Origin: an uncultured bacterium
GTDB lineage: Bacteria; CSSED10-310; CAZUFC01
NCBI GenBank assembly: GCA_964619725.1
Contig: CAZUFC010000046.1
Span: forward strand, 1 to 53,159
Length of the DNA: 53,159 nt
Reading direction: 5' to 3'
Of the stretch, positions 1-53,159 are shown one piece after another. The notes beneath the pieces were generated by a model, which did no database searches, had not been told where the DNA came from, and was given only the letters and a program-made list of their open reading frames with translations. Within the stretch, counting starts at the first letter, position 1. Every line of letters starts with the position of its first letter. The position numbers and the translations under genes were made by a program.

Positions 1-19
1 CGGAATACGCACATTTTTC

Positions 20-56
20 GACAATGATAAAAAATGCGTCTTTTGAGGTTACAATG
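20..56 (-). repeat. Degenerate right-end fragment of MITE family A
   Basis: GACAATGATAAAAAATGCGTCTTTTGAGGTTACAATG aligns with GGCATTGATCAAAAAAGCCTCTTTTGAGGTTACAATG at 23283. Confidence 0.65.
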
Positions 57-167
57 AAAGCCGGCAATAAACAAATAATCGATTAAAATTAAAGCGGCTG
101 CGATTCAGCGACGACTCTTTTTGATTACCCTCAGATTAATAGTTGCCCATCAGATTGACTTTCATAC

Positions 168-203
168 CTCCGCCCCGTCCGCTCCGTCCGCCAAGTCCGC
201 CGT
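168..203 (-). repeat. 9-bp tandem repeat family D (GCGGACnnn on minus strand), about 4 units
   Basis: CTCCGCCCC GTCCGCTCC GTCCGCCAA GTCCGCCGT; related arrays at 23199, 46866 and 52815. Confidence 0.7.
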
Positions 204-649
204 TAAAATTCCAAAAATGAATTCAACCGTATATCGTCCGCCATTGACAATAAAAAATTATGAACTTCCAAACGCATTCGACCTGACCAACTTCCCGATT
301 CGGAGGCTATAATAGCGTAAAGGAAGACAACGCTGTTCGGAAATACTCCGAATCAATTCAGAATAAATTGTAACCTTGAAATGTCCGCTTTTGATCAGCG
401 CCCTTCGACGACGATAGAAAACCAGAATATTGAAAATTAATGAAACAAAGCTTATCTTAACGCGAATGCCTTTTGCGGGAAGATTCAGAAGGCGCTGGAA
501 AAGGCAGGATTTTTATGCTGAGTTACTTATCGATAAATAACATGAATTCAATAACCCCGGACGCTGTTGACGCGAAATTTGAAACTGGATGCACCTCATT
601 CGTAATGACAGATGAGAAAAATCAAACCAGTTAAAAAGGAAAAAACGGA

Positions 650-1576
650 TTGAACTCCACAGGGATTATCCACAAGGGACTGAAAACCGTTTCCCGATTG
701 ACCCGGGGGAACTATGACCGTCTGAACGGAATAAGCGCTGTTCAACCGGAGGAGTTCCGGGCAGCAGCCGGAAAGGTTGAAATGGCCTGTCTGCACTGGC
801 CGGGAGACGGGCCGCCGCTTGTGATGCTGCACGGTTTGAACAGCAGTCCTTGGACCTGGGCGAGAACGGCCTCTGTCCTTTGTTGCGAGAGAGACGTTTA
901 CGCGGTTTCCCTGCGAGGTCATGGCGGAAGTTCGATTCCTGAAACAGGATATTCTTTGGACCGCGTTACCGGTGATTTACATGAGTTTATCCGGAATGTC
1001 GTAAAGCATCCCATCGATCTGGCCGGTCATTCCTGGGGCGGAAGAGCGGCGATCAAAATGGCTGCTGAAGATGACAATCAACTTGTTCGATCGTTGATAC
1101 TGGCAGACCCTGTTCCTCCGCAGGGACTGAACCGGCTGCTCCGGTCCTTTCCTTCCATGATCGTTTCAGCATACCGGACGGAAAGAAATGTTTACCGGGA
1201 TGAAAATTCCATGAAAAAGGCGGCGAAAAATATTATCTATCTGCAGGCCGGCGATCACATCGATCAGAATGTATGGCAGGATAAATTCGTTAAAACCGAT
1301 ACGGGACGAATGAAACCGAAATTGCCTGATGCCGGATTCAATGAAATCATGAACGATTTGAAAAACCATGACATAACAGACCTTCTGAAACTGATCGAAA
1401 TACCGGTATTGCTGCTTAAACCGACATTATCCGTCGCTTTCTTGCCGGGTGAATTGAAACATCTGAAACGACGCCTGAAAAGATTGTCCATAAAAAAAAT
1501 ACCCGGCGACCATACTTTTATACACTCCAATCCCTTGGATACTGCAAAGGCGTTGTTGGAATTTCTGAGGTCCTGA
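650..1576 (+). CDS. Alpha/beta fold hydrolase (esterase/thioesterase-like)
   Basis: 308-aa ORF with TTG start; LVMLHG oxyanion region, GHSWGG nucleophile elbow, C-terminal His (GDHTF). Confidence 0.9.
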   Translation: MNSTGIIHKGLKTVSRLTRGNYDRLNGISAVQPEEFRAAAGKVEMACLHWPGDGPPLVMLHGLNSSPWTWARTASVLCCERDVYAVSLRGHGGSSIPETGYSLDRVTGDLHEFIRNVVKHPIDLAGHSWGGRAAIKMAAEDDNQLVRSLILADPVPPQGLNRLLRSFPSMIVSAYRTERNVYRDENSMKKAAKNIIYLQAGDHIDQNVWQDKFVKTDTGRMKPKLPDAGFNEIMNDLKNHDITDLLKLIEIPVLLLKPTLSVAFLPGELKHLKRRLKRLSIKKIPGDHTFIHSNPLDTAKALLEFLRS

Positions 1577-1793
1577 CATAAATTGAGGAAAAAATATGAA
1601 TTGTCTGATGAAGCACAACCCTCGATCCGCTGATGTTCCCGCTTGCTTGCAAGCTGCTCGCATCGACATAAAATTTTCTGCACCTTTTCTGATGGAAATT
1701 TCAATATGTCGATTTTTTGCCGGCATAAATTGTAGCCGGCATTTCATCCGTCACGTCATGAATTTATAATTAACAACCGGTTTATTCAGCGCT

Positions 1794-3257
1794 TTGAACC
1801 GGTCAGGGAGAAAAAATAAACCGATGCCGAGGACAAATAACAAAAGTTCAATGAAATGGTTCCGCATAATAATCATATATTTCATCAGTTCGGGAATCCC
1901 TGTTTCTTTCGGCGCTTATGAAGATGCTGAAGAAGCTGCCCGCCGTAACTTGATCGTCATCACCCTGGATACTTTAAGGGCGGATCATCTGGGTTGTTAC
2001 GGCTATTTCCGGGAAACTTCTCCTGAGCTGGATAAGTTTGCGGATCAATCGATTTTTTTTGAACGCTGCATAGCCCCCATGGCCGTCACTCTGCCCAGTC
2101 ATATTTCGCTTTTCACCGGAAAATACCCTCTCGAACACAATATCCTGGCCAACTACGGACAATGGAAAGGCCTACGGTTCAATTCTTCCAATAATGTAAG
2201 ACTGCTTTCCGAAATTGCCCGGGATACCGGCTACGATACCGCTGCTTTCATCAGCGCCTCAACCGTAAACAGCAAAACAGGCATTGCCGCCGGATTCAGA
2301 ATTTTCAATGAACCGCATGCAAAAGCGCAGAGAAACGCCGGCGACACGAATGAACAGCTCTTTTCATGGCTCGACGGAAATCATGCTGCCCCTCTATTTC
2401 TATGGATTCATTATTTCGATCCTCATACGCCCTATGATCCCCCGGAACCCTTCAATGATTATTTTAAACCTGATTCCAGGCTCGAAGAATACATGAATCG
2501 GAGAAAAATACCGCAAAAAACGGATAAAAGAGTCGTCAAAGCCGGGAAAAGCGGTTTCCCGGAAGATGTCCGTAAAATAATCAATTATTATGACGGCGAG
2601 ATAAGATACATGGACGCGCAACTGGGACGCCTGTTCTCAAAATTGAAAACGACGGGATTCTGGGAAAACTCGGTCATTCTGATCATAGGAGATCACGGAG
2701 AAGGGCTTTTTCAGCATGACGTCCCCCTGCACGGTTCGGTCTGGGACGAACAGCTTCATGTTCCCCTGATGATACGCATACCTGGCGGAAAAACGGCTCG
2801 AATCAAGGAAACCGTCTCGCTCGTCCACGTTATTCCTTATTTGTTGCTGATCCTGCAGGATAAGGCATGTTTACCTTTTCAGGAATTTCTGAATCAGTCC
2901 CATTTGAAAAATGCTGAACCGTCACATGTTTTCCGTTTTCCAATACTCGGACAGGCCATTGAAAAACAGAATATGCCGCCTTCATATCCCTTCTATTCTC
3001 TGATTCGAGACGACTGGAAAATAGTAATGACCCAGGATGGTTCCTTCGGTTTGTTTAATCTGGATTCAGACCCCTTTGAGCTTAAAAATGTATATGAAAA
3101 ACGAAAAGAAACGGGCGAAAAACTGAAAAAGTCGTTGCTGGGAATTATTGAAAAACAAAAACGGCAAAATAAAAGAGTAAAAAGCGATGCGAAGGAAGAT
3201 GATTCAGGACCTTCCCCGGAAACCATCGAACAGCTTCGGGAGCTGGGGTATTTGTGA
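1794..3257 (+). CDS. Sulfatase-like protein (alkaline phosphatase superfamily); likely start ATG 1851
   Basis: ITLDTLRADHLGCYGY, TLPSHISLFTG, HYFDPHTPY, YDGEIRYMD, GDHGE and C-terminal EQLRELGYL. Confidence 0.9.
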   Translation: MNRSGRKNKPMPRTNNKSSMKWFRIIIIYFISSGIPVSFGAYEDAEEAARRNLIVITLDTLRADHLGCYGYFRETSPELDKFADQSIFFERCIAPMAVTLPSHISLFTGKYPLEHNILANYGQWKGLRFNSSNNVRLLSEIARDTGYDTAAFISASTVNSKTGIAAGFRIFNEPHAKAQRNAGDTNEQLFSWLDGNHAAPLFLWIHYFDPHTPYDPPEPFNDYFKPDSRLEEYMNRRKIPQKTDKRVVKAGKSGFPEDVRKIINYYDGEIRYMDAQLGRLFSKLKTTGFWENSVILIIGDHGEGLFQHDVPLHGSVWDEQLHVPLMIRIPGGKTARIKETVSLVHVIPYLLLILQDKACLPFQEFLNQSHLKNAEPSHVFRFPILGQAIEKQNMPPSYPFYSLIRDDWKIVMTQDGSFGLFNLDSDPFELKNVYEKRKETGEKLKKSLLGIIEKQKRQNKRVKSDAKEDDSGPSPETIEQLRELGYL

Positions 3258-3426
3258 GCTGAAAAAATGGAGGTTGGGAGGTGACGAATGCAACGGGGGA
3301 ATGGATGTCTGGATATGAACCGGAAAAATGGTCTGAACGATTGCCTGAGTGTTGAATACGAGTCGAAAATCAGTGCAGAAATTCTATGTTCCTTATATTC
3401 AGACTTGTCCTTATGCCTTACAGCGA

Positions 3427-3485
3427 GGACGGACGCGAAAAAATTAGGCGTGCCCGATTGAAAAATTAATAATTCGCGTCCATCC
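3427..3485. terminator. Imperfect inverted repeat between convergent genes, possible bidirectional terminator
   Basis: GGACGGACGCGAA ... TTCGCGTCCATCC between the sulfatase and osmC stop codons. Confidence 0.35.
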
Positions 3486-3503
3486 CGTATTCTAATAAAT
3501 TTT

Positions 3504-3929
3504 TTATAACAGACGGGCGTCCAGTTCTATATCGACGGCCGCTAGCGCTTGTGAGACGGGGCAGTTTTTCTTCGCTTCCTCAGCATGCTTGAGAAAATCA
3601 TTTTCACTGATTCCAGGGACTTTGCCTTCCGTATGCAATACTATTTTGCCGATTTTGAATCCCCCGTCGACTTTTATAAAATGCACGGCGGCCGTTGTTT
3701 TTACTGAATCGGGAGTATACCCCGCCTTGTCCAGGCCATTTGAAAACGCCATTGAAAAACATCCGGCGTGAGCCGCTCCGATCAGCTCTTCAGGATTCGT
3801 GCCTTTGCCTTCCTCAAAACGTGAAGCGAAGGAATAATTTCCTTCAAAGTATCCGCTTCCCAGTTTAACCGAGCCTTTTCCCTTGACCAGGGACCCCTCC
3901 CAAACTGCGTGACCTTTTCTGACAGCCAT
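3504..3929 (-). CDS. osmC: OsmC family peroxiredoxin
   Basis: RKGHAVWEGSL, GTNPEELIGAAHAGCFSMA and AKKNCPVSQAL; both catalytic Cys present. Confidence 0.95.
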   Translation of the reverse strand: MAVRKGHAVWEGSLVKGKGSVKLGSGYFEGNYSFASRFEEGKGTNPEELIGAAHAGCFSMAFSNGLDKAGYTPDSVKTTAAVHFIKVDGGFKIGKIVLHTEGKVPGISENDFLKHAEEAKKNCPVSQALAAVDIELDARLL

Positions 3930-4044
3930 GATTGTCGCTCCTTTCGTTGGATCACAGATTTTTCTTTAACAAAGAATCAAATCAATTCTCCATCTTTTTG
4001 GATGAAAAAGAAACGAAAAAGTTGCTGATTATCATATTTTTTTT

Positions 4045-4205
4045 GGGACTGATCAAACCGGGGTTACACTTCTTAAAAAACTTTCGACAGTTTGTTTCAG
4101 TAATCGGTATCGGGGTCGGTATCGGTGTCGGTGTCGCAATCGCAACAAAACGAATGGATATTCTGCAGGATTGTAACCTCAAAGGATGCATTTTTGATCA
4201 ATACC
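4045..4205 (+). mobile_element. MITE family A copy A1 (about 7 hexamer units)
   Basis: GGGACTGATCAAACCGGGGTTACAC...TGTAACCTC...TTTTTGATCAATACC; flanks TTTTTTTT / TTTTTTTA (7/8 TSD, low complexity). Confidence 0.85.
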
Positions 4206-4225
4206 TTTTTTTAAAATTTAAATTT

Positions 4226-4430
4226 CACACATCCTGACATTGACTGACAAAAAATTGTGAAATGTTTTACGAAAAAACTACAATCGATCAAAAAAAATCA
4301 AGAAAACAAAGTCCCCCCGCTTGCGGGGGGATATAGGGGGGGCAAAAAAATGCACAATTATTATGCCGAGACTCAGTGTGAAAAAATCAATTGATTTCAA
4401 TATGTTAGGTTGTCCTTATCAGGAGTTCTG
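4226..4430. mobile_element. MITE family B copy B1
   Basis: Ends CACACATCCTGACA...TATCAGGAGTTCTG; 5-bp duplication AATTT at 4221-4225 and 4431-4435; homologous to 28547-28730. Confidence 0.7.
4311..4343. repeat. GC-rich REP-like hairpin (CCCCCCGC-TT-GCGGGGGG plus G-run)
   Basis: GTCCCCCCGCTTGCGGGGGGATATAGGGGGGGC; second copy at 47131-47160. Confidence 0.7.
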
Positions 4431-4645
4431 AATTTTAATTCTATAGAAAAATAATGAACTCCGAAGTTCTGGAAGACTTATAACATTTCGGTTTTCAGAA
4501 AGGATAATGAGCGATTTTGAAGGTATGCTTTGCCGTATTAATTTTGCAATGTATTTTTCCGGCAGCAGCGATCACAATTCAATCAGCGGTTGTAGCCGCT
4601 CGTTTCGATCAGCTCCGATCCCGCTGTTGATAAGTATGCCGGGCA

Positions 4646-6768
4646 TCAGGGCTCTTCGGAATCACGGAGAAGCGATAGATGTTTCTCTGCTTCTTCGTCA
4701 TATCCCAGTTTTCGATAGCATCGGCTGAGGTGATAATGGGTTTCGTTGTAGTCCGGTTTTAATTCCAGGGTTCGAAGAAAGTGTTTGACGGCTTGTCGAT
4801 GATTGCCGGACTGCATATGGGCGAATGCGAGATTGAAATGCGCCTGGTAAATGCCCGGATGATCATTAATGAATCGTTCGTATATGAGTATCGCCGTCAG
4901 GTCGTATCCTGATTTCTGTAGGGCGAGACCGACCCTGAACATGGTCAGGTAGTCGACGATTTTCCGTGAATTCCGGGTAATGCTTTTTTCGACGAAAGCG
5001 GATTCCGGGAGCGGTGAATCTGCCGATCTGAATGAATGATAAGGTCTTTTACCCATGAATGGATGATTATTATACTGAATAGTCAGCAGATGCGACGACA
5101 GGGCTCTCAACAGTTCTTCGTGAGCAGGCATGGGGCGTTTCGGATTATCAGCGCAGACCCATACGGTGGAATGATGGGTTGCTGCGAGTTGTGCTGCTTT
5201 ATCGGCCACCATAAGCGCGTCGCTTTCTATTTTTTCCGCATCATAATATGACCAGTCCAGCCAGTTCGGGTGCGCTTCCCGCGCAAGCGGAAACCACAAA
5301 AGGTGCATGCGCCTGCCGGCCCGGTTCAGGTTATACTCAAGCATAGCCCACCATTTTCCTGTAACGACGAAAATGTCGTCATCCGCAGTGAATTCCGCTA
5401 TATGACGAGCCCAATTGCGGTTGTCGGTTCCTTTAACGTCATTGAGTTCAACCCGGATCGGACGGACGGCCAGGATAACCAGCAGAGATGCCGGGATAAG
5501 CCAGGCTGAATTCCGTTTAAAACTTGAAGCGTGGGGGAGAGCGTGAACGCCGGCAGACACTAGCAGGATGAAGGATGGTAACGCTATGGTATCGACTCGT
5601 CCGGGTGAATAAATAGGATTGCCGGCCCAGGAAACGATAAAAAGAAGAATCAGGGGTCCCAGGCACCCTGCCGTCAGTAATGGGAGCGATTTGGTTTTAC
5701 GTCGCAGCGCACTATTTTATTTTTCCATCCCAAAACTATCAGGAAAAGGGAGCCCGCGAGGGCTGCCCAGGCCGTCCACGGTAAATCGAATGTAAAGTTC
5801 TGATAGGGTGGGATCGCTCCATGACTCAGAACGCCCAATGACCAGGGAACCTGGAATGGGAACAGAGCCTTCCAGTAAGGTTTTACCCACTCGACGGGTC
5901 CGCTGCCCGATACTGACGTCTGAGTGATCCGGATCGACTGGGAAAGAAAGTGCGGAAGCCAGGGCAGGTAACCCAGGAACGTTAAGCAGATTGTCGTAAA
6001 AAGGACGACAAGACGTCTGCGATCAAAGGATTGTATTAAGGTTGCAAGAAGAAGCAACAAGACCGGCAGCAGGAAGAACATGGATATGTTATGCGTATAA
6101 AGAAGCAGGATAAACAGCATGGCTGCAAAAACGCCGTCCCTCAAACGGGGTTGCCGGTAAAGCGATGCGGCAAAGGGCAACGATGCCGTGACAAGCAGCA
6201 TCAACAATGAGTAATTTCTGGCTTCACGGCTGTAATGTATGTGCAGAGGGTTGACCGCCAGGAGGAAGGCGGCCAGAAGACCCGCCCGGCGGGATATCAG
6301 TCGGGCGCCTGCCGCATATATGACCCATATCGTAAGTATTCCCGATATCAAGGAAACGCTCCTCACCGCCCCTTCCGTCCAGGCTTCCCCGCCGACAAGA
6401 AAACGGATGAATTTCTGAATCAGGTAATAAAGCGGCGGATGGACCCCGGAAGCAAATTTGTCGAAAAGCTCATCTAATGGATATTCCGCCTAGGCTCCGA
6501 CGATGGCTTCATCTTTCCATAGTCCCGATTCGCCGATTTTCGGCAGACGGACGGTCAGCGCTATGAGAATTATAAAAGTGAGAGCTAAGCCGGTAATGAG
6601 CTGCGAAGAAAAGAAATCCCGGAATTTCTGCGATCTGGTACTTGAGAAAATGGACGTCAATTTGTTCGATCTCTCTAGTTTTTGTCCATAAACGGCGAAT
6701 TTTCCCAAATTCTGCGTCAGTCTTCGGATTAGCTCAGTCAACGTATCAGCAACATCCCTGCCTCTCAA
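4646..6768 (-). pseudogene. Disrupted GT39/PMT_2 (ArnT-like) membrane glycosyltransferase with C-terminal TPRs
   Basis: LWKDEA...HPPLYY...LLAVNPLHIHYSREARNYSL motifs; in-frame TAG at 6490-6492 and a frameshift near 5700-5725 join ORFs 6490-6768, 5674-6366 and 4646-5560. Confidence 0.8.
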
Positions 6769-6929
6769 ATCCTTACCATCCTTGTCTTAAGAAAAATTCG
6801 CTCGTTTATGGATCAAAAACCGCAGTGGCTGTCCAGCATTAAATTTTGAATCGAGATTCGAGTTTGTGGACAGACACTCTCTAGTTCTTCATGGCTTATT
6901 CATTTTTGCGCTGCTTATCCGCTCAGGAG

Positions 6930-7156
6930 CTCAATCCCGCTTCAGATAAGACTCCATCCTCATCTCCCCTCATAAGACTGTCCGTGACTCCGTCCGCCAG
7001 AATTACCGTGTCGAGATCGAGTTTCTGTTTCAGCTCCCTATAACATTCAGCAGCGGCCTGACGCCTGATTTCTCAAAGCAATATATGGGAACATCCTCAT
7101 TTTTATGCTTTTTGAACCATTCTGAAAGGTAAAATTCAGGGAAATACGGCAGATGC
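6930..7156 (-). pseudogene. Internal fragment of a DUF1152-family gene
   Basis: Manual translation YFPEFYLSEWFKKHKNEDVPIYCFEKSGVRPLL / frameshift / YRELKQKLDLDTVILADGVTDSLMRGDE; no start codon. Confidence 0.65.
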
Positions 7157-7612
7157 TTACAACCGGTCTATCATAGAACCGGCAGTGCTTTCCCTCAACC
7201 GTTTCGCCAGAATCCTGGAAAAGGTCTTATAGAATTTCAAAGCGATGGTTTGTTCTTTTTCCAACAGCTCCATGAATTTCGTTCGCCATATTTCGAGAAG
7301 CGCTGCGTTATTCAGGGCATAAGCGGAAAGAGAACGGGGATGGCTGTCGATCAGCGCCATTTCCCCGAAAGTTTCGCCGGGTTCCAGTATTTTGACCAGA
7401 ACCGGTTCGGGAGTATCCTTGCCTTTATATTTAAGTCCGATCTGTCCTGATTTGATGATATAAAGAGCATTGCCTTCGGTTCCCTGTTCAAAAAGTTGTT
7501 TTCCCTTTTCTATTTCGATCATATCAGCGACTGAGAAAACCCGGTGAATTTCTTCCTCCGTCAAATCTTTAAACAACGGAATCTGTTTAAGGGATTTAAT
7601 ATCTTTCGACAT
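7157..7612 (-). CDS. Stand-alone cyclic-nucleotide-binding domain protein
   Basis: LFEQGTEGNALYIIKSG and FGEMALIDSHPRSLSA phosphate-binding cassette; no HTH. Confidence 0.9.
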   Translation of the reverse strand: MSKDIKSLKQIPLFKDLTEEEIHRVFSVADMIEIEKGKQLFEQGTEGNALYIIKSGQIGLKYKGKDTPEPVLVKILEPGETFGEMALIDSHPRSLSAYALNNAALLEIWRTKFMELLEKEQTIALKFYKTFSRILAKRLRESTAGSMIDRL

Positions 7613-7820
7613 CTTCAGCCTCCTGCCGTGCGCCCGGTTTGTCTTTAAAACGCTTCGATGAGCGCAGCGCCATTACGACTGTCCCTCTTCAGTAAACGCT
7701 GCTGCTCAAACCATCTTTACCTTAGCGCCGATTTTCCCATAGAACAAGCGCTTACTTTCAGCCGTATTTCAGAAAACAACTTTTTCTTAAGTCAGAATGC
7801 TCTTTTTCCGGCTTCAACAA

Positions 7821-7848
7821 TTGACTTTTATTAAATTATCATTATATT
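7821..7848 (+). promoter_or_regulatory. Candidate sigma70 promoter upstream of the PKS locus
   Basis: TTGACT-16 nt-TATATT; would give a leader of about 400 nt. Confidence 0.4.
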
Positions 7849-8262
7849 CTTCGAATTCTCAGTCCTCCTTGAGGGCTGAAATGAAAACTGCTGATTATGA
7901 GGGAAGCGCCGCAAATGGACAATATGGGTAGGGCCGAACCAATCCGGTGCGGTGAAATAAATTCATTCGAGTTTCGTGCAGAGTGATGGGAAGAGCGGAT
8001 TAAAATGAAAAATGCTGCTTCTCCTTGTGGAAGGAGGAGCTCGCTGCAGGGAAGGGTCGCAAAAGATCGTTCCAGGAAGCGGGTTGTGAGGATTCTGAGT
8101 CATTAACAGCCGGTCAATCAGAAGGTATGAAACATTCATCATACAGTATGCGAATGGAGCGAGACGTCGAGGGATGCGCTTCAATGCTTTTAAATTCAGA
8201 TTTTTTGATAAGTCTGTTTGAAATTTATAGATATTCTAATTTACTGAGCAGGTTGAGAACAG

Positions 8263-11200
8263 GTGATTGAGGAAAGGAAACCGATGAAAAAAACAAGAAA
8301 GTTGCGTCATCGTATATTAGGGATAACGCCTTTTCAGAATCCGGACGTCAGTTTACTGTCGGCATTGACGAAGGCGGGAGCTTACGGGATTCTGGATTTA
8401 GGTTTGGATGAGGAGCGTGCGAGGAGTTCGATAAAGACGGCTTCAAGCGTTATAAAAGGGAATTTCGGCATTCGTATTCCGGAGAGCGCTGAATATCGCA
8501 TTGAAGAACTTCCCGAAAACGTTAATTCAGTAGTATTTCCCGATCCTGAATCATTCAGGCCTTATAAGGGGGCGGCAAACCTGGTTCAGGTTACATCCCT
8601 GGAGGAAGCCAAAGAAGCGGAATCGAATGGCGCTGATGGAGTGATAGCGAAAGGCAGCGAGTCAGGCGGCCGCATAGGCGAATATTCCTCTTTCATTCTG
8701 CTGCAGATGCTGAGGGGCGAACTCGGCATACCCTATTGGGCCCAGGGCGGCATTGGACTGCACACTTCATCAGCCGTATTAACATCCGGCGCTTACGGCG
8801 TAGTATTCGATTCTCAACTGGCGTTATTGGATGAATCGAGAATCGGTTCGGAATTACGCGAAATTCTGAGTAAAATTGACGGGACGGAGACCCGGATTTT
8901 TTCGGGTTATCGAATATTGAAGCGACCCGATATAGAGAAGAGACTCGAAGGATTGAATGAAACGGATATACCCCGCCGGTTCGGTCTTGAGGATTTGGAA
9001 AACAAGCTGGTTCCTGCAGGGCAGGATGCCGGATTGGCTCGTTTATATTCGAGTGAATTCCGTAATGTAGATAATTTTATTTTTGCGGTTAAGGAATCCG
9101 TTTCCGGACACTTGATGCAGGCGAAGACGCTGGCGCCCATGGAACCCGGTTCGCCGGCGGCACGGGACCATGGAACACGTTATCCGGTGGTTCAGGGGCC
9201 CATGACGCGAGTAAGCGACACGCCTGCCTTTGCGGAAAAGGTGGCTGAAGCGGGCGGACTTCCTGTATTGGCTCTTTCGCTTTTACGAGGAGAAGTAGCC
9301 CGTTCATTGATCGAACGTACGAAGGAGAGAATGGGCGACAGGAGCTGGGGAATAGGCATACTGGGATTCGCGCCGCAGGAGTTACGCGACGAGCAGTTTG
9401 AACTCATCAGGCAGGCCGGACCGGACTTCGTGATCATAGCAGGGGGCAGACCGGCCCAGGCAAAACAACTGGAAGAAGCCGGCATAAAGGCCTATTTGCA
9501 CTGTCCTTCACCCGGATTGCTGGACTTGTTTATAAAAGAAGGAGCACGGCGATTCATTTTCGAGGGGGGAGAATGCGGCGGCCATGTCGGACCCTTGTCG
9601 AGTTTCGTATTGTGGGAGTCGCAAATCGAGAAACTGCTGCAGTTCGATAAGCCCGAAGAATTGAGTTTGCTCTTTGCCGGCGGTATCAGCGACGGACTTT
9701 CTGCTGCGATGGTTTCATCATTGTCAGCGCCGCTGGCCGTGCGCGGCGCCAGGGTAGCCGTTCTTATCGGTTCAGCTTATATTTTTACGAAAGAGGCCGT
9801 GGAATCCGGCGCCATATTGCAGAAATTTCAGGATAAAGCTGTGGAACTCAAGGGCACAAGCTTGCTGGAAACAGCGCCAGGACATGCGAGTCGTTGTTTG
9901 AGAACTGAATACACGGAATTTTTTGAGAAAGAAAAGCAGAGATTGCTGGATGAGGGTAAGAATTCGGAAGATATTTGGATGAGTCTCGAAAAGCTGAATG
10001 TGGGGCGATTGCGGATAGCTTCCAAGGGTGAAAGGCAACTTGGAGCGGATGAGACGGATGTGGAAACGGTAGCAGACAAGGAGCAGGAGCAGGAAGGCAT
10101 GTATATGATCGGCGAAGTGACGGCGCTGCTGGACAAAGTTATGTCGATGGAAGAGCTGCACAAAGAGATATCTGAGGGTTCGGTCCGGGAACTGAAGAAG
10201 GTGCGCATACCGAGATTATTTGAGCATGTGAATCGTGATGATATAGCCATTATCGGGATGTCCTGCGTTTTTCCTGATGCCGCAAATACGGACGAATACT
10301 GGGCGAATATTCTTGCAGGTAAAAACAGCGTCACGGAAGTTCCAGACAAGCGTTGGAACAAAGAGATTTATTATGACGGAGAGACTTTAACGGGAGACAA
10401 GTCCTGCTCAAAATGGGGAGCTTTTCTGCCTGAATTGTTTTTCGATCCGCTGGATTACGGCATACCTCCCCAATCGCTGGCTTCGGTGGAACCCGTTCAA
10501 CTGCTCAGTCTTCACGTGGCCCGTAAGGCCGTTGAGGATGCAGGTTACGGAAAAAAGGGAAAGCCGATACCCCGTGAAACGACGTCGGTGATTTTCGGAA
10601 CGGAGCCGGGAAATGAGCTGTCGGGTCTGTATGGTTTGAGAGCGTTTTTGCCGCAGATTTTCGGAGAAATACCGCAAGAACTCGATCAAAAACTGCCCCG
10701 ACTGACTGAAGACTCGTTTCCGGGCGTTTTAGGAAACATCATATCCGGACGAATAGCCAACCGTCTGGACCTGGGCGGCGTGAATTACACGGTGGATGCG
10801 GCCTGCGCCTCTTCTTTAACCTCAGTGGATGTGGGAGTAAAAGAATTGCGTGCCGGTATAAGCGATATGGTGATAGCCGGCGGCGCGGACTTACACAACA
10901 GCATAAACGATTATTTGATGTTTACGAGCGTCCATGCGCTTTCGCGAACGGATCGATGCCGGACTTTCGATGCTGAAGCCGACGGAACCATACTGGGAGA
11001 AGGCATCGCAGCAGTGGTCTTGAAAAGGCTGGAAGATGCGATCATAGACGGAGACCGCATTTACGCCGTTATCAGAGGTTTGGGAGCGGCATCGGACGGC
11101 AGAAGCCAGGCGCTGACGGCCCCTAACAAAAAGGGACAGGAGCGCGCTCTGAGTCGGGCTTACAAAAGAGCCGGCATGCTGCCCAGCGACATTGAACTGA

Positions 11201-14200
11201 TCGAAGCCCACGGTACGGGGACGGTAGTCGGTGATAAAACCGAAATTGCCGCTTTGACCGACGTTTTTATCAGGTCTGGTTCAATGGTCAATTCCTGCGC
11301 GCTCGGTTCCGTCAAAACCCAGGTCGGGCACACCAAGTGCGCCGCAGGCGTCGCAGGAATGATCAAGGCTGCATTAGCCGTTTACCACGGAATATTGCCT
11401 CCGACGATAAACATAAGCAATCCCAATCCTTTTTATAAAAAAGAAACCAGTCCGTTTTATTTTAATCTCGAACCTCGTCCCTGGGCTAAACAAGTCCGAA
11501 GGGCAGGCATTTCCGCTTTCGGGTTCGGCGGCACGAATTTCCACGCCGTCATCGAACAATATAAACCGGAGGTTACGCCCAGAGGTTTAAACAAGTGGCC
11601 GATGGAGATTTTCATCTTCAGGGGAAAAGACCGCAAAGAGGCGGCGGCTAAAATGGAAAAACTCGAATTCCTGCTGAATGAAGAATATCCCTGGCGATTG
11701 AGAGACCTGGCATATTCGGTTTGTTCCGATGAGGGGCCCGTTCAAATTGTTCTGCTGGCTGAATCCATTGATGATCTGAAAGAGCGGTTGAATGAAGCGA
11801 AGAGTTTTCCCGGGGCTTCCAGGAACATCTTTCTACCTGAAAAAGACGACAAAAACAGGGGAAAAATAGCCTTCATGTTTTCAGGCCAGGGAAGTCAGCG
11901 GACCGGAATGGCGGCTGATCTCTTCGCCGCTTTCCCGCCGCTTCAGAAATACCTGGAAATGGGGCGAAAATGGTACAAAAAAATATATCCTCCCGCTGTT
12001 TTTACTCACAAGGAAAAAACTGCCCAGGAAAAGGAGCTGACGGAAACGGACAAGGCGCAACCTTCTTTGGGAATAGTGGAAATGGCGATGGCTGAGCTTT
12101 TGACGGAGCTGGGCATCCAGGCGGATATGCCTGCAGGTCACAGTTACGGAGAAGTGGCGGCCCTGGCTTACGCCGGCGCCGTTAAGGTTGAGGACTTGTT
12201 CGATTTAAGCGAAAAACGGGCGTTGAGCATCCTGGAAGCTGCGGGAGGCGACCCCGGTACAATGGCGATCGTGATCGGTTCCGCTGAGGATGTGGAGAAG
12301 GGTCTTGAAGGATTGGATGAGGTCTGGACCGCCAACCATAATTCACCAAATCAGACCGCCATTACCGGGACTGTTGAGGGTATTGAAAAAGCGATTAAGA
12401 AATTTGAGTCAATAGGGATGACCGCGAAAAAGATCAAAGTGGCATGCGCTTTTCACAGTCCTATAGTTGCGGAATCCAAACAGCTCTTCGGAAAAGTCCT
12501 GGATAAAATTGAAATTACAAAACCCCGGATGCCTGTATGGTCGAATACTTATGCCGCTCCCTACAAGAGCGATCCCAAAAGCATCAGGCGCACTCTAACC
12601 GAACATATCGTCAAACCGGTGAAGTTCGTTGAAGAAGTTGAGGCGATGTATGAAGCGGGAGCGCGTATTTTCATTGAAGTGGGTCCGGGACACATATTGA
12701 CCAACTTGGTGGAGAAGATTCTGGAAGGAAAGGACCATATCTGCATACCGACTGATCAGCCGGGAAAGCACGGCATTTCATCTTTACTGGAAGCTGCGGC
12801 GCGCCTGATTGCTGCAGGCGTTGATGTAAATACTGACTTTCTTTTCGACGGGCGCACAGTGGAAAAAATCGATCTCGATCAATCATATAAACTGAATCCC
12901 ACAACCTGGATCGTCGACGGACAGACCGCCAGGCCGATTAAAGGAAAACTTCCCGTTCATGTAGCCAATCCGATGACGGAACCCATCCAGTCGCTGTCGC
13001 TCCAAGGTTCAGGACATGCCGCCGGAGGACGCGATGAAGTGATGCGTGAGTATCTCAAATCAGTGCGTCAGTTCATGCAATCGCAGAGGGACGTCATGGT
13101 CAGTTATCTGGGAGGAGTCCCGCCTGCCCAGGTGGCGGGTTCTTTTGATGATGTTGATGAGCAGGCCGCATTGGAAGCCGGTTCGGATACGATTGAGGGC
13201 GAACTGATGGAAATGGAAGAGATGGAGCCCGAAAGCGTCAATGTCCAGGACCTGCTGCTTGAGATAGTCAGCGACAAAACGGGATACCCTGTCGAAATGT
13301 TGGATTTGGACCTTAATATGGAATCCGATCTGAGCATTGATTCCATCAAACGCATTGAAATTTTAGGCGAATTGAATATGCGGCTCAGCCTGGCTACTGA
13401 CGATGAGGCGAACAGAGATGAACTGATAGAAAAACTCGCAGCCATTAAAACGCTTCGGGGCATTATTGACTGGTTGAACAAGAACATCACGGATGCCCTG
13501 GAATCCGGAGAAGCCGCAGGTCAGCTTCCGGAAGGCGAGAAGGTCCAAACCGGCAATCAAGAATCTGAAAACCATGCCGAAGGAGCTTTTGATCCGGGCG
13601 ATTTAAACATCATTAAACGGTATGTGACTGGTATTGCTGATTCAGAGGAGGCTCAACCTCAGGAAAATGCTGATGGTTTCAAAATATTGATTACTGAAGA
13701 CGAACAGGGCCTTCATGAGAATCTGAAGAAACTGTTCGCCGAATCCGGCGCTGACGTCAAAACCATCAACGGCAAGAATTTATCCGAAGTCCCGGATGCC
13801 GAGGCCATGATCTATGTTTCGCCCTCAACGGATCAAAAGGATTTTGTGCCTTCTGATCTTTTCGATTTATGCAAGAAACTAGACCCCGGGAAAGTGAGAT
13901 ACTTCTGCGCCGCCACTTTTCTGGGAGGCGATCTTGGCGAAAAGGGAACGCTCGATGACGAAAAGATACTTACCAATTACAGGGGTATCGCCGGATTCCT
14001 GAAGAGTCTTTCCCAGGAGTGGAAAAACACGAAATTCAGGATCGTTGATTTGCCTCGGAACAGCAAAGCGGAAAAAGCAGCCGGACACATTTACCGGGAG
14101 ATGTTGAGCGTCAACGGTCCGATGGAAGTGGGTTATTCGGACGATACTCGCCAGGCTGTGAAAATCGACAAAAAAAGCATTGAAGAGGACAAAACGGAGA

Positions 14201-15081
14201 ATATTAAACTGGACGGCGATTCCGTCATTTTGATTACCGGAGGCGCTAAAGGAATATCAGCGCAGACGGCGAAATCGCTGGCTTCACGGTATAAATGCCG
14301 GTTTATTCTGGTCGGCAGATCGCCGGAACCGTCGAAAGAAGACGAATATCCCGAACTGTCGGGCATCCGGGATGCCAGGGAAATGAGAAAAGCCATTTTG
14401 GAATCAGGATTGGCGAAGAAACCGGCTGAAGTGGAAGCGCTGATGAAAAAAGCATTGTCTGCGCGGGAGATCAAACAGACTTTGAGCGATATCACGGAGC
14501 GTGGCGGACGAGCCTATTACTATTCGATGGACGTGCGCGATCCTGAAGCCTTCGGAGCTCTGATCGATAAAGCTTACCAGGATTTCGGCCGTATCGACGG
14601 GGTAATTCACGGCGCCGGCGTTATTGAAGACAAGTTGTTCAGAGACAAAACCAGGGACTCGTTTGACCGTGTATTCGAAACAAAGGTGAAGGCGGCTTAT
14701 ACGATCATGAGGAAAGTGAGGAAGGACTGCCGGTTCATCGTTTTCTTTTCGAGCATTGCAGGATTCTTCGGAAACAGAGGGCAGTCGGACTACGCCGCAG
14801 CCAATGATACCCTGGATAAGCTGGCTCAGGCCATGAATCGAAAGTCGGAAACGCGCGTTCTTTCGATCAATTGGGGGCCCTGGGACGGCACGGGTATGGT
14901 GACTGACGAGTTGAAGAAACAATATGCAAAAGCGGGTATCGGATTAATACCGCTTGAAGAGGGCGCGGAATTCATGGCGGATGAACTGATATACGGCGAC
15001 AAGGAAACCAGCCGAATCATCGTTATGTGCGCCGAACCTGAAAGTTTCATGCAAAGAGAGACGGAAGACACGCGGAAATGA
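8263..15081 (+). CDS. Iterative type I PKS/FAS (Pfa/Hgl-like): tandem FabK/nitronate-monooxygenase-like ER domains, KS, AT, ACP, KR
   Basis: GSESGG and EGGECGGHVGP flavin-barrel motifs; KS DAACASS, HGTGT, GHTKCAAG; AT GQGSQ, GHSYGE, AFHS; ACP DLSIDSIKRIEIL; KR GGAKGI, HGAG, YAAAN. Confidence 0.92.
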   Translation: MIEERKPMKKTRKLRHRILGITPFQNPDVSLLSALTKAGAYGILDLGLDEERARSSIKTASSVIKGNFGIRIPESAEYRIEELPENVNSVVFPDPESFRPYKGAANLVQVTSLEEAKEAESNGADGVIAKGSESGGRIGEYSSFILLQMLRGELGIPYWAQGGIGLHTSSAVLTSGAYGVVFDSQLALLDESRIGSELREILSKIDGTETRIFSGYRILKRPDIEKRLEGLNETDIPRRFGLEDLENKLVPAGQDAGLARLYSSEFRNVDNFIFAVKESVSGHLMQAKTLAPMEPGSPAARDHGTRYPVVQGPMTRVSDTPAFAEKVAEAGGLPVLALSLLRGEVARSLIERTKERMGDRSWGIGILGFAPQELRDEQFELIRQAGPDFVIIAGGRPAQAKQLEEAGIKAYLHCPSPGLLDLFIKEGARRFIFEGGECGGHVGPLSSFVLWESQIEKLLQFDKPEELSLLFAGGISDGLSAAMVSSLSAPLAVRGARVAVLIGSAYIFTKEAVESGAILQKFQDKAVELKGTSLLETAPGHASRCLRTEYTEFFEKEKQRLLDEGKNSEDIWMSLEKLNVGRLRIASKGERQLGADETDVETVADKEQEQEGMYMIGEVTALLDKVMSMEELHKEISEGSVRELKKVRIPRLFEHVNRDDIAIIGMSCVFPDAANTDEYWANILAGKNSVTEVPDKRWNKEIYYDGETLTGDKSCSKWGAFLPELFFDPLDYGIPPQSLASVEPVQLLSLHVARKAVEDAGYGKKGKPIPRETTSVIFGTEPGNELSGLYGLRAFLPQIFGEIPQELDQKLPRLTEDSFPGVLGNIISGRIANRLDLGGVNYTVDAACASSLTSVDVGVKELRAGISDMVIAGGADLHNSINDYLMFTSVHALSRTDRCRTFDAEADGTILGEGIAAVVLKRLEDAIIDGDRIYAVIRGLGAASDGRSQALTAPNKKGQERALSRAYKRAGMLPSDIELIEAHGTGTVVGDKTEIAALTDVFIRSGSMVNSCALGSVKTQVGHTKCAAGVAGMIKAALAVYHGILPPTINISNPNPFYKKETSPFYFNLEPRPWAKQVRRAGISAFGFGGTNFHAVIEQYKPEVTPRGLNKWPMEIFIFRGKDRKEAAAKMEKLEFLLNEEYPWRLRDLAYSVCSDEGPVQIVLLAESIDDLKERLNEAKSFPGASRNIFLPEKDDKNRGKIAFMFSGQGSQRTGMAADLFAAFPPLQKYLEMGRKWYKKIYPPAVFTHKEKTAQEKELTETDKAQPSLGIVEMAMAELLTELGIQADMPAGHSYGEVAALAYAGAVKVEDLFDLSEKRALSILEAAGGDPGTMAIVIGSAEDVEKGLEGLDEVWTANHNSPNQTAITGTVEGIEKAIKKFESIGMTAKKIKVACAFHSPIVAESKQLFGKVLDKIEITKPRMPVWSNTYAAPYKSDPKSIRRTLTEHIVKPVKFVEEVEAMYEAGARIFIEVGPGHILTNLVEKILEGKDHICIPTDQPGKHGISSLLEAAARLIAAGVDVNTDFLFDGRTVEKIDLDQSYKLNPTTWIVDGQTARPIKGKLPVHVANPMTEPIQSLSLQGSGHAAGGRDEVMREYLKSVRQFMQSQRDVMVSYLGGVPPAQVAGSFDDVDEQAALEAGSDTIEGELMEMEEMEPESVNVQDLLLEIVSDKTGYPVEMLDLDLNMESDLSIDSIKRIEILGELNMRLSLATDDEANRDELIEKLAAIKTLRGIIDWLNKNITDALESGEAAGQLPEGEKVQTGNQESENHAEGAFDPGDLNIIKRYVTGIADSEEAQPQENADGFKILITEDEQGLHENLKKLFAESGADVKTINGKNLSEVPDAEAMIYVSPSTDQKDFVPSDLFDLCKKLDPGKVRYFCAATFLGGDLGEKGTLDDEKILTNYRGIAGFLKSLSQEWKNTKFRIVDLPRNSKAEKAAGHIYREMLSVNGPMEVGYSDDTRQAVKIDKKSIEEDKTENIKLDGDSVILITGGAKGISAQTAKSLASRYKCRFILVGRSPEPSKEDEYPELSGIRDAREMRKAILESGLAKKPAEVEALMKKALSAREIKQTLSDITERGGRAYYYSMDVRDPEAFGALIDKAYQDFGRIDGVIHGAGVIEDKLFRDKTRDSFDRVFETKVKAAYTIMRKVRKDCRFIVFFSSIAGFFGNRGQSDYAAANDTLDKLAQAMNRKSETRVLSINWGPWDGTGMVTDELKKQYAKAGIGLIPLEEGAEFMADELIYGDKETSRIIVMCAEPESFMQRETEDTRK

Positions 15082-18000
15082 CCACAAAGACGAAAAAAGC
15101 AACGGACATAGCTGTAATCGGAATGGCCTGCATATATCCCGGAGCTCCCGATCTGAAGACTTTCTGGGACAATATCCGGAAAGGTTATGATGCGATAACC
15201 GAAGTGCCGGAAAACAGGTGGGAACCTTTTTATTATGATCCGGACTCAGACAGAATAGACCGGTTTTATTGCAAAAGAGGCGGATTCATTGACGATTACG
15301 CTGATTTTGATGCCCTGTCCCACGGCATAATGCCTGTGGCGGCTGAAGGCGCTGAGCCGGACCAGTTGCTTCTGCTGGAAACGGCCTGCAATGCGTTAAA
15401 AGATGCCGGTTATTTCAAGGAACGGACAGGTAAGCTGGATAAAACCGGCGTTATTATAGGCAAAGGAAATTACCTGGGCGCAGGTCTGCTGAGGCTCGCT
15501 CAAATAGTAAGAACGGGGCCTCAAATCATTTTCCTGCTGAAGGCTCTCTTTCCGGGAATATCGGATGAAGAGGCCGAACGCGTGCGAAAAGAATACGTGA
15601 AACAACTGGGGCGAGTGGGACCTGATACGGCCATCGGTCTGGTGCCCAATCTCTCCGCCTCCCGTATCGCCGCAAGACTAGATTTTCACGGTCCGGCCTA
15701 CACCATTGACGCGGCTTGCGCCAGTTCTCTTATAACTGTCGATCACGCCTGCCGCGAACTGCATTCGGGACGCTGCGATTTCGTTCTCGCCGGCGGCGCC
15801 CATACTTGTCACGACGTATCATTCTGGAGCGTTTTTTCGCAGTTGCAGGCCGTTTCGAGGAACCAGGAATGCCGGCCTTACGACAAGAAAGCCGACGGAG
15901 TTCTGATCGGTGAAGGCGTCGGCGCCGTTATACTGAGAAGATTGGAGGATGCCGAACGGGACGGAGACAGGATTTATGCGGTGATCAAAGGCTCCGGCGT
16001 CGCCTGTGACGGAAGCGCCGCAGGTTTGATGACCCCGGCTGTCGCCGGACAGATAAAATCTCTGGAGATCGCCTGGAAAGAATCCGGGCTGGAACCCGAA
16101 TCGGTCGGATACATCGAAGGACACGGCACGGCTACGCCTATAGGTGACGATACCGAACTGATGACTCTCGCGAAATTCTTCGGTAAACCGTCAGACAGCG
16201 AAACGAAAAAAGGACTGGGGTCCATCAAATCCATGATCGGACATACCATGCCGGCTGCAGGCGTTGCCGGCCTCATCAAAACCGTCATGGCCCTCCATAA
16301 CGATATGCTCCCGCCTTCGCTCCATTGCGAACAACCCAAAGAGGCTGTCAACAATACCCGCTTCAGAGTTTTGCAATCTGCAGAAAACTGGTCCGAAACA
16401 GGACTCAATAAAATCGCCGGCATCAATGCCTTCGGATTCGGCGGCATTAACGCTCACACCATAATCACCGCCTATGCCGATAAGAAGTCTAAAAGAAAAA
16501 CTGCCTCACGCCGCACTTCAAAATCTATAACAGAAGAAGAAACGCTCTTCATCGTCGCTTCATCCAAAGAGGAAATGCTCGAAACCATCGATAAACGGGA
16601 ATCAAGCATTAGAGAAGGTAATTACAGGCTGGCCGTTTTTAACCCGGACCCGAAAAAACTCGAACGAGTGAAGAAAATCGTCACAAGAGACAAACCCTGG
16701 CGAGGCAAACAGGACGTCTGGTTCTCCAATGAAGGACTGATTGAAAACCGCGGTAAAACAGCCTTTATTTTTCCTGGTATCGACAGCTTTTTCGAACCTC
16801 AACTCGAAGATGTGGCCGAGCATTTCGACATGGAAAAACCTCAATACCTGCACCCGGAAAACCTGGAACAGACCGGCGTCGGCGTTATCGAAGTCAATAT
16901 GATGCTGGATAACGTCATGAAAAAAATCGGGATAACGCCCGATCACATCGCTGGGCACAGTATCGGCGAATGGAGCGGATATATCGCTTCCAATATGATT
17001 ACGCAGGAACATCTGTTCGAATTCGTGGACAAATTGAAACCGGGCTCTCTGCAAGTCCCCGGCGTGCTCTTTCTGGCTGCAGGATGCGGTAAAGAACAGG
17101 CCGAAAAAGCGATGAAAGGATTGAAAAAAATCGCGGTATCGCATGATAATTGCCCGCATCAAACTATTATTTGCGGGATTGAAAAAAGCATCAATACCGT
17201 TAAAGAACGTCTGATCAAATCCGGCGTCATCTGCCAGGTATTGCCCTTTCAATCAGGGTTCCATTCTCCCCTGTTTAAAGATTACCTCGAACAGCATCGA
17301 CGCCTGCTGGAAGAACTCGAAATCGGACCCGCAGACGTTCCTGTCTGGTCCGCAACCAACTGCAAAACCTATCCCGACAAAGGCGACAAAATAAAACAGT
17401 TAATGCTGGAACATCTGCTCAATCCCGTCCAGTTCCGACAACTCACCGAAAAACTCTATCAACAGGGCGTCAGAGTATTTATCCAAATAGGCGTCGGCAG
17501 TCTTACCGGGTTTATTGACGATACGTTAAAAGACAAGTCCGCCTTGACCATCGAAGCTAACGTACCTAAACGAACCGGCATGCAGCAGCTCAGGCGCGTC
17601 GTCGCCGCTCTTTTCACGGAAGGCGCAAAAGTTGATTTCAAAAGAGTGGGATTACCGAAAATCGAACAGGATAAAAAATCTGGCAGAATGATGAAACTTC
17701 AATTGGGTGTCCCTCTCGTCAGGGAATTTTCTCCCGTTGAAACGGCTTCCGGTATCCCTGCCGTGATAGAAAATGCCGGTGAAGAGGATAGACTCGGTTC
17801 GGAATTCCAGAAAACGTTTCAGGACATCAGCGCCATGCAGAGCAATATCCTGAAGCTCTACCAGAAAAAACGACCGGCAAAAGATAAGAAACTTGCCGGG
17901 GCTGAAGCAGCAACGAAGAAACCTGAAGCAAAAGCTCCTAAGGCAGGAAAAAAACGCAGAAAAAGTTTCAAAGTGAAGCAGGTAATATCGCTGGATGCCT

Positions 18001-19448
18001 ATCCGGAACTCTACGATCACATGCTTTTCAAACAGCCCGATCACTGGGAGGATATTGACGATACTTTCCCGGTCGTGCCTATGACGATGTCCATCAGCCT
18101 GATCAAGGACATTGTGGAAAGGGAAGTTAAAAATAAAAAAGTGATCAGCGTTGAAGAGATCAAGGCGAACCGGTGGATACCCGCGGCAGACCCCCTGGAA
18201 TTGAACTTCGCCGCTCAATTCATCTCCGATGATAAAATTAAAATGACCGTCCAGGACTATTTCTCAGCCGTGTTGACGATAGCCGACGACTATCCTGATC
18301 CTCCCGGACCTTTCAATGAAAACAATTTTACCGATCTGCATCCCCCCCATATCGATGCAAAAGAGCTTTACGACAAGAGATGGATGTTCCACGGACCGGC
18401 TTACCAGGGAATTACCGTCCTCGGTCCGCTCTGTCCCGACGGTATAAAGGGCAAAATCAAGGTTCCCCGGGGAAAAGGCTCACTCATAGACAATGGCGGA
18501 CAACTCTTCGGCTACTGGGTGAACAGGCATACGGCCAAGGATAAACTGGCGCTGCCCATAAGGGTCAAACGGGTAGAATTCTACGCGGATGAACCGGAAC
18601 CCGGAGAAATGTTCGATTGCCTGGTGTATAACCCCACCGTCAAAGAAAAACAGGTACTGACCGACATGGACTTCATCCAGGACGGGAAGCTTAAATTGCG
18701 CGTCATACGATGGGAAGACAAGCGATTTAAAACCGACGACAGATTATTCCTCCTTATGAGAATGCCCGGAACGCACATTCTTCCCATTCCCCTGGAAAAT
18801 GCTTTCCTGCTTTTCAAAAACGTTTATAAAGACCTGGCGGAAAGAGAATACATCACTTACAGGTTTTTGAATAAATCAGAGCGAAAAGACAGGGAAAAGC
18901 TGGGACCGGGAAAAATCGCCTCCTGGCTGGCAGGACGCATAGCCGCCAAGGATGCCGTTCGCAAGCTTCTGCTGGATAAAGGGTATAAGTCTCTCTATCC
19001 CGCTGAGGTCACCGTTAAAAACGATGAAAAAGGCAAGCCTTACACATACGGCGCCTTTGATGAAGATATCAGGATTTCACTTTCCCACAAGGATGAATAC
19101 GGCGTCGGTATGGCCGCAGAAGGAAAAGACGTGGGCATCGACATTGAAAGAATTGAACCCAGAACAAAAGAATTCGAAAATATATCCTTCAATAAGGATG
19201 AATTGAAGTTGATCCCGATAGATCAGGACAGGAAAAAATGGACAGCCGTATTCTGGGCCGCTAAAGAAGCTCTGGCTAAATGGGGAGGCGAAGGCTTGAA
19301 AGGCGCTCCCAGGAAGTTCAAAATTGAAAAAATAATTGACGACAGAACGCTGGCGGTTAATGGACGGTCAATATTTTACAAAATTTATGAGGACTACGCC
19401 ATAGCCTGGACCTGGGGCGATCCCCAGACCACAGACAAAGGAAAGTGA
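15078..19448 (+). CDS. Type I PKS: KS, AT, DH and fused C-terminal 4'-phosphopantetheinyl transferase
   Basis: ATGA overlap with the upstream gene; KS DAACASS, HGTAT, GHTMPAAG; AT GHSIGE, GFHS; DH DH...PVVP, MFHGPAYQ; PPTase SLSHK, GIDIERI, WAAKEA. Confidence 0.92.
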   Translation: MTTKTKKATDIAVIGMACIYPGAPDLKTFWDNIRKGYDAITEVPENRWEPFYYDPDSDRIDRFYCKRGGFIDDYADFDALSHGIMPVAAEGAEPDQLLLLETACNALKDAGYFKERTGKLDKTGVIIGKGNYLGAGLLRLAQIVRTGPQIIFLLKALFPGISDEEAERVRKEYVKQLGRVGPDTAIGLVPNLSASRIAARLDFHGPAYTIDAACASSLITVDHACRELHSGRCDFVLAGGAHTCHDVSFWSVFSQLQAVSRNQECRPYDKKADGVLIGEGVGAVILRRLEDAERDGDRIYAVIKGSGVACDGSAAGLMTPAVAGQIKSLEIAWKESGLEPESVGYIEGHGTATPIGDDTELMTLAKFFGKPSDSETKKGLGSIKSMIGHTMPAAGVAGLIKTVMALHNDMLPPSLHCEQPKEAVNNTRFRVLQSAENWSETGLNKIAGINAFGFGGINAHTIITAYADKKSKRKTASRRTSKSITEEETLFIVASSKEEMLETIDKRESSIREGNYRLAVFNPDPKKLERVKKIVTRDKPWRGKQDVWFSNEGLIENRGKTAFIFPGIDSFFEPQLEDVAEHFDMEKPQYLHPENLEQTGVGVIEVNMMLDNVMKKIGITPDHIAGHSIGEWSGYIASNMITQEHLFEFVDKLKPGSLQVPGVLFLAAGCGKEQAEKAMKGLKKIAVSHDNCPHQTIICGIEKSINTVKERLIKSGVICQVLPFQSGFHSPLFKDYLEQHRRLLEELEIGPADVPVWSATNCKTYPDKGDKIKQLMLEHLLNPVQFRQLTEKLYQQGVRVFIQIGVGSLTGFIDDTLKDKSALTIEANVPKRTGMQQLRRVVAALFTEGAKVDFKRVGLPKIEQDKKSGRMMKLQLGVPLVREFSPVETASGIPAVIENAGEEDRLGSEFQKTFQDISAMQSNILKLYQKKRPAKDKKLAGAEAATKKPEAKAPKAGKKRRKSFKVKQVISLDAYPELYDHMLFKQPDHWEDIDDTFPVVPMTMSISLIKDIVEREVKNKKVISVEEIKANRWIPAADPLELNFAAQFISDDKIKMTVQDYFSAVLTIADDYPDPPGPFNENNFTDLHPPHIDAKELYDKRWMFHGPAYQGITVLGPLCPDGIKGKIKVPRGKGSLIDNGGQLFGYWVNRHTAKDKLALPIRVKRVEFYADEPEPGEMFDCLVYNPTVKEKQVLTDMDFIQDGKLKLRVIRWEDKRFKTDDRLFLLMRMPGTHILPIPLENAFLLFKNVYKDLAEREYITYRFLNKSERKDREKLGPGKIASWLAGRIAAKDAVRKLLLDKGYKSLYPAEVTVKNDEKGKPYTYGAFDEDIRISLSHKDEYGVGMAAEGKDVGIDIERIEPRTKEFENISFNKDELKLIPIDQDRKKWTAVFWAAKEALAKWGGEGLKGAPRKFKIEKIIDDRTLAVNGRSIFYKIYEDYAIAWTWGDPQTTDKGK

Positions 19449-19458
19449 CAGCCGTTGA

Positions 19459-19764
19459 ATGAAGGAGGAGCTGATGACGCCGTCAAAACAGGAAATACTG
19501 GATAATCTCAGAGATTTCATCAATGAAGTGGTGGGAGAAGAATGGATAGAAGATATCGATATAGATATGGAAACTTCCTTCAGCGACGACCTGGAAATGG
19601 AAAGCATCGAAGTGGTAACATTCGCTGAAAAAGTAAAAGAATACTACGGCGATAAAGTCGATTTTGTAGGATGGCTGTCCAATATGGAACTGGACCAGAT
19701 CATAAAACTCAAAGTCGGCCAGGTCGTTGACTATATCCATTCATGCCTGGCTGAATCCGGCTGA
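19459..19764 (+). CDS. Free-standing acyl carrier protein (likely start ATG 19474)
   Basis: Acidic protein of about 96-101 aa; FSDDLEMESIEVV attachment-site Ser; GGAGGAG RBS before 19474. Confidence 0.9.
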   Translation: MKEELMTPSKQEILDNLRDFINEVVGEEWIEDIDIDMETSFSDDLEMESIEVVTFAEKVKEYYGDKVDFVGWLSNMELDQIIKLKVGQVVDYIHSCLAESG

Positions 19765-19892
19765 TGTAAAGCTAAAAATTGCCCTTCATGAAACGCAGTT
19801 TCGGACAAGATAACCTCTGGTAAAATAGGGTATAACGTAAAACGAACTCTGAAACTAATATTAAAATAATCATCTTAAAAGAACGAAGGAAA

Positions 19893-19915
19893 GTAGAAGC
19901 GGCATCCTGCCGCTT
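19893..19915 (+). repeat. GTAG-type REP-like palindrome
   Basis: GTAG-AAGCGGCA-TCC-TGCCGCTT; second copy at 47391-47413. Confidence 0.6.
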
Positions 19916-20049
19916 TCCGATGCGGGGTCAAAATCCGATCACGCAAATAGGGTTCAGCAAAACTGTTTGAATGCCCATTTCCCGAACGTCTCCGAAAAGC
20001 CCGGAACCACAGTCGAACCAACGCGGCGAATGATTCAACATTGGATCAT

Positions 20050-20715
20050 TCAAATACCTCGAATAGCGCGGATGTATGCAAAAAATATTGCGACACAGAT
20101 TCCATAGGGCCTGCGGTAAACGCGAATGACGATCATGACGTTGAAATAATAATAACCACGAATCACGCGAATCATACGAATAAGAGGGACGATATTGCCG
20201 TCAAACGCAGGTCGTTCAGGTTTTCGTAGGTTAGAATATCCGGGGATGAACGCAACAATGCATATTTTTCTCTTCACTCGAATGCCTTGCAGAAAAAAGG
20301 CATTGAACAAAAATGCCTCTGTCGATGTTACAATTCTTCCGAATATCCCATCATTTTGTTCCGATTTCGGATTATTGAAGTGAGCCGCAATAGCCTTTTC
20401 AACGTGAGTTACTCGCTCTACAGGTCCCGCTTCGGGTCGAGTGTTCATGCCCGGAAAATCACTCGGCAAGCCGTCGTAGTCCAGCATAGTCGTCACAAGT
20501 GCATTACCGGCACCGTGAAGCAAACGGAGAATATCATTCTTAAATTTCCTGAAGCTGGTTACGCCACCCCTGAAATCAGGTCCGTCTATCACTCGCTTGG
20601 TGACAAGTATTTTTGGCTCCACATAAAGATTCATTGATAAGAAATGATCACAAAGCAGATCCTTGACGAATCGCTCCTCTGTTTGACCCTCAACAAGAAT
20701 AAGACATCGTTTCAT
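20050..20715 (-). pseudogene. Truncated DUF4276 (TOPRIM-like) protein; C-terminal half replaced by MITE-derived and unrelated sequence
   Basis: MKRCLILVEGQTEERFV...RGGV...VTTMLDYDGLP...VEKAIAAHFNNPK; family similarity ends at about 20370, where a family A fragment begins. Confidence 0.75.
20299..20369 (-). mobile_element. Right-end half of a family A MITE
   Basis: GGCATTGAACAAAAATGCCTCTGTCGATGTTACAATTC...CATTTTGTTCCGATTTCG matches the A2 end (23283-23352). Confidence 0.75.
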
Positions 20716-21143
20716 CACGGGCGGCCTCCCAGAAGGTTCTTTTCCCACAATTCTCCAAGTCCGTATCCTTCCGTTTCATCGAATGTTTCAAGCCATGTCG
20801 CCAGTCTTTTCCTGGAAAGGCGGCTGAATGTGGTTTCTCCATTCTTGCGTTCCACGGTCAAAATCTGTTCAGACTCAAGTTGATTAATAAGCATCACAGA
20901 CTGGGTCGCCGCAAGCAATTGATGACGAAACCTTGCGGCCCTGGAACAACAACGCATCGGCTCCACGCTGTAACGACCAGCGCGCTAAATTCTGCATTCG
21001 AATTTCTCGAAGAAACTGAAATGCCTAAGGTTAGACTTGCCTGATCCGTTAGCCCCGATGAAAACATTTAACGCATCCAGCTCTAAAGTTTGATCGCGGA
21101 TCGATTTGAATCCCTTTATTTCGAGTTTTTCAAGCTTTCTCAT
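20715..21143 (-). pseudogene. AAA_21/ABC-type ATPase remnant with frameshift and large internal deletion
   Basis: N-term MRKLEKLEIKGFKSIRD...IGANGSGKSNL (Walker A), shifted GADALLFQGRKVS, then directly C-term ATQS...LGELWEKNLLGGRP; stop overlaps the DUF4276 start. Confidence 0.8.
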
Positions 21144-21462
21144 ATTTCCGTCTTCGTCAGAAGGTTGATGACTTAAACTGAAATAATGATGACTTCAGAA
21201 TAATTACGGTGAAAAAGTCTCCGGAACCTTGCCCTGTTCCGATCAATGATACTGACCGCTGGTCATTTTGGCATTCGTGATTAATAATTGTCAAGGATCA
21301 GTAAAAATGGTCATCATTTACTCCTGCCGTTAAATTGCAGTATAACGCTGCCAATCTTCCAATCCATACACTGATACAATCTTCCCCTCTTCCCATGCCC
21401 CAGCAGACGGACTTGAATAAGCTCTTTCCATTAACTAAAATGAAAAACGGTGATTCGGGTTA

Positions 21463-23184
21463 ATGAAAAACAATTATCTTCAAAGGGAACTCATTATGAA
21501 CCTCCGTATTTTTTCATTCTGCATGTTATTCGTCGTTTCGCTGATCGTTGCCTTACCGAATGCTGTGAACGGCGAATGGGAAATCAGCATCCTGGACAGC
21601 GGTTCCTGGCCGTATACCATCGGATGCGACATCACCCTTCAGATCGATCAGAACGACTCTCCCCGAATAAATTACTACAATTCGGCGGGCCCCTACGGAA
21701 GATCGATTAAATACGCTGCATGGAACGGAACAGTCTGGGATATCCAGGAAATAAGCGACGAATGGACGGGTTGTTTTTCCTTTTGTCTTGATCAGGCGGA
21801 GATGCCTCATTTCAGTTACATGGACTTCTATGATCTTTTTCATCAATACTGGGACGGCGATCAATGGCAGATTGAGATCGTAGATACCGATTTGAACTTT
21901 TCAAATTACACGAACGGAACGTTTATCCGGACCGACAGCGACGATAATCCTCATATCGCCTATTTCGACGTTCCGGAAGGCGATTTGAAATACGCTCATA
22001 AAACAGAAACGGGCTGGCAGTTTGAAATCGTCAGGGATGAGGGATTTCATGATTACAACTATGACTTTACGCTGATGCTGGATTCTGAAGACTTGCCTCA
22101 TATCTGCTATACCGTGCCCGCCGACCATGATGTAATTTACGCCTGTAAAACCGCCGGCGGATGGGAATTCCATGAAGTCATCGAAGACGCTTCTACCGGC
22201 TTCACACGGGCAAGATGCCTGGCCCTGGACTCGCAGGACAGGCCTTATATCATCTGTGAAACCCAGGGCGCCTATGATCTGAAATATGCATTTCGCAATC
22301 AACAGGGCTGGCATGTCTCAGTAGTGGCCCAAAGCGTAAGAATAGGAAGCATATTGACCGATCCTGAGGGCAATCCGCACATCAGTTACTACGATGCCGT
22401 AAACCAGGACTTGGTCTATGCGCACAAGCAGGGTAACTCCTGGCTGTTCGAAACAGTCGATGCCGATGGAAATACAGGCTCAGGCAGCAGCATGATGCTC
22501 GATGCTGTGAATGCCCCGCATATAGCCTACCAGTGGGAATTCGGAACCGGCGACAGCAGTAAACTCAAATACGCCAGGAAACTCGTCACACCGGCTCCTA
22601 CGCCTACCATGGAACCTACAAACGCTTCGACTCCGACTCTGCTGCCCACCGATACGCCGACGCTCCTGCCCACTCACACGCCCACATCAACTCCAACACC
22701 GTCGTCGACAATATCGACTACGCCCACGACCACCATCCCGCCCACAATGATTCCCACCGGCACGCCGTCGCCGAAAGCGACCGGAATTACTCCAACACAT
22801 ACTCCGGAATATCCTTTGGGCGTTCGCATCGAGATGCCTGAATTCGTCAGTCCGGGTGAAGAATTCCACGTCACAGGAATGCTGGATAATCCAAACGATC
22901 CCATGAACGGCGTTCCGGTTGTTTTCGCGCTTAATGTTTTTCAAGATTACTGGTTCTGGCCTCATTGGACCTGGTTCAACGAATCAGGTTCCGGTACCGT
23001 CGACTGGCAAATCATGAACATTCCCCGCGGAACCGAAATCATTAACGTCGTCGATTCCTTCCCCTGGCCCGATACCGGTAGTCAGCATCTTAACGGTTTG
23101 TATTTCTTCGGCGCCATCCTCAACAGTGAATTTACAGACATCCTGGGACGCATGGCTGTCGTCCGATGGGGTTACGGACCGTAA
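21463..23184 (+). CDS. Secreted/surface repeat protein (beta-propeller-like repeats, PT linker, C-terminal domain); likely start 21496
   Basis: Signal-peptide-like N-term; 6-7 repeats of LDSxxxPHIxY...DLKYA...W; Pro/Thr linker; aromatic-rich C-terminal domain of about 125 aa. Confidence 0.8.
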   Translation: MKNNYLQRELIMNLRIFSFCMLFVVSLIVALPNAVNGEWEISILDSGSWPYTIGCDITLQIDQNDSPRINYYNSAGPYGRSIKYAAWNGTVWDIQEISDEWTGCFSFCLDQAEMPHFSYMDFYDLFHQYWDGDQWQIEIVDTDLNFSNYTNGTFIRTDSDDNPHIAYFDVPEGDLKYAHKTETGWQFEIVRDEGFHDYNYDFTLMLDSEDLPHICYTVPADHDVIYACKTAGGWEFHEVIEDASTGFTRARCLALDSQDRPYIICETQGAYDLKYAFRNQQGWHVSVVAQSVRIGSILTDPEGNPHISYYDAVNQDLVYAHKQGNSWLFETVDADGNTGSGSSMMLDAVNAPHIAYQWEFGTGDSSKLKYARKLVTPAPTPTMEPTNASTPTLLPTDTPTLLPTHTPTSTPTPSSTISTTPTTTIPPTMIPTGTPSPKATGITPTHTPEYPLGVRIEMPEFVSPGEEFHVTGMLDNPNDPMNGVPVVFALNVFQDYWFWPHWTWFNESGSGTVDWQIMNIPRGTEIINVVDSFPWPDTGSQHLNGLYFFGAILNSEFTDILGRMAVVRWGYGP

Positions 23185-23198
23185 TGCGATTGAGGACA

Positions 23199-23236
23199 GC
23201 GGACAAGGCGGACCTGGCTGACTCGGCGGAATAGTT
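23199..23236 (+). repeat. Family D 9-bp tandem repeat
   Basis: GCGGACAAG GCGGACCTG GCTGACTCG GCGGAATAG, about 15 bp after the stop codon. Confidence 0.7.
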
Positions 23237-23282
23237 GCAGAGGGTTGAAAAACCGGGATTTTTTTCATTTAACAGAAAATAC

Positions 23283-23592
23283 GGCATTGATCAAAAAAGC
23301 CTCTTTTGAGGTTACAATGCGACAGAATCGACTGTCATTTTGTTTCGATTTCGATCACGATTGAGATACCGATGCCGATACCGATTGCGATACCGACCCC
23401 GATACCGACCCCGACCCCGATACCGATACCGATTGCGATACCGACCCCGACCCCGATACCGATACCGATTGCGATACCGACCCCGACTTCGATCCCGGAA
23501 CCGATTGCGATACAGACCCCGATACCGATTGCGATGTCGACACAAATTGTAAAAAGTTTTGAAAGAATTGTAACCCCGGCTTGATCAGTCCC
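23283..23592 (-). mobile_element. MITE family A copy A2 (expanded array, about 33 hexamers)
   Basis: GGCATTGATCA...TGATCAGTCCC with perfect 8-bp TSD GAAAATAC (23275-23282 and 23593-23600). Confidence 0.92.
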
Positions 23593-23720
23593 GAAAATAC
23601 GCTTCTGAAAACCGCTTCGTCTCCTCTGTCCCCCGGGTTCGCTTCTCCTATAGAAAAAATTTAAAAAATTAAAATAAAAAAACAAAATATTAAAAAAAGA
23701 CAAAAATAATTTAAAATAAA

Positions 23721-23749
23721 TTGACATTGATTTTAATTAATCTTATATT
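23721..23749 (+). promoter_or_regulatory. Near-consensus sigma70 promoter with AT-rich UP region
   Basis: TTGACA-17 nt-TATATT preceded by about 65 bp of A-tract-rich sequence. Confidence 0.75.
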
Positions 23750-23755
23750 AGGGGT

Positions 23756-24169
23756 GTGACCGCGTTGAGAAAGGAGGCAGCGGAAATGCACAGAAGCTTA
23801 AAACAATGTCCGGTATGCAGCGAGCCTCTGGTCATTACCAGGCTGGCATGCGACAAGTGCGGCACGGAGATAACGGGACGGTTTTACGGTTGCGAATTAT
23901 GCGGGTTGTCGGATGAGGAACGCCGTTTTGTTTTGTTGTTTTTGAAGTTGCACGGCAATTTTCGGGAAATGGAGAAGGCGTTGGGGATATCGTATCCGAC
24001 GGTGAAGTTAAGGTTGAACCGGTTGTTGGGACGGTTGGGATTATCGGACGACCAGGTGGTGAGTCGGAGCAGCTTGAGCCGGGAGGAACGCATGAAAATT
24101 CTTGATAAGGTCCTGGGATCGGAGATAACGGTTGATGAGGCTCTGGAGAGGTTGAAAGGAGGGGAGTAG
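23756..24169 (+). CDS. DUF2089 family protein (Zn-ribbon + HTH + SHOCT-like tail); likely start 23786
   Basis: CPVC...CDKCGTEITGRF, GNFREMEKALGISYPTVKLRL, ILDKVLGSEITVDEALERL; AAGGAGG RBS. Confidence 0.85.
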   Translation: MTALRKEAAEMHRSLKQCPVCSEPLVITRLACDKCGTEITGRFYGCELCGLSDEERRFVLLFLKLHGNFREMEKALGISYPTVKLRLNRLLGRLGLSDDQVVSRSSLSREERMKILDKVLGSEITVDEALERLKGGE

Positions 24170-24651
24170 TGATGGACAGGAGTGAAATACTGGAAAAGCT
24201 GGAGAGGGGAGAGATAACGGCTGAAGAAGCGCTGAAGAGTTTGAAACCGTTCCAGGCGGTGAAGAAGCGGGAAGGGAGCGAGACTCGGTCGAGGCTGCTG
24301 AGAGTATTCAAAATTAGCGTGAAGGACAAGGAGCATCGAATCAACATACCCATTCCGTTGGCGCTTTTCATGCCGATCGCTTACGTGGCGGCTGCGGTTG
24401 TTTACGCTTTGCCGAACGAGGTGTTTTTGAAGGTCCTGGAAGAAGCGAAGCAGAAGGGAAGAACCGGCAAAAGCATAGACAAGCGGAAGGAAAATGTTGA
24501 TGAGAATAAATTTCATTATGAAAGGGATATGGAGATTCAGAAGATTAAAAACGCGGTCGTTAAGGCGCTGATGTTCGTGGCGCATGATCTGGATGGTTCT
24601 CTGGTAGAGGTCAACGACGGCGAGGATACCGTCAGAATAGGAATTTATTGA
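24169..24651 (+). CDS. SHOCT-like/YvlB-N domain protein of the DUF2089 operon
   Basis: EILEKLERGEITAEEAL, INIPIPL, LVEVNDGEDTVRIGIY; coupled to the upstream gene. Confidence 0.7.
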   Translation: MMDRSEILEKLERGEITAEEALKSLKPFQAVKKREGSETRSRLLRVFKISVKDKEHRINIPIPLALFMPIAYVAAAVVYALPNEVFLKVLEEAKQKGRTGKSIDKRKENVDENKFHYERDMEIQKIKNAVVKALMFVAHDLDGSLVEVNDGEDTVRIGIY

Positions 24652-24663
24652 AAGGAGAAAAAA

Positions 24664-25071
24664 ATGAATGAACGAATTAAAATTTTAGAAATGGTGGAAC
24701 AGGGTAAAATAACGGCTGAAGAGGGCGCGAAATTGTTGAGCGCCATAGAGGAAGGCGAGCCGAAGAGAGAGCCGGCGACGGAAGTCATAAAAGCGGAAAA
24801 GAAGGATGACGTCAGTTATTTGAAAATAAGGGTTTTCGAAGGCGACATGGAAAAGCCCAAGGTTAAGGTGAACATTCCTCTGGCATTAGCCAAACTGGGA
24901 ATGCAATTCGTCCCGGACGACAAGATGAAGAACCTGGAAATAAAAGGTAAACCCTTTGATCTTGATGCCATATTGAAAGAGGTTTCGGAAAATTTTCAGG
25001 GTGAACTGGTAAATGTGGAAGACGTCGGCGAAGACGGCAAAACAACCATGGTTAAGATTTTTATTGAATAA
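24664..25071 (+). CDS. SHOCT-like/YvlB-N domain protein of the DUF2089 operon
   Basis: ERIKILEMVEQGKITAEEGAKLLSAI, KVKVNIPLALAK, VKIFIE. Confidence 0.8.
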   Translation: MNERIKILEMVEQGKITAEEGAKLLSAIEEGEPKREPATEVIKAEKKDDVSYLKIRVFEGDMEKPKVKVNIPLALAKLGMQFVPDDKMKNLEIKGKPFDLDAILKEVSENFQGELVNVEDVGEDGKTTMVKIFIE

Positions 25072-25079
25072 TTTGCACA

Positions 25080-25124
25080 TTCATAGTTCCCGTTATGTGG
25101 AAGCCCACATAACGGGAACTATGA
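25080..25124. terminator. Long perfect hairpin after the DUF2089 operon
   Basis: TTCATAGTTCCCGTTATGTGG-AAG-CCCACATAACGGGAACTATGAA, stem of about 21 bp. Confidence 0.65.
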
Positions 25125-25346
25125 ATAGGAGGCAAAAAGGCAGAGCCTTGCGGTAAGGTTCATTTGTTTAAAGAGCAGGGTCGGCAGGGCGGTCTGGAAA
25201 AGAAGAATTTCATCCGCTAAGGGCAACGAAGGAAAAACGGATATAAGAGGTCTGGGCTGCCGGGATAGGGGATTTGACAAAGGAATCGGCCGTAAGTTAT
25301 TAGAGGAAAGGACAGTTTTTCAGGCAAATCATCAGGAGGAGATGTA

Positions 25347-26951
25347 ATGAAATATTATCGGTTTATTTTAAGTCTTGCAGCGGCTGTTTTCATCATCGGC
25401 AGTTCGTTTGCCGTTGTTCCTCATCAAATTAATTATCAGGGATGTCTGGCGGATGAGGAAGGGAACCCGGTATCGGGTACTCATGATTTCGTTTTCAGTA
25501 TTTACAATGTTGAAGCCGGGGGGACGGCTCTCTGGGAGGAGTCACAGACCGTCGAATGCGACAGCGAGGGCGTTTTCCATGTTCTCCTGGGTGAAATAAC
25601 ATCGCTTGATTTGGCTTTCAGAGAAATGTATTGGCTGGAAATCGAAGTGAACGGAGAGCTGCTCAGTCCGAGGCAGATGTTGGCCAGCGTTGGACAGGCT
25701 TACAATTCCCAGGACGTTTACGATGAGGATATCCTTGTGAGGAGCGTAAGCATTACAGGCTATCCGTCAGAGCTGGTAATCAACGAGAACGGCCAGTGGG
25801 TCGGCGATCCGACGGGTTTGACAGGTCCTACGGGTCCGTCCGGTCCTGTGGGCGCTGCGGGTCCGACGGGTCCTGCGGGTTCTACTGGTCCTGTGGGCGC
25901 TGATGGTCCTACCGGTCCGATGGGTCCGACGGGTCCCGCCGGTGCAACCGGTCCCATCGGAGGTTCCCATGGCCAATTCATTTACAATGACTCCGGAACC
26001 GCTGCAGGCGCTGACATGTATTATGACGACGGAAAAATAGGCATAGGAACTGAAACGCCCGCCGGAGCGCTTGACGTAGCCGTCAATGTAATGGGAGACC
26101 CGCAACTCGATCAATCGCAAGTGTCGATCGAAATACATTGGAGCATCAACCTCAATTATTTTGGCCAGTCTTTTACTGCCGGTATCACAGGTCAGTTGTC
26201 TCAAGTCGATCTTTATCTGGATTCCGCAGCATACGATGCAGAATTCAGATTATTCGAAGGAGGCATTTGCGGCTATAATCCTTGCAATCCCACACCCGTC
26301 TACACGCAATCCGGCATCAATCTTTCCTCAGGATGGAACAGCATAATTTTAACGACGCCGCAAAGCATTGTATCCGGGCAGACTTATACATTCAAGGTAT
26401 ATAACGGTATGGTATTCAACGCTCCATCCGGAGACGACGCCGGTGATTATCCATATGGACGCTCTCTTTTCTCTGAAAATCATGATCTGGTCTTCCGAAC
26501 ATATGTAGAAACGACGTATTTAGCACACAGTTTAATCGTTACCGACGAAGGAAAAGTCGGCATAGGAACTGCTTCTCCTTCGGAGGAGCTTTATGTCCTC
26601 GGCAACATTTACGCCACAGGATCAATTACTCCGGGCTCATCCAGAGCATTAAAAGAAAACATCGTGGGTCTGTCCCTGGAACAAGCCGTCTCTGCACTCG
26701 AACTGCTCGATCCCGTTTCGTTCAATTATATATCAGACCATGAGGAAAAATGTCTTGGATTCATCGCTGAAGACGTACCTGATCTTCTGGCCGCAAAAGA
26801 CAGAAAAGGAGTCAATCCCATGGACGTTATCGCCGTGTTGACCAAAGTGGTCCAGGAACAACAGAATGTCCTGAAAAGACAACAACAAGAAAATGAATTG
26901 CAAAAAAAACAAATAGAACGTCTTGAATTGCTGATAAATCAAAATAAGTAA
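25347..26951 (+). CDS. Secreted collagen-like fibre protein with C-terminal peptidase S74 intramolecular chaperone
   Basis: Signal peptide; [10 protein letters not shown]-domain; about 16 G-X-Y triplets; GKIGIGT/GKVGIGT repeats; SSRALKENI...LGFIAEDVP plus coiled coil. Confidence 0.85.
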
Positions 26952-27042
26952 TTTTGTCACAAACATATTGGGAAAAATCGATAAGAAGTCACTGAAAATG
27001 AAAAGGGACATAGCTCTCCAGAAAAACTATTGTTGAATAGGA

Positions 27043-28287
27043 TTACAGTTCTGAAAAGGGGATCGCCGTTACATTATTTCCCAGCGGTAAGCGGACGTCG
27101 CCGGGATGAATGACGTAACCATGACCGATGCGGTTGCCGAATAGCTTCTGAAGGCTTTTTATCGACGATGCCCCTTTCGGAGAGGGCGTTGCGGACAGCT
27201 TCACTTCGATGGGAATCAGTTTGCCGGCGCTTTCAATAATTATATCAACCTCATGCCCCGTTGATGTCCTCCAAAAATAAACCTGCGGGTCCAGCCCCCT
27301 GTGAACCGTCGCTTTGACTATCTCCGTCAAAACCGCTGTTTCCATTATCGCTCCGCCCAACGGACCGGAAGACGCATGATCGGGGTCTTTAAGACCGGTT
27401 AGATGACACAATATCCCCGTATCCATAAAATAAATTTTCGGCGTTTTAACCAGCCGTCTACCGATATTCGCATAATAGGGCCGAAGCGTAAAAATCTGGT
27501 GTGATGCTTCTAATACAGATACCCAGGCCTTTATCGTATTCACTGCTACTCCCAGATCACGGGATATGTCCGTCAGATTGATCAATTGTCCCGATCGGGC
27601 CGCAAGCATGCGCATGAAATCCTGAAACTGTAAAAGCGAACCCACCTGTCTCATGCTCCTCACATCCCGCTCCAGGTAACTCTTCATATACCCCGAATGC
27701 CAGAGTCCCGCATCTTTTTCCGGATGCGCCGTCAATTCAGGATAACTTCCCCGCAAAAATGAACTCCAGAGCTCACGATAAGCTGAGTCTGATGAATCTT
27801 CCCGTCGATATCCCGATTCCCACGGAAGCACAGAACCTGGGTTGACGTAGATTTCCCTGCGGGACAATGGAAGAAGTCGCAATATCGCAGCTCTCCCGGC
27901 CAGAGATTCCGTTATTCTCTCCAACATCAATATATTCTGCGATCCCGTCAGGATATACTGACCGTAAACATTCCTCTCACTGTCGATCCGCTCTCGTATA
28001 TAAGGAAGCAATGACGGAGCATGCTGAACCTCATCAAAAACAACAGGCGGAGCATAATATTCCAGGAATCCGCGCGGGTCCGACTCTGCCGCTCTCATCA
28101 CATCAGGCAGGTCAAGCGATACATAACTGAAATTTTTAATGAACAAACGCTTAAGAAGAGTGGTCTTGCCGGATTGCCGGGGACCGGTCAGGACCACAGC
28201 AGGAAATTGCGCCGCCGCCTTTGTAATGACAGGCTCCAATGTCCTCGTGATATACTTTTCTTCCATACTACGCCTCCATCTATGCAA
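27043..28287 (-). CDS. AAA_14 ATPase with DUF4143 and C-terminal PD-(D/E)xK-like domain; likely start 28266
   Basis: GPRQSGKTT, FDEVQ, LTGSQ, ESLAGR, KTPKIYFMDTG, EVDIII...PIEVK; GGAGG RBS. Confidence 0.92.
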   Translation of the reverse strand: MHRWRRSMEEKYITRTLEPVITKAAAQFPAVVLTGPRQSGKTTLLKRLFIKNFSYVSLDLPDVMRAAESDPRGFLEYYAPPVVFDEVQHAPSLLPYIRERIDSERNVYGQYILTGSQNILMLERITESLAGRAAILRLLPLSRREIYVNPGSVLPWESGYRREDSSDSAYRELWSSFLRGSYPELTAHPEKDAGLWHSGYMKSYLERDVRSMRQVGSLLQFQDFMRMLAARSGQLINLTDISRDLGVAVNTIKAWVSVLEASHQIFTLRPYYANIGRRLVKTPKIYFMDTGILCHLTGLKDPDHASSGPLGGAIMETAVLTEIVKATVHRGLDPQVYFWRTSTGHEVDIIIESAGKLIPIEVKLSATPSPKGASSIKSLQKLFGNRIGHGYVIHPGDVRLPLGNNVTAIPFSEL

Positions 28288-28315
28288 TGATGCATTTTAA
28301 ATGCATTATTGTCAA
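28286..28315 (-). promoter_or_regulatory. Promoter with overlapping palindromic operator for the AAA_14 gene
   Basis: TTGACA on the minus strand overlapping the palindrome AATGATGCATTTTAAATGCATTATT. Confidence 0.45.
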
Positions 28316-28369
28316 AAATGTTGTTCCGTTAACGCGAAAAAGAGCCGGCGGCAGAGCACAGAAGAAAAT

Positions 28370-28508
28370 ATTAATTCTGAAAGTAAAATGTGCTGCATGC
28401 CGCCTCGTGACGGAAGAATAACCGTCCGCTAAGGAGCGCGAAGGACCGTGAAGAAAAGAGGAATACAGAAACGTCTGGGATTTCGGGCTGCTTTACTGAA
28501 TTGGCGGA
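28370..28508 (+). repeat. Family E repeat, left boundary of the DUF488 island
   Basis: GCTGCA...AACCGTCCGCTAAGGAGCGCGAA...GAAGAA...GAAACGTC...CTTTACTGAAT; direct repeat of 30635-30778. Confidence 0.65.
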
Positions 28509-28546
28509 TTAACGATAAGGGGAATAAAACGGGAACTCTTTAATCT

Positions 28547-28730
28547 CTGAACTCCTGGCAATGTGCCTTAAAAGAATTGTGAATTTTTTGGTGAAAACGG
28601 CTCAAGGTTCAAAGAATATCAATATTGCTTGTCGTGAAATTCAAAAATATTTCACAATAATTATGCCGAATCGGTGAGATTAAAAATTTTTTTAAATCAA
28701 TAGGTTGACTAGGGTATGTCCGGAGTTCTG
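28547..28730. mobile_element. MITE family B copy B2
   Basis: Ends CTGAACTCCTGGCA...TGTCCGGAGTTCTG; 5-bp duplication AATCT (28542-28546 and 28731-28735); shares AATTGTGAA and CACAATwATTATGCCGA with B1. Confidence 0.75.
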
Positions 28731-28771
28731 AATCTAAAAAATTTCCAGATATCAGGAAAAGATTTATTTCT

Positions 28772-29386
28772 TTATTCATACCATCCTGACAACTGCAGAT
28801 AGCAACGCTCCTCCCATTCGGGTTTATCAGAGGGGGTCCACCAGCGTGCTAACGATAATCGGATCAATGTGCCCGCTGGAATCAAATCCACACACGCCTG
28901 CAATCCTACAAATGGTAAAAAAACGAATCCATCTTCACTCCGATAACGATATCGGATTCGATTACTTTCTGTTTCCTTTTCAATATCTTTGTCAGATATC
29001 CAAAATTCTACACTATGACTCGGTATACCAACTCTTCGACAGATATATGCGCTTCCTCTTTCTGTACGCATAAGCAAACCATTAAAAAGGTTGCGCATTC
29101 CCCCTTTCATAATTTCAGCAAAATTTTGCAGATAGTCGGAAATCTTAACCATCGGACCGATAAAACGACTCTGATAAAAAAACACATCCTCTGAATGTGG
29201 AAGAATTATATCATTTTTCGGAGAAAAAACAATATCCCATACCTGACCAACTTCAAACGGCGTATTATCGGGATTGTTATGTCTTCCTACGGGAATCAAT
29301 CGAACATTGCGATAATCCTTCATTGTTAAGCCGCTTATGCATACGCCGGTTTTCATTCGAGTTTTGGCGACAATGAGTGTTTTCAT
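28772..29386 (-). CDS. Dual OB-fold domain protein
   Basis: LIVAKTRM..GVCISG, VRLI, GQVWDI, PHSEDV, LSLARWW.P, RCYLQLSGW; ATGA overlap with the DUF488 gene. Confidence 0.7.
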   Translation of the reverse strand: MKTLIVAKTRMKTGVCISGLTMKDYRNVRLIPVGRHNNPDNTPFEVGQVWDIVFSPKNDIILPHSEDVFFYQSRFIGPMVKISDYLQNFAEIMKGGMRNLFNGLLMRTERGSAYICRRVGIPSHSVEFWISDKDIEKETESNRIRYRYRSEDGFVFLPFVGLQACVDLIPAGTLIRLSLARWWTPSDKPEWEERCYLQLSGWYE

Positions 29387-29871
29387 GGCAAAAGGTGTAT
29401 AACATCAACGCCCCATATTTCATGCATTCTATCAGCAGCGAGAGCTCTATGGCAAGCTGAAGGGTTCTGTTCCACACAAAATAGTACGATTCGATTATAA
29501 TGCGGTTCAATTTCTTTGAAAAACTTATTAAAATCAAAAGCATCCAATATTTTTCTCTTGTATTCGATTCGGAATTTCTTATCCAGATCAGTTCTATTCT
29601 TTTTATGAATTCCGCGCTTTTGATCTATCTCTTTTTGTTTTTCGCGAATTTCCGCAGTCGGCGCAAGTTTTTTAATATGCAAGTAATCAATATCCATACT
29701 GCTAAGCTTTTGTTGCAATCTCCTGCTGTTGACGAATGCATACTTTGAGCCTCTTACTCCCCTTCTTTGCCTTACATCGCAGAATAGATCAATTTCTTCA
29801 TGCAGCAAACCTCTGAAGAAATCTTTTTCAGTGAAACCATATACGCCTATGGTGTAAACTTTAAGAGCCAT
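29383..29871 (-). CDS. DUF488 family protein
   Basis: VYTIGVYG, CDVRQRRGVRG, LAPT, LFCVEQNPSACHR. Confidence 0.88.
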   Translation of the reverse strand: MALKVYTIGVYGFTEKDFFRGLLHEEIDLFCDVRQRRGVRGSKYAFVNSRRLQQKLSSMDIDYLHIKKLAPTAEIREKQKEIDQKRGIHKKNRTDLDKKFRIEYKRKILDAFDFNKFFKEIEPHYNRIVLFCVEQNPSACHRALAADRMHEIWGVDVIHLLP

Positions 29872-29891
29872 CGTAGTTATAATTTCATCTC

Positions 29892-30509
29892 CTATTTTTT
29901 TATTCTCCTGCGGGATTTAAATGATCGATCATTCGGTCCGAAAAGGCTCAACTGTCCTTTGAACACCCTGGCTATCGCCTCTTCGTGAGAAATTATTTTT
30001 CCCTGTTCGTCTATATGTTCGGGATGATGTCCCCTTGACTTCATGACTTCGGAGATAAGCTTGGTACGGTGACACATTTCAGGTTTAGCTTCACTGCACA
30101 TCAGAACAAGTGAAAACTGCCGATTAATGGCTCTTTCAATACGGGCAATCCCCGAAAGGAAATAGTCCTTCTCCTTAAGCTTGTCATAGTCCGCCTTTCC
30201 ATTTGTGTACACTGATGAATCATCAGGTGTTCCTCCCAGAGAATCTCCCATGAACAGATAACGAATGCCAATTTTACTCAAAGATGCCTTTAACGGTGCT
30301 TTTGAGAAATCTGGACTGTATCGCGAATACGGCGAAGAACGAACGTCAATAAGAAACTCGATCTTGAAATGTTTCAGAAGAAGGATAAAATCAGAAATAG
30401 CCCTGTTTCCATATCCTATCGTCCTTATCTTTCCTGAGTGAATTTTTTTCATATTCCACTTTCTCTTTTTGAGAATAACCATATGGCGATTTTGCTGCGA
30501 ACGACGCAA
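29892..30509 (-). CDS. DUF488 family protein with C-terminal QLSLF motif; likely start ATG 30452
   Basis: TIGYGNR, LIDVRSSPYSRY, LGG.P, LMCSEAKPEMCHR, QLSLF. Confidence 0.88.
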   Translation of the reverse strand: MRRSQQNRHMVILKKRKWNMKKIHSGKIRTIGYGNRAISDFILLLKHFKIEFLIDVRSSPYSRYSPDFSKAPLKASLSKIGIRYLFMGDSLGGTPDDSSVYTNGKADYDKLKEKDYFLSGIARIERAINRQFSLVLMCSEAKPEMCHRTKLISEVMKSRGHHPEHIDEQGKIISHEEAIARVFKGQLSLFGPNDRSFKSRRRIKK

Positions 30510-30634
30510 CTATCTGATTCATCTTCCTTATTACAGGGGCGGCTATTCGCTTATCGACCAAATTCATAATAATGAAAAACTATGAATGAGTCAAATGAAT
30601 GCTAAGAAAATGGGGTCAGATTCATTATGAAAGC

Positions 30635-30923
30635 TTTGATTTTAAAGGATAAGAGGCTGCACGACTGGCTGGGACGAGGAAAAACCGTCCGCGAAGGAGC
30701 GCGAAATCACGCGAAGAAGAGTCTTTCATTGAAACGTCAGAGCTGCCTGGCGCCTTTACGGAATGTTCAGCCTGGCGGGAAAGCAAAAAACTTCAGCCGT
30801 TAGAAATGGAACACGGCAGTATGAACTCGGGAATCAATAAAACCATGGAGGGCCGATGAAAGAATCAGGTCTACGGTTTTTCTTTCCCTCTGCTTTTCGA
30901 AGATTCGCGTTCTTTCGTGGGCA
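30635..30923 (+). repeat. Family E repeat, right boundary of the DUF488 island, with inverted partner arm
   Basis: AACCGTCCGCGAAGGAGCGCGAAATCACGCGAAGAA (9-bp period); inverted arm TTCGAAGATTCGCGTTCTTTCGTGGGC at about 30896-30922. Confidence 0.6.
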
Positions 30924-31108
30924 AAAATTCCGCAAAAGTCATTTTCTGAATACCGTTGCGGGAGTTATGCACCACAGCGCAATGTTAATTTAATTTAAAA
31001 CAATCCAAGACGGCTAAGTCAAACTTCCTCCGGCTGATTCGTCCCGGAGAGGCTTCTTTGCCGTTGACAGTCAATGCAAAGTTCTGATAGTTAGGGGACG
31101 GGAGATTT

Positions 31109-32641
31109 ATGATGAAGATCGGACTGATCGCGCCTTATTCGGATATTGCAGCATTGGGATTGAGAAGCATTTCGGCCTGCCTCAAGAGAGAAGGATTCGA
31201 CAGCCGCATGGTATTCCTGCCGTTTCCGTTTCCGGAAATCGAATATGTTTCCGATTTCACGTTTCAATACAGCCCCCGCATCCTGGATCAGGTCAAAGAT
31301 TTGATGTCGGACCGCGACATCATCGGTGTTTCGCTGATGACGAATTATTTTGAACGGGCTGTCGAACTGACGCGCTTTTTGAAGAAAAACAGCGAAGCTC
31401 CCGTCATCTGGGGCGGCATTCATCCGACCATCAGACCTGAAGAATGCCTGGAAGAGGCGGATATGGTTTGCCTGGGCGAAGGAGAAGAGGCTTTCGTCGA
31501 GCTCGCGCAGAAAATGGAAAGCGGCGAGCCGATTGACGAAACGAAAAACATCTGGCTGAAAAAAGACGGAAACATTGTCAAGAATCCGCAGAGACCTTTC
31601 ATAAGCGACCTGGACTCATTGCCCTATTTCGATTATGACCTGGAGGACCATTACGTACTCGACAAGGAAACTGAGGAAATACTCCAGATGGACATCGATC
31701 TTCTTCAACGGTTCCTGACCAAGGAATCGCCCACAAAGGCCCGTGCCGCTCTGTTTTACCAGACCATCGCTTCGCGGGGCTGCCCTCATGACTGCACCTT
31801 CTGCTGCTGGAGCGCTTTGAAAGAATTATATAAAGACACCGGCGGTCGTCGCTTGAGACGCAGGTCTCCCGAACACATCGTGGGTGAACTCAAGATCGTT
31901 AAAGAAAAAATGCCCTTTATTAAAGAGATAACCTTTTCGGATGATTCGTTCCTGGGCGTTTCTCTGAAAGAATCGAAGCGTTTCCGTGACCTGTACAAAA
32001 AAGAAATCGGACTGCCGTTTCAATGCCTGGCGGAACCCGCAACCATCACGGAAGAAAAACTGGCCGTTTTCGCCGATGCAGGGCTCGTGAATATTCAGAT
32101 AGGCGTCCAGACCGGCAGCGAAAGAATGCGTAAACTCTACAACAGGCATGAAACAGATGAAAAAATAATCAAAATGTCTGAAATAATCACCGGTTTCATT
32201 CCCCCGGTTCGTCCGCCTATTTACGATTTCATCCTGGACAATCCCTGGGAGACGGTCCAGGATAAACAGAAAACCCTGGACCTCCTTTGCCGCATCAAAC
32301 GCCCTTTTTACCTCCAGATATTCGCATTGACCTTCTTCCCCGGCACCGAAGTATACCGGAAAGCCAGAGAAGATGGCATCATTACAGACGATAACGAACT
32401 TCGGCTGGTCTATCGCTCCCAATACAACACACGCGAAATCAACTATATCAATCTGGTCATTTCCCTCTTCAGCCGCAATATCCCCCTGCCCGCACTGAAA
32501 CTTCTGGCCAACCCGGTCATGGTCAATTTCTTTCACCGAAAAAGCTTTAACGGCTTTTACAAAATCCTTTACAACCTCTACCGAAAGATTAAACTCGCAG
32601 CGATCAGGCTTCGCAAAGGTCCCAGACAAACCGCTCCGTAA
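31109..32641 (+). CDS. B12-binding domain radical SAM protein
   Basis: ALGLRSISACLK, WGGIHPT, GEGEE, SRGCPHDCTFC (CxxxCxxC), FSDDSF, GVQTGS, PGTEVY. Confidence 0.92.
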   Translation: MMKIGLIAPYSDIAALGLRSISACLKREGFDSRMVFLPFPFPEIEYVSDFTFQYSPRILDQVKDLMSDRDIIGVSLMTNYFERAVELTRFLKKNSEAPVIWGGIHPTIRPEECLEEADMVCLGEGEEAFVELAQKMESGEPIDETKNIWLKKDGNIVKNPQRPFISDLDSLPYFDYDLEDHYVLDKETEEILQMDIDLLQRFLTKESPTKARAALFYQTIASRGCPHDCTFCCWSALKELYKDTGGRRLRRRSPEHIVGELKIVKEKMPFIKEITFSDDSFLGVSLKESKRFRDLYKKEIGLPFQCLAEPATITEEKLAVFADAGLVNIQIGVQTGSERMRKLYNRHETDEKIIKMSEIITGFIPPVRPPIYDFILDNPWETVQDKQKTLDLLCRIKRPFYLQIFALTFFPGTEVYRKAREDGIITDDNELRLVYRSQYNTREINYINLVISLFSRNIPLPALKLLANPVMVNFFHRKSFNGFYKILYNLYRKIKLAAIRLRKGPRQTAP

Positions 32642-32665
32642 AAAGGTCTACACATGTAAAAACAG

Positions 32666-32831
32666 GGGACTGTTCAGACCGGAGTTGCACTTCTTTCAAA
32701 ACTCTCTACGGTTTGTTTCAGTAATCGGTTCGGTATCGGGGTCGGGTTCGGTATCGCAATCCCTATCGAAACAAAATGATGAGCTGTTCTCCCGAATTGC
32801 AACCTTAACAGTCGCATTTTTGATCAATGCC
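32666..32831 (+). mobile_element. MITE family A copy A3 (about 8 hexamers)
   Basis: GGGACTGTTCAGACC...TTTTTGATCAATGCC; flanks AAAAACAG / AAAAAGAG (7/8 TSD). Confidence 0.85.
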
Positions 32832-33034
32832 AAAAAGAGTTTCAAGTTGACGTCTTCGTGATTAAAATATACAGGCCGCAATACCAGTATGGATTTTTCA
32901 TACAAAACCTCTTCGAACCTGCATATTCTCCCACCTTCAAGCGCTGGTCACTACGGACTTGATCATCATGACGCTGATATGCTTCCGCTGTCCTCCGGTC
33001 CGATACGCTCGATTCTGCGGGAATATCAACGCTC

Positions 33035-33496
33035 TCAATACGATTTTGTATTGGAAACGTGCTGGAACTCATCCCAGCCTCCGGGCAGTCCCTCATCCAT
33101 ATAATGCGAACATCCTTCCTCCATTATACAGCGATGAGCTTTCTTATCGAAAGTCAGCCATTTTCCTTTCATCTCCTTCGCCAGCGCAGCATAACAGGCA
33201 TCATATCCGGTTAACCCCTTTTTTACGAAATGATAGGCATCCTTCGCCAATCCTTCTGTCATCGGATGTCTGATTATGCCTCCGTTGAGTATCGGTATTA
33301 CTCCCTTTATGAATATCGTATGACCCTTTTCCGTCAGTCTGCACAAAACAGAATATACCTCAAAACTGAATAATTCCGGGATTATAAATTGACCAGGCTC
33401 CTCCAGCAATCTCTCAAGAACAGCGACGGCATTCGCATGCTTTTCGTTTCGTAAAAACCATTTTATCGCCACTGAAGCATCAGGAACCCAGATCAT
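33035..33496 (-). CDS. vapC: PIN-domain toxin (VapC family)
   Basis: VPDASVAIKWF...E...LTGYDACYAALA...WLTFDKK. Confidence 0.9.
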   Translation of the reverse strand: MIWVPDASVAIKWFLRNEKHANAVAVLERLLEEPGQFIIPELFSFEVYSVLCRLTEKGHTIFIKGVIPILNGGIIRHPMTEGLAKDAYHFVKKGLTGYDACYAALAKEMKGKWLTFDKKAHRCIMEEGCSHYMDEGLPGGWDEFQHVSNTKSY

Positions 33497-33783
33497 GACC
33501 TATATCCCCTCAGTTCTCGTAGTACTTCCACGCTGTCTCTCGAATCAGCGCTGTCAGTGGCCGATTCCCTTATGATCTTTAAAAGCCGCTCCTTTTTTTC
33601 CCGAACCTGATAATCAAGAAAACGCTTCTCATATTGCTCCGGCGTAATCAGAACAGCCCTTATCTTGCGACCCTTGCTCACCAGTATCGGCTCACCCGTT
33701 TCCGTCAGCATATCCAGTACCTCTCCCAGATGATTCCTTATTTTAAGAGCGTTTACGGTTCTCATCGGCTCTAACCTCCTCAA
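33493..33783 (-). CDS. Phd/YefM family antitoxin; likely start 33765
   Basis: TVNALKIRNHLGEVLD...EPILVSK..KIRAVLI; AGGAGG RBS; ATGA overlap with the toxin gene. Confidence 0.9.
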   Translation of the reverse strand: MRRLEPMRTVNALKIRNHLGEVLDMLTETGEPILVSKGRKIRAVLITPEQYEKRFLDYQVREKKERLLKIIRESATDSADSRDSVEVLRELRGYRS

Positions 33784-33817
33784 ATTTTAAATCTCATTGC
33801 ACCCGCCCGAGTGAAAA

Positions 33818-33846
33818 AATATAATGGAAAAAAGGATCAATGTCAA
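33818..33846 (-). promoter_or_regulatory. Sigma70 promoter of the TA operon
   Basis: TTGACA-17 nt-TATATT on the minus strand. Confidence 0.7.
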
Positions 33847-33996
33847 GTGTATACGTGTACCTACATCTATACATCCTGTGCCGGGATATAATCCGTATCA
33901 GAATGCTGATGTAAAACAGACTAGAAGGCAGCGATCTGTTTGCCGCCGAAGCAATGCTTTTTGAGATGATATCCCGATCCCGTGCAGGCTGGATGA

Positions 33997-34929
33997 CTAT
34001 TCCTGAAGATGCTTCAACTCATCTCGAACAGCGAAATAACCGCCGTCCCGAAAAGCGCCAGGCGCTATGCCCATTCTTCTCCCTTTTTCTCCAGCGCTTT
34101 CAATCAGCTCAATCGTTAATTGCAGGTCCCGCTTGATGTTCTCGTAATTTTCCGCTGCCCTCTGCGCTTTTTCATAGTTTGATCTCGTATTCGGAATGAC
34201 CTTGACTGAAAATTCAGCGGATTGCCTGGAAAGATGTTTTTCTTTCTCAGAAACTTCAAGCTCTGCTTCAAGAAATTTAAAGGCATCCGTCAATCCCTTT
34301 ACCAGATTAACCCAGAAGTCATATTCCTCTGGAAAAACATCGTCAGCAGCGCCGAAATCCTTCAATAATTCCTCAAGAATTTCGCCTATATCACCCGACG
34401 CTTTAGGTTTAAATTCAGGTTCAGAATCTTTATAAATGTCCGTCAGCATATCCAGCCGGGCCAGTTTCAAATTAATGTCGCCGGCAAGCCTTTCCTTCAT
34501 TTGATTCGCCTCAGCAGCGCCGTACGGCAATCCTTCCTCAACGAGTTCGCTCAAGGACTTTGATTTTTTATCCTCCGGGGGTTTCGACGTATATTCTCCT
34601 TCGGGGAATGAGGATACAAGCGATGAGCCGTCGGGCGGAGGAAACGAGGTGGAATGAAGCATGCCGTCGCTGTCTGTCCATAAATAAATCATTCCACTCT
34701 CTTCTTTTTCTTCGGTGTCTGCCGTCATCGCCGGCAATGCAGAAAAAACTGTGAGAATGATAACGGCGACAACTTTTAAAAGATTACCTGAAGTATTCCC
34801 ATAATTCGAAGAAAGAGTTACTCTTCGAGATACATCCTTTTCAAGGGAAAGCTTAAAGTATAAGTTTAAGAATATTTTCATTTTCGGCGAAAACTCCATA
34901 AAAAACAATTGATTGAGAAAAAAATTCAT
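33997..34929 (-). CDS. Exported protein with DUF4124-like N-terminal motif and helical C-terminus (start uncertain)
   Basis: Hydrophobic segment LLKVVAVIILTVFSALPA, then IYLWTDSDGMLHSTSFPP. Confidence 0.55.
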   Translation of the reverse strand: MNFFLNQLFFMEFSPKMKIFLNLYFKLSLEKDVSRRVTLSSNYGNTSGNLLKVVAVIILTVFSALPAMTADTEEKEESGMIYLWTDSDGMLHSTSFPPPDGSSLVSSFPEGEYTSKPPEDKKSKSLSELVEEGLPYGAAEANQMKERLAGDINLKLARLDMLTDIYKDSEPEFKPKASGDIGEILEELLKDFGAADDVFPEEYDFWVNLVKGLTDAFKFLEAELEVSEKEKHLSRQSAEFSVKVIPNTRSNYEKAQRAAENYENIKRDLQLTIELIESAGEKGRRMGIAPGAFRDGGYFAVRDELKHLQE

Positions 34930-34975
34930 TTCTGATCAAAACTATTCAGAGCGATTTATCTCAACTATTAACGGC

Positions 34976-35896
34976 TTAAAGGCCGATCTGAGGTTCTTCG
35001 ACAGTGCCTCGGATGAGGAGCGGTTGAGTAATTTTCGCCTGCTCTCTGTCGATTTCTCCTGTTTCATCGGTTTCGACGAAGCGCAATTCGAGGTCCAGGA
35101 GGCTGTTTTCAGGATTGATCCTCAGTACGACTCGTCCGTTGATCGTCATATTGGTGAGCGTGCTCAACAGATCAATGCGTTCAATATGCAGTATGCTTTT
35201 GTCCAGTCGGAAATCGGCCAGGATTTTACGGAAGGGAATCTGCTGGAAGCCGAACTGCTGAAGTTCAGGGCTGTCGAGTTCGCCGTCCGATACCGTGAAG
35301 GAAGCGTTGCCGACCATGTTTTCCATGGAGGGAATATCGACCCATTCCATCAAAATATTCCCTGTCAGAATGCCGGTCATCCTCAAGTTTTCATGGATTT
35401 TACGCAAGCGCGTCAGGTCTATGCCTTCGATATTCGTTTCAACCCTGCCGTGAACGGAATCCTCCACACGTTCCAGGTTTATTTCACCCTCGATGCTACC
35501 TCCATAAAGTTCTGCAGCAAAAGGAAAGGTTACGACGGCATCGGGAGGTTCGGGATCATCAGAAAATATTTTAGAAATTCCCAACTTTACAGAAGGAATG
35601 ATAAGCGGCAGCATTTTAAGTTTCAACTTGACCTTTTTCGCTTCGAACGGCGGCTTGTGAGGATTGGGCTCGTAAACGGACAATCCCCGCAACACTATGG
35701 TCGTCAACGGATAATAATCAACCTTATCCACCCTGATGTCCTTGCCCGTGCTCGTTTCCATCTCATCAAGATATCGGTGCACGTAAATATCCACCGGCGC
35801 AAAGAAAAACAGAAGCAGATAGGCTGTGATGCCGAGTATGATCAGCGTCGGTATGCCGAATTTAAGAAACCTTTTGATTAAATTGAGACATCCCAT
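34976..35896 (-). CDS. GspN/AsmA-like membrane-anchored beta-rich protein
   Basis: N-terminal TM helix, AELYGGSIEG, alternating beta-strands, C-terminal LLIRGTVEEPQI. Confidence 0.55.
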   Translation of the reverse strand: MGCLNLIKRFLKFGIPTLIILGITAYLLLFFFAPVDIYVHRYLDEMETSTGKDIRVDKVDYYPLTTIVLRGLSVYEPNPHKPPFEAKKVKLKLKMLPLIIPSVKLGISKIFSDDPEPPDAVVTFPFAAELYGGSIEGEINLERVEDSVHGRVETNIEGIDLTRLRKIHENLRMTGILTGNILMEWVDIPSMENMVGNASFTVSDGELDSPELQQFGFQQIPFRKILADFRLDKSILHIERIDLLSTLTNMTINGRVVLRINPENSLLDLELRFVETDETGEIDREQAKITQPLLIRGTVEEPQIGL

Positions 35897-35911
35897 ATTT
35901 AAACCTTTACT

Positions 35912-36337
35912 TTACACCGGCCATAACGGCAATGTGGTTGCGGCATCCGGTTTTCTTTCCAGAGGCTCTCCCTGGTATTCATGGATGACGTATTCGCAAA
36001 CGAAGATTCTGCAGCCCGGCATCAGATGACCGCCGTGCGCTTTGTGCTCCTTGTCGCCCAGAGTCAGATGCACGTGAGGCATGCTTTTGCCTTCTTTAAT
36101 GGAAATATTGCCGAACATCATCAGAATTTCCATGGGTTCCTTTATTTCACGAGTTTCATATTCGAAATTTTTCTGATTGAAATATCCTATTACGGCTTCT
36201 GAAAGAGCCCCGATGCCGTGAATCGCGCCCATTCGTATGTTTTCTTCTTCGCAGATGTTCTCGATTTGTTCGAGCAGGTCCTCTCCCGTAGGAAAACGAC
36301 CTGCAATGATGCGCTTGACTGAATATTCTTGATTCAT
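35912..36337 (-). CDS. PPC/DUF296 domain protein
   Basis: GEDLLEQI, GIGAL, EILMMFGNIS, PHVHLTLGD, GGHL. Confidence 0.9.
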   Translation of the reverse strand: MNQEYSVKRIIAGRFPTGEDLLEQIENICEEENIRMGAIHGIGALSEAVIGYFNQKNFEYETREIKEPMEILMMFGNISIKEGKSMPHVHLTLGDKEHKAHGGHLMPGCRIFVCEYVIHEYQGEPLERKPDAATTLPLWPV

Positions 36338-36348
36338 AAGCAGCCTCC

Positions 36349-37806
36349 TTATTTTTCGATGAGGGCTTTTCTGTACAATTCCACATATTTACGGGCTGAA
36401 TTTTTCCACGTAAAATCCCGGCTCATTCCCCGCAAAACCACCTCACGATGTCGTTCCTTCTGATGAAAAAGATCAATAGCTCTTGCCAGGGCAATAAACA
36501 GGTCCTTAGCCGTGTAATCAACGAACTTTATTCCTGTGCCTTCTCCCGTCAGTTCATTATAATCCTCTATGGTTTCGTCCAAACCTCCGACGGCTCTGAC
36601 CACCGGCAAAGCCCCGTATCGAAGGCTGTAAAGCTGATTCAAACCGGCCGGTTCGTAACGGCTCGGCATAATAAAAAAATCGACGCCCGCCTCTATCTTA
36701 TGCGCCAGCGTTTCGTCGAAACCTATCTTTATTCCCGTCTTTTCAGGGAACTGCTCATTCAAAGTGGTGAAAGAATCCTGGTATTTCTTGTCGCCTGAGC
36801 CCAATAAAATAAACTGAACTTTCAACCGCAGAAAATCCTCGATGATATCGACCACGAGATCAAGTCCCTTCTGAACCGTCAATCGAGTGATCATACCGAA
36901 CAGAGGAACGTCCGGACCATATTTCATATTGAAATAGCTGCAGAGGTCCTCCTTGCATTTTTCCTTGCCTGATAGGTCGTTTTTCGAATAATTCTGCACC
37001 AGGTCCGGGTCTGTTCCGGGATTCCAGACATTTTCGTCTATGCCGTTGATTATGCCGTACAGCGAATCCTTCCTTTTCCTCAGAATTCCGTCAAGACCGT
37101 ATCCGTATTCAGACGTCTGAATCTCCTCGGCATACTTGCCGCTGACCGTATTAACGACGTCCGAATAAACCATGCCCGCTTTGAGAAAATTCATTTTGCC
37201 GTAAAATTCGATCCCTTCAGAGTGAAATAGTTTCCAGGGCAGCCCTGTGAACGGCATGTCCTCTTTCGGAAAGATTCCCTGATAGGCGATATTGTGAATG
37301 GTGAAAACGGAAGCCGTGTTTTTGAAAAATTCAAGGTAAGGTTCAAGTTTCAGGTAAACGGGGACGAGTCCCGTTTGCCAGTCGTTCAGGTGCATAATGT
37401 CCGGCCGGAAGTCCCGTTGACGGCAAAATTCAAGTATCGCTTTACAAAAGAAGGAGAAACGTTTGGCGTTGTCGATATAATCGCCCTGAAAGGTCTTATA
37501 CAGCTCATCACGGTCGAAATATTCTTTTCTGTCAATAAAATAAATGAATTCGCCCGAATCGGCCCGGTATTCGTAAACCGTTCCGTTGATGATCTCAGAA
37601 CCCATCTTCACCGGCAAAGGATCAAGTATTTTATTTAAATTGAAGCGATCTTCCGTTACGGCGCGATACCGGGGCAAAAAAACATGAACCTCATGCCCCA
37701 AAGTTCGCAGATATTTCGGAAGAGCGCCGATAACGTCGGCCAAACCTCCGGTTTTTACGAAAGGGACCATTTCTGATGCAGCGACGAGAATAGTTAAAGG
37801 TTTCAT
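36349..37806 (-). CDS. glgA: Glycogen synthase
   Basis: SEMVPFVKTGGLADV, HLNDWQ, FTIHNIAYQG, QKGLDL, MPSRYEPAGLNQL; start trimmed to ATG 37806. Confidence 0.96.
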   Translation of the reverse strand: MKPLTILVAASEMVPFVKTGGLADVIGALPKYLRTLGHEVHVFLPRYRAVTEDRFNLNKILDPLPVKMGSEIINGTVYEYRADSGEFIYFIDRKEYFDRDELYKTFQGDYIDNAKRFSFFCKAILEFCRQRDFRPDIMHLNDWQTGLVPVYLKLEPYLEFFKNTASVFTIHNIAYQGIFPKEDMPFTGLPWKLFHSEGIEFYGKMNFLKAGMVYSDVVNTVSGKYAEEIQTSEYGYGLDGILRKRKDSLYGIINGIDENVWNPGTDPDLVQNYSKNDLSGKEKCKEDLCSYFNMKYGPDVPLFGMITRLTVQKGLDLVVDIIEDFLRLKVQFILLGSGDKKYQDSFTTLNEQFPEKTGIKIGFDETLAHKIEAGVDFFIMPSRYEPAGLNQLYSLRYGALPVVRAVGGLDETIEDYNELTGEGTGIKFVDYTAKDLFIALARAIDLFHQKERHREVVLRGMSRDFTWKNSARKYVELYRKALIEK

Positions 37807-37942
37807 GGAATCATTCCTTTCAAAGGGCTCAGAAAGACCATCCCATGTTAACACCGGGCCGCTTTGCGGTCAAATTAATTCTTTTAATCCCGGCCTGCTT
37901 TTGTTACTATTATTTCCCGATCTGGTGGGAGGTAAACGAACA

Positions 37943-39250
37943 ATGTTAAAGTATATAATAAAGGGCGGTAATGAATTGCAGGGCAAAGTGAGAGTCAGCG
38001 GCGCTAAAAATGCCGTATTGAAGATGATGATTGCGTCATTGTTGAGCAGGAAGCCGGTATTATTGAAAAATGCGCCACGGATCAGCGATTTGATGGTAAC
38101 GCTGGAGATATGCAAAATTTTAGGTTGTAAAGCGGAATGGGACCAGGATCGGCACATTCTGAGCATAGATGCCGGGAGCCTTAACAACTACAATATACCG
38201 GACGAGCTCGGCGCTAAAAACAGGATGTCGGTGATGACGGTAGGGCCGTTGATACACCGATTCGGCAATGCGGTCATACCCAAAATGGGCGGTTGCCGCA
38301 TAGGAGCCAGGCCGGTCGATTTTCATCTGAATGCGCTGAAAACCATGGGTGCCGTCGTAGAAGAAGATGAATGCCGCTATGTCGTGAAGGCGGATAAACT
38401 CAGGGGAGCCATGATCCGGTTGCCGTTTCCGAGCGTATCGGCCACGGAAAATATCGTCATGGCTGCCGTCCTGGCCGAAGGGACCACGGTTATACGCAAT
38501 GCAGCAGTAGAACCGGAAACCATAGACCTGATCCGTATGCTGCAGAAAATGGGCGCTCTGATTGACGTGCAGGTCAACAGGCGAATATTGATCGAGGGCG
38601 TAAATGAACTGAAGCCCGTGGAACACAACATTCTGCCGGACAGAAACGAAGCCGCATCGCTGTTGGCCGCCGGTATAGTGACGAACAGCCGCATCATCGT
38701 TGACGACGCCAGACAGATCGACCTTATGAAATTTTACAATACGCTTCAAAGAGCCGGAGTAAGATTCCAACTGCAGGACAATTCGGTTGAACTGACTCCG
38801 CCTCACAACCTGAAACCCATTGCCGTGGAAACGGACGTTCATCCCGGATTCATGACGGACTGGCAGCAGCCTTTCACCGTCATTATGACTCAGATTCATG
38901 GCCTCTCCACCTTGCACGAGACTATCTATGAGGACCGTTTGGGGTATACCGGCGAACTGAAAAAAATGGGCGCGGACATTGTTCTGTTCAAGCAATGCCT
39001 GGGGCAGGTTCGATGCCGCTTTCGCGACAGGGGATTCTGGCACAGTTGCGTGGTCAGAGGAAAAACGGATTTGAAAGGCGCCCGCGTAATGATCCCCGAT
39101 TTGCGAGCGGGATGTTCGCTGGTCATTGCCGCTCTGTGTGCGGAAGGGGTTTCTGAAGTATGCGGCGCTGAGCATGTGCACAGGGGATATGATAATTTAC
39201 ATGAAAAACTGAAAATGCTGGGCGCAGATATAGAACTGGCGGAAGAATAA
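37943..39250 (+). CDS. murA: UDP-N-acetylglucosamine 1-carboxyvinyltransferase
   Basis: VSGAKNA, GGCRIGARPVDFH, SVSATEN, PGFMTDWQQP, PDLRAG, RGYD; start trimmed to ATG 37943. Confidence 0.95.
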   Translation: MLKYIIKGGNELQGKVRVSGAKNAVLKMMIASLLSRKPVLLKNAPRISDLMVTLEICKILGCKAEWDQDRHILSIDAGSLNNYNIPDELGAKNRMSVMTVGPLIHRFGNAVIPKMGGCRIGARPVDFHLNALKTMGAVVEEDECRYVVKADKLRGAMIRLPFPSVSATENIVMAAVLAEGTTVIRNAAVEPETIDLIRMLQKMGALIDVQVNRRILIEGVNELKPVEHNILPDRNEAASLLAAGIVTNSRIIVDDARQIDLMKFYNTLQRAGVRFQLQDNSVELTPPHNLKPIAVETDVHPGFMTDWQQPFTVIMTQIHGLSTLHETIYEDRLGYTGELKKMGADIVLFKQCLGQVRCRFRDRGFWHSCVVRGKTDLKGARVMIPDLRAGCSLVIAALCAEGVSEVCGAEHVHRGYDNLHEKLKMLGADIELAEE

Positions 39251-39253
39251 AAA

Positions 39254-40378
39254 ATGAGAATAATCATTTCGGGAGGCGGAACGGCAGGACATATTAATCC
39301 AGGGTTGTACATCGCTCAGAAAATCTTATCGCAAGAGCCGGATTCAAAAATTTTATGGGTAGGGGTCAAAGGCCGGCGGGAAGAAGATATTGTGCCGAGA
39401 CACGATATAGATATCCAATTTATAACCATGCAAGGTATCAAGAGAAGCCTGATGCCCCCTGACCTCATCTACAATCTTAAAACGATCGGACTGATCGGAC
39501 TGGGCTTACCTCTAAGACAATCCCTCCGAATAATAAAAAAATTCAAACCAGGCATAGTATTGGGAACGGGCGGCTTCGTCTGCGCTCCCGTTATCGCCGC
39601 GGCCCTTATAAAACGCATACCCGCTGTTCTATTCGAAAATAACTCCATACCGGGACTGGCCGTCAGAATGCTTTCCCGTTATGCGGACAGGGTATGCATC
39701 GCCTATGAAAATGCCGCTCAAAACCTCTCCGAAAAGGCGAAAATTAAAATAACAGGCAACCCGGTTGACCCTGACTTATCGAAAAACGTTTCTAAAGAAG
39801 TCCTTTCAAAAGTCGGACTCGATCCAAATAAAAAAACGCTGCTCGTCATGGGCGGCAGCCTCGGTTCCAGAAAAATCAACCAGGCCCTGATAGGCTTCCT
39901 GAATTCAGAAAAGTGGAAGAAGGAACATTCAAAAAACTGGCAGGTATGGCATTCCACAGGGAAGGCACGATTCAATGAAGTTGAAGATGCCGTTGCCGAC
40001 ATCCCTTCATATGCCGGGATGCCTTACATCTATGAAAATCTGGCCGCGTTGAATGCCGCCGACGTCATGGTCAGCAGGGCCGGAGCGACCAGCATTGCTG
40101 AAATTACGGCTTTAGGCATTCCCGCGGTTCTTATTCCATGGCCGGGAGCCGCAGGCGATCATCAAACCTATAACGCCGGCATGCTCGAAAAAGCCTATGC
40201 CGCCGTTACGGTCAAGGATGATGAATTGAATGCCGGCAGACTGGGCGATATCCTGACAGAATTAATGACGGATGATGAAAAAAGGCGAATGTTGAGCGCC
40301 AATTGCCGGAAACTGGGACGCAAAGACGGAGCCGCCGCAATAGTTGAACTGCTCCAGGAACTGCACAAAAATAAATAG
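39254..40378 (+). CDS. murG: Undecaprenyl-PP-MurNAc-pentapeptide GlcNAc transferase
   Basis: GGGTAGHINP, GTGGFV, TGNPV, GGSLGS, SRAGATSIAE, HQTYNA. Confidence 0.95.
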   Translation: MRIIISGGGTAGHINPGLYIAQKILSQEPDSKILWVGVKGRREEDIVPRHDIDIQFITMQGIKRSLMPPDLIYNLKTIGLIGLGLPLRQSLRIIKKFKPGIVLGTGGFVCAPVIAAALIKRIPAVLFENNSIPGLAVRMLSRYADRVCIAYENAAQNLSEKAKIKITGNPVDPDLSKNVSKEVLSKVGLDPNKKTLLVMGGSLGSRKINQALIGFLNSEKWKKEHSKNWQVWHSTGKARFNEVEDAVADIPSYAGMPYIYENLAALNAADVMVSRAGATSIAEITALGIPAVLIPWPGAAGDHQTYNAGMLEKAYAAVTVKDDELNAGRLGDILTELMTDDEKRRMLSANCRKLGRKDGAAAIVELLQELHKNK

Positions 40379-40385
40379 AAAACGC

Positions 40386-40645
40386 AGGACCGATAAAACC
40401 GGGATGACACTTTTTCGGCATTGATCATAAAAGCCTCTTTTGAGGTTTACAATTCGACAGAATCGTCTGTCATTTTGTTTCGATGCCGATCACGATTGCG
40501 ATACCGATGCCGATACCGACCCCGATACAGATTACGATGTCGACGCAAATCGTCAAAAGTTTTGAAAGAATTGTAACCCCGTCTTGATCAGTCACACTTT
40601 TTCAAAATGTTTAAACTTTGTTTCGGTAATCGCGGATCGATATCT
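40386..40645 (+). mobile_element. Old family A copy (left part) interrupted by copy A4
   Basis: AGGACCGATAAAACCGGGATGACACTTTTTC [A4] ACTTTTTCAAAATGTTTAAACTTTGTTTCGGTAATCG reconstitutes a family A left arm. Confidence 0.75.
40417..40595 (-). mobile_element. MITE family A copy A4 (about 11 hexamers)
   Basis: GGCATTGATCA...TGATCAGTCAC with perfect 8-bp TSD ACTTTTTC (40409-40416 and 40596-40603). Confidence 0.9.
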
Positions 40646-40785
40646 GCTTCGAGATAAACGTCCATTGATAAAAAACAGCAGTGAATTCGAAAAAAAGATA
40701 ATTGTGGGAAGAATAAGTTTTTTTAATGGGTCTTACAATCACTCAAAGGCTCTCTAAAAAAGTGAAGCCCAGTCGCGATAATTCC

Positions 40786-40988
40786 CAAAATCCCGTTTCT
40801 TTTGCGAGAAGGTTAATTTTCAGATGCCGGTTTTTGCACATACAAACGTTTTTATATGCCAAACGTCCCTTCTGTCCCTTAGGTCCCTTAGGTCCCTTAG
40901 GTCCCTTTGTCCTTTACCATTAAATCTCCCACCCGAATTCAATCAAATCCGAATCGCCCCTGATATAATTCACTTTTTCGTTCAGAAT
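40786..40988. repeat. Dispersed repeat family C copy 1, containing about 5 GTCCCTTAG units
   Basis: Homologous to 52526-52760 (GAGAAGGTwAATTTTCAGATGCCGG...9-mer array...GAATTCAATCA...GCCCCTGATAT...TTCGTTCAGAA). Confidence 0.8.
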
Positions 40989-41105
40989 GGCGTCTGGAAT
41001 TTCAGTCCCTTGATTTGGTTTCAGCCCATATCGGTCCAGCAGAATTTTTTTGGAATGGTAATTTCCGATGTCCCCATTTCAAAGCCTGTCTTATAGAAAT
41101 CCATA
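40920..41105 (-). pseudogene. Possible AbrB/MazE-type antitoxin remnant
   Basis: EITIPK / frameshift in an A7 tract / ILLDRYGLKPNQGTE...VNYIRG resembles the AbrB ITIPKxxRxxxGLxP motif. Confidence 0.4.
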
Positions 41106-41275
41106 TTTTAAAAGGACGAAAAGGACAACAGAATTCATTTTGAACGCTACAAAAATTCCGGCGCTGATCCTATATCCGCGTTTCAAGGTTACTTTTTTGA
41201 TAAATCTCCATTTTTTGCTTACATTATGAAACTTATTCATATAATATAGACTCAACATCGGGGAGGAACCCAGTT

Positions 41276-41902
41276 ATGGACGAAGTATTAATGACAAAAA
41301 TAGCCCTTACTTCAATGGGATTTATCCTGGCTTTTTTCGGTCAGACCGTTTACAAGCTGTCGATACGCGTTGCCGGTTTCATAATCGGCGGATTCCTGGG
41401 GATCATGATAGTAAAATTCATCACCGACGCATTAAAAATATATCAGAACCAGGAAATTATCGCGGCGGCGGGAGGCCTTCTGCTGGGATTGCTGGGCGCT
41501 TTCGCCATCAGAAAATGGATCAAAGTGTTGCTGTTTCTGGCCGGAGGCATAACGGGCTTCATGGTGGGGCAAACGTTTTTTTATCCTGAAATGACGGGAA
41601 CGACCGTTCATGCTGCCGCTGAGGCGGAAAGCGCCGGCCAGGGACTCCATTCCATAACGGATATGTTGGGCAACCTCAACTGGCAGATTATCGCCGCAGC
41701 GCTCGTGGGCGGCATTCTGGCGGTTCTGCTGGAAAGATTCTTCGTTATCCTTTTTTCCAGCTTCTGGGGCGCCAGGATGATCGAATCCGTTTTTGCGTAC
41801 CAGTATGTTTTTCCCGTCGTCTTGTTCGTCGGCATATTATTTCAGGTGTTGAGTTACAGGATGATGAGACAGCGAAGAAGGCTAAGGCGTGAAGCGGTTT
41901 AG
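41276..41902 (+). CDS. DUF4203/TMEM198-like multi-pass membrane protein
   Basis: About 7 Gly-rich hydrophobic helices, LAFFG..YK....AGFIIGG, basic C-terminal tail; GGGAGG RBS. Confidence 0.7.
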   Translation: MDEVLMTKIALTSMGFILAFFGQTVYKLSIRVAGFIIGGFLGIMIVKFITDALKIYQNQEIIAAAGGLLLGLLGAFAIRKWIKVLLFLAGGITGFMVGQTFFYPEMTGTTVHAAAEAESAGQGLHSITDMLGNLNWQIIAAALVGGILAVLLERFFVILFSSFWGARMIESVFAYQYVFPVVLFVGILFQVLSYRMMRQRRRLRREAV

Positions 41903-42008
41903 CGGACCGCAATAAAGATTCGTTCTTGCAAAACTCGCTCGCAGGCCTATAATATCAGAGAACGGGACGTTTACGATAATTATCCGTCATTGTGCAAGGA
42001 GGCATAAC

Positions 42009-43196
42009 ATGAGAATGAAGCAACTATTATCATTGACGATTACGGTGTTGTTGGTTCTGGGTTTCGCCCTGCAGGCATCGGCAGCAAAGAAAAGCCTGCC
42101 GACGGTGGAAAAGGGCAAATTCAACGTCGCTTTTGTTTATGTCGGGCCGATAGGGGACGGAGGATGGACGTATTCGCATGACCAGGGGCGGAAATACCTG
42201 GAAAAGCACGTCGATAACGTCCACACCGTTTACATTGAAAGCGTGGCGGAAGGCGCCGAAGCGGAACAGGTCATACGAAGCCTGGCCAGAAAAGGGTTCG
42301 ATCTGATAATAGCCACTTCTTTCGGTTTCATGGATGCTTGCGCCGTAGTGGCGGAAGAATTTCCCAACGTCAATTTTCTCCACATTTCGGGTTTCAAGAA
42401 GAACGATAAAAATTTCGGCAATCTCATGGGCTCCATGGAATCCATGAAATACCTGGCGGGCATGATAGCCGGCGCCAGGGCTAAACAGGACGGCAACATG
42501 AAATGCGGTTACATCGCGCCCTTCGCTATCGCCGAAGTTATTCGTTTGGGGAACGCCTTGACGCTGGGGATGAGAGAAACCTGCCCCGAATGCGTGATGG
42601 AATACAGATGGATCAATACCTGGTTCGATCCGGTCAAAGAACGGGAAGCCGCCGAATCTCTCCTTAAATCAGGCGCACAGGTCATCATTACCGGCGCGGA
42701 TACTCCCGGTCCCGTCGTAGCCGCCGGCGAAGCAGGAAAATGGGGAATAGGATACGATTCCGACAATGCCTGCGAAGCCGACCCCGATCATTGCCTCACG
42801 GTCCCCTATTGGAACTGGGGCGTGGAATACGTCAGAATAGTAAAAGAAATGATAGCAGGCGATTGGAAGCCCTCGGACGATTACCCCGATGCCGACAGCG
42901 GAATAGTTGGACTTTACGGCTTCATGGAAGGGCAGAAACCCCAGAAAGGCGTCCCGGAAAAAGTTATACCGAAAATAAGAGCGCTCCTGAAACAGATGCA
43001 GGAAGGAAAATTCACCCGTTTCGACATCTTTAAAGGTCCCATCAAAGATAATAAAGGCAATCTGGTGGTTCCGGAAGGAAAATCGCTGTCTCAGTCAGAC
43101 CTGGAAGGCATTAAAAACGTCCCCGGACGTCCCGATTGCAAGATTTGCATGGACTGGCTGGCCGAAGGAACCGCAGGCCAGTTGCCGGGGAAATGA
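42009..43196 (+). CDS. BMP family ABC transporter substrate-binding protein (purine nucleoside type)
   Basis: VAFVYVGPIGDGGWTYSHDQGR, ATSFGFMD, TWFDPVKE, YWNWG. Confidence 0.93.
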   Translation: MRMKQLLSLTITVLLVLGFALQASAAKKSLPTVEKGKFNVAFVYVGPIGDGGWTYSHDQGRKYLEKHVDNVHTVYIESVAEGAEAEQVIRSLARKGFDLIIATSFGFMDACAVVAEEFPNVNFLHISGFKKNDKNFGNLMGSMESMKYLAGMIAGARAKQDGNMKCGYIAPFAIAEVIRLGNALTLGMRETCPECVMEYRWINTWFDPVKEREAAESLLKSGAQVIITGADTPGPVVAAGEAGKWGIGYDSDNACEADPDHCLTVPYWNWGVEYVRIVKEMIAGDWKPSDDYPDADSGIVGLYGFMEGQKPQKGVPEKVIPKIRALLKQMQEGKFTRFDIFKGPIKDNKGNLVVPEGKSLSQSDLEGIKNVPGRPDCKICMDWLAEGTAGQLPGK

Positions 43197-44731
43197 CGAC
43201 CTCCGAATCGCAAAAACTTAATACCTTCTGCATTGAACTGAAAGACATAACGAAAAAATTTCCCGGCGTAACGGCCAACGACTGCATCAGTTTCAACGTA
43301 CGAAAAGGAGAAGTCCACGCTCTCCTGGGCGAAAACGGAGCCGGTAAATCTACGCTGATGAACATACTGGCGGGTCTTTACAGACCGGATGCCGGTTCCG
43401 TCAGGATAAACGGCGTTCTCCGGCGATTTTCCAGTCCCCATGACGCGGACGAAGCAGGCATCGGCATGGTTCATCAGCACTTTACCCTGGCGCCTGGAAT
43501 GACTGTTTCCGACAACATTATCCTGGGCTTCAGAAAACCTTTTTTTCGGTTCGAAAACAGGGAAATTAAAGACAAAATCAGGAAACTGTCAAAAGAATAC
43601 GGACTGGCCGTTTCTCCCGATGACTTCATATACGATCTTTCAGTCGGAGAACAGCAGCGCGTCGAAATTCTCAAAGTTCTCTATCGAGGCGCCGATATCC
43701 TGATTCTGGATGAACCGACCTCCGTTCTGACGCCCCAGGAAGTTCAATCCTTTTTTAATACCCTTCACGAACTGAAAAAACGCTCCAGCGCCATTATATT
43801 CATTACTCACAAGTTGAGTGAAGTTCTTCATATCGCGGACCGGGTGACGGTCTTGCGCAAGGGACGCATCGTCAGCGCGGAACTGAAAACGGATGATATG
43901 ACCGAATCGCAATTAGCGGAATTAATGGTTGGCGACAGCGCCGCTTTTGAGCATGAAAAACCGGAAACAGTTCCCGGTGAGGTGAAATTAAGTTTTAAAA
44001 AAGCGGATGCGGAAGACGACAGGGGATTGCCGGCGTTGAAAAACATCAACCTGGATGTTCGCGCAGGAGAGATACTGGGGGTTGCGGGCGTCGCAGGCAA
44101 CGGTCAGAAGGAGCTGGCGGAAGCCGCAGCGGGTTTGCGGCCTCTTCGCAGGGGAAAAGTGGTCCTTAAAGGAAAAGACATGACCGGCAAGGGACCGCTG
44201 GATTTTATACGAACAGGACTGGCTTATGTGCCTGAAGAACGTATAGGCGTCGGAACAGCCCCCGACCTGAGCATCAGGGATAACCTTATACTAAAAGATT
44301 ACAGAACGAGGCCGTTATCAAAATCGGGACTCATACGGCGCCAGGCTGTAAATAGTTTCTGCAATGGATTGATCGGAAAATTCAGAATAAAAACTTCGGG
44401 CCCTGATGTCCCCGTGAAACTGCTGTCCGGCGGAAACATACAGAAAGTGGTCCTGGCCAGGGAATTATCAGGGAATCCCGATATACTGGTGGTGGTTCAT
44501 CCGACACGGGGACTCGATATCGGCGCCATAGCCTACGTTCACGACCTGCTGCAGGACTCCAAAGCAAAAGGTTGCGCCGTCTTAATGGTTGGGGAAGACC
44601 TGGATGAATTGCTGGAGATGTCTGACAGGATGATCGTGATGTATGACGGAGCGATAGCCGGCCATTTCGACGCACAAGAGTTTGAAAAAGAAAAAATAGG
44701 ACTTTTGATGGCGGGAGGAAAGGGCGAATAA
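43193..44731 (+). CDS. ABC transporter ATP-binding protein (tandem NBD, CUT2/Nup type)
   Basis: GENGAGKST, LSVGEQQRVEI, LSGGNIQK, PTRGLDIGA; ATG 43193 overlaps the upstream stop. Confidence 0.95.
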   Translation: MTTSESQKLNTFCIELKDITKKFPGVTANDCISFNVRKGEVHALLGENGAGKSTLMNILAGLYRPDAGSVRINGVLRRFSSPHDADEAGIGMVHQHFTLAPGMTVSDNIILGFRKPFFRFENREIKDKIRKLSKEYGLAVSPDDFIYDLSVGEQQRVEILKVLYRGADILILDEPTSVLTPQEVQSFFNTLHELKKRSSAIIFITHKLSEVLHIADRVTVLRKGRIVSAELKTDDMTESQLAELMVGDSAAFEHEKPETVPGEVKLSFKKADAEDDRGLPALKNINLDVRAGEILGVAGVAGNGQKELAEAAAGLRPLRRGKVVLKGKDMTGKGPLDFIRTGLAYVPEERIGVGTAPDLSIRDNLILKDYRTRPLSKSGLIRRQAVNSFCNGLIGKFRIKTSGPDVPVKLLSGGNIQKVVLARELSGNPDILVVVHPTRGLDIGAIAYVHDLLQDSKAKGCAVLMVGEDLDELLEMSDRMIVMYDGAIAGHFDAQEFEKEKIGLLMAGGKGE

Positions 44732-44732
44732 A

Positions 44733-45854
44733 GTGTTTGTCAGTTTTTACCTGGAACAGAGGTTAAGCGTTCCGCTAGCGTTAAAAATTGCTTCGCCCTT
44801 CATAGCCATTGCTGCTGCATTGCTGATAGGGGCAATAGCGCTGCCTTTCGCCGGGGTTAATCCTTTCAAGGCTTACGAAGCGATCTTTACTGCCGCTTTT
44901 TTCGGCGGTTGGTTTTCTCTTTCCGATACCGCGGTCAAAGCCACTCCTCTGATACTGACAGGATTGGCGTGCGCGCTGGCTTTTCGTATGCGACTGTGGA
45001 ACATAGGAGCGGAAGGACAGTTGTTGCTGGGGGCCTGGGCTGCCACGGGCGTTGCTTCATTCTGGTTGCCGGAGGATACCTCCAGGATTTCCTTCATAAT
45101 TCTGATGGGGCTGGCCGCATTCACAGCCGGCGCCGTATGGGGGTTTATCCCCGGCTTTCTAAAAGCCAAGTTGGGTGTGAATGAGATCATTACCTCCCTG
45201 ATGATGGTTTATGTCGCCCTGGAGTGGAATAACTACTGGATTTACGGTCCCTGGAGCGACAGGGGATTCCAGTTGACTCCCGTTTTTCCGAGAGAAGCCT
45301 GGCTGCCGAGACTCTCCGATTACGCTGGTTCGATACCCGCTTTCGGAGGTCTGACGGCTCATGCCGGCATAATTTTCGGCTTCATCCTGGCCGTCATCAT
45401 CTGGGTAATTATGAAACACTCCAGGTGGGGCTTTGAACTGAGCGTTATTGGTGCCAATCCCGACGCTGCGCGGTATGCAGGCATCAATGTTGTCCGCAAT
45501 ACCATACTGGTGATGACTATATCCGGAGGTATCGCAGGATTGGCGGGAATGACGGAAGTTGCCGGCGTAGTCCACAGGCTGCAGGAACGTTTCTCGCCCG
45601 GATACGGCTTCACGGCCATCATCATCGCCTGGCTGGCCAAACTGAATCCCTGGGGCGTCATAGTAGTCTCTTTCCTCTTCGGAGGCCTGCTTGTAGGTTC
45701 AAAAGCGATACAACCCGCCGGCATTCCGCTCATGCTCCAGGGTATAATACTCTTCGTAGTCATAGCTTCAGAAACGCTGGTCCATTACAGACCCCGGTTC
45801 ATTCTGAACTTCAAAACCCGCAATAAAAGCGACCGGTGTGAGGAAAAACGGTAA
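44733..45854 (+). CDS. Nucleoside ABC transporter permease
   Basis: WNIGAEGQ, VNEIITSLM, AARYAGI, GYGFTAIIIAWLAKLNP. Confidence 0.93.
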   Translation: MFVSFYLEQRLSVPLALKIASPFIAIAAALLIGAIALPFAGVNPFKAYEAIFTAAFFGGWFSLSDTAVKATPLILTGLACALAFRMRLWNIGAEGQLLLGAWAATGVASFWLPEDTSRISFIILMGLAAFTAGAVWGFIPGFLKAKLGVNEIITSLMMVYVALEWNNYWIYGPWSDRGFQLTPVFPREAWLPRLSDYAGSIPAFGGLTAHAGIIFGFILAVIIWVIMKHSRWGFELSVIGANPDAARYAGINVVRNTILVMTISGGIAGLAGMTEVAGVVHRLQERFSPGYGFTAIIIAWLAKLNPWGVIVVSFLFGGLLVGSKAIQPAGIPLMLQGIILFVVIASETLVHYRPRFILNFKTRNKSDRCEEKR

Positions 45855-46816
45855 TGGACCTTTTAACCTTCATCAGCAATCTTCTGGCTGCAGGCGTAGC
45901 CAGGGGAACGCCTATACTCTTCGCCACCCTGGGCGAAATCGTCACCGAAAGAGCCGGCGTGCTGAACCTGGGGATAGAAGGCATGATGCTGCTGGGCGCC
46001 ATGTCGGGATACGGCATAAGTTATATGACAGGTAATCCGTGGCTGGGCCTGATCGCAGGATGCCTGGCAGGCGGACTGCTGAGTCTCCTGCACGCGTTCG
46101 TATCAGTCACGCTGAGAGGCGATCAGGTTGTGGCGGGTTTAGCCCTCACTTTTCTGGGTTCAGGATTGGCGTCAGTGCTCGGCGCTCCTCTAATTGAAGT
46201 CAGAGAAACGGCTGCCAGGCTGAATGTTCTGGAATTGCCGCTGTTGAGCAAAATACCCCTGCTGGGACCGGTCCTTTTTCAGCAGAACATCATAGTATAC
46301 ATCGGTTTCATAATTGTGCCGGTGATCTGGATATACCTGTTCAGGACAAGACCCGGCCTGCACCTGAGGGCCGTAGGAGAACAACCTGCAGCCGCCGCTG
46401 CCAGAGGCATATCCGTTGCCAAAACCAGGTATTTATACGTTTTCGCAGGCGGTTTCATGGCCGGCCTCGGCGGCGCATCCCTGAGCCTGGCGGTTACTCC
46501 CGGTTGGATTGACGGCATGACCGCTGGACAAGGATGGATAGCCATTGGACTGGTCATCTTCGCCGGATGGAATCCCTGGCGCGCCGCACTGGGCTCATAC
46601 CTCTTCGGAGCCATCCGAAGACTCCCATTAGACCTCCAGGGCCAACCATGGATAGAATTCTTCCACAACCCCAGCACCGGTTACTTCCTTAATATGCTTC
46701 CATACATTTTCACCATAACCGTCCTGCTCCTCTCCAGCCGCAAATCGTTTCGCCGTAAAATAGGCGCCCCGGAAGCCCTGGGCAAACCATATACCCCGGG
46801 TGAAAAATATCGGTGA
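45854..46816 (+). CDS. Nucleoside ABC transporter permease
   Basis: ERAGVLNLGIEGMM, GLHLRAVGE, GQGWIAIGLVIF, APEALGKPY. Confidence 0.93.
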   Translation: MDLLTFISNLLAAGVARGTPILFATLGEIVTERAGVLNLGIEGMMLLGAMSGYGISYMTGNPWLGLIAGCLAGGLLSLLHAFVSVTLRGDQVVAGLALTFLGSGLASVLGAPLIEVRETAARLNVLELPLLSKIPLLGPVLFQQNIIVYIGFIIVPVIWIYLFRTRPGLHLRAVGEQPAAAAARGISVAKTRYLYVFAGGFMAGLGGASLSLAVTPGWIDGMTAGQGWIAIGLVIFAGWNPWRAALGSYLFGAIRRLPLDLQGQPWIEFFHNPSTGYFLNMLPYIFTITVLLLSSRKSFRRKIGAPEALGKPYTPGEKYR

Positions 46817-46865
46817 TGGTTTGAATGAAAAGACTGGATGAATGAAACCGTGATGTGAGAAATGA

Positions 46866-46903
46866 GCGGTCACGGCGGACCGAGCGGACGAGGCGGACCT
46901 GGC
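46866..46903 (+). repeat. Family D 9-bp tandem repeat
   Basis: GCGGTCACG GCGGACCGA GCGGACGAG GCGGACCTG. Confidence 0.7.
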
Positions 46904-46954
46904 TTCAGAATGACATTTTCCCATTGGTTATGTAAGACGTATCACACAAAAGCA

Positions 46955-47109
46955 GGGTCTGATCAAACCGAGTTTACAATTTTTTCATAACTTTTAACGA
47001 TTTGTTTCAGTAATCGGTATCGGGGTCGTTGTCGGGGTCGCAATCGCAACAAAACGAATGGATATTCCGTACGATTGTAACTGCAAAGGATGCATTTTTG
47101 ATCAATGTC
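46955..47109 (+). mobile_element. MITE family A copy A5 (about 6 hexamers; same subfamily as A1)
   Basis: GGGTCTGATCAAACC...CAACAAAACGAATGGATATTC...CAAAGGATGCATTTTTGATCAATGTC; TSD not preserved. Confidence 0.85.
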
Positions 47110-47130
47110 AAAAAAATCAAGTAAAGCAAA

Positions 47131-47160
47131 GTCCCCCGCTTGCGGGGGAAACAGGGGGGC
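47131..47160. repeat. GC-rich REP-like hairpin, second copy
   Basis: GTCCCCCGCTTGCGGGGGAAACAGGGGGGC. Confidence 0.7.
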
Positions 47161-47390
47161 TTTTATAACGATAACCGTTGCGAATGTTGTCCATTTTTTT
47201 AAATAAAAATCTGATTGAAGTTAACGATCCCTGAATTTTTTCCGACATAAAAAATAACCGAGTCAAATTTCCATTTCAAAACTCGTTTTTGATACACACT
47301 GAACGTAATCATTCAGTCCAGATCGCTCTTCGTAATGAATGTCCGATACCGATATCGACCCCGACCGAAGCCCGCTGAAGCATTCGAAAA

Positions 47391-47413
47391 GTAGACGCGG
47401 CATCCTGCCGCAT
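47391..47413 (+). repeat. GTAG-type REP-like palindrome, second copy
   Basis: GTAG-ACGCGGCA-TCC-TGCCGCAT. Confidence 0.55.
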
Positions 47414-47734
47414 TCGCATCACCTCAATGAATAACCAAACGCATACGAGCGACATTTCCGAAGCGCTTTGAACTCTTTTCCGGCTTCACTTTCATAAAAT
47501 TATATTGCATGAACCTTTACATAACAGTAAAATTATAGAAGGGAGTCTTGAAAAACGGTCTGGCAGGACCCTACTTTTTTCCCGCCGGCGGTCGGACCGG
47601 AACAAGATACTGAAAACGCAGCAAGCAAAAAAAAGAGAATGGGCTGCAAAAAATGCCAAAACTACAAGCGCATGAAGAAATAAAAACGAAACGACAAAAA
47701 GGCCAACCAAAGAAAATTCAAAACCGCCGGAAAG

Positions 47735-47798
47735 CCCAATCTCCCAATAATCCATTCTTCAACTCTTCCGCCCATCCATTCTTCCGCTCTTCCAATCT
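47735..47798 (+). repeat. 8-bp tandem repeat (TCCAnnCT-like), about 8 units
   Basis: CCCAATCT CCCAATAA TCCATTCT TCAACTCT TCCGCCCA TCCATTCT TCCGCTCT TCCAATCT. Confidence 0.7.
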
Positions 47799-47825
47799 CC
47801 CTCCCGCCCGTGAAAGGAACCGAAA

Positions 47826-49187
47826 ATGACTCCATCAGTAAATGAAGCAAACAAAGAATTAATAAGCCTGTTGAAAAGACATAAAAGCCCTGAAAAATTA
47901 CACGATTTCGTCAACGAAGAAATGACGACCCGTGGAGGCGCTTTCACCCGTGGCGGCATGCCGGTTTACGTCAAACCTTATTTCATCGACATGAACCTGG
48001 CGACCCTGATCAAAAAGGGTTCTGAAAAGTTGATCACGGCCATAAACAAGGTCCTTGATTTATTTTACGACGATCCTGAAATCTACGGTCTTTTCAAACT
48101 GACAAACGAGGAACGGGAGCTGACGGAGATTGATCCCGGATTCCCGGTGACCGTACAAGTTTCCAGAAATGATGCTTTTATCTCTTCAAACAACGTGCAT
48201 TTTCTGGAAGTTAACGCGGACAGTCCCGTCGGCGTTATGTACACGGACATACATACCGGGATTATCGAAGGATTGCCGTTCTGGGAAGAAATGAAATCCC
48301 GTTTCGATATTGAAAGCGAAATCATTATGCCCCGGTTGCTTTCTACTCTAATCAACGCCTACAGGGCCGCAGGCGGAAAAAAAGATAAGCCGGTCATCAC
48401 CCTCTCGGCAGGTAAAGGATCGGGAACAAAACCGGAATTTATGGCTATTACAGATTATTTCCAGGCTGCAGGATTTACGACTGTTTATAATGAGTTGTGG
48501 AACTGGGAATACGACGGAAAAAATCTTATCGCTCCGGACGGAACAAAACCGGACATGATTTATCGTCGAGGCACCATTTCCGACTGGATCGAATTTGCCG
48601 ATGAAATAAAACCGGTCATAAAAGCCCTCAAAGATAAAAACGTAGTCATGGTTAATCCCTTCCGCTCCAAAATGGCTTCCCAGAAATCGATACTGCATAT
48701 TCTTCAACTGGAAAAAATTCAGAAAGCGCTTTCCGCTGAAGAATGTCGATTTATCGCAAAGACCATACCCTGGACGAGAATTATGACCGAAACAATGTGC
48801 CTGTATGACGGGCGAACAATAGACCTCTATCCTTACATAAGGAAAAACCGGTCAGAGTTTGTTCTGAAACCCGTCAACTCATTCGGAGGAAAAGATGTCT
48901 GTATCGGAAGAGAAGCTGCTGAATCGGAATGGGACGCTGCGCTGGAACAAACAAAGAAGTTCGATTTCGTGGTCCAGAAATACATCGAAACCCCGGAAGA
49001 AATCTTTCCCATTCCAGAACCGCGGATGAGTATGAAAGCGAAAAAAATCAACGCCAATTTTTACGTATGCGGCGGCGACTATGCCGGCGGCGTGGCGCGC
49101 ACTTCAGATTCATCGATTATCAACGTCTCCAGGGGCGGCGGTATGACGACGATTATGTTTGTTAAAAAGAAGGAAAATCGCGACTGA
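47826..49187 (+). CDS. Circularly permuted ATP-grasp (type 2)/glutathionylspermidine-synthase-like peptide ligase
   Basis: RNDAF...FLEVNADSP, VNPFRS, IPWTR, FVLKP...GGKDVCIG, VVQKYI, INVSRGGG. Confidence 0.8.
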   Translation: MTPSVNEANKELISLLKRHKSPEKLHDFVNEEMTTRGGAFTRGGMPVYVKPYFIDMNLATLIKKGSEKLITAINKVLDLFYDDPEIYGLFKLTNEERELTEIDPGFPVTVQVSRNDAFISSNNVHFLEVNADSPVGVMYTDIHTGIIEGLPFWEEMKSRFDIESEIIMPRLLSTLINAYRAAGGKKDKPVITLSAGKGSGTKPEFMAITDYFQAAGFTTVYNELWNWEYDGKNLIAPDGTKPDMIYRRGTISDWIEFADEIKPVIKALKDKNVVMVNPFRSKMASQKSILHILQLEKIQKALSAEECRFIAKTIPWTRIMTETMCLYDGRTIDLYPYIRKNRSEFVLKPVNSFGGKDVCIGREAAESEWDAALEQTKKFDFVVQKYIETPEEIFPIPEPRMSMKAKKINANFYVCGGDYAGGVARTSDSSIINVSRGGGMTTIMFVKKKENRD

Positions 49188-49240
49188 TCAAATGGGGATG
49201 ACAATTTGCGCAAGCAAAAAAAACGGCGTATTGAATTCCC

Positions 49241-49383
49241 GGGACTGATCAAACCGGGGTTACACCTTATTCAAAACTTTTAACACTTTGGTTCAGTAAT
49301 CGGTATCGGTATCGAAATCGAAACAAAATGACGGCATTTTCTGTAGAATTATATTCTCAAAAGACGCTTTTTTGATCAATGCC
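49241..49383 (+). mobile_element. MITE family A copy A6 (about 4 hexamers, shortest)
   Basis: GGGACTGATCAAACCGGGGTTACAC...TTTTTTGATCAATGCC; no clear TSD; extra left-end fragment at 49180-49207. Confidence 0.85.
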
Positions 49384-49421
49384 CGTTATTCGTACTATTC
49401 CAACCGCCGGCCGCTCAAATA

Positions 49422-49520
49422 TTCCAACTATTATCAATCTTCCAAACGTCCATCGATCCAACCATCCAATTATCCATCCATCCATTCTTGCTTCCGTTCA
49501 TTATTCCACTCTTCCTCCAA
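49422..49520 (+). repeat. Degenerate 8-bp TCCA tandem repeat
   Basis: TCCAAACG TCCATCGA TCCAACCA TCCAATTA TCCATCCA TCCATTCT. Confidence 0.65.
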
Positions 49521-49621
49521 CCCCTTTTACTTCCCGGAAATTTAGTGTATATTGATTCAACCAGAGCAAATTTCTTCAAAAAAAAGAAGTCATTTGCTTT
49601 CCAAAACAAGGAGACCGGGCA

Positions 49622-50119
49622 ATGATTAACGCTTCAACGTCAGACAGTTCCTCCATGAGGGGTTTGTTGTCCTACATAAGAGGCGAGACTGGTCTGGATG
49701 AAGTTTTCGACGTTGATTCGGGCAGTCTTGAGCGAATGACGGAACTGACTTACCTTCTTTATCAGAACGGTAAATACGAACAGGCGTTGACTCTGTCCGG
49801 CGGGCTTATTTCCCTGAAACCGAAAAATGCTTATTTTCATCTTTTGCGAGCGGGAATACTCGATGCTATGGGTAAAACCGAAGAAGCCGTTGATGAGTAT
49901 GATGAAACCCTGGAACTGGACCCCCAGAACAAACCCGCTCTCGTCAATAAAGGTGAAATAATGCTGCGATGCGGGCGATTGGATGCAGCGGCTTATTGCC
50001 TGAAGCGAGCCATCTCGCTGGACGACGGCAAAGACCCCTGGCCGGACCGCGCCAGAGCATTGGCCGTAACGGCCGGGGAAACCCTTTCTTCTGAAATAAA
50101 AAAACTTGAAAACCTGTAA
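49622..50119 (+). CDS. TPR protein resembling SycD/LcrH-type chaperones
   Basis: 165 aa, three TPRs (YLLYQNGKYEQA, ALVNKGEIML), C-terminal KDPWPDRARAL; AAGGAG RBS. Confidence 0.7.
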   Translation: MINASTSDSSSMRGLLSYIRGETGLDEVFDVDSGSLERMTELTYLLYQNGKYEQALTLSGGLISLKPKNAYFHLLRAGILDAMGKTEEAVDEYDETLELDPQNKPALVNKGEIMLRCGRLDAAAYCLKRAISLDDGKDPWPDRARALAVTAGETLSSEIKKLENL

Positions 50120-50230
50120 GCGTTTCAATCTTCTTGCAAATTGCTGTCTCTAAATCTGCTTTTTTGATCAATGCCGTTTTTTAGGCGCTGATCAGATGTT
50201 GGTTCCAACTATTATTTTTTTCTTCTTCCA

Positions 50231-50434
50231 GGGACTGATCAAACCGGGGTTACACTGCTTTCAAAACTTTTTAAAATTTGTTTCAGCAATCGGTATCGCA
50301 ATCGGCATCGCAATCGCAATCGGTATCGGCATCGGGGTCGGTATCGCAATCGGTATCGCAATCGCAATCGGGATCGGAATGACAGGAAGTTTTGTCGAAT
50401 AGTATCCACAAAAGACGCTTTTTTGATCAATGTC
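50231..50434 (+). mobile_element. MITE family A copy A7 (about 15 hexamers)
   Basis: GGGACTGATCAAACCGGGGTTACAC...TTTTTTGATCAATGTC; CTTCTTC on both flanks; extra right-end fragment at 50138-50175. Confidence 0.85.
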
Positions 50435-50696
50435 CCTTCTTCTGATATCCCTGATGATCCCTGGGGTCCGCATTTTCTGCAGGCATATTACTTACCTTAA
50501 AAAACCTAAGCGTTTTGATCATCGTCGTTTTTCAAAGAGTATAATCATTTAAAAATTTTCCCCGGAACAAGAGGCAAAAAAATTTGATTTTCCCGCTTCA
50601 ATGTAATAAACAAGATGATTGGAGAGAGAAACTCTCCATAAGGGTAGGATTTGACGGACTTATGAGTTCACAGAATTCACAACAAAGGAGGCCAAT

Positions 50697-52436
50697 TTGA
50701 AACGGAGTATCGTATTGATGGTTCTATTGTCGGCCATTATCGGCGGAGCCGTATTTCTTGACGGTTTCAAGACGGTGGAAGCGGAACAGGCGCTGTTGAA
50801 GTCGGCGGAACCGATTGTAAGGGCGCAGTATCCGTCGAAACCGGGTGAATTGATCGTAAAATTCAATGATGCTGTTGAGGCAGGCAGGGTTGACGAAATT
50901 AACGAGCAGTTCGGCGCAAGAATCGTTAAACGATTCAGAATAACCGGCGCGTATCACATTGAATTACAGGATAAAGCGCGCACGTGGGAGATCATCAGGG
51001 CTTACAATGAATTGCCGGAAACGGAATACGCCGAACCGAATTATATTTATGAAGCATTTGTAATTCCCAACGATCCTTATTATTCGCAATTATGGGGAAT
51101 GGAGAAGATACAGGCGCCGGAGGCCTGGGACATTCAAACCGGAGATTCCTCGATTGTGGTGGCGGTAATCGACACCGGGCTGGACTATAATCACGAAGAT
51201 ATAATCGGCAACGTATGGCAGAATGCAGGGGAAATGCCGGACAACGGATATGACGATGACGGCAACGGTTATGTCGACGATGTAAGAGGCTGGAATTTCG
51301 TATCGAACAACAATAACCCCGACGACGACAACAATCACGGCACTCATTGTTCCGGCGTAATCGGCGCAGTCGGCGACAACTATACCGGAGTCGTAGGCGT
51401 TAACTGGAACGTAAAAGTTATGCCGTTGAAGTTCTTAAATGGTGGAGGTTCCGGAGACCTGGATGATGCCGTTTCAGCCATTGAATACGCCATTATAAAC
51501 GGCGCCGACGTTATGAGCAACAGTTGGGGCGGCGGCGGTTATTCACAGACTATGTATGACGCTATTTCCGCAGCGGATGACGAAGGCATTATTTTCGTCG
51601 CTGCAGCAGGCAACAGTTATACGAATACGGACAACAATCCCGCGTATCCGGCCTGCTACGACCTGGACAACATAATTTCCGTCGCAGCCACCACATCATC
51701 GGACGGAAAAGCTTACTTTTCCAATTACGGACTCGTAACAGTAGACCTGGGCGCGCCGGGTTCCGGCATCTACAGCACAGTAGCCGGCAACGGTTATTCA
51801 TCCATGGACGGCACATCAATGGCCTGTCCCCACGTTGCAGGCGCCTGCGCCATGGTCTGGGCCGAATTCCCGGACTTCACGCACGCTGAAGTCAAAGACA
51901 GAATACTCACATACGTCGATCTCATTTCATCAATGGCCGGAAAATGCGTGACCGGCGGCAGACTGAACCTCTACAGAGCCCTAATCGGCGGAGCCCCGAA
52001 TCCTACCCCTACGCCTGCTCCCACGCCGGGACCGGGTTTCTGCGCCGTCGCTGACATCGCCGGCAACACCTGGCTGGAAAATGACCTCAATAAATTGAGA
52101 ATTATAAGAGATGAACAGATATCCATGAGCGACAGAGGACAGGAATGGATTTACCAATATGAGATACATTCGCAAGAAATCGCTGAACTGGTCAATGATA
52201 ACCCCGATTACTACAGAAAAGCTCTTGTTCTGTTAAGCGCTGCAGTTAATCAAGCTCCCAGGGCAATCAAAGGCGAACCCATTGATGTTCCCGCAAAAGT
52301 GAAACGAAATGCGGAAAAGCTGATGGATCAAATTTCAACCAAGGCCAGTCCCGGACTGAAGCATTTCCTCCAGGACTGCGAAGACATCCTACAGAAAGCC
52401 GACGGCTCAACGGTCGAGGAGCTCTTCACCGACTGA
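50697..52436 (+). CDS. Secreted S8 subtilisin-like serine protease with prodomain, PT linker and CFI-box-CTERM-like domain
   Basis: Catalytic triad VIDTG / HGTHCSG / GTSMACPHVAG; AAAGN; C-term FCAV...LRIIRD...G..WI..Y..HS.EIA. Confidence 0.93.
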   Translation: MKRSIVLMVLLSAIIGGAVFLDGFKTVEAEQALLKSAEPIVRAQYPSKPGELIVKFNDAVEAGRVDEINEQFGARIVKRFRITGAYHIELQDKARTWEIIRAYNELPETEYAEPNYIYEAFVIPNDPYYSQLWGMEKIQAPEAWDIQTGDSSIVVAVIDTGLDYNHEDIIGNVWQNAGEMPDNGYDDDGNGYVDDVRGWNFVSNNNNPDDDNNHGTHCSGVIGAVGDNYTGVVGVNWNVKVMPLKFLNGGGSGDLDDAVSAIEYAIINGADVMSNSWGGGGYSQTMYDAISAADDEGIIFVAAAGNSYTNTDNNPAYPACYDLDNIISVAATTSSDGKAYFSNYGLVTVDLGAPGSGIYSTVAGNGYSSMDGTSMACPHVAGACAMVWAEFPDFTHAEVKDRILTYVDLISSMAGKCVTGGRLNLYRALIGGAPNPTPTPAPTPGPGFCAVADIAGNTWLENDLNKLRIIRDEQISMSDRGQEWIYQYEIHSQEIAELVNDNPDYYRKALVLLSAAVNQAPRAIKGEPIDVPAKVKRNAEKLMDQISTKASPGLKHFLQDCEDILQKADGSTVEELFTD

Positions 52437-52456
52437 GCCCACTGCTGAATAAATCG

Positions 52457-52494
52457 AAAAAGCTCCTGTTTCAAGTGAATCAGGAGCTTTTTTT
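52457..52494. terminator. Intrinsic terminator, probably bidirectional
   Basis: AAAAAGCTCCTG...CAGGAGCTTTTTTT. Confidence 0.8.
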
Positions 52495-52525
52495 GGCTTT
52501 GTTTATTGATTCTATAGGCATTGAT

Positions 52526-52760
52526 CAAAAATTCCATTTCTTTTTTGAGAAGGTAAATTTTCAGATGCCGGATGTTGCTTATAAGAATGCTTCTGCATCC
52601 AGACGTCCCTTAGGTCCCTTAGGTCCCTTAGGTCCCTTAGGTCCCTTACGTCCCTTATGTCTCTTTGTCCTTTTTTACTTTGTCCTTCATCATCAGGACC
52701 GTCCCCAGAATTCAATCACAGCATAATAGCCCCTGATATCGTTCACTTCTTCGTTCAGAA
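52526..52760. repeat. Dispersed repeat family C copy 2, containing about 7 GTCCCTTAG units; preceded by a family A TIR fragment (52517-52530)
   Basis: Homologous to 40786-40988. Confidence 0.8.
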
Positions 52761-52881
52761 ATCGGTAAATTCCTCAAATCAGACCCAAAAAATCAAACTG
52801 CTACAACCATAAACGTCCGCCAAGTCCGCTTATCCACAAACAAATTTTCAATTCCTCAAAAATAAATATCCCCCAAGCGAA

Positions 52882-53157
52882 TTAAATATGTCGCCGATGG
52901 CAGAAAAATATAAACCACCCGGCTATAACGAGAAGCAAAATCATCCCCGTTTCAGATAAAACCGGAATGGACGGAACTGCCGACGGAGAAGGAGTGGGAG
53001 AATGAGCGGGTTGATCGGTTGGAATTCCCGTAGGCGTCGAAGACGGACTCGATGTGGCGGAACAGGTGGGTGATCGTGTAAACGTGGGGCTCGGCGTCGG
53101 AGTCGGCGTTTCGGTGGCCGTTCTTGTCGGTGATATGGTCGGACTTTCCGTGGGAGA
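52882..53157 (-). CDS. 3' end of a secreted protein with Pro/Thr/Ser linker and IPTL-CTERM-like sorting signal (gene starts beyond the window)
   Basis: Manual translation ...[11 protein letters not shown]...[30 protein letters not shown]; absent from the ORF track. Confidence 0.8.
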
Positions 53158-53159
53158 GA

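Follow-up and report, generated by a model that had tools for sequence, protein, structure and literature searches.

A conserved cassette of two DUF488 proteins and a dual OB-fold protein in an uncultured CSSED10-310 bacterium, with a possible role in DNA-end processing

DUF488 is a widespread prokaryotic domain for which, to our knowledge, no activity has been measured. The rhodanese-phosphatase superfamily was reportedly surveyed by Burroughs and Aravind in 2023, including a gene neighbourhood that joins DUF488 to DuOB, and the same survey is said to predict that the RapZ-C/DUF488/DUF4326 clade acts on NAD-derivative sugar-phosphates and RNA termini. The original prediction made from the DNA described here had treated DUF488 function as computational prediction only; this fits what was found. 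For DuOB, the literature search returned no experimental record.

Two described systems are among the closest to the locus. PDC-M45 of the PADLOC collection is, like the cassette described here, a multi-gene system with two DUF488 proteins, and it is a defence candidate by prediction from genetic embedding (10.1101/2024.01.29.577857). Such candidates were nominated because they occur inside loci of BREX, DISARM or type I RM, and one embedded instance sufficed (Payne, Hughes, Fineran & Jackson 2024, 10.1101/2024.01.29.577857); the main text names neither PDC-M45 nor DUF488. The second is the E. coli DUF488 protein YeaO, a match in a CRISPR-adaptation screen whose deletion strain showed altered spacer sources, and for which the preprint states that no describing literature exists (10.1101/2024.05.24.595836). 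YeaO is related to the cassette only at the level of the common domain family: it is small, stands alone, and lacks a DuOB partner, a paralogue pair and the tail motif.

The window analysed here is a stretch of 53,159 nucleotides from an uncultured bacterium (GTDB lineage Bacteria; CSSED10-310; CAZUFC01; contig CAZUFC010000046.1). At positions 28772-30509, three co-directional minus-strand ORFs, with checked translations, encode a long DUF488 protein (D1), a short DUF488 protein (D2) and a dual OB-fold protein (DuOB), as expected from the three-gene operon that had been proposed there. D1 and D2 are separated by a 20-nt gap, D2 and DuOB overlap by 4 nt (ATGA), and the three genes are translationally coupled. 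Their GC content of 0.399 (40%), compared with 0.474 (47%) for the window, agrees with the AT-richness that had been noted, and values as low occur in only 1.7% of same-size windows. A 56-aa ORF at 28609-28779 was not accepted as a gene, since a dispersed repeat covers most of it.

This kind of cassette is already catalogued. Its domains are identical to those of the Pfam DUF488-DuOB neighbourhood and score above the Pfam thresholds, and D1 and D2 match the PDC-M45 components B (strongly) and C. Component A remains unmatched because no DuOB protein matches any PDC-M45 model: no PADLOC model matched the window DuOB at E values up to 10, and 0 of 36 DuOB relatives matched the PDC-M45 models at E values up to 0.01. 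The window copy adds little beyond another family member, with unusually clear insertion boundaries.

D1 (29892..30452, minus strand) has 186 aa from the ATG at 30452. The ORF can also be read from a TTG at 30509 (29892-30509), and the ATG was taken as the real start because homologue N-termini place it there. The protein matches Pfam DUF488 (PF04343) with 73.4 bits (gathering cut-off 22.2) and PADLOC PDC-M45B with 157.9 bits (E 5.7e-47), and gave no match to Pfam DUF488-N3a (PF22751). Besides DVR, it contains the motif CSEAKPEMCHR (C119-R129; 30066..30098, minus strand), the presumed active site, in which C119, S120, E121, P124, C127, H128 and R129 were invariant across 52 sequences. The AF2 model (pLDDT 89) adopts a PTP/rhodanese-type fold, bearing out the phosphatase-type fold of the family. 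VIA comparison of this model returned CbiL/CbiF (Z 8.9-9.3), KAP (Z 8.7, rmsd 4.0, 130 aligned) and laforin (Z 8.5), and Foldseek returned PRL-1, DUSP26 and SsoPTP (E 4e-3 to 7e-3, prob 0.97-0.99). The mRNA capping enzyme 2c46 and the baculovirus RNA phosphatase 1yn9 were also among its fold neighbours. Fold matches for the cassette models are modest (TM 0.3-0.5, Z < 10), and at these moderate scores the modelled D1 resembles Cys-phosphatases and the related CbiL-type domain. A PDB sequence search with D1 gave one match, at chance level (E 0.14).

D2 (29383..29871, minus strand) is an arginine-rich protein of 162 aa carrying DVR and CVEQNPSACHR. It matches Pfam DUF488 (PF04343) with 47 bits (cut-off 22.2), does not reach the threshold of the DUF488-N3a subfamily model (PF22751; 20.7 vs 27 bits) and scores higher on PDC-M19A (60.3 bits) than on PDC-M45C (47.5 bits). 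Across 33 sequences, D32, R34, R36, R37, R40, R76, R93, C132, E134, C140, H141 and R142 were invariant. With 27% identity between D1 and D2, and both DVR and C-x-E-x-x-P-x-x-C-H-R present in each, the original description of two divergent DUF488 paralogues with intact motifs was accurate.

The third protein, DuOB (28772..29386, minus strand; 204 aa), matches Pfam DuOB (PF22557) with 71.8 bits (cut-off 27) over model positions 1-210 of 210, and its AF2 model shows two beta-barrels (pLDDT 96.3, pTM 0.91). The best Foldseek matches were HIN-200 tandem-OB DNA binders (E 3e-4 to 1e-3), and the N-terminal OB reached Z 5.5-6.7 to ssDNA-binding OBs; together with the Pfam match and the barrels, these OB-fold matches support the dual-OB-fold assignment made earlier. 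DuOB has two consecutive OB folds in common with the HIN-200 proteins (AIM2, IFI16 and p202, tandem-OB DNA sensors), but TM values are only 0.32-0.40 and identity is 8-12%, and DuOB has its own invariant set of C16, R29, P63, H64, E66, D67, W129, C195, Q198, S200 and W202. As judged from the model, the likeness is an architectural resemblance and not membership. A PDB sequence search returned no DuOB relative. In some sources, homologues are named "dual OB domain-containing protein" or [quoted passage not shown].

The order D1-D2-DuOB was observed in 70 of the 75 loci with enough upstream DNA, spanning Chloroflexota, Bacteroidota, Proteobacteria, Verrucomicrobiota and others. This arrangement is far beyond chance and answers the doubt, raised by the original prediction itself, as to whether the three genes are conserved together. 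The same gene order is present on three IMG/VR contigs and on the Rhodothermus marinus plasmid pRMAR01, where cas1-cas2 follow immediately downstream of the cassette. In 15 of 80 loci, DuOB forms the N-terminal part of a fusion with a complete RecQ (DEAD, Helicase_C, RecQ_Zn_bind, RQC, HRDC); such fusions account for all three of the "longer" homologues, and in three of the five genomes checked the fusion is the only RecQ_Zn_bind match. Other DuOB fusions involve HRDC alone, an SF1 RecD/Pif1-like helicase, D2 itself, and TBP-TOTE conflict-system and HSP70-like domains. The RecQ, HRDC and SF1 helicase fusions back the earlier proposal that the OB-fold complex acts on DNA.

In a scan of one genome per species (185,579 species), 263 matching stretches were found. 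The module is rare and patchy, a spread as compatible with an accessory or conflict function as with repair. DuOB was found in 0 of 50,697 phage records and had no match in PHROGs. A Pfam scan of same-strand neighbours (41 downstream and 37 upstream) showed a heterogeneous set and no conserved fourth gene. A downstream AAA_14/DUF4143 gene of the window was considered as a fourth member and rejected: it is located beyond the flanking repeat, a promoter-like site of its own precedes it, and none of the 41 downstream neighbours corresponds to it.

The cassette is bracketed by a 46-nt direct repeat. The left copy (28413..28458, plus strand) lies downstream of DuOB, the right copy is at 30676..30721 (plus strand), and each contains a terminator-like hairpin on the minus strand. 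The copies are 80% identical, and their 23-nt core is found nowhere else in the 9.17-Mb genome. Because of the low GC content, this unique flanking repeat and the presence of DuOB in only 2 of 14 genomes of the source phylum, the sequence makes horizontal acquisition of the cassette likely, as had been proposed. No empty-site form, that is, no joint across the cassette, was found in the contigs of four DNA runs from one study, and contigs can miss rare forms. Among the public runs listed for the sequence, none was an RNA run. The suggestion that the locus lies within a region of other conflict genes stood in part: a PDC-S01-like ATPase is located next door, a PIN/Phd pair is also present in the window and a HEC-01B-like gene lies 8 kb away, but the immediate neighbour on the other side of the cassette is a radical SAM enzyme.

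Upstream of D1, a promoter-like site (TTGACT-17-TATTAT; 30566..30594, minus strand) was identified by consensus match only (10 of 12 matches). A palindrome, TTCATTATTATGAA (30563..30576, minus strand), covers its -10 hexamer and a second one, TTCATAATGAA, lies at 30621-30631; an operator role is possible. The two palindromes were absent from the other 66 cassette upstream regions and are unlike those preceding the genome's own lexA genes. Among the 67 upstream regions (the window and 66 others), the classical LexA motifs GAAC-N4-GTTC, CTGT-N8-ACAG and GTTC-N7-GTTC did not occur, and motifs from this genome's two lexA upstream regions were absent upstream of the cassette. A de novo palindrome count recovered only AT-rich low-complexity arms common to at most five loci. 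SOS (LexA) control of the cassette found no support in these sequences, and non-canonical operators are possible.

The flexible tail of D1 contains QLSLF (29940..29954, minus strand), a beta-clamp-binding-like pentapeptide by motif match, and then, at a conserved position, SRRRI (29901..29915, minus strand), the local form of the family tail motif S-R-K-x-Y, in which I replaces the near-invariant Y. D1 had been described as ending with QLSLF; the motif is present, but it is not the C-terminus because it occupies residues 167-171 of 186, and 15 more residues, including SRRRI, follow. In the 52-sequence alignment, S180 is invariant, and conservation reaches at least 90% for both R181 and Y184. 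The AF2 model gives the tail a pLDDT of 65-74 and places a beta-strand at residues 179-183. QL[SD]LF was reportedly established by Dalrymple et al. in 2001 as the consensus of clamp clients (Pol IV, Pol V, MutS, Hda and others). The L-F pair is the main clamp anchor, and clamp motifs usually sit in flexible segments. The strict form Q[LM][SD][LM]F was found in 79 of 120 near D1 homologues against 0 of 1264 background ORFs, and the relaxed form GQxx[LMIVF][FL] in 119 of 120 against 6 of 1264; in D1 proteins from the wider set of loci, the relaxed form occurred in 30 of 71 and the strict form in 8 of 71.

These observations bear on two readings of the tail, as a clamp-binding peptide, or as a segment that either docks onto another component of the system (D2, DuOB or RecQ) or serves as an autoinhibitory pseudo-substrate, with a coincidental match to QL[SD]LF. 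Like beta-clamp clients, D1 has the exact pentapeptide in a flexible tail, it is kept among near homologues, and carrier genomes encode comparable motifs in DinB and further Y-family polymerases; the Y-family polymerases of the source genome carry QRDLF and QGDLF, and its DnaN (370 aa) was identified and aligned. Unlike in such clients, the motif lies within the tail and is always followed by the conserved basic S-R-K-x-Y, which is not a clamp-motif feature and may point to a different partner. The Bacteroidota copies read T-V-D-L-F-G; the Q is lost in this branch and the L-F core is kept, whereas DinB of four Bacteroidota genomes retains the QLSFDF-type motif (Q-L-S-F-[DE]-F). A tail that tracks the clamp motif of its own lineage therefore gained no support, and the proposed QLSLF clamp motif held for the near relatives and weakened in Bacteroidota. 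The docking reading also agrees with the family-wide pattern, in which [DSN]-L-F-G and S-R-K-x-Y, and not Q, are most conserved, and with the modelled beta-strand, which might mean that the tail packs on protein. Nevertheless, the consensus pentapeptide and the G-Q pair among near homologues, the near-universal L-F pair, the flexibility of the segment and the DNA, helicase and replication context suit a clamp client, and we consider a docking or autoinhibitory tail somewhat unlikely.

Our leading reading, held tentatively, is that the cassette is a mobile module for processing DNA ends or lesions, working together with RecQ-type helicases and perhaps held on the clamp. DuOB, through its two OB folds, would bind single-stranded or forked DNA, and D1 and D2, with their PTP/rhodanese-type fold, would target, probably jointly, a phosphate-linked group on a lesion or a DNA end. 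The flexible D1 tail (G-Q-L-S-L-F-G, then S-R-K-x-Y) would tether this putative heteromeric complex, and the likeliest anchor would be the beta sliding clamp that stays on DNA at forks and gaps. Unwinding would be provided by a RecQ-type helicase, which some lineages have as a DuOB fusion and which is a separate protein here, and the likeliest role would be the processing of blocked or unusual DNA ends in replication or gap repair. A more detailed version, which we regard as distinctly unlikely in its specifics and which would amount to a hitherto unrecognised bacterial route of DNA-end repair, is that the DUF488 pair on DuOB-bound ssDNA, clamp-tethered via the D1 tail, frees nascent DNA ends at stalled forks of a phosphate-linked block, such as a 3'-phosphate or an adduct of nucleotidyl or ADP-ribosyl type, and passes the substrate to RecQ. 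Action on abasic sites, as originally envisaged, found nothing in its support. A related possibility, suggested by the screen result for YeaO and by cas1-cas2 next to the pRMAR01 cassette, is that the cassette trims DNA fragments feeding recombination or CRISPR spacer capture.

The patchy distribution, low GC and unique flanking repeats are equally features of an anti-phage or anti-mobile-element defence related to PDC-M45, which would recognise or modify invading DNA, possibly at invader forks. The matches of D1 to PDC-M45B and of D2 to PDC-M45C and PDC-M19A argue for it, as do the PDC-S01-like ATPase, PIN/Phd pair and HEC-01B-like gene of the window, the cas1-cas2 genes next to the pRMAR01 cassette, the TBP-TOTE and HSP70-like fusions, and some loci that adjoin GmrSD, AbiEii-like ATPase, Uma2, REase-ARP, HNH, integrases or transposases. 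However, PDC status is a prediction from locus context, for which a single embedded instance was enough, and none of the 36 DuOB proteins matches the PDC-M45 models. Most of the 81 same-strand neighbours in the Pfam scan are housekeeping or unknown genes, fusion to the seemingly sole RecQ in three of five genomes looks like genome maintenance, and no published defence phenotype was found within limited literature coverage. We consider a defence role somewhat unlikely but a serious alternative. An RNA-directed module, in which DuOB binds RNA and the DUF488 proteins process the ends of tRNA or other RNA (2', 3' or cyclic phosphates), would accord with the RNA 5'-phosphatases among the D1 fold neighbours (2c46, 1yn9), with the reported clade prediction covering RNA termini and with OB folds that also bind RNA. 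Every DuOB fusion partner of known substrate, in contrast, either is an enzyme that works on DNA or is a domain that binds it (RecQ, HRDC, SF1 DNA helicase), and the clamp-like motif and the neighbours PriA, AlkZ and pol III delta' point to DNA, which makes this reading highly improbable.

The cassette gives DUF488 and DuOB a testable setting, with a DNA substrate indicated by the fusions, a candidate clamp peptide and an active-looking paralogue pair. Cultured carriers exist, namely Rhodothermus marinus DSM 4252, Bacteroides graminisolvens DSM 19988, Dysgonomonas macrotermitis DSM 27370 and Mucilaginibacter pineti, and tests are therefore practical. If both the clamp link and the DNA-end activity are true, the cassette would represent a new accessory pathway in bacterial replication-coupled repair or a new means by which defence systems attack DNA under replication.

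The three ORFs on the minus strand at 28772–30509 of the window are all co-directional and comprise a long DUF488 gene (D1), a short DUF488 gene (D2) and a dual-OB gene (DuOB). D1 encodes 186 aa from an ATG at 30452, a start set by the N-termini of homologues (a TTG at 30509 is the alternative reading), followed by D2 (29383–29871, 162 aa) and DuOB (28772–29386, 204 aa). In Pfam, both D1 and D2 match DUF488, at 73.4 and 47 bits respectively, and the third gene gave a full-length match to DuOB, the “dual OB-containing domain” (71.8 bits). The two DUF488 proteins are only 27% identical, and both keep the DVR and C-x-E-x-x-P-x-x-C-H-R motifs. D1 and D2 are separated by 20 nt, and D2 overlaps DuOB through ATGA. 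The GC content is 39.9% across the three genes versus 47.4% window-wide, and equally low values occur in 1.7% of same-size windows. The ORFs, Pfam assignments, motifs, spacing and low GC therefore confirm the original prediction of an AT-richer DUF488-DUF488-dual-OB operon. It erred in placing QLSLF at the end of D1, since this motif occupies residues 167–171 of 186, with GPNDRSFKSRRRIKK after it. Searching all 344 contigs of the 9.17-Mb assembly (90.9% complete, 6.5% contaminated) gave no further DUF488 or DuOB gene.

Upstream of D1, a promoter-like site (TTGACT-17-TATTAT, 30594–30566) was observed, with its -10 hexamer located within the palindrome TTCATTATTATGAA; 45 nt further upstream there is another palindrome, TTCATAATGAA. 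A classical LexA box was found neither upstream of the cassette in the window nor in 66 other upstream regions, and the palindromes preceding the two lexA genes of this genome do not resemble the ones upstream of D1. Among public sequencing runs, none from RNA was found to contain this stretch.

The three genes form a conserved and mobile unit. Scanning one genome per species (185,579 species) revealed 263 stretches encoding DuOB relatives, from which 80 loci were retained and their ORFs classified, first by phmmer and afterwards by HMMs derived from those loci. Excluding five loci that begin too near DuOB (L013, L057, L066, L071, L078), 70 of the 75 informative loci have the order D1-D2-DuOB on a single strand, where most of the genes abut or overlap, so the trio is kept together as the original prediction had anticipated. 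The five exceptions lack D1 (L008), lack D2 (L082), carry a truncated D2 without D1 (L068) or encode a DuOB-RecQ protein alone (L017 and L044); in L048, two genes are interposed ahead of DuOB. This gene order recurs on plasmid pRMAR01 of Rhodothermus marinus and in 3 contigs of IMG/VR. Among the carriers are Chloroflexota, Bacteroidota, Proteobacteria, Verrucomicrobiota, Poribacteria, Nitrospinota and one Cloacimonetes MAG, and only 2 of 14 genomes from the window's own small phylum gave a DuOB match. With a profile search, 953 DuOB clusters were detected (E up to 0.001) among 1.84 billion representative proteins, and DuOB was not found among 50,697 phage records.

In the window, the cassette is bracketed by a 46-nt direct repeat (28413–28458 and 30676–30721, copies 80% identical) whose 23-nt core is unique to these two sites in the genome. 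This repeat, the low GC and the patchy distribution together support the view that a 2.26-kb segment was inserted, in line with the horizontal acquisition proposed earlier. The cassette-less form was not seen in contigs from four public DNA runs. Directly downstream of DuOB, a dispersed repeat of ~155–165 bp with short inverted ends (28541–28700) looks like a MITE; it has 17 genome matches at 86–100% identity, including its own copy and two partial ones, read depth is raised there, and metagenome contigs break at it. A 56-aa ORF at 28609–28779 was rejected as a gene, lying mostly within this repeat.

Same-strand neighbours of the loci (41 downstream, 37 upstream, scanned with Pfam) are heterogeneous and contain no conserved fourth gene. 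They include housekeeping genes (nitroreductase, MFS, L25, MurC-like, ThiC), mobile-element genes (integrases, a transposase, Mob_Pre, Bro-N) and, at some loci, defence-type (GmrSD, AAA_21 ATPase, Uma2, REase-ARP, HNH, D12 methylase) or DNA-metabolism genes (PriA, AlkZ-like glycosylase, pol III delta', Prim-Pol, dNK). In the window, an AAA_14/DUF4143 ATPase matching PADLOC PDC-S01 lies downstream, outside the repeat; an overlapping PIN-domain toxin and Phd/YefM antitoxin pair (33035–33783, minus strand) lies 2.5 kb away; and a DUF4276 gene (20050–20748, minus strand, and 20750–21140), 8 kb away, matches HEC-01B of PADLOC (E 1.5e-31). No ORF of at least 120 aa for an ATPase partner was found beside the latter, so this HEC-01B-like pair may be broken. 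The divergent upstream neighbour is a B12-binding radical SAM gene, so the surroundings can be called a conflict-gene region only in part. Elsewhere on the plus strand, a 534-aa protein (25347–26951) combines a Peptidase_S74 (endosialidase chaperone) domain with a collagen-like G-x-y run and matches numerous PHROGs of phage tail fibres, and no further phage genes were recognised beside it. Three small genes in a row (23756–25071) encode a DUF2089 zinc-ribbon/HTH protein and two SHOCT-like-domain proteins, and 8263–19448 contains a pair of very large ORFs, of 2272 and 1456 aa, the second a polyketide synthase as judged from its KS, AT and C-terminal phosphopantetheinyl transferase domains.

The DuOB model is of very high confidence (pLDDT 96.3, pTM 0.91) and contains two beta-barrels. 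Foldseek ranked AIM2, IFI16 and p202, tandem-OB DNA binders of the HIN-200 type, highest (E 3e-4 to 1e-3, TM only 0.32–0.40), and its N-terminal barrel matched ssDNA-binding OB folds (TEBP-alpha, BRCA2, RPA, RecO, PriB; VIA Z 5.5–6.7), which at the level of the predicted model is generic OB similarity. The invariant residues of the family (C16, R29, P63-H64-x-E66-D67, W129, C195, Q198, S200, W202) suggest a putative metal site or specific ligand pocket. The D1 model (pLDDT 89) resembles Cys-phosphatases and the related CbiL/CbiF N-domain, with VIA matches to CbiL and CbiF (Z 8.9–9.3), KAP (8.7) and laforin (8.5) and Foldseek matches to PRL-1, DUSP26 and SsoPTP (E about 4e-3 to 7e-3). This predicted fold agrees with the rhodanese-phosphatase superfamily, in which a 2023 abstract by Burroughs and Aravind reportedly places DUF488. 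The same catalytic-type residues are kept in the D1 and D2 families, and D2 has six additional invariant arginines.

The strongest functional clue, drawn from domain architecture, is that the DuOB fusion partners of known substrate act on DNA. In 14 loci, and in L033 as a fifteenth, DuOB is joined to the N-terminus of a full RecQ (DEAD, Helicase_C, RecQ_Zn_bind, RQC, HRDC and usually HTH_40). For 3 of 5 genomes bearing the fusion, assemblies that are possibly incomplete, it is the sole match to RecQ_Zn_bind. All 3 “longer” relatives in a 5.8-billion-protein search are RecQ fusions. A domain scan of 26 longer DuOB representatives added further fusions (P0297, P0291, P0345, P0294, P0372): with HRDC alone, with an SF1 RecD/Pif1-like helicase and a TBP-TOTE conflict-system domain, with an HSP70-like ATPase (two proteins), and one with a D2-type DUF488.

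The clamp-type QLSLF motif is conserved among close relatives of D1 and is less often kept beyond them. Among the 120 closest D1 homologues (~50% identical), 119 carry G-Q-x-x-[LMIVF]-[FL] within their final 60 residues and 79 carry the strict Q[LM][SD][LM]F, compared with 6 and 0 of 1264 unrelated ORFs from the same loci. The tail carrying QLSLF has lower model confidence (pLDDT 65–74), and one Chloroflexota DinB ends in QLSLGI. Against clamp binding, among 71 locus D1s of the wider set the counts are only 30 and 8, and the Bacteroidota branch has T-V-D-L-F-G, without the Q, whereas DinB proteins of four Bacteroidota carrier genomes end in QLKFDF, QLSFDF, QLSFEF or QLSITF. Also against it, the tail always runs on to (F)-T-S-R-K-x-Y, a conserved stretch in which S180 is invariant and R181 and Y184 reach at least 90%, with I replacing Y in the window; clamp motifs need no such extension. 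From these patterns, we consider that D1 may bind the clamp with about an even chance. The window's own genome carries QRDLF and QGDLF in its Y-family polymerases; these two genes lie on contig C148 (12151–15500; L112, L116, L124) directly downstream of a lexA homologue preceded by the palindrome GCGAA-N4-TTCGC, a group that looks like a typical damage-inducible mutagenesis cluster.

Our preferred reading, which we place somewhat below an even chance, is a DNA-end or lesion-processing module in which DuOB would bind DNA, the paired DUF488 enzymes would carry out chemistry on the end or lesion, a RecQ-type helicase would act as partner and the D1 tail would possibly tether the complex to the clamp. 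Nothing found supports the abasic-site chemistry specifically that had been put forward. A role in anti-phage defence is a somewhat less probable, live rival, and it need not exclude DNA processing. D1 and D2 match PDC-M45B and PDC-M45C of PADLOC PDC-M45 (D2 scores better on PDC-M19A), and no PADLOC model matches DuOB, either for the window copy (E up to 10) or for any of 36 relatives (E up to 0.01). PDCs are described as candidate systems, nominated from homologues lying inside BREX, DISARM or type I RM loci, in a preprint whose main text does not name PDC-M45 (Payne et al., 10.1101/2024.01.29.577857). On pRMAR01 (L123, 3911–7684), from a cultured strain, the cassette lies inside a type III CRISPR locus, where cas1-cas2 follow 123 nt downstream in the same orientation. 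E. coli YeaO, a stand-alone DUF488 protein, was a hit in a CRISPR-adaptation screen described in a preprint, which states that nothing else is known of it (10.1101/2024.05.24.595836). This CRISPR link was seen once and is at most a lead.

Both domains of the cassette are already catalogued in Pfam, and the limited literature searched yielded no experimental study of DuOB or of the D1-D2-DuOB arrangement. The cassette belongs to a known but uncharacterised kind, and the main reason for interest is that it makes DUF488 and DuOB experimentally approachable.
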